From Terriglobia bacterium (GTDB lineage: Bacteria > Acidobacteriota > Terriglobia > 20CM-2-55-15), in assembly GCA_965198225.1 (NCBI GenBank), contig CBDAOY010000006.1:224001-288000 (forward strand): a DNA stretch of 64,000 nt, in the 5' to 3' direction. Below, piece by piece: positions 1-64,000 of this stretch. The translations under genes were made by a program, and so were the position numbers. The notes beneath the pieces are model-generated. The model searched no databases. It had not been told where the DNA came from and saw nothing but the letters and a program-made list of their open reading frames with translations. How positions within the stretch are numbered: the first letter of the stretch is position 1; every line of letters begins with the position of its first letter.

Positions 1-231
1 TTCGGATCGTTCGAATGCCAGTTTCTCGGACATCTTGCGACGCATCGTTTTTTCGATTTTTTCAAGATCTTCGGGCGTGAGGGAACTTTCGAGGTAGACG
101 TCGTAGTAGAAACCGTCCTCGATGACGGGTCCCACGCCGAACTTGGCTCCCGGGTAAAACTCCTGAATGCTGGCCGCCATCAGGTGGGCCAGCGAGTGAC
201 GTATCGTTTCCAGATTCTCTTGTTTGGACAT
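1..231 (-). CDS. thrS: Threonine--tRNA ligase, N-terminal part (runs off window start)
   Basis: Manual translation from ATG at 231: MSKQENLETIRHSLAHLMAASIQEFYPGAKFGVGPVIEDGFYYD, the ThrRS editing-domain HxxxH...GPxIExGFYYD motif. Confidence 0.93.
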   Translation of the reverse strand, partial: MSKQENLETIRHSLAHLMAASIQEFYPGAKFGVGPVIEDGFYYDVYLESSLTPEDLEKIEKTMRRKMSEKLAFERSE

Positions 232-311
232 GATGGGGTCGTCTTCCGTTCCGTTTGATAACTCTACAAGTCGGGATTCGGGCGAGCGGGGTCGGGATGG
301 ACGCAAGCCCG

Positions 312-854
312 CTACGCGAAAAGAGCAGGCTGGGAAACCGTCGAACGGCCACGGGCAGTCGCGCCCGCGGCTTTTTGCTCCTTTACGGTCAGGGCCCCTT
401 CCAGGGTGAGAAGTTGCAGCTTGATGTCCAATCCGCCCCCGTAACCGGTCAGCGATCCGTCCTGGCCGATAACTCGATGGCACGGAATGATGATTGGGAT
501 CGGATTGTCGTGATTGGCCAGCCCGACTGCGCGGGCCGCTCCGGCTTTACCGAGGTCTCTCGCGATTCGGCCGTAGCTCCGGGTCTGTCCGTAGGGGATC
601 TTGAGGAGCGCCCGCCAGACGGACAGCTGAAACGGAGTACCTGCCAGATCCAGATCGACATCGAACTCCTGCCGGGTCCCTGCAAAATACTCACCCAGCT
701 GGCGAACCGCCACCTGGTTGGCCTGGGCGTCCAGAACGGCTTCTTCCGGAATCGAACGACCAAACTCGATCGAGCGGAGTCCGCGTTCCGCAGAGACGAG
801 CGTCAAGGGGCCGATTGGACTGTCCATGACTTCATACCGTATGCGATCGCTCAC
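312..854 (-). CDS. ogt: Methylated-DNA--protein-cysteine methyltransferase
   Basis: PCHRV active site, GTPFQ..VW..L..IPYG, ARAVG motifs; start uncertain (GTG at 854 chosen, ORF open to 872). Confidence 0.92.
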   Translation of the reverse strand: MSDRIRYEVMDSPIGPLTLVSAERGLRSIEFGRSIPEEAVLDAQANQVAVRQLGEYFAGTRQEFDVDLDLAGTPFQLSVWRALLKIPYGQTRSYGRIARDLGKAGAARAVGLANHDNPIPIIIPCHRVIGQDGSLTGYGGGLDIKLQLLTLEGALTVKEQKAAGATARGRSTVSQPALFA

Positions 855-1175
855 ACGCCCAAGGTATCTCAATCTGTCGGCCCGTACAAGACTTGCGGGA
901 GCAGGAACCCTTGTTCGGCGAGCTCCTTACTAGGGGAAACAGGTGGCACTCGCTTCGAGGGCATCAGATGCGCGCACGACTGGGGAACAGAACAAAAAAA
1001 AGACTATTCTCACGTGATACTGGATGATCGGGCGAACAGCGTTCATACTATCCCCCAAGCTCCCGAGGTGAAGATTCTCCTCGGACGGGCCGGAAAGGGG
1101 ATTTCGAGCAGTTCCCCGGGTCGCTCAACTCGTCGGACAACGGGCGGCGATCCCGTTACCAGAAGGGGGTTGTGA

Positions 1176-1204
1176 TTGCAAATATTCCGTTGTTTTGTTA
1201 TGTT
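1176..1204 (+). promoter_or_regulatory. Putative sigma70 promoter for infC operon
   Basis: TTGCAA (1176-1181), 17 bp, TG-extended TATGTT (1199-1204). Confidence 0.5.
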
Positions 1205-1210
1205 TAGCGT

Positions 1211-1762
1211 TTGTCAAAAGTGAAGAGATTCTCCCGAGGCCAGCGCTTTGTAGATAAGACACGCGTGAATCACCGAATTCGCGCCCGAGAGGTCCGTGTC
1301 ATCGATGAGAACGGAACCCAACTCGGAGTCATGCCGCCCCAGACGGCCATACGAAACGCGGAAGAAAAGGGCCTCGACCTGGTAGAGGTCGCACCGCAAG
1401 CGGATCCGCCGGTGTGCCGGATCATGGATTACGGCCAGTACCGCTACCAGATGAAGAAGAAGGCTCACGAGGCGAAGAAACACCAGAAGAGCGTCCACAT
1501 CAAGGAAGTCAAGTTTCGCCCGAATACGGATGAGCACGACTACGACTTCAAGAAGAACCACATCATCCGGTTCTTGAAACAGGGCGACAAGGTCAAGGCC
1601 AACGTCTGGTTCCGGGGGCGCGAGATCGTCCACAAGGAAATCGGTCGAGCCCTGATTGCACGATTGATGGAGGAGCTGGAAGAGATCGGTTTCGTGGAGA
1701 ACAGGCCGAAGATGGAAGGAAACAACCTCGTGGCGATCTTCGCTCCGAAGAAGGAAAAGTAG
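1211..1762 (+). CDS. infC: Translation initiation factor IF-3
   Basis: [38 protein letters not shown]; precedes rpmI-rplT; exact start uncertain. Confidence 0.96.
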
Positions 1763-1769
1763 ATACATC

Positions 1770-1967
1770 ATGCCCAAACTGAAGACACACCGAGGTGCAC
1801 GGAAGCGGTTCAAACTGACCGCCGGCGGGAAGGTGAAACGCCGGCACTCATTGACGCGTCACATCCTGACCAAGAAATCCCCGAAGCGGAAACGGCACCT
1901 GGGCAAGGCCGCCATCGTGTCGCACGCGGACACGCCGAAGCTCAAGGAAATGTTGCCGTACGGATGA
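1770..1967 (+). CDS. rpmI: 50S ribosomal protein L35
   Basis: [17 protein letters not shown]; synteny. Confidence 0.97.
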
Positions 1968-1976
1968 GTAATTGTT

Positions 1977-1999
1977 GTAGGTGCGGTCTATGACCGCAC
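1977..1999 (+). repeat. GTAG-class REP-like palindrome
   Basis: GTAG-GTGCGGTC-TAT-GACCGCAC; identical copies at 9847, 17731 and (inverted) 17823. Confidence 0.85.
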
Positions 2000-2055
2000 A
2001 TTGCTCCGAGTCACTTATCACTCTTCACTTGTCACTGATTTGAGGACTAATAACT

Positions 2056-2421
2056 GTGCCAAGAGTTAAACGCGGAACCAAGAGGCACGAACGCCGCAAG
2101 AAGGTTCTGAAACTCGCCCGGGGATACTTCCTGGGCAAGAGCAAGCTCTTTAAATTCGCGACGGAATCCGTCGACAGAGCGCTCCAGTACTCCTACCGCG
2201 ACCGCAGGGCTCGCAAACGGGACTTCCGCCGCCTCTGGATCATCCGGATCGGAGCGGCGGCACGCCAGAACGGTGTCAATTACAATCAATTCATGTTCGG
2301 GCTAAAGAAGGCTGGGATCGAACTGGACCGCAAAGTCCTGGCGGATATCGCCGTCGAAGATCCGGCCGGTTTTGCCCAGCTCGCGGAGAAAGCGAAGGCA
2401 ACCATCGGCCAACCCGCATAG
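2056..2421 (+). CDS. rplT: 50S ribosomal protein L20
   Basis: MPRVKRG...[18 protein letters not shown]...LDRKVLAD. Confidence 0.97.
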
Positions 2422-2425
2422 GCCG

Positions 2426-3472
2426 ATGGCGACACCGACACCCGAGGTCGGAATCGACCAACTCCGGAAGATCGGGGAAGACTTCAAGCGAGAGGCGCGC
2501 TCCGTGGAGAATCGCCGATCGCTGGAGGAGATCCGCGCCCGCTACCTCTCCAGGAAGGCTGGACTTCTGACGCTCCAGCTGAAGGGGTTGGGCGGTCTTC
2601 CGAAACATCAGCGCTCCGAGTTCGGTCAACTCGGCAACGAGCTGAAGAAAGCGATCGAATCGAAGCTTGCGGAGATTTCCGAAACGATCGACCAGACTGA
2701 GCGGTCACACACGAGGGAGACCGAAGCGCTCGACGTGACTCTGCCCGGCATCCGGCGCCGCCTCGGCCATCGTCATCCCGCTGCTCTTGCGCGGGCGGAA
2801 ATGGAGCGGATTTTCACCTCGATGGGATACACGGTGGAGGATGGTCCCGAGATCGAAACGACCTATTACAACTTCGAAGCGCTGAACATTCCCGCGGGAC
2901 ACCCGGCGCGAGACGCGTCCGACACTTTCTATGTCTCCGATGAGATGGTCCTGCGGACCCACACTTCGCCCGTCCAGGTTCGAACGATGGAGAAGACGCG
3001 CCCACCGGTGCGGGTCATCTGCCCTGGTCGCGTGTTCCGCCACGACGACCTGGATGCGACGCATTCCCCGATGTTTCACCAGATCGAGGGCCTCGTCGTC
3101 GACAAGGGCATCACGTTTGCCGATCTGAAGGGCACGCTGGAACTCTTCCACCGCCAGTTCTTCGGGGAACAGACACGGACTCGCTTCCGCCCGAGCTACT
3201 TTCCATTCACGGAGCCCAGCGCTGAGGTCGACATTTCTTGTATCTTCTGTTCCGGAAACGGCTGCCGCGTCTGCAAGCAGACCGGCTGGATCGAGCTGAT
3301 GGGCTCGGGAATGGTGAACCCGGTTGTCTACGGATTCGTTGATTACGATCCGGAAACCCACAGCGGCTTCGCCTTCGGCGCCGGTATCGACCGGTACGCG
3401 ATGCTCAAGTACCAGATCAACGACATCACGTTACTCTTCCAGAACGATCTCCGATTTCTAGAACAATTCTGA
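2426..3472 (+). CDS. pheS: Phenylalanine--tRNA ligase alpha subunit
   Basis: LRTHTSPVQ, HSPMFHQIEG, FRPSYFPFTEPSAEVD, GFAFGAGIDR. Confidence 0.97.
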   Translation: MATPTPEVGIDQLRKIGEDFKREARSVENRRSLEEIRARYLSRKAGLLTLQLKGLGGLPKHQRSEFGQLGNELKKAIESKLAEISETIDQTERSHTRETEALDVTLPGIRRRLGHRHPAALARAEMERIFTSMGYTVEDGPEIETTYYNFEALNIPAGHPARDASDTFYVSDEMVLRTHTSPVQVRTMEKTRPPVRVICPGRVFRHDDLDATHSPMFHQIEGLVVDKGITFADLKGTLELFHRQFFGEQTRTRFRPSYFPFTEPSAEVDISCIFCSGNGCRVCKQTGWIELMGSGMVNPVVYGFVDYDPETHSGFAFGAGIDRYAMLKYQINDITLLFQNDLRFLEQF

Positions 3473-3487
3473 AGGACTGCTTCTCAG

Positions 3488-5506
3488 ATGTTAGTCAGCT
3501 TCAACTGGCTTCGGGAATTCATCGACGTCCAGGTCGAGCCGGTTGAGCTCGGTCAAAAACTCACAATGACGGGCCTGGCCGTCGACGCGGTGGAGGACTC
3601 AGGCGACGACACCATCTTAGAACTCGACATCACTTCAAACCGAGGTGACTGCCTGTCCCACCTCGGGGTGGCACGAGAGGTCTGCGCCGCGTTCGATCTC
3701 GACGTGCGTCGTCCGGAGTTCCAGCTCGAGGAGGTTGATCGTTCGGCCGAAGAGATCTTCTCGATCTCCATCGCGGAGCCCGATCTCTGCCGCCGGTATT
3801 GCGGCCGCTATATAGAGGGGGTCCAGATCGGCCCCTCACCGGACTGGATGGTTCGTAGGCTGGCATCGGTCGGCGTCCGGTCGATCAACAACGTCGCCGA
3901 CGTCACCAACTACGTCCTGATGGAGCTGGGACATCCACTCCATGCCTTCGACGCGGACACTCTGGAGGGCCAGGAAATCATCGTTCGACGCGCGGAGCTC
4001 GAAGAAACGATCGAAACCCTGGACGGCGAGAAGCGGGAGCTCGATCCTTCGATGCTCGTGATCGCGGACTCGAATCGGGCCGTAGCCCTGGCCGGTGTCA
4101 TGGGGGGGATCGACACGGAAATATCCTCCCCGACGACGAATGTCCTGCTGGAGTCGGCGTGGTTCGATCCGATGACGACACGCAAAACCGCTCGCGCGCT
4201 CAATTTGAGTACGGAAGCGTCCTACCGCTTCGAACGCGGGGCCGACATCGAGATGGCCTTGCATGCGTGCGATCGGGCCGCCATGTTGATCCACGAGCTT
4301 GCGGGCGGGAAGATCTATCGCGATGTTATAGACGTCTATCCTGGACGGCAGGGGGCTCCGGAGGCCAGACTCCGGCGACGACGTATTCTGGAGTACCTGG
4401 GAATGGAGGTTCCCGACCAGGCGGTTGTCCGGACGTTCACGCGGTTGGGCTTCGAACCCGTAGATAGCGACGAGGAAGGCTGGTCGGTCCGGGTACCGAC
4501 CCACCGCCACGATATTTCCACCGAAGAAGATCTGATGGAAGAAATCGCCCGACACCACGGATACGACCGGTTTCCTTCGACGCTGCCGGCCTGGGCCGGC
4601 CAGGGCCGCGCCCTTCCCTGGGCGGAGGGGGAACGCGGCATACATGCGACTCTCTCAGGACTAGGCTATTCCGAGGCCTGCACCATCCCTTTCAGCAGCG
4701 AGAAGATGGAACGTGGCTTCGCTCCGGACCTGGACCCGGTCGTCATCCTCAATCCTCTTTCCGAGGAAGCGCCGGCGCTCCGTACGTCGATGGTCCCGGG
4801 CATGCTGCGATCGCTTCTGTGGAACCTGAACCGCGGAACCAGGGACGTCCAACTGTATGAAATCGGCAAAATCTACCCGACTGACGGCGAGAGGCGGCAG
4901 CTCGTCCTCGGGGCTACCGGGTCCCTCCAAGCCGAAACCCTCCATCACAACCAGACCGACCTGGAGTTCTTTCAACTGAAGGGAGATGTCGAAGCGCTGC
5001 TGAACGGCTTTGACGTCGATCAGGCGCCCGGCACCTCGAACCTGCCGGCTTATTATCATCCCGGCCGTCGCATCCGGTTGGGACAAGTATCCGTTCTCGG
5101 GGAGCTCCACCAGGATCAGACCGACCTCTTCAAGTTACGCCAGAAGGTGTACCTCGCAGAGATCGAGATCGAAAAGCTTTACGCGCTGGGGCCCTCAGAG
5201 ATTGCAGCGCGAGCGATTCCGAAGTACCCTTCCATCCGACGTGATCTGTCCCTGGTCCTCAGCCGCGGGACCGACTACGCGGCGGTTGTCCGAACCATCG
5301 ACGGGGAGGGCATCGAGGAGTTGATCGAAATCGAGCCGTTCGACCTGCTCGAGCAGGGCCCATTTCCCGACGATCGCTACAGTCTGGCGGTCAAGCTGGT
5401 GTACCAGTCGTCTGAGGGGACCTTGACCGACGATCAGGTCCAGGATTTCGACCGGCGAATCGTCGCCCGGCTCGAAACCGAACTGGGTGCCAGACTGAGA
5501 AGCTAA
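3488..5506 (+). CDS. pheT: Phenylalanine--tRNA ligase beta subunit (short form)
   Basis: DITSNRGDCLS, INNVADVTNYVLMELGHPLHAFD, SYRFERG, DLMEEIAR, C-terminal FDX-ACB-like region. Confidence 0.96.
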   Translation: MLVSFNWLREFIDVQVEPVELGQKLTMTGLAVDAVEDSGDDTILELDITSNRGDCLSHLGVAREVCAAFDLDVRRPEFQLEEVDRSAEEIFSISIAEPDLCRRYCGRYIEGVQIGPSPDWMVRRLASVGVRSINNVADVTNYVLMELGHPLHAFDADTLEGQEIIVRRAELEETIETLDGEKRELDPSMLVIADSNRAVALAGVMGGIDTEISSPTTNVLLESAWFDPMTTRKTARALNLSTEASYRFERGADIEMALHACDRAAMLIHELAGGKIYRDVIDVYPGRQGAPEARLRRRRILEYLGMEVPDQAVVRTFTRLGFEPVDSDEEGWSVRVPTHRHDISTEEDLMEEIARHHGYDRFPSTLPAWAGQGRALPWAEGERGIHATLSGLGYSEACTIPFSSEKMERGFAPDLDPVVILNPLSEEAPALRTSMVPGMLRSLLWNLNRGTRDVQLYEIGKIYPTDGERRQLVLGATGSLQAETLHHNQTDLEFFQLKGDVEALLNGFDVDQAPGTSNLPAYYHPGRRIRLGQVSVLGELHQDQTDLFKLRQKVYLAEIEIEKLYALGPSEIAARAIPKYPSIRRDLSLVLSRGTDYAAVVRTIDGEGIEELIEIEPFDLLEQGPFPDDRYSLAVKLVYQSSEGTLTDDQVQDFDRRIVARLETELGARLRS

Positions 5507-5523
5507 CCGAACCTGGTGTCGAT

Positions 5524-5766
5524 ATGGCCGACGCGCTCGATGAGTTCAAGTCTCTGGAAGAACGGATTGCGCGGGCCATCGACGTGATCAACACGACGCG
5601 CTCCGAAAAGGAGACACTGGCAAGGGATCTGGCCGCCGCCCGACGTGAAGTACGCGAACTCCAGGATCAACTCGATGGTCTGCGCGAACAACGGAAAGCG
5701 GTTCGAGGTCGGGTGGAAAGCCTCATCGCCAGCATCTCCGAGCTCACCGAAAAACGACTTGTCTAA
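5524..5766 (+). CDS. zapB: ZapB-like coiled-coil cell division protein
   Basis: 80-aa coiled coil directly upstream of zapA. Confidence 0.7.
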   Translation: MADALDEFKSLEERIARAIDVINTTRSEKETLARDLAAARREVRELQDQLDGLREQRKAVRGRVESLIASISELTEKRLV

Positions 5767-6067
5767 GAAAAGCAAAGCCGAAATCGTCGAAATCGAGATC
5801 TACGACCAGCGATATCCACTCCGGCTCAACACGCCGGCCGAACGCTCCGAAGTCCTGAAGGTTGCCGAACAGGTCGATCTCAGGATGCGGGCAATTGCCC
5901 AGCAGTCCGGAACGGTCGATTCGCTCAAGGTCGCGATCCTGACCGCACTGCATCTGGCACAGGAACAACGCGAACAGAGTGAGGGGGATCGTAGCCTGGA
6001 GAAGGCAGTGGCATCAGGTTCGCAGAAGTGGATCCGAGAGTTGGACAACGTTATTAGTTGTCCGTAG
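5759..6067 (+). CDS. zapA: Cell division protein ZapA
   Basis: VEIEIYDQRYPL...VAEQVDLRMRAI...KVAILTALHLA; TTG start overlapping zapB end; followed by 6S RNA. Confidence 0.88.
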   Translation: MSKKSKAEIVEIEIYDQRYPLRLNTPAERSEVLKVAEQVDLRMRAIAQQSGTVDSLKVAILTALHLAQEQREQSEGDRSLEKAVASGSQKWIRELDNVISCP

Positions 6068-6137
6068 GCCGTAGGCCGTTAGCAGAAAGGGCCCGGATGC
6101 TTCCCAACGGGTAACGGACTACGGGCAACGGCCTACG
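6062..6137. repeat. Heptamer-based foldback (CCGTAGG repeats ... inverted CCTACG/TAACGG repeats)
   Basis: ccgtaggccgtaggccgttag ... taacggactacgggcaacggcctacg; related element at 12327-12510. Confidence 0.65.
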
Positions 6138-6147
6138 TCTTTACCCC

Positions 6148-6176
6148 TTGTCACCTGTCACTCCCTTCCCTACAAT
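6148..6176 (+). promoter_or_regulatory. Sigma70 promoter of 6S RNA
   Basis: TTGTCA-17 bp-TACAAT directly upstream of the RNA. Confidence 0.75.
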
Positions 6177-6182
6177 CAAACT

Positions 6183-6367
6183 GGCCCTGCGAAGCACGTG
6201 CTTGGCACCGACATTATTTGACCGATGTCTTATTTGAAAGGGGTCTGATTTTCCGCGTGGTGCGCGAGCCATCCCCGAAGAGGGTTGATGACTCCCTAAA
6301 GCGAGGATAGGACGCCCACCTGTTTTGGACAGGTTCAAATAGGGAGTGTCACACGGCTAAGTGGGGT
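6183..6367 (+). ncRNA. ssrS: 6S RNA
   Basis: ~185 nt between zapA and ymdB (canonical context); complementary ends (CCCTGC/GTGGGG), internal TATTTGA/TTCAAATA pairing, promoter upstream, T-run downstream. Confidence 0.85.
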
Positions 6368-6388
6368 TTTTTTGCGACCGCGCTAACC

Positions 6389-7165
6389 ATGAAGGTTCTG
6401 TTTATCGGAGATACCGTCGCACGGGCAGGACGCTCGATACTGCACCAGCACCTGAAGTCCATCCAGAACGAGTTCGCAATCGACCTGACGATACTCAACT
6501 GTGAGAACGCGGCGGCAGGAATCGGCGTGACACCGAAGATTGCCGACCAGCTCTTCGACTGGGGCGTGGACGTGCTGACTTCGGGCAACCACATCTGGGA
6601 CAAGAAGGAGATCCTGCCGTACCTGGACTCCAACCCACGAATCCTGAGACCGGCAAACTATCCCGAAGGCAACCCCGGTCGAGGAATCGCTGTGCTAACG
6701 GTAGCGAACGGCGAAAAGGCCGCGGTCATCAACATCCAGGGACGGGTGTTCATGCCGACGATCGACGACCCGTTCCGGGTCATCGAGAGCATCCTGTCGG
6801 AGATTCCCTCCGACGTGAGCGTAATCATCGTCGACATGCACGGGGAAGCTACGGCCGAGAAGGTCGCCATGGGTTGGTACCTGGACGGAAAGGTTTCGGC
6901 AGTTTTGGGAACTCACACCCATATTCCGACCGCCGACGAGACGATCCTGCCCGCCGGGACCGCCTACCAGACCGACGTCGGCATGACCGGACCGTTCCAG
7001 TCCGTGATCGGCGTCATGACCGATCGCGTGCTCAAGCGCTTCCTGAGCCAGATGCCCGTCAAGTTCGAACCGGCCTCCCAGGACGCCCGCCTGAACGCCG
7101 CCGTTGTGGACGTCGATTCCGAAACGGGGAAGGCGCGCTCGATCGAGCGGATCCAAAGAGGTTAG
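6389..7165 (+). CDS. ymdB: YmdB-like (TIGR00282) metallophosphoesterase
   Basis: FIGDTV, NCENAAAG, TSGNHIWD, DMHGEATAEK, GTHTH, TDVGMTGP. Confidence 0.93.
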   Translation: MKVLFIGDTVARAGRSILHQHLKSIQNEFAIDLTILNCENAAAGIGVTPKIADQLFDWGVDVLTSGNHIWDKKEILPYLDSNPRILRPANYPEGNPGRGIAVLTVANGEKAAVINIQGRVFMPTIDDPFRVIESILSEIPSDVSVIIVDMHGEATAEKVAMGWYLDGKVSAVLGTHTHIPTADETILPAGTAYQTDVGMTGPFQSVIGVMTDRVLKRFLSQMPVKFEPASQDARLNAAVVDVDSETGKARSIERIQRG

Positions 7166-7167
7166 CT

Positions 7168-7208
7168 CTAGCAGCCCGTGGCAGAACTCTGCAGGGCCGC
7201 GTTACGGC
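7168..7208 (+). repeat. Solo left end of type-A 275-bp foldback element
   Basis: CTAGCAGCCCGTGGCAGAACTCTGCAGGGCCGCGTTACGGC matches the left end of the element at 11512. Confidence 0.8.
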
Positions 7209-7215
7209 GAAGACA

Positions 7216-8580
7216 ATGTTCGAAAACCTCTCTGACAAGCTGCAGCAGGTCCTAAAGAACCTTCGAGGTGAAGGCAGGCTCAGCGCCGAACACATCGAAG
7301 AAGCCCTCAAGGAAATCCGCATGGCCCTGCTCGAGGCCGACGTCAACTTCAAGGTCGTCAAGCAGTTCACCGAAGGTCTCCGGGCCAAAGCGCTGGGGCA
7401 GGAGGTTCTCGACAGCCTCAGCCCGGGCCAGCAGGTGGTCAAGATCGTCCGGGACGAACTGGTTGATCTCCTGGGGGTGGAAACCGCCAGGCTCGACTTC
7501 GCGTCGCAGCCGCCCACGATTCTCATGCTCGTGGGGCTACAGGGTTCGGGAAAAACGACTTCGAGCGGCAAGCTGGCCCGCTGGCTTCAGAAACAGGGCC
7601 GGCGTCCGATGCTGGTTTCGGTGGATGTCTACCGGCCCGCTGCCAGGGAGCAGCTCAGGGTGATCGCGGGTGAAGTCGATGCGCGGATCTATGAAGGCGG
7701 TCCCGATCAGAGCCCGCTCGGCCTCTGCCAGGGCGCTTTGAAGGAAGCCAGGGATTCCGCGCACGATGTCCTGATCATCGACACGGCAGGCCGCCTCCAC
7801 ATCGACGAGACGCTGATGGGGGAGCTTCGGGAAATCAACGAAACGATCAAGCCACATGAGATCCTCTACGTCGCCGACGCCATGCTGGGCCAGGATGCGG
7901 TCAAGAGTGCCGGGCAGTTCCACGAACACCTCGCCTTCGACGGCTTCATACTGACCAAGCTCGACGGTGACGCACGCGGCGGCGCCGCGCTCTCGATCAA
8001 GTCTGTCACCGGCAAGCCGGTGAAGTTCGTCGGCACGGGTGAGAAATACGACGCTCTGGACCTGTTTCACCCCGATCGGCTGGTGTCTCGTATTCTGGGC
8101 ATGGGCGACATCCTGTCGCTGATCGAGAAGGCCGAAGAAGCAATCGACCACAAGAAGGCGGTCGAACTTCAGAAGAAGGTTTTCTCCGATAAATTCACCC
8201 TGGAGGATTTCCGCGATCAACTCAGACAGATCCGCAAGATGGGATCTCTGGAGCAGATCATCGGAATGCTGCCTAACATGGGTCCGTTCAAGGGCATGAA
8301 CAAGGTCCAGGTCGACGAGAAGGAGTTGACGCGAACTGAGGCCATCATCGATTCCATGACGCCGAAGGAGCGGCGAAGCCACCAGATCATCAACGGCAGC
8401 CGCCGGAAGCGGATTGCCAGGGGAAGCGGCACAAGCGTCCAGCAGGTCAACCAACTGCTCAAGCAGTACGTCCAGACCCGGAAGATGATGAAGGGCCTGG
8501 CGGGGGGATCGAAGAAGAAGGGCAAGAAAGGCAAGAAGGGTCGGGGAAGGGGCTTCAGACTGCCGCAAATGCCCATGTAA
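7216..8580 (+). CDS. ffh: Signal recognition particle protein
   Basis: MFENLSDKL, ALLEADV, GLQGSGKTT, DTAGR, TKLDGDARGGAALS, M domain. Confidence 0.98.
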   Translation: MFENLSDKLQQVLKNLRGEGRLSAEHIEEALKEIRMALLEADVNFKVVKQFTEGLRAKALGQEVLDSLSPGQQVVKIVRDELVDLLGVETARLDFASQPPTILMLVGLQGSGKTTSSGKLARWLQKQGRRPMLVSVDVYRPAAREQLRVIAGEVDARIYEGGPDQSPLGLCQGALKEARDSAHDVLIIDTAGRLHIDETLMGELREINETIKPHEILYVADAMLGQDAVKSAGQFHEHLAFDGFILTKLDGDARGGAALSIKSVTGKPVKFVGTGEKYDALDLFHPDRLVSRILGMGDILSLIEKAEEAIDHKKAVELQKKVFSDKFTLEDFRDQLRQIRKMGSLEQIIGMLPNMGPFKGMNKVQVDEKELTRTEAIIDSMTPKERRSHQIINGSRRKRIARGSGTSVQQVNQLLKQYVQTRKMMKGLAGGSKKKGKKGKKGRGRGFRLPQMPM

Positions 8581-8607
8581 TGCGGCCACACACAGCATAT
8601 AAATCTG

Positions 8608-8636
8608 TAGACGTTTTTCGTCTGGAAAACTATAAT
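8608..8636 (+). promoter_or_regulatory. Putative sigma70 promoter for rpsP operon
   Basis: TAGACG-17 bp-TATAAT in AT-rich spacer. Confidence 0.65.
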
Positions 8637-8739
8637 TTTACGATATTTAGTAGAGACTCCGTTGGTCGTACTGTCTTCAGTCGCTACCGGTACGGTGTCT
8701 ATTTGTGTTCAGACAGCAGTAAACAGGAGGCATAGTCTA

Positions 8740-8979
8740 TTGGTAGCGATGCGTCTGACCCGCATCGGGTCAAAGAAGCGCCCTTGTTACAGGATCGTCG
8801 TCATCGAAAAGCGGCGGGCACGGAACGGCCGTTTTCTGGAGGTTCTCGGCCAATACAACCCCCTCTCCGATCCGGCTCAGATCGAAGTCAACGAAGATCG
8901 AGCCCGATACTGGCTTTCGAAGGGGGCAAAGCCTTCAGAAACGGTTCTGAGCATTCTGCGCAAGAAGGAAATCGCGTAG
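8740..8979 (+). CDS. rpsP: 30S ribosomal protein S16
   Basis: AGGAGG SD then TTG; MRLTRIGSKKRP.YRIVV...RNGRFLEVLGQYNP. Confidence 0.96.
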   Translation: MVAMRLTRIGSKKRPCYRIVVIEKRRARNGRFLEVLGQYNPLSDPAQIEVNEDRARYWLSKGAKPSETVLSILRKKEIA

Positions 8980-9066
8980 AACTGCGAGAGTCTGTCGGGA
9001 ACCCAGGCATTTCGGACTCAGCCGCTGGCTCGAAACGACGCAATTGACGTTGGAGTAGGAGGTGGC

Positions 9067-9297
9067 ATGAAAGAGCTCATCGAACAGATCGCTAAAGCGC
9101 TTGTGGACAATCCCGATGAAGTCTCTGTGCGTCCCATCGAGGGAGAGCAGACCACCGTTCTGGAACTGCGGGTCGCGCAGAGCGACCTCGGGAAGGTCAT
9201 CGGGAAACAGGGTAGAACGGCGCGATCCATTCGAACCATTCTCAGTGCTGCCGGAATGAAGCTGAAGAAGCGGTTCACGCTAGAAATCCTGGAGTAG
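9067..9297 (+). CDS. khpA: KH domain RNA-binding protein
   Basis: [12 protein letters not shown]...[17 protein letters not shown]; rpsP-rimM context. Confidence 0.93.
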
Positions 9298-9302
9298 GCA
9301 TC

Positions 9303-9833
9303 ATCAGCCACCAGGAACCTTTCATCTCCATCGCACGAATCACGCGGACACAGGGCCGCGTCGGGGCAGTTCGCGTTCAGATCGAATTCGAGGAGTTCCG
9401 GCTCTTCGACGTGGGACGCCGAGTCATTCTGACTCTCGACGACAGGAAGCGCGAAACGACGGTCGAGGACTTCAGGACCCAACATGGCCGATGGGTGCTG
9501 AAGCTGGAGGGCGTCGACTCGATCTCGGAGGCGGAAGAGTGGATCGGAGGCCGAATCCTGGTGGCGAAAGACGATCTGCCACCGAAAGAAGCCGGCGCAT
9601 TCTACAGCTTCGATCTGGAAGGTTGCGGCGTCTACGCTGACGACGCCTTGATCGGAACCGTGAAAGCGGTCCTCGATTATTCAGGCACGGAACTGCTGAG
9701 CCTGGACAATGACGGCGAGGAAATCCTGATTCCCTTCGCGAAGGCTTTTCTGAAGAAGGTCGACCCGGACGCGAAACGCATCGAAGTCGAGTTGCCTGAA
9801 GGACTGATCGAGTTGAACAGGAAGAAGAGGTGA
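9303..9833 (+). CDS. rimM: Ribosome maturation factor RimM
   Basis: In-frame FISIARITRTQGRVGAVRV N-terminal motif, EILIPF PRC barrel, synteny; start likely non-canonical ATC (9300 or 9303). Confidence 0.9.
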   Translation: MSHQEPFISIARITRTQGRVGAVRVQIEFEEFRLFDVGRRVILTLDDRKRETTVEDFRTQHGRWVLKLEGVDSISEAEEWIGGRILVAKDDLPPKEAGAFYSFDLEGCGVYADDALIGTVKAVLDYSGTELLSLDNDGEEILIPFAKAFLKKVDPDAKRIEVELPEGLIELNRKKR

Positions 9834-9846
9834 CGAGTAATCAAGT

Positions 9847-10026
9847 GTAGGTGCGGTCTATGACCGCACCTGATTCCGGCTTGAGGGAGGCGTGGGGGGA
9901 CCGGACCAGCTGTCTTTCTCCACAAAGCCGCGCACCCCGATCGGCACTTGAACGCTCAAACTCACGTCGGGAGGGGGACGGTGGGCCCGACGCTAATGAA
10001 TGGTTCCGCTCATAGAGCGCACCTAC
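9847..10026. repeat. Inverted REP pair enclosing a 108-bp repeat
   Basis: REP 9847-9869 and degenerate inverted REP 10004-10026; 9889-9996 matches the reverse complement of 25907-26014 at both ends. Confidence 0.75.
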
Positions 10027-10038
10027 ACCGCAGACGTA

Positions 10039-10797
10039 ATGCTGGCATTCGACATCCTCACAATATTCCCGGGGTTCTTCGATGGGCCTTTCGAACACGG
10101 AATCATCCGTCGGGCTCGGGAGCGTGGATTGATACGAACTGCTACTCACGACCTGCGGGACTACGCCGGGGATCGTCACCGTACGGTCGACGACCGGCCA
10201 TTCGGCGGCGGTGCAGGAATGGTTCTGAAGCCGGAACCGATATTCGAGGCGGTCGAAGCGGCACGGGACCCCGAGGCGCGCGTCGTCGAAGTTGCGGTGC
10301 TGAGCGCCGCGGGGCGGCTCTTTACCCAGGCCGAGGCTCTTCGGCTCTCGCGCGCCAACCAGGTGGTTCTGGTCTGCGGACGCTACGAGGGGGTCGACGA
10401 AAGGGTCGTCGAGCACCTGGCAACGACGGAGATCTCGATCGGAAACTACGTCGTGTCCGGCGGAGAGGTTGCAGCGGCCCTCGTCGTCGACGCCGTGACG
10501 CGCTACGTCCCGGGAGCCGTCGGAAAAGAGGAATCCATACTGAAAGATTCCTTCTCGGACCCGGGTGCCGAAACACGTTTGGTGGAGCACCCGCACTACA
10601 CGAGACCCGCGGAATACCGGGGGTTTCGGGTGCCCGAGGTGCTGATTTCAGGAAATCACGCGGCAGTCGAGGAATGGCGCCGGGGCGCTTCGCTCGAGAA
10701 AACGTCGAAGAACAGGCCGGACCTGTCGAGGGACGATTCACCGGGCGCGGAAAACGAGCAAATAAAGAAAGGCGGACCCTGGGAATCACGCGTTTGA
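10039..10797 (+). CDS. trmD: tRNA (guanine-N1)-methyltransferase
   Basis: FDILTIFP, VDDRPFGGGAGMVLK, CGRYEGVDER, SIGNYVVSGGE, VPEVLISGNH. Confidence 0.97.
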   Translation: MLAFDILTIFPGFFDGPFEHGIIRRARERGLIRTATHDLRDYAGDRHRTVDDRPFGGGAGMVLKPEPIFEAVEAARDPEARVVEVAVLSAAGRLFTQAEALRLSRANQVVLVCGRYEGVDERVVEHLATTEISIGNYVVSGGEVAAALVVDAVTRYVPGAVGKEESILKDSFSDPGAETRLVEHPHYTRPAEYRGFRVPEVLISGNHAAVEEWRRGASLEKTSKNRPDLSRDDSPGAENEQIKKGGPWESRV

Positions 10798-10833
10798 TTC
10801 TTCCGAGCGGTCCGATGGTAAGGTGAGGAGATT

Positions 10834-11181
10834 ATGAACGTCATCGATATGGTCGAAGGACAGCAACTTCGCGACGATCTACCGGCCTTCAAACCGGGAG
10901 ACACTCTCCGTGTCCACGTCCGCATCACGGAAGGCGAGAAGCAGCGGATTCAGGTCTTCGAAGGTGTCTGTATCGCCCAGAAGCATGGTGGCGTCCGAGA
11001 GACCTTCACCGTGCGCAAGATCTCATTCGGACAGGGAGTGGAGAGAGTTTTTCCGTTTCATTCGAAGGTCATCGACAAAATCGAAGTGATCCGAAGAGGT
11101 CGCGTACGGCGCGCAAAGCTCTACTACATCCGCAAGTTGCGTGGCAAAGCCGCACGGATCCGCGAGGCCAAGAGGCGCTAG
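10834..11181 (+). CDS. rplS: 50S ribosomal protein L19
   Basis: [36 protein letters not shown]. Confidence 0.98.
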
Positions 11182-11260
11182 GCGGAGCAGCCGGGTGCCG
11201 AGCAGCCGGAGTTCCTGCACGAGGGCAGGGATCCACTGACCGGATAGCATCGACCCTCGG

Positions 11261-11515
11261 ATGAACATGAATCGAGTCTTTGCGATTGCAGTCATCCTTT
11301 TCTGCTTCGAGATCGGGTTCTTCCTGATCGTCGTCCCGTGGTCCACGCTCTGGGAAAACAACCTTCTCTTTCTCTACGCTCCCGGGTTGCGTCCGTTCTT
11401 CTTGAGCTACATCGCCCGCGCGTCAGTCTCGGGTCTCGGCATCCTCGATTTCCTGATCGGGGTCTCCGAAGTCCGCCGCTTCTTCCGCCGTTCAGCCGTC
11501 GTCCGGGCCGATTAG
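11261..11515 (+). CDS. Small membrane protein, unknown function
   Basis: 84 aa with two hydrophobic segments; stop codon coincides with the end of the adjacent repeat. Confidence 0.7.
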   Translation: MNMNRVFAIAVILFCFEIGFFLIVVPWSTLWENNLLFLYAPGLRPFFLSYIARASVSGLGILDFLIGVSEVRRFFRRSAVVRAD

Positions 11516-11788
11516 CAACCCGTGGCAGAACTCTACAGGGCCGCGTTGCGGCCAAACGGGGCCGGATTCGAGGAGGCGAGGACGAAACAATGCTCATTCA
11601 TTGGGAGGAGTCGACGACAACGAAGACGGCCCCGTTTCGCCGTAACCCGAAGGGCGCAGGGGGGTTCGGGCCGCAGGCTTTGTCCATCGTCGGTCACGAT
11701 GAATGATCATCGCTCCGCTCCTCGCTTCGCGCCTGCAACCCGAAGACCCCTGCGCGCGACCCTGCAGAGTTCTGCCACGGGCTGCTAG
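11512..11788. mobile_element. MITE-like 277-bp foldback element, type-A ends
   Basis: YTAG-CARCCCGTGGCAGAACTCT...AGAGTTCTGCCACGGGCTG-CTAG terminal inverted repeats; no coding capacity. Confidence 0.85.
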
Positions 11789-11797
11789 GCTTCGGGA

Positions 11798-12331
11798 ATG
11801 ATCCTCTATTACGTCACTGATCAAAACCAGGGTGACGTCATGGCGGCTACACGACGCGCCGTCGAACGCGGCGTCGACATGATTCAGGTCCGCGAAAAGG
11901 ACCTCCCCACGCTGGATCTTGTGAGTCTGGTTCGGAGCGTTCGGAATCTCGCACACGGCTCGAAGACTCGTGTCCTGGTGAATGACAGGCTCGACGTGGC
12001 CCTCGCCGCCGGCGCTTCCGGCGTTCACCTGCCGGCCAACGGGTTGCCGGTTGCCCCGGTGCGAGCACTCGTGGACCTGTTGGGTGTGTCGACCCACACA
12101 CCAGAAGAGGCCCTCCAGGCCGAACGCGCGGGCGCCGACTTCATCGTATTCGGACCTGTGTTCGACACCCCAGGCAAGACCCCAGTAGGCGTCGGCCGTC
12201 TGAAACAGGTCTGCTCCGCCGTCGACATTCCCGTTCTCGCCATCGGTGGAGTCAATGAAGAAAACACCCCGCTGGTGATGGAAGCTGGCGCGTCCGGGAT
12301 CGCCGCAATCCGGTTGTTTCAGAGGTCGTAG
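11798..12331 (+). CDS. thiE: Thiamine phosphate synthase family protein (ThiE/TenI)
   Basis: QVREKD, VNDRLDVALAAGASGVHLP, GVSTH, FGPVFDT, PVLAIGG. Confidence 0.85.
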   Translation: MILYYVTDQNQGDVMAATRRAVERGVDMIQVREKDLPTLDLVSLVRSVRNLAHGSKTRVLVNDRLDVALAAGASGVHLPANGLPVAPVRALVDLLGVSTHTPEEALQAERAGADFIVFGPVFDTPGKTPVGVGRLKQVCSAVDIPVLAIGGVNEENTPLVMEAGASGIAAIRLFQRS

Positions 12332-12510
12332 GCCGTTGTCCGTAGGCCGTTAGAAGAGCCTCGACGTCGCACTCGCAAGGCGGAGTCCAATGCTCCAGAG
12401 TGTCCAGGGCGATGTCCAAGGTCGGCTCCAAGCCCCGAAGCCCGTTTCAAATGAACTTTGAATCTGGGAGGGGGCTTGTCAGGCGCCATGCGCGGACAAC
12501 GGCCTACGAC
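12327..12510. repeat. Heptamer-ended foldback between convergent thiE and pyrF
   Basis: tcgtaggccgttgtccg ... cggacaacggcctacga inverted ends; contains both stop codons. Confidence 0.7.
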
Positions 12511-13211
12511 CCAAACGAGCCGATCACTTCTTCCAGCGCGACGCGTGGGTTCTTGGCCTGATTCACGTATCGGCCTATCACCACGTAGTTCGCGCCGGCG
12601 GCTACGGCTTCAGCGGGCGTGGCGACACGTTGCTGGTCGTCGGGGGACTGGCCGGGCATCCGGACGCCGGGCGTAACGATGGTCGGGGCGGCACCGAACT
12701 CCGTCCGCAGGATTCCGATCTCATGAGCCGAACAGACCAGGCCGTCGGCGCCCGCATCGAGGGCCATCCGACCCAGGCGCAGGACCTGGTCGGAGAGCCT
12801 ACCGCGAACGCCGGTCGCAGCAAGCGTGGCGGGATCGATGCTCGTCAGGACGGTGACGGCGACGATGAGCGGGCGTTTCCCCGCGAAGGAGGCCTCTAGG
12901 TCGCGAATTGTCGCAGCGATCATCTCGCGTCCGCCCGAGGCGTGAACTGTCATCATCGATACGCCGAGCCGGGCTGCTTCGAGCGCCGCACGGGACGCGG
13001 TATTGGGGATGTCGTGGATCTTGAGGTCCAGGAACACGCGTTCGCCTCGCTCCACGATCTCGGCGACGATGGCCGGGCCTTCGGCCATGAACAATTGGTG
13101 TCCGACCTTGAGCATCCCAGCCAGGCCGGAAACAGCATCCACGAGCCCGAGGGCCTTGGAACGGGAGCTGACGTCGATCCCGACGATGGCGGGGCCCTTG
13201 TTCGCGGTCAC
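12504..13211 (-). CDS. pyrF: Orotidine-5'-phosphate decarboxylase
   Basis: FLDLKIHDIPNT, TVHASGG, VTVLTS, VTPGVR, DDQQR. Confidence 0.96.
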   Translation of the reverse strand: MTANKGPAIVGIDVSSRSKALGLVDAVSGLAGMLKVGHQLFMAEGPAIVAEIVERGERVFLDLKIHDIPNTASRAALEAARLGVSMMTVHASGGREMIAATIRDLEASFAGKRPLIVAVTVLTSIDPATLAATGVRGRLSDQVLRLGRMALDAGADGLVCSAHEIGILRTEFGAAPTIVTPGVRMPGQSPDDQQRVATPAEAVAAGANYVVIGRYVNQAKNPRVALEEVIGSFGS

Positions 13212-14131
13212 GACGCTTTCACGCTTCCGACGAGGTCCCGAACCGAAGCGATGCGCCTGCGCGTCATGTACCTCCGCAGTTCATCAATGATCCTGATGGA
13301 CGCCTTCGGGTCCTCGAAGTTGGCTGTGCCGACCTGCACGGCCGAAGCCCCGGCCAGCAAGTACTCAGCAGCGGCGTCTCCGGAGCAGACGCCACCCAAC
13401 CCGAAGATCGGTATCCTCACGGCGCGGGCGGACTGATATACCATCCGCAGCGTGATCGGCCGGATCGCCGGTCCCGACAAGCCGCCCGTGATCGTTTCTA
13501 TCCGCGGGCGGAATGTCACGGGATCGATGGCCATCGCCAGGTAGGTATTGGCGATCGTCAGCGCGTCGGCGCCGGCCGCCTCGGCAGCAACGGCGATCTC
13601 CGCGATGTCGGTGACGTTCGGTGAAAGCTTGACGATTACGGGGCGCGTCGCGAGACTCTTGACCCCCCTGGTCAATTCCCCGGTGGCGTCGGGATGCGTG
13701 CCGAAGACCATGCCGCCTTTCTTCGTGTTCGGACACGAGATGTTCAGCTCGTAGGCGGCAATCCCATCGCATTCGTTCAGCTTCTCCACGACCTCGATGT
13801 ACTCGTCGATGCTGAAGCCGAAGACATTGACGAAAACCGGGCAGGCGGCCTTCCTCAAAAACGGCATCTTGTCTCGGATAAAGGCGTCGACGCCCACGTT
13901 CTGAAGGCCGATGGAATTCAGCATCCCGGCGGAAGTGGGAAAGAGGCGGGGCGCGGGATTGCCGGCAATCGGGCGAGCCGAGGTCCCTTTGACCGAAATC
14001 GCCCCAACCCGGCTGAAATCGAGCAGTCCCTCGAATTCCTCACCGTAGCCAACCGTTCCGCTCGCCAGGACGACCGGATTGCGAAGCTCGATACCCGCAA
14101 TCTCCACGGAGAGGTCAGGAACCGTGCTCAT
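13208..14131 (-). CDS. pyrD: Dihydroorotate dehydrogenase (family 1B catalytic subunit)
   Basis: ASGT.GYG, GMLNSIGLQN, ELNISCPN, KLSPNVT, GGLSGPAI. Confidence 0.95.
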   Translation of the reverse strand: MSTVPDLSVEIAGIELRNPVVLASGTVGYGEEFEGLLDFSRVGAISVKGTSARPIAGNPAPRLFPTSAGMLNSIGLQNVGVDAFIRDKMPFLRKAACPVFVNVFGFSIDEYIEVVEKLNECDGIAAYELNISCPNTKKGGMVFGTHPDATGELTRGVKSLATRPVIVKLSPNVTDIAEIAVAAEAAGADALTIANTYLAMAIDPVTFRPRIETITGGLSGPAIRPITLRMVYQSARAVRIPIFGLGGVCSGDAAAEYLLAGASAVQVGTANFEDPKASIRIIDELRRYMTRRRIASVRDLVGSVKAS

Positions 14132-14277
14132 ACGGGCACGAATCTATCATATAATCCTCCGGCGGATGACACTGAAGGTCGGCTACCGATTGATGAGAAA
14201 GCAGATGCCGGCGACCGTTTGCCTCCCGAAACCCGATCGGGATCTCCCCTCCATTCGGCACGGAATCTCTGAGCGAA

Positions 14278-15207
14278 ATGGCTGAAAAAAGGGACTTGCT
14301 GGGAATCGAGAACCTGCCGACAGGACAGATGCTCGAGATACTGGATTCGGCCGAATCGCTCGAAGCCCCGGGGCTGGCACGGAAGCTGTCGACCCTGAAG
14401 GGCAAGACGGTCATCAACCTGTTCTTCGAAGCCTCAACCCGGACCCGCACATCGTTCGAAGTCGCCGGCAAAAGGCTTTCCGCGGACGTGATCAACGTAG
14501 GCGGATCGAGCACCAGCATCGTGAAAGGCGAAACTCTCGTCGATACCGCGAAGACGCTCGACGCCATGTCGCCCGACTGCATCGTGATCCGTCATGCCTC
14601 TTCAGGAGTTCCCCATCAAATCGCCCGGTTCTCTGAAGCATCGGTCGTCAATGCCGGGGACGGCTCCCACGAACATCCAACTCAGGCGCTGCTCGATGCC
14701 CACACGATCCGCCGGCACAAGGGCAGGCTCGACGGCCTTAAGGTCGCCATCGTCGGCGACATCCTCCATAGCCGGGTCGCGCGCTCCAACTTGTTCGCAC
14801 TGACCGCCTTCCAATCCCACGTCTGGCTCTGCGCCGCGCCAACTCTGATGCCTCCGGAGGTGGACAGGATCACGTGTTCGGATAACCCGTTCCTGCACAT
14901 CACGAACTCGATGGATGAGGCTGTCGCCGAAGCCGACGTCGTCATGATGTTGCGCATCCAGTTTGAACGGATGATCGAGTCTTTCTTCCCGTCTACACGC
15001 GAGTACTGCAGGTACTTCGGGTTGAACGAAGAGCGCATGCGCCTGGCGAGACCCGACGCTATAGTGATGCATCCGGGTCCCATCAACCGGGGCATCGAGA
15101 TCTCGGCCGCAGTCGCCGACGGCCCGTACTCGGTCATACTGGACCAGGTCGCGGCCGGGGTGGCTGTGCGAATGGCGATTCTGTGCTGGCTGCTGGGAGA
15201 TTCATGA
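14278..15207 (+). CDS. pyrB: Aspartate carbamoyltransferase catalytic subunit
   Basis: [43 protein letters not shown]. Confidence 0.97.
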
Positions 15208-16469
15208 AACTCGTCGTAAAGAATGGTCATCTCGTCGATCCGGCGCGAGGCGTGGATCGCGTCGCGGACGTCCTGATCGAGGATGGAAAGATCCGGGACA
15301 TCGGCAGCTTCGAAGCCAACGGCGCCGCTTCACTCGATGCGACTGGACTCGTCGTTGCGCCGGGGTTTTTCGACATCCACGTGCACCTGCGGGAGCCCGG
15401 AACCGAGGAAGCGGAAACGATCCGGTCGGGAGGCGAGGCGGCGGTCGCTGGCGGTTTTACGGCCTTGGCGGCCATGCCCAACACGAAACCGCCCAACGAC
15501 TGTGCCTCGATGACGCAGTTCATCGTCTCGGAGGCCAGACGCCACTCTCCGGCTCGGATCTTCCCGATAGGGGCAATCACGAAGGGCCAGGAAGGCGAAT
15601 CCCTGGCTGAAATCGGGGACATGGTCGAGGCCGGGATCGTGGCGATCTCGGACGACGGCAGGCCCGTGATGAACTCCCGTCTGTTCCGGCGCGCGATGGA
15701 ATATTCCCGCATGTTCGACCTGCCTGTCATCCAACACTGCGAGGACCTGGATCTGTCTTCGGGCGGGGTGATGCATGAGGGGTTTGTCTCGACCCGACTG
15801 GGCCTGAAGGGCATACCCGCTGCAGCCGAAGACTCGGTCGTCGCGCGCGACTTGATTCTCGCAGAAGTGACCGGGGCCCGATACCACGTCGCCCACCTCA
15901 GCACCTCAGGAGCCGTCCAGATGGTCCGCCGGGCGAAGGAGGCCGGGTTAGGGGTCACGGCGGAGGTCACACCGCATCACTTCACTCTTACCGAAGAAGA
16001 TGTTCGAGATTACGACACGAACGCGAAAATGAAGCCGCCGCTGCGCTCGGAAGCAGATCGAGTCGCAGTCGTGTCCGGGATCGAGGACGGCACGATAGAC
16101 GCCATCGCGTCCGATCACGCCCCGCATCACGCGAACCTGAAGATGCTGGAATTCGACCGTGCGCCTTTCGGGATTACGGGCCTGGAGACGGCCGTCGGGC
16201 TGGCGATCACAAACTTGAATCTGCCGCTGCCTCGCGTGGTAGAGTTGTTCTCGATCAACCCGCAGAAAATCATGAGGGTCGATGGCTGGGGGCTGTACGA
16301 GGGAAGCCCGGCGGACCTGACCGTGTTCGACTCCGCCCATGAATGGACCTTCAACGTCGGGCAGTCGCGCTCGCTCAGCCGGAACAGTCCATTCGACGGC
16401 TGGAAGCTGAAGGGTAGGGCCATGGCCACTATCGTTGGAGGGAGGATCGTTTATGAAGAGCATCGCTAA
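15204..16469 (+). CDS. pyrC: Dihydroorotase
   Basis: [35 protein letters not shown]. Confidence 0.96.
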
Positions 16470-17727
16470 GGTCATTTTGTGGGTCATACTCGCGGCGGGC
16501 ATCGCTTCTGGACAGTCTGCAGATGAACGCGTCGCCGGAATCCGGGCCGACGACGCCTACCAGGGCGCACTCGAATTCATCGCGAACGACCACGAACGAT
16601 GGGTGGCCGAGTTGATCGAACTCACTGAAATCCCCGCGCCTCCATTCAAAGAGGAGCAGAGAGCGCAGGCCTACCTGGAAAAGCTGAGGCAGGTCGGTCT
16701 GACCGATGTCGCGATGGACGAAGAAGGCAACGTGATGGGGATCCGAAAGGGTGCCGGCGGTCCGCTTCTAGCCGTCGCGGCTCATCTGGACACCGTATTC
16801 CCCGAGGGCACGGACGTTACGGTCAAGCGCGAGGGTACGCGGTTGTCCGCGCCCGGAATCGGGGACGATACGTCCGGGCTGGCAACCCTGCTGTCGGTGA
16901 TTCGGGCGATGGATGCCGCCGGTCTGGAGACCGAAAGAGACATCCTGTTTATCGGAGATGTTGGAGAAGAGGGTCCGGGCGACCTCCGGGGCATGAAATA
17001 CCTGTTCCGCGAAGGCGAGTATAAGGACAGGATTGCTGGCTTCATCTCGGTCGAAGGCGGAAGACAGAATTCGATCACCAACGGCGCGCTGGGCAGCAAA
17101 CGTTACCGCGTAACGTTCAAGGGACCCGGGGGTCACAGCTACGGTGCTTTCGGTTTGGTCAGCCCCGCATTCGCCATGGGCAACGCGATGCGGAAGTTTT
17201 CGTTGCTGGATGTGCCCGAGGACCCAAAGACGACTTTCAACGTCGGCGTTATCGGAGGTGGGACGTCCGTGAACTCGATTCCTTTCGAGTCGTGGATGGA
17301 AGTCGACATGCGGTCTGAGGTGCGCGACGAACTCGACATGCTGGCAGAAACATTCATCGGCCTCATGCATGAGGCGGTTGATGAGGAGAACGAAGCGCGG
17401 TCGACCTCCCAGGGGGAAATCGAACTGGAGATGACGATGATCGGTGACCGGCCGTCGGGAGAAACCCCGCACGATGCCGACATTGTTCAGCAAGCCACGA
17501 GCGCCCTGAAGGCGTTCGGGAAGGAGCCGTCCTACCGGATATCCAGTACCGATTCCAACATCCCGATCAGCATGGGAATTCCCGCGATGACGATAGGGCG
17601 GGGCGGTAGCGGGGGGCGGGCTCACTCCCTCGACGAGTGGGTCGATGTTGAAGAGTCGTCGACGGTCGAAGGCGTACAGGTCGTGCTGACCCTCATCCTC
17701 GCAGTCGCGGGGCTGGAGGGGAACTGA
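16453..17727 (+). CDS. M20/M25/M40 family metallopeptidase, secreted
   Basis: Signal peptide; AHLDTV, GIGDD, GEEG, GPGGHS, AHSLDEW. Confidence 0.88.
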   Translation: MKSIAKVILWVILAAGIASGQSADERVAGIRADDAYQGALEFIANDHERWVAELIELTEIPAPPFKEEQRAQAYLEKLRQVGLTDVAMDEEGNVMGIRKGAGGPLLAVAAHLDTVFPEGTDVTVKREGTRLSAPGIGDDTSGLATLLSVIRAMDAAGLETERDILFIGDVGEEGPGDLRGMKYLFREGEYKDRIAGFISVEGGRQNSITNGALGSKRYRVTFKGPGGHSYGAFGLVSPAFAMGNAMRKFSLLDVPEDPKTTFNVGVIGGGTSVNSIPFESWMEVDMRSEVRDELDMLAETFIGLMHEAVDEENEARSTSQGEIELEMTMIGDRPSGETPHDADIVQQATSALKAFGKEPSYRISSTDSNIPISMGIPAMTIGRGGSGGRAHSLDEWVDVEESSTVEGVQVVLTLILAVAGLEGN

Positions 17728-17730
17728 TCT

Positions 17731-17845
17731 GTAGGTGCGGTCTATGACCGCACTATCTTCTGCAGCGAGAACACTTCCAGTCTAGACATTTCTGCTCAGC
17801 CCACACCCGGGGCTCGAAGAATGTGCGGTCATAGACCGCACCTAC
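17731..17845. repeat. REPIN-like doublet: two inverted GTAG REPs with a 69-bp spacer
   Basis: 17731-17753 and its exact reverse complement 17823-17845, between convergent genes. Confidence 0.85.
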
Positions 17846-17847
17846 AC

Positions 17848-20280
17848 CTACCTTATGATCAGGTTGAGGATCTTGTTGGGGACGTAGATCTTTTTCCGGA
17901 TCTCTTTGCCGTTGAGATGTCGGTTGACGGCCGCGTCCTCGAGGGCCGCCTCGACGACGGCCTCCTCTGCCGAATCCACCGCGACGGCGATCTTGCCTCG
18001 CATTCTTCCGTTGATCTGAACTGCGACCGTCACCGTGTCGAACGTGGTGTACGCCTCGTCCCAATCCGGCCACTTCTGCTCGAAGATAGAAGGCGCATGA
18101 CCGGTCCGCTCCCACAGTTCTTCGGCGAAGTGGGGCGCAAACGGGGACAGGACGGTGATGAAGGTCTCGACCGTCTGGCGGTCGGGTGGGGTGCCGAGGC
18201 GCTGCACCTCGTTGAGGAACTCCATCATTGCGCTGATCACCGTGTTGAGCCGGAACGAATCCAGACGCTCGGTGACTTTCTTCACGAGCAAGTGGCGCTC
18301 GGTGAGCATGTCATCGGACCCGGCCTCGGCCCAGTTCCCTTCGTGACCCAGCACCCATTTCCATGCCCGCTTCAGGAAGCGATGGACGCCGTCTATGCCC
18401 TTGTCGTTCCATTCCGCATCCATTTCGGGTGGGCCTACGAAGAGCTCGTACAACCGCAATGAATCACACCCGTAGCGTTCCACCAACTCGTCGGGATTGA
18501 CGACATTCCCCTTCGACTTCGACATTTTTTCCACGCGGCCGTTCGTGGCCAGCCGCGTGATCATGCCCTGGTTGAAGAGACGCGTGAACGGCTCCTGGAA
18601 ATCCACGACGCCGATGTCGTGGAGAAACATCGTGAAAAAGCGCGCGTAAAGCAGATGCAGGATCGCATGCTCGACGCCACCGACGTACATGTTCACGGGA
18701 AGCCATTGTTTTCCCGATTCGCCCAGCAACGTGTCTTGCTCGTAGGGGGATGTGTAGCGGAGAAAGTACCACGAGGACCCGGCCCACTGCGGCATCGTGT
18801 CGGTCTCCCGACGCCCCTCTCCGCCGCAGCCAGGACAGGGAACCCGGACCCAATCTTCGATCGCCGCCAGGGGCGACTGCCCGGTTCCGGTCGGTTCGTA
18901 GCGTTCGACGTCGGGAAGGCGTACCGGAAGATCGGCTTCGTCGACCGGGACTTCGCCGCATTCCTCGCAGTGTATGATCGGAATTGGCTCCCCCCAGTAT
19001 CGCTGGCGGGAATACACCCAGTCGCGGAGCTTGTATTGGACGGTTCCCTCCCCCAGTTCGTTTTCCTCGAGCCAGGCGATGACGGCGGAGCGACCGTCGG
19101 CGGAGTCCATGCCGGAAAACTGCCCGGATCGAACCATTCTCCCGCTACCCAGGTACGGCTCTTCGGCGACACCGGCCTCCGATGAGATGACCTCGCGGAT
19201 TTCCAGGTCGAACTTGCGGGCAAATTCGTAGTCCCGGTGGTCGTGCGCCGGCACCGCCATGATCGCTCCGGTCCCATACCCCATCAGGACGTAGTCGGCG
19301 ACCCAAATCGGGATCTCTTCCCCGTTGACCGGGTTTCTGGCATGAGCGCCGATGAACAGACCGGTTTTCTCCCGATCGCCGGTCCGGTCGATGTCAGATT
19401 GATTCCGGGCCCTCTCCACGTACTCCTCGACCTCAGCCAGCTTCTCCGGTGCCGTAAGCTCCGCGACAAGCGGATGTTCGGGGGCCAGCACCATGTAGGT
19501 CGCCCCGAACAGAGTGTCCGGCCGTGTCGTGAAGATTTCTACAGGGTGCTCCCGGCCATCGCGATCCACGGCCTTGAACGTGGCGGCAGCCCCTTCGGAT
19601 CTGCCGATCCAGTTTCGCTGCATCGTCTTGACCTTGTCGGGCCACTCGAGCCCGTCCAGTCCTGCCAGCAGTCGTTCGGCGTACACGGTGATCCGCAGCA
19701 TCCACTGCTGCATATCCTTCTTGGTGACTGCCGTCCCGCACCGTTCGCACTCACCGCCGACGACCTCTTCGTTGGCCAAGCCGGTCTTGCAGCTCGGGCA
19801 CCAGTTGATCGGCATCGCCGCCCGGTAGGCCAATCCTGCCTTGAACATCTTCACGAAGATCCACTGCGTCCAGCGGTAGTAGTCGGGGTCGGTCGTGTTG
19901 ATCTCGCGAGACCAGTCATACATCGGGCTCATCTCGATCAGCTGTCGCTTGAAGTTCTCGATGTTTCGTCTCGTGTTGGTCTCGGGATGGATGCCTTTCT
20001 GGATGGCGTCGTTCTCCGCCGGCAGACCGAACGCGTCCCATCCCATCGGATGAAGAACGTTGTAACCGCCCAGCAGTTTGTACCGGGACCAGGCGTCCGG
20101 GAGCACGTAACTGCGCCAGTGACCGACGTGCAGACCCGAACCGGAAGGGTACGGGAACATGTCGAGGCAGTAGTACTTCGGGCGCGGATCATCGTCGCTG
20201 GCTTCATAGAGACGTGCTTCTGCCCAGTACTTCCGCCACTTCTCCTCGATTTTCTTGAAACGATACCCTTCGTCGGTCAT
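17848..20280 (-). CDS. leuS: Leucine--tRNA ligase
   Basis: MFPYPSGSGLHVGH, FTTRPDTLFG, GTGAIMAVPAHD, SRQRYWG, KMSKS. Confidence 0.98.
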   Translation of the reverse strand: MTDEGYRFKKIEEKWRKYWAEARLYEASDDDPRPKYYCLDMFPYPSGSGLHVGHWRSYVLPDAWSRYKLLGGYNVLHPMGWDAFGLPAENDAIQKGIHPETNTRRNIENFKRQLIEMSPMYDWSREINTTDPDYYRWTQWIFVKMFKAGLAYRAAMPINWCPSCKTGLANEEVVGGECERCGTAVTKKDMQQWMLRITVYAERLLAGLDGLEWPDKVKTMQRNWIGRSEGAAATFKAVDRDGREHPVEIFTTRPDTLFGATYMVLAPEHPLVAELTAPEKLAEVEEYVERARNQSDIDRTGDREKTGLFIGAHARNPVNGEEIPIWVADYVLMGYGTGAIMAVPAHDHRDYEFARKFDLEIREVISSEAGVAEEPYLGSGRMVRSGQFSGMDSADGRSAVIAWLEENELGEGTVQYKLRDWVYSRQRYWGEPIPIIHCEECGEVPVDEADLPVRLPDVERYEPTGTGQSPLAAIEDWVRVPCPGCGGEGRRETDTMPQWAGSSWYFLRYTSPYEQDTLLGESGKQWLPVNMYVGGVEHAILHLLYARFFTMFLHDIGVVDFQEPFTRLFNQGMITRLATNGRVEKMSKSKGNVVNPDELVERYGCDSLRLYELFVGPPEMDAEWNDKGIDGVHRFLKRAWKWVLGHEGNWAEAGSDDMLTERHLLVKKVTERLDSFRLNTVISAMMEFLNEVQRLGTPPDRQTVETFITVLSPFAPHFAEELWERTGHAPSIFEQKWPDWDEAYTTFDTVTVAVQINGRMRGKIAVAVDSAEEAVVEAALEDAAVNRHLNGKEIRKKIYVPNKILNLIIR

Positions 20281-20427
20281 GGAATCAGCTATCAGCTCAA
20301 TCGGACGCGACTATCGTCGCATTCCCGAAATAGCTCCTCGGGTACTGCGCCGTAGTTTGTCCGGCGCTGGTGACTGTGCTGCCGGGGCCCCGTCCGTTGC
20401 TGAGAGCTGAAAGCTGTTGCTGACAGC

Positions 20428-20452
20428 ACGCTTGATCTTGAAGATCAAGCGT
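20428..20452. repeat. ACGCTTGATC...GATCAAGCGT palindrome
   Basis: Same arms at 24019-24072; both next to heptamer runs at 3' ends of minus-strand genes. Confidence 0.6.
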
Positions 20453-20861
20453 CAGCTCCGTCGACCCATCTCACGAGATTATCTTCGGCATCCATCGCCT
20501 CATTCGCCAAACGGTCCGAATCCTTGTTGGCTTCCCGGCGGACGTGTACGATCGAAAAATCCGGTATCAGAGCGATCCAGCGTTGCGCCGCCTCGTACAG
20601 GGGCTTGATGTTCTCATTGCGGACTTTGTAGGCCCCGTTGATCTGTTTGACGACCAGCTCGGAATCCGAGAAAACCCTCAGCCTGCTCGAACGTCGGGCA
20701 ACGGCAAACCGCAGGGCGAGAACCAGAGCCGAATACTCGGCAAAGTTGTTGGTCTGACGGCCCAGGTACTCGGCGATTTCGACAACTCCAGGAAAGTACA
20801 CTCCTACGCCGGCAGGTCCGGGATTTCCTCGGGACCCACCGTCGATGTATACCTCCGTCAT
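20445..20861 (-). CDS. rnhA: Ribonuclease HI family protein
   Basis: YIDGGSRGNPGPAG, TNNFAEY, SDSELVVKQ, HVRRE.N...DRLANEAMD. Confidence 0.92.
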   Translation of the reverse strand: MTEVYIDGGSRGNPGPAGVGVYFPGVVEIAEYLGRQTNNFAEYSALVLALRFAVARRSSRLRVFSDSELVVKQINGAYKVRNENIKPLYEAAQRWIALIPDFSIVHVRREANKDSDRLANEAMDAEDNLVRWVDGADA

Positions 20862-21592
20862 GCGACTTCGAACGGGTGGTCGAGATTCTCGGGATCGTAG
20901 AGTATGCGAGCGCAGCTGTCGCAGGTAATGATCTGGTCGTTCTTGCGAACTTCCTGGAACTTCTGAGGCCTCATTCGCACGTTGCAGAGTTCGCAGGCTT
21001 CGTCGCTGGCTTTCGAGAGGGCGACACCCCCGCGCGCCTTCCCGATACGCTCGTAACGCGACAAAACGTCCTCGGAGATGCCCTGCGCCAGAACCTTCCG
21101 CTCGGCAAGATAAGCTTCGAGGGCAGTCGTGTCGGCGGCATTGAACTCTTCCAAACGCCTGCGCTCAGCCTGGACGGTCTTTTCGTCTTCGGCAAGTCGC
21201 GCTTGGGCAGCCTTCACCTCTTCCTCCAGAGTTTCCAACTCGACCATCAGCGCCAGGATCTCGTCTTCCACGCTGCCGATCGACGTTTGGCCGTACTCGA
21301 TCTCCTTGATCATCGCCTTGTATTCCTCATTGGTCTTCACACTCATCAGCTGTTCCTTGTACTTCGAGATCTTGGACTCGACGTCGGCAACCTGAGCCTC
21401 AAGTTGCTTGCGCTTCGCCTGGTTGCGCCCGATGTCGTCCTTCGCCGTGGTCACTACCGCTTTGGCCGAACTCAGCTGATCGTCCAGAGCCTTGGACTTC
21501 CCCGGAAAAGCCTCGGTCTTCCGGCGCAGTTCCTGTATTTCCAGGTCGACGGCCTGAAGGCGGATGAGGTTCTTCAGGTCCGAGTTCATCAT
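20858..21592 (-). CDS. Coiled-coil protein with C4 zinc ribbon (DUF164-like)
   Basis: Long coiled coil followed by CELC...CDSCARILY. Confidence 0.9.
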   Translation of the reverse strand: MMNSDLKNLIRLQAVDLEIQELRRKTEAFPGKSKALDDQLSSAKAVVTTAKDDIGRNQAKRKQLEAQVADVESKISKYKEQLMSVKTNEEYKAMIKEIEYGQTSIGSVEDEILALMVELETLEEEVKAAQARLAEDEKTVQAERRRLEEFNAADTTALEAYLAERKVLAQGISEDVLSRYERIGKARGGVALSKASDEACELCNVRMRPQKFQEVRKNDQIITCDSCARILYDPENLDHPFEVA

Positions 21593-21611
21593 GTAACGTC
21601 GAGCCCTGAAG

Positions 21612-21786
21612 AAGTGGTCAGTGGCCAGCGGTCAGCGGTCAGCGAAGGGGTGTCTCGAAAGGATCGCGCCTTTCCTCGCGAAACGGAGTCCTCTTTGGTC
21701 GAAGAACAGACAGGTGCCAGTGGTGCGTACTCACACATGAGGCGGAAAACCGAAAACCGGCCACTGGTCACTGACCACTGGCCACT
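21612..21786. repeat. Heptamer-ended foldback (AGTGGTC/GGTCAGC ... GACCACT)
   Basis: agtggtcagtggccagcggtcagcggtcagc ... ccactggtcactgaccactggccact. Confidence 0.7.
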
Positions 21787-21793
21787 CAAAAAA

Positions 21794-21867
21794 TGGGCCC
21801 AGTAGGACTCGAACCTACGACAACCCGGTTATGAGCCGGGGGCTCTAACCGACTGAGCTATGGGCCC
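21794..21867 (-). tRNA. tRNA with CAT anticodon, most likely Ile2 (lysidine-modified)
   Basis: GGGCCCATAGCTCAGTCGGTTAGAGC-CCCGG-CTCATAA-CCGGG-...GGTTCGAGTCC...GGGCCCA; CCA not encoded; downstream of rpoD. Confidence 0.93.
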
Positions 21868-21893
21868 CAACCACCGATCGCTCGGAGGAATCC

Positions 21894-21995
21894 AGCCACG
21901 GATTACACGGATTTACCGGACCGAATGTCCTTCGATTGGCACAACTTCTTCCGTTCCGTGTAATCCGTGGCTATGTATTCCGCGTAATCCGTGTA
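21894..21995. repeat. Nonamer (ACACGGATT) foldback
   Basis: agccacggattacacggatt ... tccgtgtaatccgtggct; second copy at 32590-32691. Confidence 0.75.
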
Positions 21996-21996
21996 A

Positions 21997-23703
<1,707 letters not shown>

Positions 23704-24018
23704 GATCCTCCAGGTCGTATCTACTTCTTATAGTTGCGGTTAGACATGGAGCTCCAACCGGAACCGAACCCTCGCGGACGTGGCTTGTGGGATTTGGTGT
23801 GTTTTGAGGGCAGACGAAACCCTCCATGAGTTTCCCGCAAACTTATAGAATACGCCGGGACAGCTCATTTTCAAATAGTTAAGCATGTTAAAAGCTACCC
23901 AAAAAATATTTGAAATCTTGGGCTAGGCGATCAGCCGTCGGCTGTCAGCTATCGGCTCAATCGGATGGGACTATCGTCCCGCGAAGCAGCTGCAAGCTGC
24001 GCGCTGATCGCTGACCGC

Positions 24019-24072
24019 ACGCTTGATCCCTACAATCTGATAACAAAGTCCTCAACCTTGAGGATCAAGCGT
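24019..24072. repeat. ACGCTTGATCC...GGATCAAGCGT inverted repeat
   Basis: Arms shared with 20428-20452; abuts dnaG stop. Confidence 0.6.
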
Positions 24073-25782
24073 CTAGGGACGGATGGCCTTCAACCGCGAC
24101 TTTTCGGTAGCGATCGCCATCTGCTTTTCCAGAAGCTCAGCCGGTGCCGCACCCGGACCGTACTCTTTCAGCTTCTCGCGGATTTCCTTCTCCTTCTTGA
24201 CCAAGTGGTCCTGGTAGAGTTGGCCCATCGAAACAATGGCAACTTCCGGAGGAATCTGGCCGAAGGGTTCCAGGACGGCGGCCCGGACCTCCCGCTGGAG
24301 GTCCTCATCCCCTATACCCTCCAGGGCGTTCTCCACATCGGAAATGGGTTCTGCGATGAGTCGCTCAAGGAGAGGACCCGACCAGACCCCCTTCAGAAAG
24401 TCGTTCTCGAGAAAACGGCTAAGTGGCTCCGCTATGCCGGGGTCTTGAAGGAGAGCCTGGATAATCTGCTTCTCGGCCAGCGTCAGCCTGCGGCTTGCCG
24501 GACTAGCCGGCGAAACCGGAGGAACAGCTTTCCTACCGCCCCTCAGCTGTTCGAGTACCAATTCGTCGGGCAGCGAGAAGCCCTCCGCGATGGCCCTGGC
24601 CACTTCCAACTGGACGACCCGATCCGGAACGTGACTCGCGTATCCGGCAATCTCGGCAAGGACGCGCGACTTGAATTCGGGCCGGGACAGGTCGCCGCTG
24701 GCTCGGGCTTCGGAAATCAGATGCTCCCAGAAATAAGGCGCACCGTCGAGCTGCCGCCGGTACGCCTCGGCCCCTTCCTTCCGAACATAGTCGTCCGGGT
24801 CCAGGCCGCCAGGCAGACTGAGAATCCGGACGGTAAGGCCACGCTCGAGAAGCAACTCGATCGACCTCCTGGCGGCGCTCTGGCCGGCGGCGTCCGGATC
24901 GTAGTTGATAATGACTTCCGGCACGTAGCGTGACAGCACTGCAACCTGTTGCGAAGTAAGGCTGGTTCCGCAGGATGCCACGACGTTCTCGACCCCGTTC
25001 TGGTGAAGGCTCAGGCAGTCGAAGTATCCCTCGACGACAACCATTCGGCCGCTCTTCCGGGCCTGGCTTCGGGCCAGGTGTAGACCGTAGAGGACGAACG
25101 ATTTCGAATAGAGGGCCGATTCGGGTGAGTTCAAGTATTTCGGGTTTCCTTCGCCGACGATGCGTCCCCCGAAGGCAATCACTTTTCCCCGTTCGTTCCA
25201 GATCGGGAACATCAAACGACGGCGAAAGCGATCGTATGTCTCCCCGCGATCGTTCCGGATGAACAGGCCGGTCCTGACCGGATCCTTCGGGTGGAGAAGC
25301 TTCAGCAGGCCGGCCGGCGGCGCATACCCGAGCCCGAACCGCTCGATAAACTCGGGACGAATCTCCCGGCGCTCCAGAATCTGCCTGGCGGCAATGCCTT
25401 CCGGAGTATCGAGTTTCTTCCGGAAATACGCGCCGGCTTTTTCGTTCAGGTCCAGCAGCCACTCTCGTTCCCTCGAGGCGCGATCATCGCCCACGGAAAC
25501 CTTCGGTATCGGAACGCCGCACTTCTCGGCCACTATCCTTATGGATTCAGGGAAGGAAACCTGCTCGACCAGCATGACGAACTTGAATACGTCTCCCCCG
25601 ACCCCACAACCAAAACAATGGAAGATCTGCTTCTCACGATGGACCGAAAACGAGGGTGTTTTCTCCGAATGGAACGGGCACAGTCCCTTGAGGTTGTTCC
25701 CGCTGCCCTTGAGCGCCACGTAGTCGGACACCACGCGGGCGATATCGGCGGAGAACCGGATCGATTCGGCCAAGTTTTTCAT
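24073..25782 (-). CDS. dnaG: DNA primase
   Basis: CPFHSEKTPSF...HCFGC, DRFRRRLMFPI, KYLNSPE, VVEGYFD, DPDD. Confidence 0.97.
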   Translation of the reverse strand: MKNLAESIRFSADIARVVSDYVALKGSGNNLKGLCPFHSEKTPSFSVHREKQIFHCFGCGVGGDVFKFVMLVEQVSFPESIRIVAEKCGVPIPKVSVGDDRASREREWLLDLNEKAGAYFRKKLDTPEGIAARQILERREIRPEFIERFGLGYAPPAGLLKLLHPKDPVRTGLFIRNDRGETYDRFRRRLMFPIWNERGKVIAFGGRIVGEGNPKYLNSPESALYSKSFVLYGLHLARSQARKSGRMVVVEGYFDCLSLHQNGVENVVASCGTSLTSQQVAVLSRYVPEVIINYDPDAAGQSAARRSIELLLERGLTVRILSLPGGLDPDDYVRKEGAEAYRRQLDGAPYFWEHLISEARASGDLSRPEFKSRVLAEIAGYASHVPDRVVQLEVARAIAEGFSLPDELVLEQLRGGRKAVPPVSPASPASRRLTLAEKQIIQALLQDPGIAEPLSRFLENDFLKGVWSGPLLERLIAEPISDVENALEGIGDEDLQREVRAAVLEPFGQIPPEVAIVSMGQLYQDHLVKKEKEIREKLKEYGPGAAPAELLEKQMAIATEKSRLKAIRP

Positions 25783-25906
25783 CAGCGGATGGGAAGGAGC
25801 CTCAGCAAAAAAGAAAATCAAACAATTTATACTACCGGCCCGGGGAATCGCAACGAATAGGGAGATTTTCGTCCAGGGAAAGGCCCAAACAGGACCCGAC
25901 CGTTCT

Positions 25907-26014
25907 TTAGCGTCGGGCCCACCGTCCCCCTCTGACCCCAACGACGGCGTTCGACGACACACGCGCATTGCGGACGGCTAAGTAGAAAGACAGCTGGTCC
26001 GGTCCCCCCACGCC
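25907..26014 (-). repeat. 108-bp dispersed repeat
   Basis: Both ends match 9889-9996 in reverse complement; middle diverged; same length. Confidence 0.75.
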
Positions 26015-26101
26015 CGGAGCTTTCACCAGAGTCTTCGCTTGTTCCACAGGCCCGCCGTACCATTTTTCTGCGGTCTTTGGTTTCGCTTACGGTCCGTGAG
26101 A

Positions 26102-26147
26102 GAGCCAATGTGAGGGGGACAGGGGCCTGGCCCTGTCCCCGGGTGTT
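26102..26147 (+). repeat. 46-bp hairpin repeat (GGGGACAGGG-GCCTGG-CCCTGTCCCC)
   Basis: Near-identical copy (1 mismatch) at 43454-43499. Confidence 0.8.
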
Positions 26148-26172
26148 CGGTTGAGCAAAGAAGTGGGGGAAC

Positions 26173-28518
26173 TCAATCCTTCAACGTGACGATGACGGCG
26201 CCGCCTCCGCCTTGGCTTTGGGGGGCCGATTCGAACCGGGCGACATGAGGATGGCTCTCCAGGAATTCTGAGACGGCTTTGCGCAGCACGCCCCTGCCGA
26301 AGCCGTGGATGATGCGAACCGTCGGGGCTGCCGAAAGGAATGCGTCGTCGAGAAACTTGTCCAGGCGGGAGACGGCCTCTTCGGCCGTGCAACCGATCAG
26401 GTTGAGTTCGATCGACTCCAGATGTTTCTCCGAAAAGTCGAAGTGCACGCCCTCGGGAAGCTTGACGCCGGCCTCCTCGACGAGCTCGATGTCGCTTATC
26501 GGGCGACGGACCTTCATGTTGCCGAGGGTGACCTCGACTTCCCGTTTCAATACCCGCGACACGGGGCCGCTGACACCCAGCGACACGACACGCACACGAT
26601 CACCGGCTTCCGGCATCCTGGAAGCAGGACCCTCGGTCCGGGTGGCTACCTTCGATTGGTCCTCGGGGTGGAGTTCGCGGTGGATCTCCCAGCTGGCCCG
26701 GGCCCGGGCATCGGCGAGTTTGCGTTCGAACCGCTTCGCGGCTTCTTTGCTCGCCGTCGCGAGCTCCGCGGCGGCCCTCTCGCGAATGTCGGCAACGATC
26801 GAGTCCAGGCGCTCCTCGACCCGGTCGAGTTCGGCGCGGCGTTCCTCCTCGACTCGCCGGGTCATCTCTTCCTTCCAGGTCTGGAATTCGTTCCGATCGC
26901 TCTCGAGCTCGGACTTCTCCCGTTCCAGGTTCTCGATACGGGTCTTCAGTTCGTCGACATAACGCGCGGCCTGCAATTCGGCGTCGTCCAGCGATTCGCG
27001 GGCCTCGGCCAGCAACTGCCGGGGGAGACCGAACCGTTCGGCGATCTTCAACCCGCTGGACGACCCGGCAAGCCCATCGATGAGGTGATAGGTGGGTTCG
27101 AGAGTCTCTTCGTCGAACTCCATCGCCGCATTTCGGACGCCTTGACGGGTCTCGGCATACATCTTGAGACGGTTGTAGTGGGTGGACGCCAGCGTCAACG
27201 AACCGACGGTCCGGAAATGTTCCAGGACCGCTGTCGCCAGCGCGGCGCCTTCGGCGGGTTCGGTGCTGCTTCCGATCTCATCCAGCAGGATCAGCGAGCC
27301 GGCACTCGCGTGTTCAGCCATGTCTTTGATCGCAAGGACGTGGGCGGAAAAGGTGCTCAGCTGGTTCGTAATCGATTGCAGATCGCCGATGTCGGCCAGT
27401 ACGCGGTCCATGATCGGAAGCACCGCTTTTGCGGCAGGAAGCGGGATTCCCGACTGGGCCATCAACGACAGCATCCCCAGCGTTTTTAAGACGACCGTCT
27501 TGCCCCCTGCATTGGGACCGCTGATGACCAGGACCCGATCATCGCCATCCATGTCGAGGTTGAGGGGAACGGGCTTTCCATCCGGACGAAGATTGTCCTG
27601 GAGAAGGGGGTGCCGGGCTCCCTCCAGGCGCAGGCGCTTGTCCGAAAACGTCGGCGCCACGCAATCGAAATCCCTACCGAACCGGCAGCGTCCGAAAACG
27701 AGCTCCATCTCCGACCAGAGCTCTCTGGCAAAGTGGAGATCGTCGACCTGCTCCTGGATCCGATCCGTCAGCTCCCCGAGAATCCGTTGGATTTCGCGCT
27801 GCTGTTCCTCTTCAAGCCGAACGATCTCATTGTTCAGTTCCAGCGTGTCGAGCGGCTCCATGAACACCGTCGCGCCGCTGGAGGAGCTCCCATGCATGAT
27901 GCCGTCGAAGGTTCGTTTCTGCTCGGCGCGCACCGGAATCACGTAGCGGCCGTTCCGGATCGTGATGAGTCGATCCTGGAGTTGATCGGCGAACTCGGGG
28001 CTCTTGATCATGCCTTCCAGCTTGCGGTTCAGCCGGACCCGTGCCGTCTCCGCGGCGCGCCGGAGACGTTTCAGCGCCGGGCTGTAGTCTTCGTTGATCT
28101 CCCCGCTCCGAACGGCCCGACCGAGCAGGGAAGCGAGTTCCCGGAGGTCCGGAAACCTTCGGGCCTTGCCGGCCAGCAGCGGAAAGTCTCCGGCATCGCT
28201 CTTCCATCGTGTCCGGAAACCTTCAGCCTGCCCCAGGAAGTCCTGGAGCGCTTCCACCTCGGACACGTCCAGCGTCACGCCGCGAAGGTCGAGCTTTCCG
28301 ACCAGCGAACCCAGCAACGGAATGTCGGAAAACGAGACCCGGTGCTCGCGCAGATAATCCATCGCCTCGCGGTTCAGAGCATGCTGGGCTTCGAGGACTT
28401 CGCGGTCGCGGATGGGCTCCAACGCTGCAAGTAGTTCCAGTGCGCCCTCACCGGTGACATAACCACCCAGCAGCTGCTTGAGCCGATCGTATTCGAGCGC
28501 TCGGAGGGAGAAGTCCAT
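26173..28518 (-). CDS. mutS2: Endonuclease MutS2
   Basis: SSSGATVFMEP, SGPNAGGKT, LSTFSAH, LDEIGSST.P.EG, C-terminal Smr (IIHGFG.G.LR). Confidence 0.95.
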   Translation of the reverse strand: MDFSLRALEYDRLKQLLGGYVTGEGALELLAALEPIRDREVLEAQHALNREAMDYLREHRVSFSDIPLLGSLVGKLDLRGVTLDVSEVEALQDFLGQAEGFRTRWKSDAGDFPLLAGKARRFPDLRELASLLGRAVRSGEINEDYSPALKRLRRAAETARVRLNRKLEGMIKSPEFADQLQDRLITIRNGRYVIPVRAEQKRTFDGIMHGSSSSGATVFMEPLDTLELNNEIVRLEEEQQREIQRILGELTDRIQEQVDDLHFARELWSEMELVFGRCRFGRDFDCVAPTFSDKRLRLEGARHPLLQDNLRPDGKPVPLNLDMDGDDRVLVISGPNAGGKTVVLKTLGMLSLMAQSGIPLPAAKAVLPIMDRVLADIGDLQSITNQLSTFSAHVLAIKDMAEHASAGSLILLDEIGSSTEPAEGAALATAVLEHFRTVGSLTLASTHYNRLKMYAETRQGVRNAAMEFDEETLEPTYHLIDGLAGSSSGLKIAERFGLPRQLLAEARESLDDAELQAARYVDELKTRIENLEREKSELESDRNEFQTWKEEMTRRVEEERRAELDRVEERLDSIVADIRERAAAELATASKEAAKRFERKLADARARASWEIHRELHPEDQSKVATRTEGPASRMPEAGDRVRVVSLGVSGPVSRVLKREVEVTLGNMKVRRPISDIELVEEAGVKLPEGVHFDFSEKHLESIELNLIGCTAEEAVSRLDKFLDDAFLSAAPTVRIIHGFGRGVLRKAVSEFLESHPHVARFESAPQSQGGGGAVIVTLKD

Positions 28519-28526
28519 CTCTAGCC

Positions 28527-29273
28527 TCAAAGGCGATTGATGAGGCTGGCAACAACACCGGCCCCGTAGCCGTTGTCGATGTTGACGACGCTGACGTTGG
28601 AGGCGCACGAGTTGAGCATACCCAGCAGGGCGGCGACCCCTTTGAAGCTTGCGCCGTAACCGACGCTGGTCGGGACGGCGATCACGGGCACCGCAACGAG
28701 ACCGCCAACGACGCTGGGGAGGGCGCCCTCCATACCGGCGACCACCACGATGACGCGCGCTTCGGTCAAACGCGGCTGACGATCCAGCAGCCGGTGCAGA
28801 CCTGCCACACCGACGTCATAGAGCGCATCGGTGTGGTTTCCCATCACCTCCAGCGTCACGGCGGCCTCTTCGGCGACAGGGATGTCGGAAGTTCCGGCCG
28901 AGATGATCATCGCCGTGCCCTTCCCAAGCACGGTCGGATCCTTGATGACGGAAATGGCACGCGACCGCTCGTGGAAGCGGGCGTGGGTATCCAGTTCCCG
29001 AACGCGTTCGTAAGCGGACGGTTTGCTTCTCGTCACGAGGATGTTGTGCCCGCTCTCCAGCATCGAAGCGACGATGCCGTGGACTTCATCGTCGGTCTTG
29101 CCTTCGCCGAACACGACCTCCGGATAGCCCTGACGCAGAGACCGGTGGTGATCGACATTGGCAAAAGTGAGGTCTTCAAACGGAAGAACCCTCAGCCGTC
29201 CCAGAGCACCCTCGGTGGAAATGGATCCGCTCTTATGCTCGTCCAGAACCCGTTTGATTTGGTCTTCAGTCAT
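28527..29273 (-). CDS. larB: Nickel pincer cofactor biosynthesis protein LarB
   Basis: [56 protein letters not shown]. Confidence 0.93.
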
Positions 29274-29285
29274 TTGGGATGGGGA

Positions 29286-29384
29286 AGTAGTCAGTAGTCA
29301 GTAGTCAGTTAGATGATGATGCCACGGTTCGCGTTCCGACTCGTCACTTGTCACTGACCACTTCTTACTTGTCACCAGTCACTT
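29286..29384. repeat. Heptamer foldback (AGTAGTC x3 ... TCACTTG runs)
   Basis: agtagtcagtagtcagtagtcagt ... cacttgtcactgaccact. Confidence 0.6.
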
Positions 29385-29485
29385 GCTCCGATGACAAAGT
29401 ATTCAATATAACCATGGAAGGGACAGAAATCAGAAAATTGTGGCGTTCAAAGCGACGGGGCGGCTATGTTGAACAATCGGCGTGT

Positions 29486-29761
29486 CTAGCAGCCCGTGGC
29501 AGAAGGCTGATGGTTCGCGCGCACGGGTCTTGCGAGGCGGAGACGAGGCGCGAGGAGGAACTGATGCGGTTTCATCATGACGACGAGCAACAAAGTATCC
29601 GACCGCAACCCCCGTGCGCCCGGAGGGTTACGGCGGCGTCACACCATCTGCGTTGTTGCCGCACCTCAACGATGTACCAGCATCGCCGTTGGCGCGGCGC
29701 CTAACATCTGGCGCAACGCCGCCGTAACGCGAGCCATCAGCCTTCTGCCACGGGCTGTTTG
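29486..29761. mobile_element. MITE-like 276-bp foldback element, type-A ends
   Basis: CTAGCAGCCCGTGGCAGAAGGCTGATGG ... CCATCAGCCTTCTGCCACGGGCTG. Confidence 0.85.
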
Positions 29762-29781
29762 AGCCCGGCGGAGAAGAAGCT

Positions 29782-30639
29782 TTGGTCTGGAATAAACTCA
29801 AGATAACGCTCGAGATGATTAAGTTCGAGCACACGATCTTCGCGCTTCCGTTCGCGTTGATCGCGGCCCTGCTCGCAGCCGGCGGCCTGCCCGGTGCCTG
29901 GCAGATCGTGTGGATTCTGGCCGCGATGGTCGGAGCCCGGAGCGCCGCGATGACTTTCAACCGGATTGTGGATTACCGCTTTGACCGGGACAACCCGCGG
30001 ACAAGCGGCCGCGCGCTTCCGACCGGCTCGCTCTCGATGGGTTTCGCCGTCGCGTTCACGGTGGCGATGTCGGTTCTTTTCATCGCCTCGGCTGCGCTGC
30101 TGAATCCCCTCTGCTTCTACCTTTCCTTTCCGACTCTGGCCATACTGCTGTCTTACTCCTATACGAAGCGCTTCACCTCGTTGAGCCACATTGCGCTCGG
30201 ATTCGCCATCGGTCTGGCGCCGCTGGGCGCGTGGCTGGCGGTAAGCGGCAGTTTTGCTCTGCCCCCGGTCTTGCTGGGGTTCGCGGTGACGCTCTGGATT
30301 GCGGGGTTCGACATCATCTACGCCTGCCAGGACTCGGATTTCGATCGACGGGCCAACCTCTTCTCCATCCCGTCGCGGTGGGGTATCGGGCCGGCGCTTC
30401 GGATCTCAACCGCCCTGCATGTGGGCACCGTTTTTCTGTTGGTCCTGATCGCTCGAGAGAGCAATCTTGGGCCGATTGCGTACGGAGGCATCGCGATCGT
30501 TGCAGGGATACTCTACTGGGAACACCGTATCGTACGCCCGGACGACCTGAGCCGCGTGAATGTCGCATTCTTCAACCTGAACGGTTACGTCAGCCTTTTG
30601 CTTCTGGCCGCGTTCGCAACCGACATCCTTGCGATGTAG
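29782..30639 (+). CDS. UbiA-family prenyltransferase (MqnP-like)
   Basis: IKFEHTIFALPFA, ARSAAM.FNRIVD...D..NPRT..R, YSYTKRF, GFDIIYACQD. Confidence 0.9.
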   Translation: MVWNKLKITLEMIKFEHTIFALPFALIAALLAAGGLPGAWQIVWILAAMVGARSAAMTFNRIVDYRFDRDNPRTSGRALPTGSLSMGFAVAFTVAMSVLFIASAALLNPLCFYLSFPTLAILLSYSYTKRFTSLSHIALGFAIGLAPLGAWLAVSGSFALPPVLLGFAVTLWIAGFDIIYACQDSDFDRRANLFSIPSRWGIGPALRISTALHVGTVFLLVLIARESNLGPIAYGGIAIVAGILYWEHRIVRPDDLSRVNVAFFNLNGYVSLLLLAAFATDILAM

Positions 30640-30647
30640 GAGATTTG

Positions 30648-31889
30648 ATGAAACGTTTCGCCCTCGTCTGGACCCTGCTGGCCACCCTCGCGGCCACAGC
30701 CCTGGAACGCGAGCCGCTCGAACAGTACAAGCAACGAAGGCAAAAACTGGCGTCGCAGGTGGACGGTGTCATCGTCCTGTTTGCGGCACCGGCCGAGGAC
30801 CTGGTCCAGTACCAGCAGGAAGACAACTTCTACTACCTGACGGGGTTCGACGAGCCCGCGGCAATCCTGCTTCTCGACGGCACCGGTGACGGTCTCGAGG
30901 AGATTCTGTTCATCCCCCAGCGTGACCTCGATGAAGAACGCTGGACCGGTGAGAAACTCGGTCCCGGTCCACGCGCCGTATCCGAGACCGGCGTGACGAG
31001 GGTCGAAGCGCTGGAAAGGTTTGCCTCGCGGTTTGAACGCACGCTGGAGAAGGGTCATACGGTCTACACGCTGACGGATCAGGAAGACAATGTCTCGAGA
31101 CTGCGTGAGGTCGCTCCAGACGCCGACATCGAGAACCTCGCCCCGACGCTGGCTCTCGACCGCCAGGTCAAGACGGCGTCCGAGCTGGTGATCCTCACGA
31201 AGGCTATCGACATCACGATGAAGGCCCAAGCGGCCGCGGCCGGTGTCATCGCTCCGGACGTGGGCGAGTATGAAGTCGAAGCGATGATCGAGTACGAATT
31301 CCGACGCAACGGCGCCGAACGGCCCGGCTTCCCCTCGATCGTCGGCTCCGGCCCGAATGCGACGATCCTGCACTACGATCGCAACACCCGAAAAATGGCG
31401 GCGGGCGACCTCGTTGTCGCCGATGTCGGCGCCGAGTACGGAGGCTACACCGCGGACATCACGCGGACCTATCCGGTCAGTGGCAAGTTTAGCCAACGAC
31501 AGAGGGAGATCTACCAGATCGTCCTGGACGCCCAGAAAGCGGCACTGGAACGGGTCAAGCCTGGAGCGACAATCGGAGGACGCGGGTCGAGGAGTATCCA
31601 TGCAGCGGCTCGGGAACACATCCAGTCGAAGGGCTACGGAGACTACTTTATCCACGGAACGAGCCACCACATCGGTCTCGAAGTTCATGATGTGGGACCC
31701 GTCGGTCGTCCGCTCGAGGCCAACATGGTCATCACGGTCGAACCCGGGATTTACATCCCGGATGAGAACATCGGGGTCCGCATCGAAGACGACGTCCTGG
31801 TGACGAAAACGGGATATCGGATACTGTCGGACTTTCCCCGGGAAATCGATGAGATCGAGGCGCTGATGGCGCGGCAGCGAAACCAGTAG
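30648..31889 (+). CDS. Xaa-Pro aminopeptidase (M24B) with signal peptide
   Basis: FYYLTG, ILHY, DVGAEY.GY.ADITRT, HGTSHHIGLEVHD, TVEPGIY, GVRIEDD. Confidence 0.92.
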   Translation: MKRFALVWTLLATLAATALEREPLEQYKQRRQKLASQVDGVIVLFAAPAEDLVQYQQEDNFYYLTGFDEPAAILLLDGTGDGLEEILFIPQRDLDEERWTGEKLGPGPRAVSETGVTRVEALERFASRFERTLEKGHTVYTLTDQEDNVSRLREVAPDADIENLAPTLALDRQVKTASELVILTKAIDITMKAQAAAAGVIAPDVGEYEVEAMIEYEFRRNGAERPGFPSIVGSGPNATILHYDRNTRKMAAGDLVVADVGAEYGGYTADITRTYPVSGKFSQRQREIYQIVLDAQKAALERVKPGATIGGRGSRSIHAAAREHIQSKGYGDYFIHGTSHHIGLEVHDVGPVGRPLEANMVITVEPGIYIPDENIGVRIEDDVLVTKTGYRILSDFPREIDEIEALMARQRNQ

Positions 31890-31908
31890 AATGTCGAAAG
31901 AAGATCTC

Positions 31909-31967
31909 AACCACGGAGACACGGAGGCGCGGAACGAGAAAACTCGAAGACTCCGTGCCTCTGAGGT
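31909..31967. repeat. Short nonamer-type foldback
   Basis: aaccacggagacacggaggc ... ctccgtgcctctgagg. Confidence 0.5.
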
Positions 31968-32009
31968 CTAAGGACAGGCCACTAGTATCAACACGGAAGG
32001 CGTTCACAC

Positions 32010-32573
32010 ATGATTCAGGCGACACAGTTGCGGCGCGGCAACATCATCCTCCACAAGGACGAATTGTTCCGGGTCGTCGAGTTCCACCACCTGACCCCGG
32101 GCAACAAGCGGGGGATGATGCAGACCAAGCTGAAGAACCTCCGGTCCGGAGCGACAATCGATCACAAGTTCCGGTCAGACGATTCGGTCGAGAAAGCGGT
32201 GCTGGACAAGAGAGAGATGGAGTATCTCTACAGCGAGGGGGATATCCACACGTTCATGGACACCGAGACCTACGAACAGCTCCATTTCAGCTCCGAAGCG
32301 CTCGGCGATGGCATGCAGTACCTGGTCGCGAACGCCCGGATCGAAGTGGAGTTCTACGACACCAGCCCCGTGGGGATCGAACTCCCCGCGACCGTCGATC
32401 TCGAAGTTGTCGAGACCGAACCGGGATTGAAGACCGCCACGGTCAGCAATGTGCTCAAACCGGCGAAGACAGAAACCGGACTCGTTGTCGGGGTTCCCCA
32501 TTTCATCCAGGAAGGCGAGATGATCCGCGTGGATACGAGCGAAGGGAAGTACGTCGAGCGGGCGCGCGGATAG
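32010..32573 (+). CDS. efp: Elongation factor P
   Basis: TPGNKRG loop, KLKNLRSG, YLY.EG....FMDTETYEQ, KPAKTETGLVV.VP.FI..GE.IRVDT. Confidence 0.95.
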   Translation: MIQATQLRRGNIILHKDELFRVVEFHHLTPGNKRGMMQTKLKNLRSGATIDHKFRSDDSVEKAVLDKREMEYLYSEGDIHTFMDTETYEQLHFSSEALGDGMQYLVANARIEVEFYDTSPVGIELPATVDLEVVETEPGLKTATVSNVLKPAKTETGLVVGVPHFIQEGEMIRVDTSEGKYVERARG

Positions 32574-32589
32574 CTTCTTCAGACTTCGG

Positions 32590-32691
32590 AAAGCCACGGA
32601 TTACACAGATTGCACGGATAGGAAGAAGCCTGTGGTCTCCTGTCCGAAAGACCCACTCCTAATCCGCTAAATCCGTGTAATCCGTGGCTTT
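32590..32691. repeat. Nonamer foldback between convergent efp and nrfA
   Basis: aagccacggattacacagatt ... aatccgtgtaatccgtggctt. Confidence 0.75.
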
Positions 32692-32704
32692 TCTCCCTGC
32701 TTCC

Positions 32705-34087
32705 CTAGTCCCTCAAGGCCACCTGTCCTCGTCGAGCGAAATCGATCGATTCCAGAAGGATTCGGGTCGCTTCCTGTGGAGCGTGGAACCCGGTGGAGTT
32801 TTCCGCTTCGACAAAGTCCAGGTAGAACTGTGACCGCCGCTGGAAGCCCCGCGCCGCGGACAATTGCTCTTCGGAAGCGCCGTCGACGACGGCTCCGCGA
32901 ATGTCTGCAATCAAGTCCACAAGCGCATCCATCGCCAGGTCGCGGGAACTGAAAAGGCTCGTCTGGATGGTCTCCACTCGTGCGCGAAGCTCGTCCTCGG
33001 GCCATTTGTGACAGATCTGGCACGCACGACTGATGTTCAGGACGGGGCTTTGGAGGTGATGGTCGCTGATCTTCATGGCGCCCTCCCTGGTGTAGGGCAT
33101 GTGGCAGTCCGCGCACGTCACCCCGGAGCGGGCATGAATCCCCTGGTTCCACATCTCGAATTCGGGATGCTGGGCTTTGAGGACCCCGGCGCCGGACTCG
33201 GCATGTGACCAGTCGACGAAATCGGCTTCGTCGTAATAAGCGAGGATGTTCTCCACCCGAAGCCCGTTTGCCCAGGGATAGACCAGGCGCTTCTCGGCCC
33301 CCCGGAAGTGATACTCCACGTGACACTGACCACAGACGAAACTGCGCATCTCCTGTCGGGTTGCATCGGCGTTGACCGAGTAGTCGGGCATGTCCTCCCG
33401 CGCCTTCAGGGCCCGAATGCCCTCGATGAATGCCGGCCGCGTCACACGAAGCTGCATCGTTTCGGGATCGTGGCAATCGATGCAGCCGACGGGGTGCGAC
33501 ACCTGTTCGCGTGCCTCCGGGTAAGTCATCTGGTTCAGCCGCTCGAACCCCACGGTCATGTCCCCTTCACCAAGCCGACGGTAGGCAGCGTACGTGGATG
33601 CGTGGCAATGGATGCAGGTGCCGGGTTGCGGGGCTGCCTGCTGTCTCTGGGTGAAGGTCTGGTCGTCGAGCATGAACGCGTGTCCACGCTCTTCACGGAA
33701 ATCGACCGCGAACGAATAGCCTGCCCACATCGTTCGCAGACGCGGGTCTTCGTCGAGCTTCGACTGGGCCACGAGGGAACGCGGGTCCGCGTCGGTGGGT
33801 CTCCGAGGCATCGCTTCGCTGCCGCCGTAACGGGTTCGAACCTGGTCGACGCTCCGGAGATACGCATCATACTGCAGTGGAAAATTCTTACCCCAGGCAG
33901 CCGGATCTTCGGTTTCATCGGTCAATTCGACGACGCGAAAGAAGGGATTACGCGCTTCCTGACGCCGTTCGAAGATGTTCAACAGCAGGGCCACGCCGGC
34001 CACGGCCGCGATCACACTCACCAGGGAGGCAAGCAGTACCAGGCGAAGCGGATAGCCTGAAGCACCTGATCGATTCTGATCCGACAT
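32705..34087 (-). CDS. nrfA: Cytochrome c nitrite reductase catalytic subunit (CxxCH variant)
   Basis: Five heme motifs CIHCH, CIDCH, CGQCH, CADCH, CQICH; CGQCHVEY, KAQHPEFE, AENSTGFHAP. Confidence 0.93.
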   Translation of the reverse strand: MSDQNRSGASGYPLRLVLLASLVSVIAAVAGVALLLNIFERRQEARNPFFRVVELTDETEDPAAWGKNFPLQYDAYLRSVDQVRTRYGGSEAMPRRPTDADPRSLVAQSKLDEDPRLRTMWAGYSFAVDFREERGHAFMLDDQTFTQRQQAAPQPGTCIHCHASTYAAYRRLGEGDMTVGFERLNQMTYPEAREQVSHPVGCIDCHDPETMQLRVTRPAFIEGIRALKAREDMPDYSVNADATRQEMRSFVCGQCHVEYHFRGAEKRLVYPWANGLRVENILAYYDEADFVDWSHAESGAGVLKAQHPEFEMWNQGIHARSGVTCADCHMPYTREGAMKISDHHLQSPVLNISRACQICHKWPEDELRARVETIQTSLFSSRDLAMDALVDLIADIRGAVVDGASEEQLSAARGFQRRSQFYLDFVEAENSTGFHAPQEATRILLESIDFARRGQVALRD

Positions 34088-34098
34088 GTTCGGCCTCT

Positions 34099-34551
34099 CT
34101 ATCGAAAGTGTCCGACGGAACCGTGGCATCGGACGCAGGACACGGATTCGCTCTGAGGGTGCGCCGCCCCGATGGATTCGACCATATCGGCGTGACACTT
34201 GGCGCAGGATCCTTCGGCGACCTCCCGGTTGTGCGATTTGATTTGGATCGGGTCGGGAAAGCGACCGGACGTGAACGCGAAAGAATGCCAGAACCCGTTT
34301 GAAACCTTCGTCGCGTACTTGGCGAAGAAGCCGGAGGGCGTATGGCAATCGTTGCATGTCGCCGCCGCTCGGTGGCTCGATTTCATCCATCCGTCATGCT
34401 GGGAGCGCATGACGTGACAGTTCGCGCACGCGGCTGGATCGTCTGTCAGGTATGCGTACCCCTCGGCGTAGACAAACGTAAAACCGGAGATCCCGGCCGC
34501 CAGCCCCGCGGATATTCCCAGAAAAACCGTGGTCCAGGTAGCCGTCCTCAC
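34099..34551 (-). CDS. nrfH: Cytochrome c nitrite reductase small subunit (tetraheme)
   Basis: N-terminal TM; CANCHVM, CNDCH, CAKCH, CVRCH; directly upstream of nrfA. Confidence 0.93.
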   Translation of the reverse strand: MRTATWTTVFLGISAGLAAGISGFTFVYAEGYAYLTDDPAACANCHVMRSQHDGWMKSSHRAAATCNDCHTPSGFFAKYATKVSNGFWHSFAFTSGRFPDPIQIKSHNREVAEGSCAKCHADMVESIGAAHPQSESVSCVRCHGSVGHFR

Positions 34552-34699
34552 GTTCTGTCTCCCACGCTTCCCTTATCGCAGCACCGAGGGCGGTGCTTTC
34601 TCACGTGAACAGGTGTCGCGTTTGCCGTCAAAACCTTTCGTGTAATGGTGCGGACGCATTATGCAAAGAACCTATGGAGGATCAGCCTGGGCGCAATTC

Positions 34700-35644
34700 T
34701 CAGTGAACGGCGATCGGCGCAACCGTCGAGCCGGTACCGCCCTGGATTTTCAGCGGTTGCACAATCAGGGCGAACTCGTATACCTGTTTCGCTGCGAGTT
34801 CATCCAGCTTCATTCTCTCAAGCAGATGGATGCCGTTGATCGCGAGCATGATCTGGTGCACCGGTAGTGAGAGATCGGGATCCGGGTTGGGTGAGATCTC
34901 CACCGGCGTGTTATCGGATCCGATCAGCATTGGATCCTGGCCCACCAGCCATTCGGCTGCGGCGATCCCGATTCCCGGTCCGCCGCTCGAAAAGCGGCTG
35001 CTGTCCTGATACCAGAGTGTGCCCCATCCGGTGTGGATGATGACGGCATCGCCAGCCTGCAGCGACAGAGCCTGCCTCGCCAGCGCCTGCTCGAGATCCT
35101 CGACCGTGATCTCGTAAGTCGGTTCCAAGATGTCTACGCCTTTCAGAGCGGCCACGTCGATCAAGACACCCCGGGTCATCAACGCGCCCACATTCTCGAC
35201 GCCCAATCGCGTGAACCCGGTCCGGGTTAGTATCTCGTCGCGCCTGAAACAGTTGTACATGCTGTCACCGATGGTCTGGTGGCTGAAGGCGTCGAACTGG
35301 GTGCCCACCTGACCGATCTCCGACACGACGAGTTCCTCGTTGGAACCGCGCTGGTTCGACTGCGATCCGATCCTGGTGGGCTTGGTGTACAAGTCAAAAT
35401 GACGGCCGCCAAGCGGCATCGCCCCTGACAGGACGTGTCCGAGCTCGATCACCTCACCCTCGCGGATCAACCGCGTCGCGCGAAGGACAGTCTCGGCCCC
35501 CATGTGGTTCCCTGCGCCGCGCTCGTCGCCTTGGCCCCACTTCGACGGACACCGCTCTTCTTCACCGGGTGGAGTCCAGGATTGGGCGTTGAGGTTCTGC
35601 ATACTGAGCACGGCTACGAATATGATGGTCGCCGTAAATCTCAC
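34700..35644 (-). CDS. Cyclase (kynurenine formamidase-like) family protein, secreted
   Basis: GTQFDAFSH, TRGVLIDVA, IHTGW, GPGIG, GSTVAPIA; GGAGGG SD + GTG start. Confidence 0.85.
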   Translation of the reverse strand: MRFTATIIFVAVLSMQNLNAQSWTPPGEEERCPSKWGQGDERGAGNHMGAETVLRATRLIREGEVIELGHVLSGAMPLGGRHFDLYTKPTRIGSQSNQRGSNEELVVSEIGQVGTQFDAFSHQTIGDSMYNCFRRDEILTRTGFTRLGVENVGALMTRGVLIDVAALKGVDILEPTYEITVEDLEQALARQALSLQAGDAVIIHTGWGTLWYQDSSRFSSGGPGIGIAAAEWLVGQDPMLIGSDNTPVEISPNPDPDLSLPVHQIMLAINGIHLLERMKLDELAAKQVYEFALIVQPLKIQGGTGSTVAPIAVH

Positions 35645-35702
35645 CTTCCCTCCTTCTTGGCTTTTAAAAAAAGCTAAAGCGACGTTCTTCGAGGGACCGG
35701 CG

Positions 35703-37103
35703 TCAGCCGGAGACAACCCCACGCAAGACGGCCAGTAGTTCGTTCTCCTCCTCCGGCTGAACGGTGCGCAGGTCAAGCAACACGCTTTCATCTTCAACAC
35801 GGACGAGCACCGGCGGGGTCGCGTCGCGGAAACGCTTCTCGAGGTCCACCTCGGAGACACCGCCGGCCTTGACGGCGACGCCCCATGAGGGCAATTCGGC
35901 TCCGGGAGCGGATCCTCCACCGACGACGGAAATCATCGATACCACACCTGCGGCGCCATCCGAGCGCGCCGCAAACGTCTCGGCGCGCGCCTTGAGTTCC
36001 GATTCATCGAGCGTGAGCATGCGCGAAACCGGGACCTCGGCGGGACAGCCCCGCAGGTACGATCCCAGCACGACCTCCAGCACTGAAAGCGTCAGCTTGT
36101 CGACGCGCAACGCTCGGAACAACTGGTTCTTCCGGACGCGCTCGATCAGTTCCCTGCGACCGGCGATGATGCCGGCCTGCGGGCCACCGAGAAGCTTGTC
36201 TCCACTGAAGCAGACGATGTCGACTCCGGCACGGATACTTTCAGTCGCGAGCGGTTCATCGCGAACGCCCGAGCGAGTCAGATCCACGAGACATCCGCTG
36301 CCGAGGTCTTCAAACGTCGGAACTCCCGAACTTCGTCCCAGCGCCACGAACTCCTCCAGCGTGGGCTTCTCGGTAAAGCCGACGATATGAAAGTTGCTGG
36401 GGTGCACGCGGAGCATCAGGCGCGTGTCCGGTCCGATTGCCGCCTCGTAGTCCGCAATCCGCGTCCGGTTCGTCGTCCCGACCTCCCGCAGGCGGGCGCC
36501 GCTCTTGACCATCACTTCGGGGATGCGGAACGAACCGCCGATCTCGATCTGCTCGCCGCGGGAAGCGACAACCTCTCCTCCCTCGGAGCCGAGGACCAGG
36601 GCCTCTCCACCTTCGGCGAGCGTGTTCAGCACGAGCAGAACAGCCGCTGCGTTGTTGTTGACGACGATCGCGGCTTCCGAACCGAGAAGCTCGTCGATCA
36701 ACCGCGCCACGTGCACGTCACGACGCCCACGGGCTCCTTTCTCGAGGTCAAATTCCAGGTTCGAGTACCCGGTTGATACGTCCCTCAGGTGATCGATTGC
36801 AGCTTCCGGCAGAGGGGCACGGCCCAGGTTGGTGTGGACGACAACACCGGAGGCGTTGATGACTCGCCGGAGCGAATGCGACAGAAACGCGTCGATCCGC
36901 CGGCGCAGCTCGACGGCGATCTGACCTGTGAGTTCCTCGCGCTCGACTATCTCCGTGCCGGCCTTGAGACGCCGCCGGGTCTGGGCCAACACGTCATCGA
37001 GCAGGCTGGAAACGAATGGCTGAGACAGCACGGAGCCAAGGTCGGACAACTCCCGCTGCATCAAGATGTCGTTGACGGGAGGAATCTTCTTCAGCGCCTC
37101 CAT
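35703..37103 (-). CDS. selA: L-seryl-tRNA(Sec) selenium transferase
   Basis: VINASGVVVHTNLGRAP, VNNNAAAV, EIGGSFRIP, EVGTTNRT, FSGDKLLGGPQAG. Confidence 0.96.
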   Translation of the reverse strand: MEALKKIPPVNDILMQRELSDLGSVLSQPFVSSLLDDVLAQTRRRLKAGTEIVEREELTGQIAVELRRRIDAFLSHSLRRVINASGVVVHTNLGRAPLPEAAIDHLRDVSTGYSNLEFDLEKGARGRRDVHVARLIDELLGSEAAIVVNNNAAAVLLVLNTLAEGGEALVLGSEGGEVVASRGEQIEIGGSFRIPEVMVKSGARLREVGTTNRTRIADYEAAIGPDTRLMLRVHPSNFHIVGFTEKPTLEEFVALGRSSGVPTFEDLGSGCLVDLTRSGVRDEPLATESIRAGVDIVCFSGDKLLGGPQAGIIAGRRELIERVRKNQLFRALRVDKLTLSVLEVVLGSYLRGCPAEVPVSRMLTLDESELKARAETFAARSDGAAGVVSMISVVGGGSAPGAELPSWGVAVKAGGVSEVDLEKRFRDATPPVLVRVEDESVLLDLRTVQPEEENELLAVLRGVVSG

Positions 37104-37207
37104 GGCGCTATTTCAGCATAGGGGTCTCCCATTTACAATTCGGTTCGGAATTCTCGGCGGAGACCGAATTAGCTTGAAAACCGAGATCGGGGACGCGAAT
37201 CGGAATG

Positions 37208-37283
37208 CGGGGACGGAGACCGAATTCCCAGGATCCTGAAACCAACGGTTTAATTAGTATGGGTAATTCGGTCTCCGTCCCCG
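37208..37283. repeat. Long inverted repeat in selA upstream spacer
   Basis: cggggacggagaccgaatt ... aattcggtctccgtccccg; partial extra arm at ~37158. Confidence 0.7.
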
Positions 37284-37324
37284 AATTTGCCGGGTTAGAA
37301 TTGAGATGCGCCGCGCATCTCAAT

Positions 37325-37915
37325 ATGAAAAAGCGAATCGTGATTCTCTGCACGCTCTGGCTGGCACTGCCGGCGACTTCGGAAGGTTGGCCTTCATCCC
37401 ACTATCGGGAGATCTTCCTGAACGCTCACAGGGTATTGCCGCCGCCTCTTCGCCAGCTTCTCGTCGATATGGACGCCGTCTTCGAACAGCCCTGCGAACC
37501 GAAGGTCCTCGAGCAGTCGGTGGATCGCGCCATCGCGGAGTTCTCGAATCGCTACGGCAGTCTCCAGAGAGCTGGTGAAGCATTGAGAGACGCGGGTTGT
37601 GCCGCAGCGGCGATGAATGATCCACGAATGGATCGACTGGTTCAATCTCACGGCGGGAAGTTTCCCGTTGTTTTCTACGGCTATCATCCTTTCGTCCGCG
37701 ACGGGAACCTCGCCGGCTACCTCGCGATCAGACGCGAGGCGCAACAGCGGCTCGCAGGTCGCCTGGAGCGGTCGATCGAACTTCCGAGCCGGTCCGAGCA
37801 GGTCGAGCTGTCTCCGGAATTCGGTGTGGCATCGATCGCTTTCTCACACGCCGTGACCGACGTTGCCAATGTCTGGTTCTATGTCTGGACGAAGGTCAAC
37901 GGATCCGTCAATTAG
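37325..37915 (+). CDS. Secreted hypothetical protein, possibly degenerate phospholipase C/P1-nuclease-like helical fold
   Basis: Signal peptide followed by W, LPPPLRQLL, C-terminal SHAVTDVANVW; fold assignment is weak. Confidence 0.6.
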   Translation: MKKRIVILCTLWLALPATSEGWPSSHYREIFLNAHRVLPPPLRQLLVDMDAVFEQPCEPKVLEQSVDRAIAEFSNRYGSLQRAGEALRDAGCAAAAMNDPRMDRLVQSHGGKFPVVFYGYHPFVRDGNLAGYLAIRREAQQRLAGRLERSIELPSRSEQVELSPEFGVASIAFSHAVTDVANVWFYVWTKVNGSVN

Positions 37916-37917
37916 AC

Positions 37918-38004
37918 AGCGGTCAGCTATTAGCTTCCAGCTCTCAGCCAGGAACCAAACGCTGGGGGTCGTCGCTCAGAAGCTGAACGCTGAGGGCTGA
38001 CTGC
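37918..38004. repeat. Heptamer foldback (CAGCTAT-like ... GCTGA runs)
   Basis: agcggtcagctattagcttccagctctcagc ... agctgaacgctgagggctgactgc. Confidence 0.6.
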
Positions 38005-38052
38005 CAATCCAAAGAATTCAGAAATTCTCTGGATTGTCTAAGGAGTCAACAG

Positions 38053-39636
38053 TTGAACAGAATCGAGCGCGCTCTAATCAGCGTCTTCGACAAGCGCGGG
38101 GTGGTGGAGTTCGCGCGCGGCCTCATGGACTTGGGTGTCGAGATCCTCTCCACGGGCGGCACCGCCCGGCTTCTTGCCCGCGAAGCGATCGCCGTGCGGG
38201 AAGTGTCGGAGATGACAGGATTCCCCGAGATAATGGACGGGCGAGTCAAAACGCTGCATCCCCGAATCCACGCCGGGTTGCTAGCCGTTCGCGGCAACGC
38301 CGAGCACATGCAGGCCCTCGAGAGAAACTCCATTCAACCGATCGATCTGGTATGTGTCAACCTCTACCCTTTCGTCGAAACGACACTTAGGGAGGACGCA
38401 ACATTCGAAGAAATCATCGAGAACATCGACATCGGCGGACCCTCCATGATTCGCGCCGCCGCCAAGAACTTCCCTGATGTCGTTGTCGTGACCAGCCCGG
38501 ACGACTACGAGGAAGTTCTTGATGAACTGCGGCAGGGCGACGGCCGACTGTCTCGAACTCGCCTGTTCGCGCTCGCCCGGAAGGCCTTCGTCCATACCGG
38601 CCAGTACGATGGGCAGATCGCCCAGTTCCTGTCCGCCGTCCAGGCGGATGGAGAAACGTTGCAGTTGCCGTCGGGAGCGGGGTTTCCCGACCGACTGTTC
38701 CTGGACTTCGAGAGAGTTTCCGAGCTCCGCTACGGCGAAAACCCCCACCAGAAGGCCGCCTTCTACCAGTGGGGAGGCGGGCCGAGCCACGGTCTGGCGG
38801 CCGCCCGGCAGCTGCAGGGTAAGGAGCTCTCCTACAACAACCTGGTCGACCTGGAGGCTGCCTGGGGCCTCATCCACGAATTTGACGAACCCGCCTGCTG
38901 CATCATCAAACACACCAATCCGTGCGGTACCGCGATCGGGGACGATCTACGCGACGCATACCAGAAGGCCTACGACGCTGACCCGGTTTCGGCCTTCGGC
39001 TCCATCATCGCGGTCAACCGGGAACTGGACCCTGCGACGGCCGAGGAAATCTCCAAGATCTTCGTCGAGGCCATCATTGCGCCCGGGGTCGCAGCGGGTG
39101 CGCGCGAAGTGTTCTCGAAGAAGAAGAACCTCCGGCTGCTCGACGCATCGGCGTCCGGTTCGGCGAACGGCGTGAGAAGGTTGGAGATCAAAAGGGTGAC
39201 GGGCGGCATCCTTGTGCAGGAAGCCGACGAATCCGACGAACTGGACGGCTCCGCGACCCGGGTCGTGACGGCGCGCGAACCGAGCAGGGGCGAGTGGCGA
39301 GATCTGCGTTTCGCCTGGAAGGTCGCCGAGCACGTCAAGTCCAACGCGATCGTCCTGGCTCGAGGGGGAAGGACCACCGGGGTCGGAGCCGGACAGATGA
39401 GCCGGGTCGATTCGGTCAAGATCAGCGTGGAAAAAGCTCGACCGAGCACCAGCGGCACCGTGTTGGCATCGGATGCGTTTTTCCCGTTTCGGGACGGGAT
39501 CGACGAGGCGGCCAAGGCGGGGGTCACTGCAGTGATCCAACCAGGCGGATCGAAGCGGGACGATGAGGTTATCGCGGCCGCCGAAGAACACGGTATGGCG
39601 ATGGTATTCACCGGTACGAGACACTTCAAACACTGA
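38053..39636 (+). CDS. purH: Bifunctional AICAR transformylase/IMP cyclohydrolase
   Basis: ALISVFDK, GRVKTLHP, LRYGENPHQ, KHTNPCG, ASDAFFPF, TRHFKH. Confidence 0.98.
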   Translation: MNRIERALISVFDKRGVVEFARGLMDLGVEILSTGGTARLLAREAIAVREVSEMTGFPEIMDGRVKTLHPRIHAGLLAVRGNAEHMQALERNSIQPIDLVCVNLYPFVETTLREDATFEEIIENIDIGGPSMIRAAAKNFPDVVVVTSPDDYEEVLDELRQGDGRLSRTRLFALARKAFVHTGQYDGQIAQFLSAVQADGETLQLPSGAGFPDRLFLDFERVSELRYGENPHQKAAFYQWGGGPSHGLAAARQLQGKELSYNNLVDLEAAWGLIHEFDEPACCIIKHTNPCGTAIGDDLRDAYQKAYDADPVSAFGSIIAVNRELDPATAEEISKIFVEAIIAPGVAAGAREVFSKKKNLRLLDASASGSANGVRRLEIKRVTGGILVQEADESDELDGSATRVVTAREPSRGEWRDLRFAWKVAEHVKSNAIVLARGGRTTGVGAGQMSRVDSVKISVEKARPSTSGTVLASDAFFPFRDGIDEAAKAGVTAVIQPGGSKRDDEVIAAAEEHGMAMVFTGTRHFKH

Positions 39637-39748
39637 ATCTCACCCGGCTCCGTCTAAAAAAAAGCGGCCATTCGGAATCTACTCATGAACAATGGGCGAA
39701 TTCGACTTATAATGAACAAAACTCATAGCTTGTCTTAGTGGATCGATT

Positions 39749-41704
39749 ATGAAGAAGACGCTGATTGGACTCATTGTCGGAGCTCTCATGGGCGGAAACA
39801 GCCTCGCTCAAATCCCGGAGCAAGAGCAACAGGCCGAGGCCTATTACCACTTCAGCAGGGCGATGGCGCTGGAGGGCAGCGGCCAGTGGGAGGCAGCCCT
39901 CGAAGAATACGAGAAGGCGTTGGCGATCGACCCGACCAACTCCATGATCTATTCCGAGATGGCGGCAGCCTACTTCCGCAGACGCCAGGTCGACCAGGCC
40001 ACTGAGTATGCCGAAAGAGCGATTCGCGCCGGCGCGGACAACCTCGATGCCCATCAGCTGCTGAGCACCATCTACTCGAATATGCTCGGGCAGGCGAGCG
40101 CCCGCGGCGTGCCACCCGAGATCGTCGACAAGGCGATCGAAGAGTTCGAGCACATCGTCCGCCTGGACCCGAACGGGCGCGACGCCTACCTGATGCTGGG
40201 GCGACTGTACCGTTTCAAGAACGACCCTGAGAGAGCGACCGAGGTCTACCGGGATTTTCTGAAAATCGCGCCGGGATCGGAGGAGGGAGCCATCTCGTTG
40301 GCGGAACTGCAGATCGGCGCCGGCAATGTCGAAGAGGCCGTCGAGATCCTGAAGAAGTTCAACGAGGAACAGCCGGGCTCACTGAACGTCCTGACAACGC
40401 TTGGTGACGCCTACGCACAGTTGGAGGAGTTTGACAGCGCCGCCGATGCCTATTCCGGGGCGCTCCTGCTCGACGAAGACAACATCGACTTGATGCGCGC
40501 ATTGGCCCAGGCTCTCTTCTTCGCGGACCGCTTCGAGGAGGCCGTCGAGCTTTACGAACGGCTGATCGTCGAAGATCCGGAGGACGCCCTCGCGTACCTG
40601 CGGATCGGGCAGATCCACCGGGATCAGATGAAGTACGACGAGGCGCGCGAGCACCTGGCAAAGGCGGCTCGATTGGTCCCGGACAGCACGGAGATCCGAT
40701 TCAACCTGGCCCTAGTGAACAGGGACAGCGGCCGTTTCGATGAGGCACTCTCTCAGGTTCGGGAACTTCTCAGGGAAACCGAACAGTCGCGCTATACGGA
40801 TGGGGAACGCCGCAACCGGCGGGTCTTCCTGACGCATGTCGCGATACTGAATTCGATGATGGAACGTTTCGACCGCGCCATCGAGGCGTTCGGCGAGATC
40901 AAGACGATCGAAAGGGATTCGGACGGGACCGTCGATTCCTACATCGTCGACATGTACCGCTCGGCTGATGAAGTGGATCGTGCCCTCGAACACAGCAACT
41001 CTGCGCTCGAGGACTATCCTGAGAACCGTCAACTCCTCATTCAGAACGCCGACCTCATTGCTCTCGAGGGGCATGTGGAGCAAGGCGTTGCGGCGCTTCG
41101 CGAAATGACGACCGACGACGAGGAGGACCTGCAGATCTTCTCCTCGATAATCAACATCTACCAGCGGGAAAAGGACTTCGAGGCGGCTCAGAGCGTGCTC
41201 GATGATGCGATGGAACAATTCGCGGACGACGAGCAGGCACACTTCCTCCAGGGTGCGATCTTCGAACAGCAGAAGAACTACGAGGAAGCTGAAGCGGCGT
41301 TCCGAAAGGCGTTGGAGATCGAGGCCGACGACCCTGCGGTGCTGAACTACCTCGGCTACATGCTGGCGGACAACGGCGTCAAGCTCGAAGAAGCGCTGGA
41401 GATGATCCAGAAAGCGGTTGAAGCCGATCCGATCAACGGCGCCTACCTGGACAGTCTCGGATGGGTCTATTACCGGCTCGACCGGATGGATCTGGCCGAA
41501 CAGTACTTGAAGAGGGCGCTGCTTTTCGCCCGCAGCGACCCGACGATCCACGAACACATGGGCGATCTTTACCTGAAGACCGATCGGATCGATGAAGCCC
41601 GTGCGGAATACGAAAAGTCTATCGAGCTGGCGGAAGACGAGCAAGAGAGCGACAAGGTTCAGAAGAAGTTGAACGATCTCGGTTCCCGAAACAACCCGAA
41701 CTGA
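39749..41704 (+). CDS. Tetratricopeptide repeat protein, secreted
   Basis: Signal peptide; TPR repeats; LNYLGYMLAD, YLDSLGWVYY, EHMGD. Confidence 0.9.
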   Translation: MKKTLIGLIVGALMGGNSLAQIPEQEQQAEAYYHFSRAMALEGSGQWEAALEEYEKALAIDPTNSMIYSEMAAAYFRRRQVDQATEYAERAIRAGADNLDAHQLLSTIYSNMLGQASARGVPPEIVDKAIEEFEHIVRLDPNGRDAYLMLGRLYRFKNDPERATEVYRDFLKIAPGSEEGAISLAELQIGAGNVEEAVEILKKFNEEQPGSLNVLTTLGDAYAQLEEFDSAADAYSGALLLDEDNIDLMRALAQALFFADRFEEAVELYERLIVEDPEDALAYLRIGQIHRDQMKYDEAREHLAKAARLVPDSTEIRFNLALVNRDSGRFDEALSQVRELLRETEQSRYTDGERRNRRVFLTHVAILNSMMERFDRAIEAFGEIKTIERDSDGTVDSYIVDMYRSADEVDRALEHSNSALEDYPENRQLLIQNADLIALEGHVEQGVAALREMTTDDEEDLQIFSSIINIYQREKDFEAAQSVLDDAMEQFADDEQAHFLQGAIFEQQKNYEEAEAAFRKALEIEADDPAVLNYLGYMLADNGVKLEEALEMIQKAVEADPINGAYLDSLGWVYYRLDRMDLAEQYLKRALLFARSDPTIHEHMGDLYLKTDRIDEARAEYEKSIELAEDEQESDKVQKKLNDLGSRNNPN

Positions 41705-41733
41705 GCCGCACCCGGCCTGATCACCCAGAAAAC

Positions 41734-42321
41734 GTGAACTCTTTGGCCCCCGACAGTGTCTTAAAAAACGACGAGAGGAAACCAGCCTCGTCTAAGACGG
41801 TCGGTTTCGAGGGCAATTTTGAGCTTGCCGCCACCGAACACCGCCCGTTCTTGATGCAGATCGCCGTCGCTTCGACCCGCAACGTCGACGACGCCGAGGA
41901 CATCGTCCAGGAAGCTCTGATGCGCGCTCACCGCGGCATCGGCAACTTCCGCGGTGACTGCCCGCTGCGCACATGGCTGGCGCGCATCGTGGTGCGTGTG
42001 TCGATCAATCACCGCCGCCGTTTCGTGCGCATGGTGAAGCGTTGGACGCTGTTCAGTGATCTGGAGCGCCGGGACTCGGAGGGCAAGACCAGTGCGTTCG
42101 ACGCCCCCGACCGGTCTAAGGACTTCGACCGGGAAGCCATGCTGGACGCGGGACGGCAAGTCGAAAAACTGCCCGATGAATTCCGCGTCCCTCTACTGAT
42201 GCTCGCGGTGAGGGGTATGACTATTCCCGAAATCGCAGCTGTCCTGGAAATACCGGAGGGAACGGTAAAGTCCAGGATCTTCTACGGGCGCAAGCGCCTC
42301 AAAGAGGCTTTGAAGCTATGA
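41734..42321 (+). CDS. ECF RNA polymerase sigma factor
   Basis: DAEDIVQEA, TWLARI, EIAAVLEIPEGTVKSRIFYGRKRL. Confidence 0.92.
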   Translation: MNSLAPDSVLKNDERKPASSKTVGFEGNFELAATEHRPFLMQIAVASTRNVDDAEDIVQEALMRAHRGIGNFRGDCPLRTWLARIVVRVSINHRRRFVRMVKRWTLFSDLERRDSEGKTSAFDAPDRSKDFDREAMLDAGRQVEKLPDEFRVPLLMLAVRGMTIPEIAAVLEIPEGTVKSRIFYGRKRLKEALKL

Positions 42322-43166
42322 ATGTCGACTGCCAATGGGTGGATTCCAACCTGGAGGCTGTACTTGCCGACCAGCTCGATCCGGATCAGAGGTCGGGTTT
42401 CGAAGCGCATCTGAGAGCCTGCGAGCACTGCCGGGGAGAAATCGAGGGCTATGCGAAGGTCGATCGACTGGTGGGCACGTACATGGACCAGCAGACCATC
42501 CGAGCGTATGCGGTCCCTCGACTGGGCTTCTCGAACTCAAAGCTGGCAGCCGCTGCGGTGGCCGCAGCCGCAGTGCTTGCGGTTGTGCTCTGGCAGCCTT
42601 CGGTAGCAGACCAGCCCGTCACCCAAGCGCCTCCGTTGGCCGAGGTGCCCGTGACCGACGCGTCAAACGCCGCGGTCGATATCGACAAGGCGGCCGATGC
42701 GCCCGGATCGGAAAGAGCAAAGCCCGGAGTGGATGCAGATGCAGCGGAAGGCGCTCCAGCCGCACCCGTGACCACCACGCCGGACCTCCCGGAATCGGCG
42801 GATCCCCGTTTCTACGTCACCGACACCGCGGGATATTCCTACTCGCTGGACGACTTCGCCGGTTCGGTGCTGGTCTTCGCCGTCTTCGATGAGTCTCACG
42901 GGGAAGCGGCGCGGTTCCAGGAGGTGTACGACTCCTACCCTCTGGCGGCGAACCTTCGTATCCTGGGCGTCTCGACCGTCGCGACTGCACGACCCCCGGG
43001 AATCACGTTTCCGATGATGACCAACCGCGGATCCTCGTTGCTGGACACGCCGGCCGGCGAGTTCGTCGTCGTCGGGACGGACGGCACGCCTCATCTCAGA
43101 GGCTCGCTGAGGGACGACGGACTGCTGGAAACGCTCGGTTCCGCCCTCCGAGAGCTCGGCCTGTAA
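42318..43166 (+). CDS. zf-HC2 anti-sigma factor with TM and C-terminal redoxin-like domain
   Basis: HLRACEHC, TM helix, low-complexity linker, FYVTDTAGYSYSLDDFAGSVLVF; ATGA overlap with sigma gene. Confidence 0.8.
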   Translation: MNVDCQWVDSNLEAVLADQLDPDQRSGFEAHLRACEHCRGEIEGYAKVDRLVGTYMDQQTIRAYAVPRLGFSNSKLAAAAVAAAAVLAVVLWQPSVADQPVTQAPPLAEVPVTDASNAAVDIDKAADAPGSERAKPGVDADAAEGAPAAPVTTTPDLPESADPRFYVTDTAGYSYSLDDFAGSVLVFAVFDESHGEAARFQEVYDSYPLAANLRILGVSTVATARPPGITFPMMTNRGSSLLDTPAGEFVVVGTDGTPHLRGSLRDDGLLETLGSALRELGL

Positions 43167-43229
43167 AGGGAGGAAACCGTCTCTCCCGAACTTTTCTGCT
43201 TGAACCAACACCCAGAGGTCCGTGTACGG

Positions 43230-43387
43230 ATCGCAAATTGCGGTATTTGAACAATCCCCATTGCAGGTTGCTGATTGGAAATTGCTTCATTTCAAATCTT
43301 TCTGCTCGAAGTTCCGAGCGATAACAAATCGAGCAATTTCGAATCTCCAATTTCCAATGCGGATTTGTCCACTAACCAATTTGCGAT
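43230..43387. repeat. AT-rich foldback
   Basis: atcgcaaattg ... caatttgcgat with inner ttggaaattg / caatttccaa arms. Confidence 0.6.
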
Positions 43388-43453
43388 AGATCGGTTTGAT
43401 CCCTGACGAAAGAAAGGTCCGGTCGATTTCCGCCAGCGTAACGAAACGCGCGG

Positions 43454-43499
43454 GAGCCACTGTGAGGGGGACAGGGGCCTGGCCCTGTCCCCGGGTGTT
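43454..43499 (+). repeat. 46-bp hairpin repeat
   Basis: Copy of 26102-26147. Confidence 0.8.
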
Positions 43500-43536
43500 G
43501 GCTCAAGCTGAAGAGTCCGTGAGTGAGGAATCCCTC

Positions 43537-44772
43537 CTACCTTTCCAGACGTACCAGGTCCTCGTAAGTCTCCCGTTTTCTAACGACGGTAAACGTGTCG
43601 CCGTCAACGAGTACTTCCGCGGCTCTCGGGCGGGAATTGTAGTTGGACGACAGGCTGAAGCCGTAAGCTCCGGCGCTCATCACGGCGAGCAGGTCGTCGG
43701 CCTCGAGCCGCTCCATCTCCCGTTCCTGGGCGATGAAGTCTGATGACTCACAGATCGGACCGACGACATCGACGACCTCGCGGTCGGCTCGCCGACGAAC
43801 GGGCTGCAGCTGGTGGAACGATCTGTAGAGAGCGGGGCGGATCAGATCGTTCATGCCGGCGTCGACGACCGCGAACTGCTTGCCACCCTGCTGTTTCTTC
43901 AGAAGCACGCGACACAGCAGGATGCCGGCGTTGCCCACGATCACGCGCCCCGGTTCCAGCACCAGAGTCAGTCCGAGTTTCCCGGCCGAGCGGATCACAG
44001 TCTGTGCGTACTCATGCGGTGACGGCGGCTCTTCGCCGGCGTAGGGGATCCCCAATCCACCACCGAAATCGAGATACTTCAGCTCGAAGCCGTCATCGAG
44101 CAGCCTGGCGGTGAAGCGGGTGACGCTGGCGAGGGCATCCTCGAACGGCGTCAGTTCAGTGATCTGAGACCCGATGTGGCACCCGACGCCGGCAACCTCG
44201 ATGTCGGGAAGCCCTCGGGCATACCGGTACAACTCTTGCGCTTCCGACAGGGCGATCCCGAACTTGTGCTGTTGAAGTCCGGTCGAGATGTAGGGATGGG
44301 TGCGCGCATCGACATCGGGATTGGTCCGAAACACGACGGGCGCTCGCCGACCCGTCTCGGCGGCGACACTGGCGATCAGATCGAGCTCGGCTGACGACTC
44401 GACGCTCAGGAACAGAATCTCGGCCTCCAGCGCATACCGGATCTCGTCGCGTCTCTTGCCGACCCCCGAAAAGATGACGCGGTCAGCCGGCGCTCCGGCC
44501 TGGATGACCCGATAGAGCTCCCCGCCCGACACGGCTTCGAAGCTGACGCCCCAGTCCAGGAATCGCTTCAAAAGGGTCAGGTTCGAATTGGCCTTGACCG
44601 CGTAGCAGATCAGGTGGGGTGCGGCGCTGAACGCCTCCTCAAACACGCGTATATGCCGGGCCAGCGTTCGTTGACTGTAGACATACACCGGAGTCCCGAC
44701 TTCCTGTGCGATCCGGGCGAGGGGAACTTCCTCACAGCAGAGCTCGTCGTTCCTGTAATCGAAGTAGTGCAT
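43537..44772 (-). CDS. lysA: Diaminopimelate decarboxylase
   Basis: YAVKANSN, HPYISTG, HIGSQI, GGGLGI, EPGR, GPICESSD, SSNYNSRPRAAEV. Confidence 0.96.
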   Translation of the reverse strand: MHYFDYRNDELCCEEVPLARIAQEVGTPVYVYSQRTLARHIRVFEEAFSAAPHLICYAVKANSNLTLLKRFLDWGVSFEAVSGGELYRVIQAGAPADRVIFSGVGKRRDEIRYALEAEILFLSVESSAELDLIASVAAETGRRAPVVFRTNPDVDARTHPYISTGLQQHKFGIALSEAQELYRYARGLPDIEVAGVGCHIGSQITELTPFEDALASVTRFTARLLDDGFELKYLDFGGGLGIPYAGEEPPSPHEYAQTVIRSAGKLGLTLVLEPGRVIVGNAGILLCRVLLKKQQGGKQFAVVDAGMNDLIRPALYRSFHQLQPVRRRADREVVDVVGPICESSDFIAQEREMERLEADDLLAVMSAGAYGFSLSSNYNSRPRAAEVLVDGDTFTVVRKRETYEDLVRLER

Positions 44773-44871
44773 CCCTGTCGCCGGTTGATCGGCATCGATT
44801 ATATACGCAAGCAGCCACCGATCCGGAGCTAGTAGCCCCTGGTCGAAGGACGAAAAGACTCGCACACCGGA

Positions 44872-45146
44872 CTAGTGACCTGCAACAGTGCTATCGGTAC
44901 CAGCGTTCGGCTGAACGGCGTCGGATTCTAGGAGTGACCCCCGAGCCAATGCTGTTTCATTGCGAGGGCGTTACGACACCGAAGACGGCGCCGTTCCGCC
45001 GAACCCTTCGGGCCGATGGGGGTTGCGGGCGATCTCTTTGTCGGAAGCCGTCACCGATGAAAGAGCATCGCTTTCCGTCTCCCTCCTCGACCTCGCCCGC
45101 AAGACCCATCGGCGATGGTGCCGATAGCACTGTTACAGGCCACTAG
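44872..45146 (+). mobile_element. MITE-like 275-bp foldback element, type-B ends (left copy)
   Basis: CTAG-TGACCTGCAACAGTGCTATCGG ... CCGATAGCACTGTTACAGGCCA-CTAG. Confidence 0.88.
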
Positions 45147-45181
45147 ATGTATCATGGTGCATATCTGGGGGGAGGTTCTGG

Positions 45182-46711
45182 ATGATTCTTGGCAAACGGT
45201 GCGGGCGCTTGCTCCTTCTAACAATGCTGCTTGCCCTCGTTCTATCCGGGGCGGGTTCCGAAGCGATCGCCCTCACCGGCGCGACGGCCATGGCGCAGAC
45301 GGTTTCCGACGATGCAGGGGAAGCTCCCGCGGAGCCCGTGGGAGGCGGACACGTAGATCCCTTCGCTTTCATCATGCTCGAATTCGGACTGCTTATCGCC
45401 TTTGCGATGGGCGGCCGGTGGGTCGCCGGGCGATTGAATCAGGCTCCGGTCCTCGGCGAATTGCTGACCGGCGTCGTCGTCGGAAACGTCGGCTACTGGC
45501 TCGGCATACCCCTGTTCATCCTCGTCATGAACCTCGGTAGCGCCGGAGACTTGTTCGAACAGGTATGGGCTACAGGTCAATCGATCGCCGAAGCGGCTCC
45601 TCAGGTGTTTTCCGAAACAGAAATGGCCCTCGGCGGTAGGGGTCAGGAACTCATGGGCATTCTCAGCGGCTCCGAAGGAGGCAACCTGGTCCTGATGGGA
45701 ACCGCCTTGTGGATCTTCTCGAGCCTCGGCGTGATCATACTGCTGTTCTGTGTCGGCCTGGAATCGAGTGTCGCGGAAATGCTGCAAGTGGGACCGCGTG
45801 CGTTGATGGTCGCGACGTTGGGCATCATCGGCCCCTTTTTCCTGGGACTACTCGCAAGCACCTGGTTGCTTCCCGACGCCGGCATGCCGACCCACCTGTT
45901 CCTCGCGGCGACGTTGTGCGCCACCAGCGTCGGCATCACTGCGAGGGTTTTCAAGGATCTGAACAAGCTTCAAACGGGCGAAGCGAAGGTCATCCTGGGA
46001 GCAGCCGTGATCGACGACGTGCTGGGGCTGATCATTCTCGCCGTCGTCGTCGGCATAGTCGCGACCGGTCAATTCGATCCGTCGGCCCTCACGAGGATCA
46101 CGACACTCTCCCTCTTATTCCTGGGTTCGGTGATCTTCTTCGGCGAAAGGCTGATGCGACGCCTGGTCCGCGGGGTAAAGTACCTCGACCGGCCCCACGG
46201 CAAGCTCCTTTTCCCTCTCGTCGTCGCCTTCCTGATGTCCTGGCTCGCCAACATGATCGAACTCGCGGCCATCGTCGGCGCTTTTGCTGCCGGGCTTATC
46301 CTCAGCGACGAACACTTTGGGGACGAGTGGAATCCCTCCGCCCCATCGATGCAGGAGCTGATCGGACCCCTCGAAGCGATCTTCGCTCCAATCTTTTTCG
46401 TGATGATGGGTATGCAGGTCAACCTGGAGTCCTTCCTCGATACGAGCACACTGGTGCTGGCTTTCGTCCTGACCGTGGCCGCGGTCGTCGGAAAGGCCAT
46501 TGCGGGAACCGTGGCGGGGGCAAAGATGGACCGACTCTCGATCGGGCTCGGCATGGTCCCGAGAGGCGAAGTCGGGCTCATTTTCGCGAGCATCGGGAAG
46601 GGTCTCGGCGTCGTGACGGACCACGTGTTCTCGGCCCTGGTCGTCATGGTCATCGTAACGACGCTGATCACGCCGCCGGCATTGAGATGGTCCCTGTTCC
46701 GGGAGCGCTAG
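45182..46711 (+). CDS. Cation:proton antiporter (CPA2, NapA-like)
   Basis: LLF.VGLE, ATSVGITARV, GAAVIDDVLG, IVGAFAAG, GMVPRGEVG. Confidence 0.92.
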   Translation: MILGKRCGRLLLLTMLLALVLSGAGSEAIALTGATAMAQTVSDDAGEAPAEPVGGGHVDPFAFIMLEFGLLIAFAMGGRWVAGRLNQAPVLGELLTGVVVGNVGYWLGIPLFILVMNLGSAGDLFEQVWATGQSIAEAAPQVFSETEMALGGRGQELMGILSGSEGGNLVLMGTALWIFSSLGVIILLFCVGLESSVAEMLQVGPRALMVATLGIIGPFFLGLLASTWLLPDAGMPTHLFLAATLCATSVGITARVFKDLNKLQTGEAKVILGAAVIDDVLGLIILAVVVGIVATGQFDPSALTRITTLSLLFLGSVIFFGERLMRRLVRGVKYLDRPHGKLLFPLVVAFLMSWLANMIELAAIVGAFAAGLILSDEHFGDEWNPSAPSMQELIGPLEAIFAPIFFVMMGMQVNLESFLDTSTLVLAFVLTVAAVVGKAIAGTVAGAKMDRLSIGLGMVPRGEVGLIFASIGKGLGVVTDHVFSALVVMVIVTTLITPPALRWSLFRER

Positions 46712-46982
46712 TGACCTGTAACGGTGCTATCGGTACCAGCGTTCGGCGGAACGGCGTCGGATTCTAGGAGTGACGCTCGAGCCAATGCTGTTTCATTGCG
46801 AGGGCGTTACGACACCGAAGACGGCGCCGTTCCGCCGAACCCTTCGGGCCGATGGGGGTTGCGGGCGATCTCTTTGTCGGAAGCCGTCACCGATGAATGA
46901 GCATCGCTTTCCGTCTCCCTCCTCGACCTCGCCCGCAAGACCCATCGGCGATGGTACCGATAGCACTGCTACAGGCCACTGA
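46708..46982 (+). mobile_element. MITE-like 275-bp foldback element, type-B ends (right copy)
   Basis: Direct repeat of 44872-45146 with about ten mismatches by eye; its CTAG contains the antiporter stop. Confidence 0.88.
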
Positions 46983-47392
46983 GGCCTCGCATACCTGGAA
47001 GTCGATCCCAGTGAATCGAAAATTGCGCAGCTCTTGTTCAGGTTAGTCGACAGTGGCTCTCCGAAAAGAATCGTTACGTTTGGTCCACGGCGTTGTTCAG
47101 AATTTTTTTCGGTTTGCGTTGGCGCACCGTGAGGTCGGTTCACCACCGGATGCTTCGATCGGGTTCTTTGCCACTCGGCAGGAGATTGCAGCCGCCTGAT
47201 TCGCAGTGACCTCTCCACCCGAGCTGCATTCCGATTCAGTCAGACTGACAATGCCAGTTTCGAGCAGGTACTGGACAGGATCCTTGCGCACCCGACGGTT
47301 TGGCAAAAGAAGTTCAGCCAACTCCTTTCACCGTGTAGCATAAAGCGAAACGGGACCACGAACTCTCTTCGAGCGAGGGAGACCTCCGGAGC

Positions 47393-48466
47393 ATGGAATC
47401 CATGGGCAACGACAACCCACCCCCGAGTAGGACAGCCCGAATGTTCAAGGCTGTCGGGTATGCCACAGCGCTGCTGACACTGGCCTTCGGCGTGTCGCGT
47501 GTCTGGATCGCGGTCGCCGACTATGGCGAGCGGCAGCGGCAGGTCGAGGAACTACTGGCGACGGCGGAGGTGCAACTGATCGGCGCGGACTATCCGGACG
47601 CCTGGGAGAGCGTGAGCGCGGCCGACGCCATCCAACCGTCCGACCGCGTGCGCATGCGGCTCGAAGACGTGGCGATGGTCTGGCTTCGTGACCTGCGCGT
47701 GCCATCGGGCCAAACCTTCAGCGATGTCGTTTCCCCCCTGCTGCCGGTCGTCACGCGCGGCGTCGCCGAAAGCGAGGGGTCGCGGCAAGCTGACCTGCTG
47801 GCCCACGTGGGCTGGGCGGACTTTCAGCGCTCGCGCGACGGATTCGATTCAGACTTCGAGCGCTACTATGAGGAAGCACTCGCCATCGACCCCGGGAACC
47901 CTTTCGCCAACGCCTTCTTCGGTCACTGGATTCTCTGGCGCCACGGTTCCGCAGCCGAAGCGACGGCATACTTTGCCGCGGGCCTGGAAAGCCGTCGGGA
48001 GCAGAGCTTCATCCGGCGGCTACAGTTGGCGGGACTCACGAACGTCGGCTCGATCGAAAACGGCGTCGAGCTGGTGCGCATGGCCCTCGAGATAGCTCGC
48101 AGCGACGAATCGCCACCGGACGGTTTCGCGGAACGATCGTGGTCTTCCGTTTATCGCCGTGCCTGGAGCAACCGCCTCGAGCTGGTGCAGCAGTCGGTCC
48201 TGGATGCTGTGGCGCCCCAGGATCACGTCGCCGTTTTCGAGCGCTTCTTCGGACCCGACAGCGCCGCGTACCGTGTAAACCGGTGGGAGCGGGACCTGTG
48301 GCTCGCACATATCCTCGAGCGCGGCGGAGAAGCAGGGCGAGCGGCAACGCTATTGGGCCAGACACCGCGCACCGATGGGTCCGGGGCCGCCCTCAATTCA
48401 GCCTATCTCGAGCAGATCGACGCCGCGATGGCCCGGCTTTCCGGTGGCGTCGGAGCCATACGCTGA
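47393..48466 (+). CDS. Membrane-anchored helical-repeat (TPR-like) hypothetical protein
   Basis: 357-aa ORF, N-terminal TM, YYEEALAIDPGNPFAN TPR-like motif. Confidence 0.7.
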   Translation: MESMGNDNPPPSRTARMFKAVGYATALLTLAFGVSRVWIAVADYGERQRQVEELLATAEVQLIGADYPDAWESVSAADAIQPSDRVRMRLEDVAMVWLRDLRVPSGQTFSDVVSPLLPVVTRGVAESEGSRQADLLAHVGWADFQRSRDGFDSDFERYYEEALAIDPGNPFANAFFGHWILWRHGSAAEATAYFAAGLESRREQSFIRRLQLAGLTNVGSIENGVELVRMALEIARSDESPPDGFAERSWSSVYRRAWSNRLELVQQSVLDAVAPQDHVAVFERFFGPDSAAYRVNRWERDLWLAHILERGGEAGRAATLLGQTPRTDGSGAALNSAYLEQIDAAMARLSGGVGAIR

Positions 48467-48570
48467 CCTTGGCCGGTTTGACGCCGCTGTCGCCCTGTCG
48501 ATAGCTGGGGGGGTCGGTTGCCGGCTCCTGCCGCGTCGAAATATCTCTCGACGCAGTCTTCAAAATGTTT

Positions 48571-48765
48571 GCCAACGCTGACATGGGGCCAAGTTCTGCC
48601 AGCCGGAAGAGTCGGCCGAGGGCCTTTTGCAGGCCGCCATGCGGCAGATGAACCTGTCGGCGCGTGGCTCCCACTGGATACTCAAGGTCGCCCGGACCAT
48701 CGCCGACTTCCGGCGAGCGCGACATCGGCCTCCCCCACGTCGCCGAGGCCCTCCAGTACCGCTCC
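48571..48765 (+). pseudogene. comM: 3' remnant of ComM/YifB Mg-chelatase-like ATPase
   Basis: ANADMG/KFCQPEESAEGLLQAAMRQMNLSARGSHWILKVARTIAD/DIGLPHVAEALQYRS across small indels. Confidence 0.8.
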
Positions 48766-48877
48766 ACCGGATTCAGCCAAGGGGCTGCTCGCACAGTTTG
48801 GAGGAACGGATTCGGGGGTGTATCCTCGGTGATCAGCCACGCAAACGTTTGCCAACATTCTGTTGCAGGAGGGGGCC

Positions 48878-49945
48878 ATGACCACCAGGAGAGTCTCGTC
48901 TCGCGTGAAGAAGAAGAGTACCGCCCGTAGGCAGACCACCAAGAAAGCACCGCCTCCGGCCAAAAAGAAGCCCGCGATCCCCGATGGGGCGGCATTGAGT
49001 ACGTCACGCGCGTTCGGCCTGCCAATGCTCAAGACCATACAGAGCCTTCAACTGCACACCGAGTGGGTCTCCCAGGACGGCACCGCCGCGGTGAAGAAGG
49101 CGTTGAAGGGCAGCGGGTTTGAGCTGGTTGGCTCGCTCATAAAAGGTCCCAAATTGAGCGGGTCCCAGGGCTACGTGGTGGCCGACGACAAGAACCTGGT
49201 CGTGGCCTTCCGGGGCACCAAGACAGTCGACTTCGACGACCCAGACACTCTGGATGTCGAAGCAGGGATGGACATGGTCTCGAACGTGATCACGGACGCG
49301 ATCGCATTCCAGGAAAAGATGGACTTCGTGGACCCGAAGGCGCGATACGCAAAGCAGTATCGCAAAATCAAGATTCATAGAGGGTTTCACAGGGAGTACG
49401 GGCGACTCCAAGACGCCGTCCTGAAGCGAGTGAACGCGAAGGAGCACCGCAAGAAGACCGTGTACGTGACGGGGCACAGTTTGGGAGGGACGCTGGCTCT
49501 GCTTGCGGCATTCGATATCGCCACCCGCACGAAACGCACAGTGCACCTGTACGTGAGCGGCTGCGCGCGCGTGGGCGGGAAGGACTTCCGTAAGGCGCTG
49601 GAAAAGGTGGTCCCGAATACCTGTCGGTTGACGGTGAACAAGGACCCGGTGCCGCGCGTGCCGCCTGGTTGGGCGTACGACTACACGCACGCCGGACGGC
49701 TCGTCCAGCTGTATCCGAACGGCGTGCAGGTGCCGCTGAACAAGATCAACGGCAAGCTCAACATAAAGCTGCGCTCATGGGAACTAGACCTGTTGAAGAT
49801 CAAGTCTGAATTCAAGTATCACGGCCGCGACGTATACAAAAAGGCCATCGACGCGCTGGTGAAGAAGGGAGCGGACAAGACTTACTTCACGACCAAGGGG
49901 GTGTCGCCAAGCAAGGCGGCGAACCGAGAGCGAGCCACCACCTAG
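48878..49945 (+). CDS. Lipase class 3 family protein with basic N-terminal tail
   Basis: VVAFRGT, IHRGF, VTGHSLGG, DPVPRVP, Y.HAG; GGAGG SD. Confidence 0.88.
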   Translation: MTTRRVSSRVKKKSTARRQTTKKAPPPAKKKPAIPDGAALSTSRAFGLPMLKTIQSLQLHTEWVSQDGTAAVKKALKGSGFELVGSLIKGPKLSGSQGYVVADDKNLVVAFRGTKTVDFDDPDTLDVEAGMDMVSNVITDAIAFQEKMDFVDPKARYAKQYRKIKIHRGFHREYGRLQDAVLKRVNAKEHRKKTVYVTGHSLGGTLALLAAFDIATRTKRTVHLYVSGCARVGGKDFRKALEKVVPNTCRLTVNKDPVPRVPPGWAYDYTHAGRLVQLYPNGVQVPLNKINGKLNIKLRSWELDLLKIKSEFKYHGRDVYKKAIDALVKKGADKTYFTTKGVSPSKAANRERATT

Positions 49946-49964
49946 CTGGGAGTGGGAGGCGAAC

Positions 49965-51269
49965 ATGACGAGCCGAAAGGTAGGGAAGGCAGCCAGGGAG
50001 AAGTCGACCGAGCGCCCGTACAACGTTCTGGCTATCGGGGATTCGGTGATGTGGGGGCAGGGCCACCTTGCGAAGGACACGTTCGCCGAGAAGGTGGCGA
50101 AGTACATTCAGGAGGACGCCGGCAAGCGCTCCGTGCAGGTGGCGAACCTGGCGCATTCCGGAGCGGTGATCGGGACTACGCGGGCCGAGAGCGCCTCGGC
50201 GCAGCCGTATCTGTATGGAGAGCTGCCTCGAACGTATCCCGACCTGTACACCCAGCTCCGAGCGTCGAAGTTTCAGTACAGATCCAGTGACACGCTCCCG
50301 AAGACCTACCTCACGGCACAGAGCTTCGACTCGACGCGTCAGTCGACGCACAAGAAGCGGATGAAGAAGACTCTGGATGCGATGAACTCGGGCGACCCGG
50401 ACCTGATCCTGCTGGACGGGGGCATCAACGACCTGGGCGCCACCCAGATTCTCAACCCCCTGGACCAGGACAAGAACGAAATCGACTTACCCGATTCGCT
50501 GCGGGACGTGCGGCGATTCGTGGCGGATTGGCGGCATGAGCCGAAGCAGTTCGAGCGGGAGATCAAGCAGTTCTGCTACGAGCGCATGCGAAGGTTGCTG
50601 GTGGCGGTACACAGGGCGCATCCCACGAGCAAGATGGTGGTGACGGGATATTACCCGATCTTCACGAAGGGATCGGCGCTCGGTGCGGTGGGCGGCGGCG
50701 GGACCCTGGCGGCGATGCTGCTGGTCCTGATGCGCAGGCCGAGACCTCTCAGGGTGGCGACTCTGACGGCGCTCACGGCCGCATACGCACTTTTGTCGAA
50801 ACTGGTTATCGAGCGGAACGACTACTGGTATAAACGCTCACGGCACTGGCTGGACGAGGCGGTGGATAACGCGAACGAGTCCATCGGGAGTCGGGCCTGC
50901 TTCTTCGCGCAGCCCAGGTTCGGGAAGGATAACGGCGGGTTCGCGAAGAAGTCGTACCTGTACGAGTTCACGCTCTCGTCGAAGTTTCCGAAGAAGAAGT
51001 CCGACCTGGAGAAGTGGGTAAAGGTGTCGGACCCTCAGAAGCGCTATCGCAAGACGGCCTGGGATAAGTTCTATAACTCGCGTAGCCACGATGGCGACAA
51101 GTCCGACGGCTCCAAGTTCAGCGATTACAGGGCATCGATCGCACATCCGAACGACGCCGGTGTACAGGAATACACACGCGCCATCATGAGCGTGATCCGA
51201 GGTAATTCGCGGGCGTTCGGGCTGAGGTTGGTTATGTTTCAGAGTTTCTGCAAAAAGGTCCTGAAATAG
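49965..51269 (+). CDS. SGNH/GDSL hydrolase family protein (C-terminus runs into IS end)
   Basis: IGDSVMWGQG, AHSGA, LDGGIND, VTGYY, HPN blocks. Confidence 0.82.
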   Translation: MTSRKVGKAAREKSTERPYNVLAIGDSVMWGQGHLAKDTFAEKVAKYIQEDAGKRSVQVANLAHSGAVIGTTRAESASAQPYLYGELPRTYPDLYTQLRASKFQYRSSDTLPKTYLTAQSFDSTRQSTHKKRMKKTLDAMNSGDPDLILLDGGINDLGATQILNPLDQDKNEIDLPDSLRDVRRFVADWRHEPKQFEREIKQFCYERMRRLLVAVHRAHPTSKMVVTGYYPIFTKGSALGAVGGGGTLAAMLLVLMRRPRPLRVATLTALTAAYALLSKLVIERNDYWYKRSRHWLDEAVDNANESIGSRACFFAQPRFGKDNGGFAKKSYLYEFTLSSKFPKKKSDLEKWVKVSDPQKRYRKTAWDKFYNSRSHDGDKSDGSKFSDYRASIAHPNDAGVQEYTRAIMSVIRGNSRAFGLRLVMFQSFCKKVLK

Positions 51270-52852
51270 GAAAGGGCCAGGGTATCTCCGAAAAGTTGGT
51301 AACGAATCAACTTTGAAACGAAGGAGATGAACCGATGGCCCGACCTCAGATTAAGCGAAAGGGAGTGGATTGGAAAGAACTGTTAGGAGAGGAAAAGGAT
51401 TTGCTGAAAAGCGTCGTACAGGAGGTGGTTCAAGAGATTCTCGAGGCGGAGATGGACCAGGTCGTGGGCGCGGTCAAGAGTGAACGAACAGGGGGTCGCA
51501 CCGGATATCGGAGTGGCTATTACGGACGGGACCTGGTCACACGGGTGGGCAAGCTGGAGTTGCGCGTGCCGCAGGACCGGGCCGGCCGGTTCAGTACGGA
51601 GGTGTTTGAACGCTACCAACGCAGCGAGAAAGCCTTGGTGGCCAGCTTGGCCGAGATGTACGTGCAGGGCGTGTCAACGCGCAAGGTGAAAGCCATCACC
51701 GAAGAACTATGCGGACATTCGTTTTCGGCCAGCACGATCAGCCGGATTAATCAGACTCTGGACAAGGAGCTGAAAAAGTTTGCAACGCGACGATTGGAGG
51801 AAGAATACCCGTACCTAATTTTGGATGCGCGCTACGAGAAGGTGCGCGAAGACGGGGTCATCCGGAGCCGGGCGGTGCTGGTCGCGATCGGAATCAACTG
51901 GGACGGCCGGCGCGGTGTGTTGGCGGTGGAGCTGGCGGGACGGGAAAGCACGACCAGTTGGCGGCAACTGCTGCTGAGTTTAAAACAACGCGGCCTGTGC
52001 GGGGTGGAGTTCGTGGTGACCGACGATCATCCGGGGTTGAAGAAAGCCATCGCGGAAGTCCTGACCGAAGCGATCTGGCAGCGCTGCTACGTGCACTTTC
52101 TCCGAAACGCATTGGATTATCTGCCGCGCAAAGGCGATGACGATTGCCTCCAGGAACTGCGTTGGCTCTACGATCGGCGGAACCTCCAGGAAGCGCGGCA
52201 GGACCTCGCGGCGTGGTTGAGCAAGTGGGGGCAGAAATATCCCAAACTCTGCGACTGGGTCGAAGACAACATCGACGAGACGCTGAGCTTCTACACGCTG
52301 CCGCTTCAGCATCACAAGCACATGAAATCCACCAATATGCTGGAACGGCTCAACGAAGAGATCAAGCGGCGAACGCGTGTGGTGCGGATATTCCCCAACG
52401 CGGCCAGCTGTCTGCGTTTGATTCGGGCACTGACCACCGAGATGCACGAGAACTGGATCGAAGCGATCCGTTATTTGAACATGGATCTGTTGAAGGAACA
52501 CAAGAAGGACTGGCACCGTCAGACGCCTGCCGCGTGAACGCGTCAAAACGGACCGACCCAAGGATCGGCTCGGAAGCCGATCGTCGATTACAGCGCATCC
52601 TGGAGCGAGGAATCTCTGTGGAAAACTTTCAAAGGGCGAAAGAAAGAGAACCAAAAAAGAAAGAAAGGCAGAGGCCTGATGGAAATGACGCCTCAGAGGA
52701 AATCCGCAACAAGACGCGGATTCCCTCTGAGGCTTGGAAAAGCTTCGCCAAGAACGTTCAGCTTTCCCACATTCCCACAGGCCCGACGGCGATCAACACT
52801 CAAGAACTGACTTTTTCGGAAATACTTTTTGCAGAACTTGACGCACACAACT
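51230..52852 (+). mobile_element. IS256-family insertion sequence
   Basis: Imperfect ~27-bp TIRs (..TTCTGCAAAAA / TTTTTGCAGAA..) around the transposase; no TSD found. Confidence 0.85.
51335..52537 (+). CDS. IS256-family transposase
   Basis: LRVPQDR.G.F, MYVQGVSTRKV, LDARYEKVR, WQRCYVHF.RN, TNMLERLNEEIKRRT. Confidence 0.95.
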   Translation: MARPQIKRKGVDWKELLGEEKDLLKSVVQEVVQEILEAEMDQVVGAVKSERTGGRTGYRSGYYGRDLVTRVGKLELRVPQDRAGRFSTEVFERYQRSEKALVASLAEMYVQGVSTRKVKAITEELCGHSFSASTISRINQTLDKELKKFATRRLEEEYPYLILDARYEKVREDGVIRSRAVLVAIGINWDGRRGVLAVELAGRESTTSWRQLLLSLKQRGLCGVEFVVTDDHPGLKKAIAEVLTEAIWQRCYVHFLRNALDYLPRKGDDDCLQELRWLYDRRNLQEARQDLAAWLSKWGQKYPKLCDWVEDNIDETLSFYTLPLQHHKHMKSTNMLERLNEEIKRRTRVVRIFPNAASCLRLIRALTTEMHENWIEAIRYLNMDLLKEHKKDWHRQTPAA

Positions 52853-53349
52853 TTCGACATGCGAAAGTTTCTTGCGGCTTGACGGAAGGGAGCGGGAGAA
52901 CCCTATGCCTAACTGGCGTCGCTACGGTCTCATCCTCCATCGAGAATCATCATGCGTGCGGCACCGACCGCGATCACCGATTCTCATGGACCTTAGACCA
53001 GACAGCCATCTCGCTTGATTGGTTCCCGCTCCCGTTCCGACCCGACTGGTGCTCTGCCCCTCACCCGAGCCTGGAGCTAACTGGCGGCACACGCCGACAC
53101 TTGAGTAGGACGGTACGAGGGTACTGATGAATTTCTAGGTCGCGGTTCGATCCTGAACCGCAGTGCTGAGTCTTGACAGCGCTTGAACCTCAATAGGTGT
53201 TTGGTGCAGCGCATCTCGGCTGCACCGGCAATCGAATCCAAGTCGGAGCACGTCTCTCAACTTCGAATTGGCTCACTGTCGTGAGCCATGAGGATTGGTG
53301 TCGCTCTTGACTCTACGGGGCCTTATAGGTGATAGGTGGCTCCCAGGGA

Positions 53350-53577
53350 CTATGCGAATGTCAGGCGGCCGCGAGGCTGAGGGATGTCTCGGCCGAGTTC
53401 CTTGGCGGTCTCGATCCACTCGCCGATTACGACTTCCGCCTGAGCGAGGGCTTCCTGATAGGTCTGGCCATCCGCGGCGCATCCAGGGAGTTCAGGCACT
53501 TCAGCGATGAAAGCGTTATCGTCGTCGCTCCAGTAGATGATGATCTCGTAGCGGTACTTACTCTTCACTGGGATCAC
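53350..53577 (-). CDS. hicB: HicB-family antitoxin
   Basis: YEIIIYWS.DD.AFIAEVPELPGC.ADG.T..EAL...WIETA...GR.IP.P. Confidence 0.92.
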   Translation of the reverse strand: MIPVKSKYRYEIIIYWSDDDNAFIAEVPELPGCAADGQTYQEALAQAEVVIGEWIETAKELGRDIPQPRGRLTFA

Positions 53578-53821
53578 CTCCGAGTCGGTACTTCAGGATA
53601 ACATCCCTGACCTGCTTTACCTGGTAGGGCTTTGCGTTCCGCCCACGGGGTTGCAGATTGAGAATCTCGCTCACTCCTTCCCGCGTAAATATATGGTGAT
53701 CCCCACGAATTCGTTTTTGGAATTCCAGGCGTTCCAAGACCCTACACAGCTCGCCGAAGTCGATTCCGGCGTCTGAAGTGCCCCGAAGGATTCGATCCAA
53801 CGCCTTCCGGAACGAGGTCAT
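53558..53821 (-). CDS. hicA: HicA-family toxin
   Basis: RIRGDHHIFTREG..EILNLQP...AKPYQVKQVR; overlaps hicB. Confidence 0.9.
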   Translation of the reverse strand: MTSFRKALDRILRGTSDAGIDFGELCRVLERLEFQKRIRGDHHIFTREGVSEILNLQPRGRNAKPYQVKQVRDVILKYRLGGDPSEE

Positions 53822-54021
53822 ATGGACACTTTACCGCACCTCTCGCCGTCGACTCCCTGAGCTCTGGGAAAATGCGGGTCAAACTTCCGAACCCTTTCGG
53901 ATTCTCAGGTGGAACGCTCGCCGTTCCTTTTCCAGAATCGACAGTCATGTGGATTGATACGCCCTGACCGACCGGAGTCAGGACCTCGATCGCTGCCGAG
54001 TGGATTGTCGGGGTATTCCTG

Positions 54022-56745
54022 CTAATTGTCCGTCGGAACCAGACGCTTCAACTCTTCGAAGAAGTTCAGGACGAGGATCACGGAGGTCGCGGCGGTTTCG
54101 GTGTCGACTGGTCGGGTCGTCAGGAAGCTCTGGTCGTCCAGTGCGACGTCGTACACTCTCGGCCTACCCCCACTGTAGAAAATGCCCGGCATCCGGAACA
54201 GGGGCGTGACAGAGCCAAGCTCGAACGAGTTCTCCGTTGTCGAGAACGTCGCCACCGCGATCTCATTCGTGGCACGGTTCCGGAAGAACAACTCCCGCCC
54301 GTTATGCGCCCAGACGGGTTCGACACCACCGCCGTTTGAAATCGGCCACTTCCCATCGTTGACGTTCGGGAACGGCCGCACGAAGACCTCATTACGGCCC
54401 GTCTCGTTGGACACGTACGCCAGCCAGCGGCCGTCCCGCGAGACTGCGGGGTACGCCTCAAAAAACCTGTCGCTCACGACCAGCGGCTCCGCTTCGCCGT
54501 CCTCGCCGGGTCGCAGCCCGATGATGTCTGAGGTGGGGTGTTCGGGTGGGGCGGGGTTCCTGCGGACCACCAGCCACCCGTCCGGGCTCCAGACACCCTC
54601 CCCACTCGGGGAGTCCGAGTCTCCGTAGACCAACTCGGCCTCCGCCGTGCCGTTGGCCGGCCGCTGCCACACGCGATAAAATTGGCCGGGACCGACAGAA
54701 TTCGAGTTCCCCCGCCTCGACGCGAACGTGATCTCCCGGCCATCGGGCGTCCAGGCCGGGAGCTGTTCCAGAGCATCATCGAAGGTGAGACGGGACATCG
54801 GGCCATCCGGCAGTACCTTGGTCCAGATGTCCACATTCCCGTCCGTTTCGTTCGTGAACACCACCCGGCCGCCATCCGGAGACAGCCGCAGTCCATTGTG
54901 CTGCCCCTCATTTGTCCAACGGAGCGTTTCGCCCGGGCTGACCGGGCTCGCCTCACCCGAACGGGTCACCCACACGAACTCGCGCACGCCAGAAACCCCG
55001 CCCGCAGCATAGACGAGACTGCCGTCCTCCGACACGGCAAAGGCCATGTCACCGAAGAGGCCGATCGTCAGGCCGTCCACAACAGGAACGGCATTCCCTG
55101 TGAACGCCGCACGCGCCACATCGAACGGCGCGGCCATGAGCTGCCCGTCCGGGGTACCGAACAGCAAGTGCCCTGACGCCGCGTAACGCGCCCATCCTCC
55201 CGGTTTCAGCATCTTCCGCTCGCCCGTCTCCAGGTCCATCGACCAAATGGCTGCGTCACTGCTGGATGAATCGCGCAGCACTGTATGCAGCAAGACCTTC
55301 CCACCGGGCATGGGATGGGGGACGTGGGCGAGGTCTCCCTCCGAACGCTGGGTCACCGTTTCGATCTCGCCGCCGGTATCCGGCACGCGGCTGATGGCGA
55401 AGTCCAGGCCCATGAAGTAGAGCCATCCATCGTCGGACCAGGACGCAGTGCGAGCATTTTCTGCCAGTGTCCGGCCCGGTCCCCCGGCAACCGGCACCAC
55501 CCGCAGCGGGCCCGGATTGCCCTGGACGAACGCCACTTCTCTCCCGTCCGGTGAAACCGCAAAGACAGCGCCTCCTCCGACTCCTGCAGTTCCCGGAATC
55601 GGCCGTGCCTCCAGTCCGTTCCAGTTCCGCATCCACAGCTGCGACCCTCCGCTCGTCTCTGCAGGACCCACATAGATGAGAGCCGAACCATCCCGGGTCA
55701 GCTCAAGCCAGCCGGTCGGGGTCTGCCCGTCCTGGAACGGCGTATCGAATCGGGCGATCGAACGCAAAGGTTCGGTCACAGGACGAAGCAGCGACCAACT
55801 GGCGACGACGGCGAACATCGCGGCTAAGACCGTCATCGCGACCGTCAGCCGATTCCAGCGCCCCACCTCCGGTGTCGAGGCCGACAGCTCGCCGCCCGTG
55901 TCGAACGCGCCTTCCAGGGCCAGCCGCATGTCGGCCATGTCGGAGACCCGCTGCTTCGGCTCTCTCTCGAGGCACCGCGTGAGAAACACACGGAGCGTGG
56001 GCGACAGATCGGACGGCAGTGCCTTCCAGGGGACCTCCCCCCGTAGCACCGCTGCCAGAGTGAGCGACACATCTTCGGCCTCGAAGGCACGTTGTCCAGT
56101 GAACATTTCGTAGACCACGCACCCGAAAGCCCAGATGTCGGTGCGCTTGTCGACCGCCTTCCCCCGGGCTTGCTCGGGGCTCATGTAGGCAGCGGTTCCG
56201 AGGATGATCCCCTGCTGCGTCGCCGCCAGGCTCAGCGTGGGAGATTGCGACAAGCTCTCATCCGTCCCATCGCCCGCAAATGCCTTCGCCAACCCGAAGT
56301 CCAGCACCTTCACTTTGCCGTCGGGAGTGACCTTGATGTTGGCGGGTTTCAGGTCCCGGTGGATCACTCCTTTTTCATGGGCCGCTTCGAGAGCCTCGGC
56401 GATCTGGAGTGCGAGCTGGAGGGATTCTTCGACAGGGATCGCACCACGCTTGAGCCGGTCGGCCAGGGTGTCGCCTTCTACGAGTTCGAGGACCAGGAAC
56501 CGCGTGCCTTCGTGTTCCTCTAGGCCGTGGATGGTTGCGATGTTCGGATGGTTCAGGGACGCCAGCAGCTTTGCTTCACGCTCAAACCGGGCCAGCCGTT
56601 CTTCATCTTTGGCGAATTCCTCGGGTAGAGTCTTGATCGCAACCTGCCGCCCCAGCTTCGAGTCCTGCGCCAGCCATACCGATCCCATGCCGCCCTGCCC
56701 GAGCTTGTCGGTGATCTCGTAGTGGCCCAGAGTCTTCCCGATCAT
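54022..56745 (-). CDS. Ser/Thr protein kinase-TM-TolB/PD40-like beta-propeller (array copy 1, intact)
   Basis: GQGGMG, VAIK, HRDLKPAN, DFGLAK, YMSPEQ; TM; repeated SPDG/W.PDG blades. Confidence 0.95.
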   Translation of the reverse strand: MIGKTLGHYEITDKLGQGGMGSVWLAQDSKLGRQVAIKTLPEEFAKDEERLARFEREAKLLASLNHPNIATIHGLEEHEGTRFLVLELVEGDTLADRLKRGAIPVEESLQLALQIAEALEAAHEKGVIHRDLKPANIKVTPDGKVKVLDFGLAKAFAGDGTDESLSQSPTLSLAATQQGIILGTAAYMSPEQARGKAVDKRTDIWAFGCVVYEMFTGQRAFEAEDVSLTLAAVLRGEVPWKALPSDLSPTLRVFLTRCLEREPKQRVSDMADMRLALEGAFDTGGELSASTPEVGRWNRLTVAMTVLAAMFAVVASWSLLRPVTEPLRSIARFDTPFQDGQTPTGWLELTRDGSALIYVGPAETSGGSQLWMRNWNGLEARPIPGTAGVGGGAVFAVSPDGREVAFVQGNPGPLRVVPVAGGPGRTLAENARTASWSDDGWLYFMGLDFAISRVPDTGGEIETVTQRSEGDLAHVPHPMPGGKVLLHTVLRDSSSSDAAIWSMDLETGERKMLKPGGWARYAASGHLLFGTPDGQLMAAPFDVARAAFTGNAVPVVDGLTIGLFGDMAFAVSEDGSLVYAAGGVSGVREFVWVTRSGEASPVSPGETLRWTNEGQHNGLRLSPDGGRVVFTNETDGNVDIWTKVLPDGPMSRLTFDDALEQLPAWTPDGREITFASRRGNSNSVGPGQFYRVWQRPANGTAEAELVYGDSDSPSGEGVWSPDGWLVVRRNPAPPEHPTSDIIGLRPGEDGEAEPLVVSDRFFEAYPAVSRDGRWLAYVSNETGRNEVFVRPFPNVNDGKWPISNGGGVEPVWAHNGRELFFRNRATNEIAVATFSTTENSFELGSVTPLFRMPGIFYSGGRPRVYDVALDDQSFLTTRPVDTETAATSVILVLNFFEELKRLVPTDN

Positions 56746-59463
56746 GGCACCGGTACCCGTTCCTTGAGTTCTTCGAAGAAGTTCTCGACCACGATGACCT
56801 CGGTCGCGGCCGCCTCGCCCTCGCCCTCGTAGGGGCGGACCATCAGGAACCGCTGATCATCTGACGTGATATCGTAGAAGTTGTCGCCCCGGTTCACGTA
56901 GTATTCCGCCGGTACGGTGAACAGCGTCTCCTGCGCCAGCACCTGCCCCGAGCCTGCATCGAACTGGGCAGCCACCAGCCCACGGTCCTCGTCCACGAAG
57001 AACAGCTCACGCCCGCTGTGCGCCCAGAGCGGCCCGAGCCCCCCGTCCCTCGAGATCCGCACCCTGGCCGAGTTCACATCGGGGAGCGGACGCAGGAACA
57101 CCTCGCGGCGGCCCGTTTCGTCGGAACTGTACGCCAGCCATCTCTCGTCCGGCGACAATGCCGGTTCACCCTCGGCAAACTCCGGTGTCGCCACCAGCGG
57201 TATGGCCGCGCTGTCCTCGCCCGGACGGAAAGCCAGGATGTCGCGCAGGCCCAGACCTACAGCCTCGTTTGCCGCGGCGCGGAGCACGAGCCACTCGCCA
57301 TCGGGACTCCACGACCCTTGGGCGAAGGGCCGCTCTTCGTCGAGCACCAGCACCGCTTCTCCCGTTCCGTCAGCACTCTTAGACCATACGTTCCTGTCAC
57401 CCACGGGACCCGAGAAGTACGTCACGGTCTGACCATCGGGCGTCCAGAATGGCCTGAAGTCCTCATCCTCGGCGAACGTGAGCCGCTCCAGCGGACCGTC
57501 GGGCAGGTGCTTGATCCAGATGTCCTGGTTGCGCTCAACCACGGTGGCGAACGCCATCCGCGTCCCGTCCGGTGAAAGCCTCGGCCCGGAGAAGTTAGAC
57601 CTACCGAATGACCATCCGCGATCGACGGATGTCGCCTGGCCCGAGCGCGTTACCCAGACGAACTCGGAGTCGCCGCTCCCACCGCCAGCCTGATACACAA
57701 GCGTGCTGTCGTCCGACAGCGCGAGGTGGACCGAACCGAGGGAGCGCACACCTACACCCTCGGCCAGCGCCACTGGGTCTCCCGCCAGCTGCAGCGCGTC
57801 CTGGTCGAACGAAGCGGCCAGGAGCCTCCCGTCCGCCGTCACGTTGACCAGATGCCCCGACGCTGCGTAGCGGGCGAACACGCCGCGCACGAGGACCTCG
57901 TGCTCCCCGGTCTCCATGTCCGCCACCGCGATGTCGTACTGGCTAAGGTCGCCAATGGGCTCGTGGGCCACCGTGAACAGCACGCCGCGACCGTTGGGGA
58001 GCGCCTGCGGCCAGAGGTGACCCGTCTCGTTTTGTGCTGTGTCGAGCACGGTGAACGGCTCCACCTCGCCGCTCGCCTCCGGCACGCGGAAAAGAGCACT
58101 CCCCCCAGGAGCCGAGAAGTAGATGTAGCCGTCGGGACCCCAGGCGAGCCCCGCAAGTCCAACGCCGCTCTCCACGATCGCCAACGGGGGCCCACCGCTC
58201 AGTGAGACCGCGCGGACCCCGCCACCTGCGTAGAAGGCCACCCTCCGGCCGTCGGCAGAGAAGACGGGGTTCAGCGCTCCTTCGGAGCCCGCGATGGGCG
58301 TCGCCTGGAGTTGATCACGTCGGCGTAGCCAGAGCTGTCGGCCCTGTTCCCCCGGACCCACGTAGACCATCCGAGTCCCGTCCGGTGAGACTGCGACGTT
58401 CGAGCCGAAGCCGTCGCCCCGCTGAGTGACAGGTAACTCGATGCTGTAGCGGCTGACGGGCCTCGCTTCCGGGGCCGAGGGACGGAGGAGCGCCAAGGCG
58501 AGGGTCCCCGCCAGGACGGCGGCGACTGCCGCTAACGCAACCGAGAGCCGGTTCCACCCACCGACGCCCGCAGGGACTCCAGTCCCATCGGCGGTCCCAT
58601 GTCTGGACCCCGGATCAGCCAGTACTTTCTGAATATCCACCCGGACGTCCGCGATGTCGTGGTACCTGTCCTTGGCCTCCTTCTCCAGGCAACGTTCAAG
58701 GAGCAGCCGAATGCGCGGATGCAGGTTCGGTGGCAGGCTTTTCCAGTCCGGTTCTCTCGCAAGCACCCAGGCGAGAACGTCGGACGCAGTGGGGCCTTCA
58801 TAGACTTGCCGCCCGGTCAGCACCTCGAACAAGACGCATCCGAACGCCCAAATATCCGCACGCTTGTCGACTTCCTGCCCTCTCGCCTGCTCCGGGGACA
58901 TGTACGCGGCGGTTCCGAGGATGATCCCCTGCTGCGTCGCCGCCATGCTCAACGTTGGTGAGTTTGAGAGGCTGGCATCGGCACCGTCCCCTATGAATGC
59001 CTTTGCTAACCCGAAGTCCAGCACCTTCACGTTGCCGTCCGGCGTGACCTTGATGTTCGCAGGCTTCAGAATCCCGATGGATGACACCCTTCTCGTGTGC
59101 GGCTTCTAACGCCTCGGCAATCTGCAGGGCGAGTTTGAGGGATTCTTCGACCGGGATGGCACCACGCTTCAGCCGATCCGCCAGCGTGTCGCCTTCGACC
59201 AGTTCCAAGACGAGGAAACGGGTGCCTTCGTGTTCTTCGAGGCCGTGGATCGTGGCGATATTCGGGTGGTTCAACGAAGCAAGCAGTTTCGCTTCGCGTT
59301 CAAACCGGGCAAGGCGCTCTTCGTCCTTGGCGAACTCCTCGGGAAGCGTCTTGATAGCCACCTGCCGGCCCAACTTCACATCCTGCGCCAGCCACACGGA
59401 TCCCATACCGCCCTGGCCGAGCTTGTCGGTGATCTCGTAGTGGCCGAGCGTCTTGCCGATCAT
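56742..59463 (-). pseudogene. Ser/Thr kinase-beta-propeller (array copy 2), +1 frameshift in HRDLK
   Basis: Extra base at 59070/59071 (CGG GAT T CTG AAG); span 2722 = 3n+1; could be a sequencing error. Confidence 0.8.
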
Positions 59464-61902
59464 GGCACCGGCACCCGTTCCTTCAGTTCTTCGAACCAGT
59501 TGAGGACGATGTTGATTTGGGGCCGTGCGGATTCCGAGGTTTCGGTTTGGTCCGCAGGTATGATGACCACGAATTGTTCCCCATCAGGCATGATGTCGTA
59601 GCTTCGGTAAGTGCCGAATGCCAGGAACCCCTGGATAGGAAGCGCCTGCTCGTTCGTGACTGTGACGGCACCGTTAGTTGAAACGTCGATGCCAATTATT
59701 CTCCGTGCCCCAGCCCCAGCCTGGAAAACCCGTCGGTAAAACAACTCACTTCCGTCTGGCGACCAGAGCGGAAACACCCCGCCGTTCTGTGTGAGCTGAT
59801 ATTTCACACCTGTCGCCGGAACTGGCTGGACGTAAACTTGGTTGGGCCCACTTTCGCTGGAATAGTACGCCAGCCAGTTCCCGTCAGGGGAGAACACCGA
59901 ACCGGCCGGGAGGGAACCGGGCATGGAGTAAAACACTTCCGGTGCGGCCTCACCATCTAGCGATAACGTCCAGATCTCCCTTTCTCCGTCGCTACCAATC
60001 GCCTGAAAGGAAAGAGTGCGTCCATCCGGTGACCAGGACTCCGGCCAATGCCGGACACCTTCTTCGGCATTCGTTAAGGGTTCGGCGACCCCGCTTCCAT
60101 CTGCGGATTGCCACCAAATGCCCGTGGTTCCATCTCTGTCTGAGGCGAAGGTCAAGCGTTCACCATCAGGCGTCCATATGGGTCGGCTGTTGGTGCCTTC
60201 CCTCGTTAGCTGCCGAATAGCTGAGTTACCAGACAGATCGTAAACCCAGACTTGCCCCTCGCCTTCAGGTGTCTGTACCGCAAGCTGCGTTCCATCCGGC
60301 GAAATGCGGGGCGTCAAATATTGAGCGGGCGGGACGTTGAGCGGTTCCACGCCGCCGTTACGGTCTGCCAATGTGAGAGTACCGTTGGCAGTTGATGTGC
60401 CCGCCCCGACAACGTAAACAAGCGAACCATCGGTAGAGAAACTGAAATGTCCCGTGCCGGTTTGGGCTCCTGGTGCTCTTGCCATACCCTCCACAATCGA
60501 AACCGGTCCACCCGTCACTTCCAGACTCGCCAAATCAAACGGAACTGCGAACAGTCCATCCTCAAGCGCATAGGCGAGATGTCCGGTCGGCACGTAGCGG
60601 GCGTCGCTGCCGCCGCTCAGCAACTCTTTCTGCTCGCCCGTGTCCAGTGACTGCACCACAATCTGTGCTTCGTCCCAACGACCGAGCCCTGTTGCGCTTG
60701 TCAGTGTGAACAGCACCGATTTCCCATCCGGCAATGCTTGTGGTCCATGGACTTGCCCTTCCTCGTTCAATACGAGCGTTTCTGGAGTTCCACCGTTGGC
60801 CGAAACCCACATGACGCCGCCGGGTTCACCCCACACGATCATGTCGTCCTCACTCCAACTCACCCCGAAAGGATTGGTCGCCACATCGCATAGCTTCACA
60901 GGTGCTCCGCCGCTGATGGCAATCGTCTTCAACTGTTGGTCCGTCTGGGACCAGTAGCCAACCGACTGACCATCCGGCGAGAAGAACGGGTTGGTCGGGG
61001 TTTCATCAGTCCCCGGTATGGGATGCGCTTCCAACTCGTCCATCGAACGCAAGTACAGTTGCGTGTTGGCAACATAGACGATGTTGGACCCATCGGGGGA
61101 TACCGCTACAAGAGGACGGCCTGCGTTTGTGAAATCCTGATCGCCGGGTAGCACATGGGAGAACCGGCTGATGGGACGGGGTTCGGGCGGTTTCAGGTAC
61201 CAGCCTGCCACCCCAGCGACGATTACGCTGAGAACGACCGCAAGTGCGATCCATCGCAGTATCGGTCTCGGCGGTGCCTGAATGACATCGGCAACCGGCT
61301 GGACCAGCAGACCTTTGGATCGCTCAACGACTGTTCAATCTCAATCCGCACATCCCCAGCAGCCTGCCACCGGTCCTTCGGTTCCTTGTTCAGACACCGT
61401 CGGAGTAGATGCTGAATACTCGGGTGCAGGCTCGTCTGCAATGCCGTGTACTCAGGGTCGCGGGCAAGAACGGATGCCATCACATCCGACACCAATTCAC
61501 CCTGGAACGCTTGCCGCCCGGTCAGCATCTCGAACAGAACGCAGCCGAATGCCCAAATGTCCGCCCGTTTGTCCACTGGCACACCACGTGCTTGCTCTGG
61601 ACTCATGTAAGCCGCGGTGCCGAGAATGATCCCTTGCTGCGTTGCCGCCAGACTCAATGTCGGCGACTGCGACAAGTTCACATCAGCGCCATCTCCGGCG
61701 AATGCTTTGGCCAGCCCGAAGTCCAGCACCTTGACTTTGCCGTCGGGTGTGACCTTGATATTGGCGGGCTTTAGGTCTCGATGAATCACACCCTTCTCAT
61801 GGGCTGCTTCAAGAGCCTCGGCAATCTGGAGTGCGAGCTTCAGGGATTCTTCGACGGGTATAGCCCCACGCCTCAACCGATCGGCCAGCGTGTCGCCTTC
61901 AA

Positions 61903-62722
61903 CTAGGGCGTGTTAACACTAATGAGCATGAATGTTTTATAATCAGGCATGGAGATCACACAGGAGCAGTATTGTCGCATCGAGCCGGAACTGCCGCGTC
62001 AGCGGGGCAACGTCAGTCTTTCGAACCTGACGGTCTTGAACGCCATTTTGTATGTGGCTGAGCAGGGCTGCAAGTGGCGCGGTCTGCCCAAGCGCTTTGG
62101 CAACTGGCACACCATCTACACCCGGATGAACCGCTGGTCCAAGAACGGGGTGCTCGACGCCGTCTTCGAAAAACTCCAGCGCGAGCAACTGGTGCGCATC
62201 CGGGTGGAAGCCGTTTCGATGGACTCGACCATTGTGAAGGTGCATCCCGACGGCACAGGAGCGTTAAAAAAAACGGTCCGCAAGCGATCGGCAAATCCCG
62301 CGGTGGATGGACCACCAAGATTCATCTGGTTGCCGCGAATGCTCGAACGGCGATAACGTTTGCGCTCTCGCCCGGCCAAGCGCACGACGCCCCGCAGGGC
62401 CGCGAGCTGCTCGCCGGCCTGGGGCCGTTGCCCGCGCCGCTGCCGCTGCTGATGGACCGTGCCTACCAGGACGACCAGACCCGCCAATTGGCTCTGGATT
62501 TTGGGTGGATTCCCGTCGTGCCGCCCAAGCGCAACCGCTTGGAGCCGTGGGAATACGACCGCGTTCTCTACCGCCGCAGGAACGAAGTCGAGAGGCTCTT
62601 CCGCCGACTCAAAGGTTTCCGGCGTATATTCTCCCGCTTCGATAAACTCGACGTCATGTTCCTCGCCTTCCTTCACTTCGCTCTCATCGTCGAGGCACTA
62701 CGTTAGTGTTAACACGCCCTAG
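61903..62722 (+). mobile_element. IS5-family element (IS427/IS1031-like), CTAG (or TA) target duplication included
   Basis: Perfect TIRs GGGCGTGTTAACACTAA / TTAGTGTTAACACGCCC flanked by CTAG. Confidence 0.93.
61949..62706 (+). CDS. IS5-family transposase, two ORFs joined by -1 frameshift at A8 (62266-62273)
   Basis: ORF A: GCKWRGLP..FGNWHTIY.R..RW, DSTIVKVH; ORF B: GKSRGG.TTKIH, DRAY, RNEVERLFRRLK.FRR. Confidence 0.92.
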
Positions 62723-62979
62723 TTCGAGGACGAGGAACCGCGTGCCGCTGTCTTCTTCCAAGCCGTGGATCGTGGCAATGTTCGGGTGGTTTAGCGAAGC
62801 GAGTAGCTTGGCTTCACGTTCAAACCGCGCCAACCGCTCCTCGTCCTTCGCGAACTCCTCGGGTAGAGTCTTGATCGCAACCTGCCGACCCAGCTTCGAG
62901 TCCTGCGCCAGCCACACCGATCCCATGCCTCCCTGACCGAGCTTGTCGGTGATCTCGTAGTGGCCCAGCGTCTTGCCGA

Positions 62980-64000
62980 TCATGGCACCGGCACCCGTTC
63001 CTTCAGTTCTTCGAAGAAGTTCTCGACCACGATGACCTCGGTCGCAGCCGCCTCGCCCTCGCCCTCGTAGGGGCGGACCATCAGGAACCGCTGATCATCT
63101 GACGTGATGTCGTAGAAGTTGTCGCCCGGGCTCACCTGATATCCCGCCGGTATGGTGAACAGCGTCTCCTGCGCCAGCACCTGCCCCGAGCCTGGATCGA
63201 ACTGGGCAGCCACCAGCCCACGGTCCTCATCCACGAAGAACAGCTCACGCCCGCTGTGCGCCCAGAGCGGCCCGAGCCCCCCGTCCCTCGAGACCCGCAC
63301 CCTGGCCGAGTTCACATCGGGGAGCGGACGCACGAACACCTCGTAGCTGCCTGTTTCGTTCGAACTGTACGCCAGCCATCTGCCGTCCGGCGACAATGCC
63401 GGCGCTCCCTCGGCAAACTCGGGTGTCGCCACCAGCGGTATGGCCGCGCTGTCCTCGCCCGGACGGAAAGCCAGGATGTCGCGCAGGCCAAGACCCACTG
63501 CCACGGTTGCCGCGGCGCGGAGCACGAGCCACTCCCCATCGGGACTCCACGACCCTTGGGCGAAGCCGCGCTCTTCGTCGAGCACCAGCACCGCTTCTCC
63601 CGTTCCGTCCGCACGCTTAGACCATACGGTCCCTTCGTTCAGGGGACCCGAAAAGTACGTCACGGTCTGACCATCGGGCGTCCAGAATGGCCTGATGTCA
63701 TCATCCTCGGAGAACGTGAGACGCTCCCGCGGTCCGTCGGGCAGGTGCTTGATCCAGATGTCCCGGTTGCCCTCAACCTCGGCGTTGAACGCCATCCGCG
63801 TCCCGTCCGGTGATAGCCTCGACCCGAAGTTGGTAGGGCTAACGAATGTCCATCCACGATCGACGGACGTCGCCTGGCCCGAGCGCGTTACCCAGACGAA
63901 CTCGGACTGGAGGGCCCCGCCTCCGGCCTGATACACGAGCGTGCCGTCGTCCGACAGCGCGAGGTGGACCGAACCGAGGGAGCGCACACCTACACCCTCG
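62980..64000 (-). CDS. Beta-propeller C-terminus of array copy 4 (5' part outside window)
   Basis: Near-identical to C-terminus of copy 2; ends VVENFFEELKERVPVP with ATGA overlap to copy 3; kinase domain inferred. Confidence 0.9.
   Translation of the reverse strand, partial: EGVGVRSLGSVHLALSDDGTLVYQAGGGALQSEFVWVTRSGQATSVDRGWTFVSPTNFGSRLSPDGTRMAFNAEVEGNRDIWIKHLPDGPRERLTFSEDDDIRPFWTPDGQTVTYFSGPLNEGTVWSKRADGTGEAVLVLDEERGFAQGSWSPDGEWLVLRAAATVAVGLGLRDILAFRPGEDSAAIPLVATPEFAEGAPALSPDGRWLAYSSNETGSYEVFVRPLPDVNSARVRVSRDGGLGPLWAHSGRELFFVDEDRGLVAAQFDPGSGQVLAQETLFTIPAGYQVSPGDNFYDITSDDQRFLMVRPYEGEGEAAATEVIVVENFFEELKERVPVP

Follow-up and report, generated by a model that had tools for sequence, protein, structure and literature searches.

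Organization of the array

Within the 64,000-nt stretch of DNA analysed here (the window) lies a tandem row of membrane receptor genes in which the frame of the protein is constant and the outward, predicted binding loops vary and appear to have been mixed among copies. Four genes stand head to tail, all on the minus strand; the protein of each combines a Ser/Thr kinase with a single membrane helix and a pair of six-bladed beta-propellers. Copy 1 (54022..56745), the final gene of the array, is an open reading frame for an intact 907-aa protein with Pkinase and PD40 matches and catalytic motifs. Copy 2 (56742..59463) has the same architecture, its reading frames revealing a frameshifted kinase and an open sensor frame (781-aa downstream ORF). 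Copy 3 (59460..62983) carries a sensor of another subfamily behind a kinase broken by an insertion sequence and a second frameshift, and only the 3′ third of copy 4 lies within the window (62980..64000, as an ORF); its full protein, P0003, is intact at 907 aa and 100% identical to the window part over 339 aa. The array extends beyond base 64000, its upstream genes lying outside the window; its neighbours are paralogs and hicAB, and a promoter scan found one site against 1.4 expected. The genes are joined by a repeat family (56483..56782, 59201-59500 and 62721-63020, minus strand; copies 85-88% identical) that comprises the gene end, an ATGA overlap and the start of the following kinase. The final 42 nt of copies 2, 3 and 4 are 90-95% identical, though sensor 3 is otherwise distant, at about 34% identity to that of copy 4.

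Copies 1 and 4 retain all seven of the catalytic motifs searched for in the Hanks-type kinase, and the start of the kinase is under strong purifying selection (dN/dS 0.01-0.06). The kinase of copy 2 has its frameshift (about 59070-59080) at the catalytic loop, HRD-LKP. That of copy 3 is cut by an 812-bp IS5-family element on the plus strand (61907..62718; DUF4096 and DDE_Tnp_1, with terminal inverted repeats and CTAG on either side) and shifts frame near 61304-61316, its sensor frame still being open over 583 aa. Truncated proteins make up seven of the ten close relatives. Between kinase and sensor, copies 1 and 2 each show a single hydropathy peak; in copy 2 (58485..58541, minus strand) it reaches 2.56, and a second structural model, of low confidence in kinase and helix, places a helix there. 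PADLOC kinase models match the kinase domain of the array with up to 294 bits, the matches stopping at about residue 320, and the sensor is without a PADLOC match.

Fold of the sensor

Sensor strands were assigned by DSSP on an AlphaFold model whose mean pLDDT is 93. Propeller A of copy 2 (57687..58454, minus strand) has six blades, the last closed by the first strand together with a strand near the C-terminus, and its structural matches span model residues 8-574 with about 240 aligned; against the PknD sensor (1rwi) it gives Z 20.8 and rmsd 2.9 over 234 residues. Propeller B (56832..57671, minus strand), also six-bladed, is a TolB-like PD40 propeller by both structure and sequence matches. 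TolB is its best-scoring fold (Z 24-27 overall, with 252-257 residues aligned at Z 25.8-26.7), the match to 2ojh covering model residues 268-553 at Z 26.7, rmsd 2.9 and 257 aligned. No solved structure matched both propellers jointly, the best TM being 0.40. The Pfam scan found PD40 and no NHL repeat, and no peptidase domain after the propellers, the chain ending in a short helix behind the last blade; domain scans found no NACHT domain. The blades within a copy gave no blastn match at E 1e-5, only partial matches of 30-48 nt. The sensor lies beyond the membrane helix from the kinase, and both linkers between the propellers are top-face loops, so that the two propeller faces probably line one cleft. 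The frameshift of copy 2, the position of the propellers across a membrane helix and the presence of a second propeller had gone unnoticed in the original prediction.

Differences between copies 2 and 4

Copies 2 and 4 share 339 codons within the window (56745-57761 and 62983-63999, minus strand), which align without gaps. They differ at 81 nucleotides (92% identity, longest identical run 68 nt), at 43 of the 339 residues and at 26 purely synonymous codons. The eight multi-residue swaps of the original prediction were all found in place and contain 33 of the 43 residue differences; in copy 2 they span 56889..57677 (minus strand; codon starts 57677, 57611, 57548, 57473, 57404, 57269, 57122 and 56906), and in copy 4, 63127..63915 (minus strand). 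The strongest is the d-a loop SFGRSNFSGP of copy 2 (57582..57611, minus strand), which reads TFVSPTNFGS in copy 4 (63820-63849) and exists in ten versions among ten close relatives, and the SGD/ALQ swap sits in the linker joining the two propellers. Residue differences are clustered, 33 of 43 having a neighbour within three codons where permutations give 23.6 (p 0.006), and silent changes gather around the swaps as well, 13 of the 26 lying within two codons (6.9 expected, p 0.006).

These differences favour one face, the faces being assigned by propeller topology (b-c and d-a loops as top) and not by 3D coordinates. Differing codons amount to 29/108 in top loops, 11/146 in strands and 3/72 in bottom loops, and instead of scattering over both faces the differing residues number 37/177 in the top half against 6/149 in the bottom half (p 5e-6); extending the count to the entire sensor by means of the full-length P0003 gives 60/294 and 18/263. 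A motif-phased profile, independent of the model, shows the same two peaks of variability. The predicted placement on d-a and b-c loops is thus borne out in the pair, and likewise in the ten relatives, in which 44/171 top-loop sites and 1/121 bottom-loop sites have three or more states, and 30 of 32 indel boundaries fall in the top half.

Tests for selection on the loops

Diversifying selection, the process that had been proposed for these loops, is harder to pin down, and the dN/dS check, run on the window pair of copies 2 and 4 alone, gave no clean pass. Whether top-face sites exceed 1 depends on the dS yardstick: top-loop dN/dS is 0.94 with local dS (95% 0.46-2.1), 1.38 against the dS of all codons (0.79-2.36) and 2.4 against that of the bottom-half scaffold (95% 1.14-6.8). 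Bottom loops stand at 0.33, and four-fold sites differ at 14/85 in the top and 6/87 in the bottom. What does hold is that constraint is far looser here than in orthologs, whose top loops, in three pairs from elsewhere, have a dN/dS of 0.06, about 15 times lower than 0.94; this control draws on two genomes and three distant genes, of which one (L005) is broken and was trimmed to in-frame codons 352-890. Nonsynonymous and synonymous changes in top loops number 36:13 here and 6:31 in the three ortholog pairs (p 1e-7). A weaker top-face bias is present throughout the family: among pairs at 80-93% identity it appears in 36 of 37, with a median ratio of 1.85 versus 2.98 here, so part of the bias may be ordinary loop tolerance.

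Relatives and recombination

Copies 2 and 4 belong to a set of ten or more relatives, all near-equidistant, whose variation falls in the same loops and whose shared loop variants occur in combinations that conflict with one another. Over the sensor the two are 87% identical, compared with 81-89% to most of eight other relatives, and they are not sisters in trees. Of the 79 columns that differ, 36 show both states again elsewhere among the relatives and 41 show a state private to one copy; copy 2 has several private scaffold changes. Since silent differences are concentrated around the swaps and both states are found elsewhere, exchange of older patches seems indicated. Site incompatibility is 0.21 for sites 1-5 residues apart and climbs to about 0.46 once the separation exceeds 16 (PHI-like p 0.0005). 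Among simulations without recombination, 0/80, 0/80, 0/80 and 5/80 runs reached the observed ratio, the last under a null model in which clustered mutation mimicked the recombination signal.

Larger units have moved as well. The relative P0020 is a chimera, half of copy-2/4 type and half of copy-3 type; copy 4 is 42% identical to P0010 in the kinase and 74% in the sensor, and the reverse holds for P0131 (76% and 35%). In trees from quick searches, the sensor of copies 2 and 4 groups with Gemmatimonadota genes and their kinase does not. The kinase tree and two named relatives of copy 3 suggest Acidobacteriota as the host phylum; RpoD (nine relatives at 95-99%), DnaG and a comparison of housekeeping genes gave no further indication of it. 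An AU test without P0020 rejects one shared topology (p-AU 0.0014), and with P0020 included the shared tree is not rejected (p 0.45). Kinase-propeller relatives are abundant, numbering at least 4926 and at least 5502 among 8000 scored candidates, and such proteins are common in Gemmatimonadota and Acidobacteriota, where PD40 / Tricorn_N clusters are found. A DNA scan of genomes for close relatives gave 51% identity as the best among the matches listed, and a plasmid search returned 17 records, all below 60% (the best, Gemmatirosa, at 33%). A literature search found no account of variability in this kinase-propeller family and, for proteins of this kind, no description of a ligand.

A probable diversified receptor repertoire and its alternatives

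We consider it reasonably likely that the array is a receptor-kinase repertoire whose specificity surface has been diversified by short-patch recombination together with selection, accompanied by birth and death of copies. Its products would be single-pass receptor Ser/Thr kinases, with the kinase inside and the propellers outside the inner membrane; propeller topology suggests the top faces of both propellers as the recognition surface, and by analogy with PknD-type receptors, the kinase would be activated when a ligand binds. Copies 2 and 4 would then be drawn from a larger pool, of ten or more near-equidistant variants, among which patches of roughly 15-40 codons or less may recombine, keeping the scaffold alike and reassorting the loop variants. 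The mosaicism is seen at the protein level, and selection would favour different specificities. Whole propellers and whole sensors would be exchanged among kinase lineages through the conserved flanks, and copies would decay by frameshift and IS insertion. Against this it must be said that the differences of copy 2 may partly be decay, given its broken kinase and private scaffold changes.

Relaxed constraint is an unlikely reading, though one with several observations on its side: redundant or dying copies would drift, the long top loops tolerating change best, and recombination would stir neutral variants. Neutral loops would give a top-loop dN/dS like the local 0.94, two of four copies are broken and seven of ten close relatives truncated, and the loop bias runs through the whole family. 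However, the exposed bottom loops still stand at 0.33, with a single multi-state site in 121, ortholog top loops are conserved at 0.06, top-loop dN lies 2.4-fold above scaffold dS, and both broken copies keep the sensor frame open. Rather improbable is the history given in the original prediction, that one recent duplication produced copies 2 and 4, which then diverged by point mutation under diversifying selection in an arms race. The placement of the swaps on the top face, the ratio of 2.4 against scaffold dS and the 41 of 79 columns with a private state all agree with it; yet copies 2 and 4 are not sisters and are no closer to each other than to other relatives, both states recur elsewhere at 36 of 79 columns, and silent changes co-cluster, with four-fold sites following the same top-to-bottom skew. 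For the envisaged arms race with phage, predator or competitor ligands, no support turned up.

Hypermutation directed by a diversity-generating retroelement or a comparable system would fit the many changes at first and second codon positions, and upstream genes do lie outside the window where the array runs off it; we nevertheless hold it very unlikely, for A is involved in only 39 of the 81 differences, 26 codons are silent, and the variation covers 1.7 kb and includes loop indels, which departs from the signature of such elements. No template copy was found in the 64,000-nt window, nor, by a crude scan, a reverse-transcriptase motif in its long frames. There is even less to be said for an assembly artefact, in which strain mixtures or collapsed repeats would have made both mosaic and frameshifts: the assemblies are of metagenome type and the repeats measure 2.7 kb, but a scan of 15 housekeeping ORFs found each of them to be one uninterrupted frame that strongly matches its family (14 above a curated cut-off), and the swaps leave the reading frame intact, lie preferentially on one face and turn up again in proteins from contigs of other lengths.

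If selection is indeed at work, the repertoire would be a bacterial example of receptors diversified by gene conversion, here on membrane kinases; to our knowledge, such diversification has mainly been associated with eukaryotic immune receptors and pathogen surface antigens. The array picks out, residue by residue, where the recognition surface probably lies, and its natural variants on a constant scaffold make ligand search and specificity swaps testable. A bolder proposal, which we put forward as a speculation with the odds against it, is that periplasmic double-propeller clamps on membrane kinases do in bacteria what innate-immune receptor repertoires do in plants and fungi. They would sense foreign envelope-entering proteins (competitor toxins, phage entry proteins, host peptides), their specificity being rebuilt by recombination at three scales, loop patch, whole propeller and whole sensor, and even between phyla; copies with a dead kinase would act as silent donors of loop variants.

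Comparison with known systems

The order of kinase, membrane helix and six-bladed propeller sensor is that of PknD of Mycobacterium tuberculosis, for which two accounts describe the sensor cup as a binding surface (PMC3322341) and a single NHL-repeat propeller (PMC1262709). The array proteins, in contrast, carry two PD40/TolB-like propellers, stand in a tandem array and have a mosaic, hypervariable top face; by analogy such a receptor would work like PknD, but it is not PknD. The TolB propeller (PD40; Pfam Tricorn_N on relatives) is the best structural match of propeller B, which differs in being part of a doubled propeller fused to a kinase. Identity with TolB was rejected, with 63-131 bits against a cut-off of 343 (TIGR02800), no TolB N-terminal domain and no tol-pal context, as was identity with Tricorn or S9 peptidases, the Pfam scan finding no peptidase domain. 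The PADLOC likeness to the PD-T4-6 and MAD6 defence kinases is probably generic, its matches being kinase-only and ending at about residue 320; a preprint that was consulted does not mention PD-T4-6.

Among Acidobacteria, Solibacter usitatus has a large Ser/Thr kinase paralog family that has been read as environmental sensing; the paralogs are reported to be below 50% identity and show no positive selection in a whole-gene test, and its main text makes no mention of propeller, WD40 or PD40 (PMC3174227). The best analogue for the mode of evolution proposed here is provided by the fungal HNWD proteins HET-D and HET-E, for which a double propeller is modelled as a clamp, hypervariable sites lie on the interaction surface and recombination makes the variants (PMC12222747). 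Those are cytoplasmic NACHT proteins with blades 80-100% alike within one gene, whereas the array encodes a membrane kinase whose blades are mutually unlike and whose exchange takes place between gene copies.

Array architecture and gene state

The final 10 kb of the window carry four receptor Ser/Thr kinase genes arranged head-to-tail on the minus strand, the stop of each overlapping the start of the next in an ATGA, and domain scanning and hydropathy assign to every one a Ser/Thr kinase, a single hydrophobic helix and a region of PD40 repeats. Copy 1 (54022-56745) has no lesion; copy 2 (56742-59463) bears a catalytic-loop frameshift; copy 3 (59460-62983) is interrupted by an IS5-family element of 812 bp and, ahead of its membrane helix, by a second frameshift; and copy 4, cut by the window edge, is intact in its full 907-aa protein, P0003. 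Every one of 15 housekeeping ORFs checked from this window has an unbroken frame and a strong family match, so the breaks in the array are probably genuine and not errors of assembly. Third-position GC is 0.62 in copy 3 (59463-61190), below both the 0.71-0.79 of seven housekeeping genes and the 0.77-0.81 of copies 1, 2 and 4. Truncated proteins make up seven of ten close relatives (P0001, P0004-P0006, P0008, P0009 and P0011); four of the seven start near the kinase catalytic loop, and several sit on contigs >100 kb.

Directly downstream of the array is a hicA-hicB toxin-antitoxin pair (53350-53821), followed by a variable island (47393-52537) with an unknown 357-aa protein, a class 3 lipase, a GDSL hydrolase and an IS256-family transposase. 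Two 273-nt direct repeats (44872-45144 and 46708-46980; 97% identical), both with terminal inverted repeats beginning CTAG, flank a cation/proton antiporter gene in a MITE-like composite element. Elsewhere are short dispersed palindromic repeat families (D9, D10, D20, I1-I17), at 7169, 11513-11788 and 29485-29764; 1976, 9846 and 17730-17847; and 21894 and 32590-32691, and a short PheT (3488-5506; 672 aa) whose match begins at profile position 157 of 798.

Concentration of change on the top face

The twelve-bladed model of the copy-2 sensor (pLDDT 93, pTM 0.88) draws structural matches either to residues 268-553 (TolB-like, Z 26.7) or to the two parts flanking them (PknD sensor, Z 20.8), a pattern that resolves it into two six-bladed propellers, A and B. 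Both inter-propeller linkers are b-c loops in this model, and by the convention described in PMC4400149, b-c and d-a loops make up the top face, so that the top faces of both propellers probably line one cleft. No solved structure in the search with this model matched the two propellers together.

The swaps between copies 2 and 4 are real and well patterned: all eight multi-residue replacements originally quoted are present, and among the 339 codons compared, which differ at 81 bases and 43 residues, the changes cluster above chance (p 0.006). Rather than scattering over both faces, they fall at 37 of 177 top-half but 6 of 149 bottom-half positions; over the whole sensor, copy 2 and P0003 differ at 60/294 and 18/263, respectively. 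Among ten close proteins (copies 2 and 4, P0002, P0004-P0009 and P0011, with the out-of-frame tails of P0008 and P0011 trimmed), sites with at least three residues number 44/171 in top loops versus 1/121 in bottom loops, and 30 of 32 indel boundaries lie in the top half. A profile phased solely on the twelve a-b turns, made independently of the structure model, has two maxima, one 5-12 residues ahead of the turn and the other 7-15 residues past it.

Selection, duplication and exchange

The original inference of diversifying selection has partial support. Measured locally, the top-loop dN/dS between copies 2 and 4 is 0.94 (0.46-2.1; dN 0.166, dS 0.177), short of such selection, with strands at 0.42 and bottom loops at 0.33; against bottom-half dS it reaches 2.4 (1.14-6.8), and against the dS of all codons outside the top loops, 1.75 (0.94-3.5). 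In three syntenic ortholog pairs of the same family from two Gemmatimonadales genomes, one broken gene being cut to its in-frame part, top-loop dN/dS is 0.06 at dS 0.09, which argues that top loops are not inherently free to change; nonsynonymous-to-synonymous counts are 36:13 for copies 2 and 4 versus 6:31 for the orthologs (p 1e-7). Some top bias nevertheless runs through the whole family, being present in 63 of 69 disjoint pairs that share at least 70% identity, and this counts to some extent against special top-loop selection in copies 2 and 4; among 37 pairs at 80-93% identity the median bias ratio is 1.85 and one reaches 3, compared with 2.98 here. Over the opening 87 codons of the kinase, compared among copies 1-3, dN/dS is 0.01-0.06 at dS 0.7-1.2. 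We infer that the loops are kept diverse by selection rather than drift.

The recent duplication originally invoked has little support: the trees do not place copies 2 and 4 as sisters, the ten close proteins are near-equidistant (81-91% identity), and for 36 of the 79 columns that differ between the two copies, each of the two residues is found again in other relatives. Moreover, 13 of 26 silent differences lie within two codons of swaps (6.9 expected, p 0.006), as exchange of older patches predicts and point mutation under selection does not. At the protein level the sensors are mosaics, with loop variants common to conflicting sets (copy 2 shares different single loops with P0002, P0008, P0009, P0006 and P0010). 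Incompatibility among 78 informative sites rises from 0.21 at 1-5 residues to 0.33 at 6-15 and 0.45-0.48 beyond, a PHI-like test on the ten proteins gives p 0.0005, and of four null models lacking recombination, three reached the observed ratio in none of 80 runs and the fourth, which had clustered mutation, in 5 of 80.

Whole modules are swapped as well, alongside the decay of copies. The relative P0020 is a natural chimera that resembles copy 4 through propeller A (70-93% per 30-residue window) and copy 3 through propeller B (52-83%), switching from copy-2/4-type to copy-3-type at the inter-propeller linker. The 120 best relatives of the copy-2 sensor include 92 kinase-bearing proteins, and in 83 of them the kinase is <50% identical to that of copy 4; those 83 group with Gemmatimonadota loci in the kinase tree, the four window kinases falling on the Acidobacteriota side, and in the sensor tree copies 2 and 4 nest among the genes of those relatives, with copy 3 outside. 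Copy 4 and P0010 share 42% identity in the kinase and 74% in the sensor, flipping at about residue 280. By AU test, one shared kinase/sensor topology is not rejected with 17 rows (p 0.45) but is rejected without the chimera (p 0.0014). Module exchange could be anchored by the ends of the genes and the starts of the kinases, both of which are conserved even between copies that are distant elsewhere.

P0126 joins a copy-3-type sensor to a distant kinase (identity to its neighbours 62-70% in the sensor and 42-46% in the kinase) and is a probable further sensor swap, and P0223 fuses the same double-propeller sensor to a winged-helix Trans_reg_C domain instead of a kinase. The copy-1 sensor (54022-55750) also groups, on long branches, with Gemmatimonadota loci L003 and L006. 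The two Gemmatimonadales genomes carry syntenic four-kinase clusters (L005, L007), three of four kinases having propeller sensors; L006 and L012 have two kinase-propeller genes each.

Proposed mechanism and relation to known systems

The propeller top faces may bind ligands, and binding would activate the kinase. If the sensor is periplasmic, as seems plausible, ligands must pass the outer membrane or arise in the envelope, which would make whole phage or predators less likely ligands than delivered proteins, peptides or wall fragments. An arms race with phage, predator or competitor proteins, as first proposed, remains a hypothesis for the loop diversity. PADLOC matches are confined to the kinase domain. 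No publication on variability in the kinase-propeller family was found in searches of a mainly open-access literature. Identities as TolB, tricorn or DGR each failed on defining features; so did membership for PknD and the fungal HNWD receptors, which the array receptors nonetheless resemble in layout and in mode of evolution, respectively.
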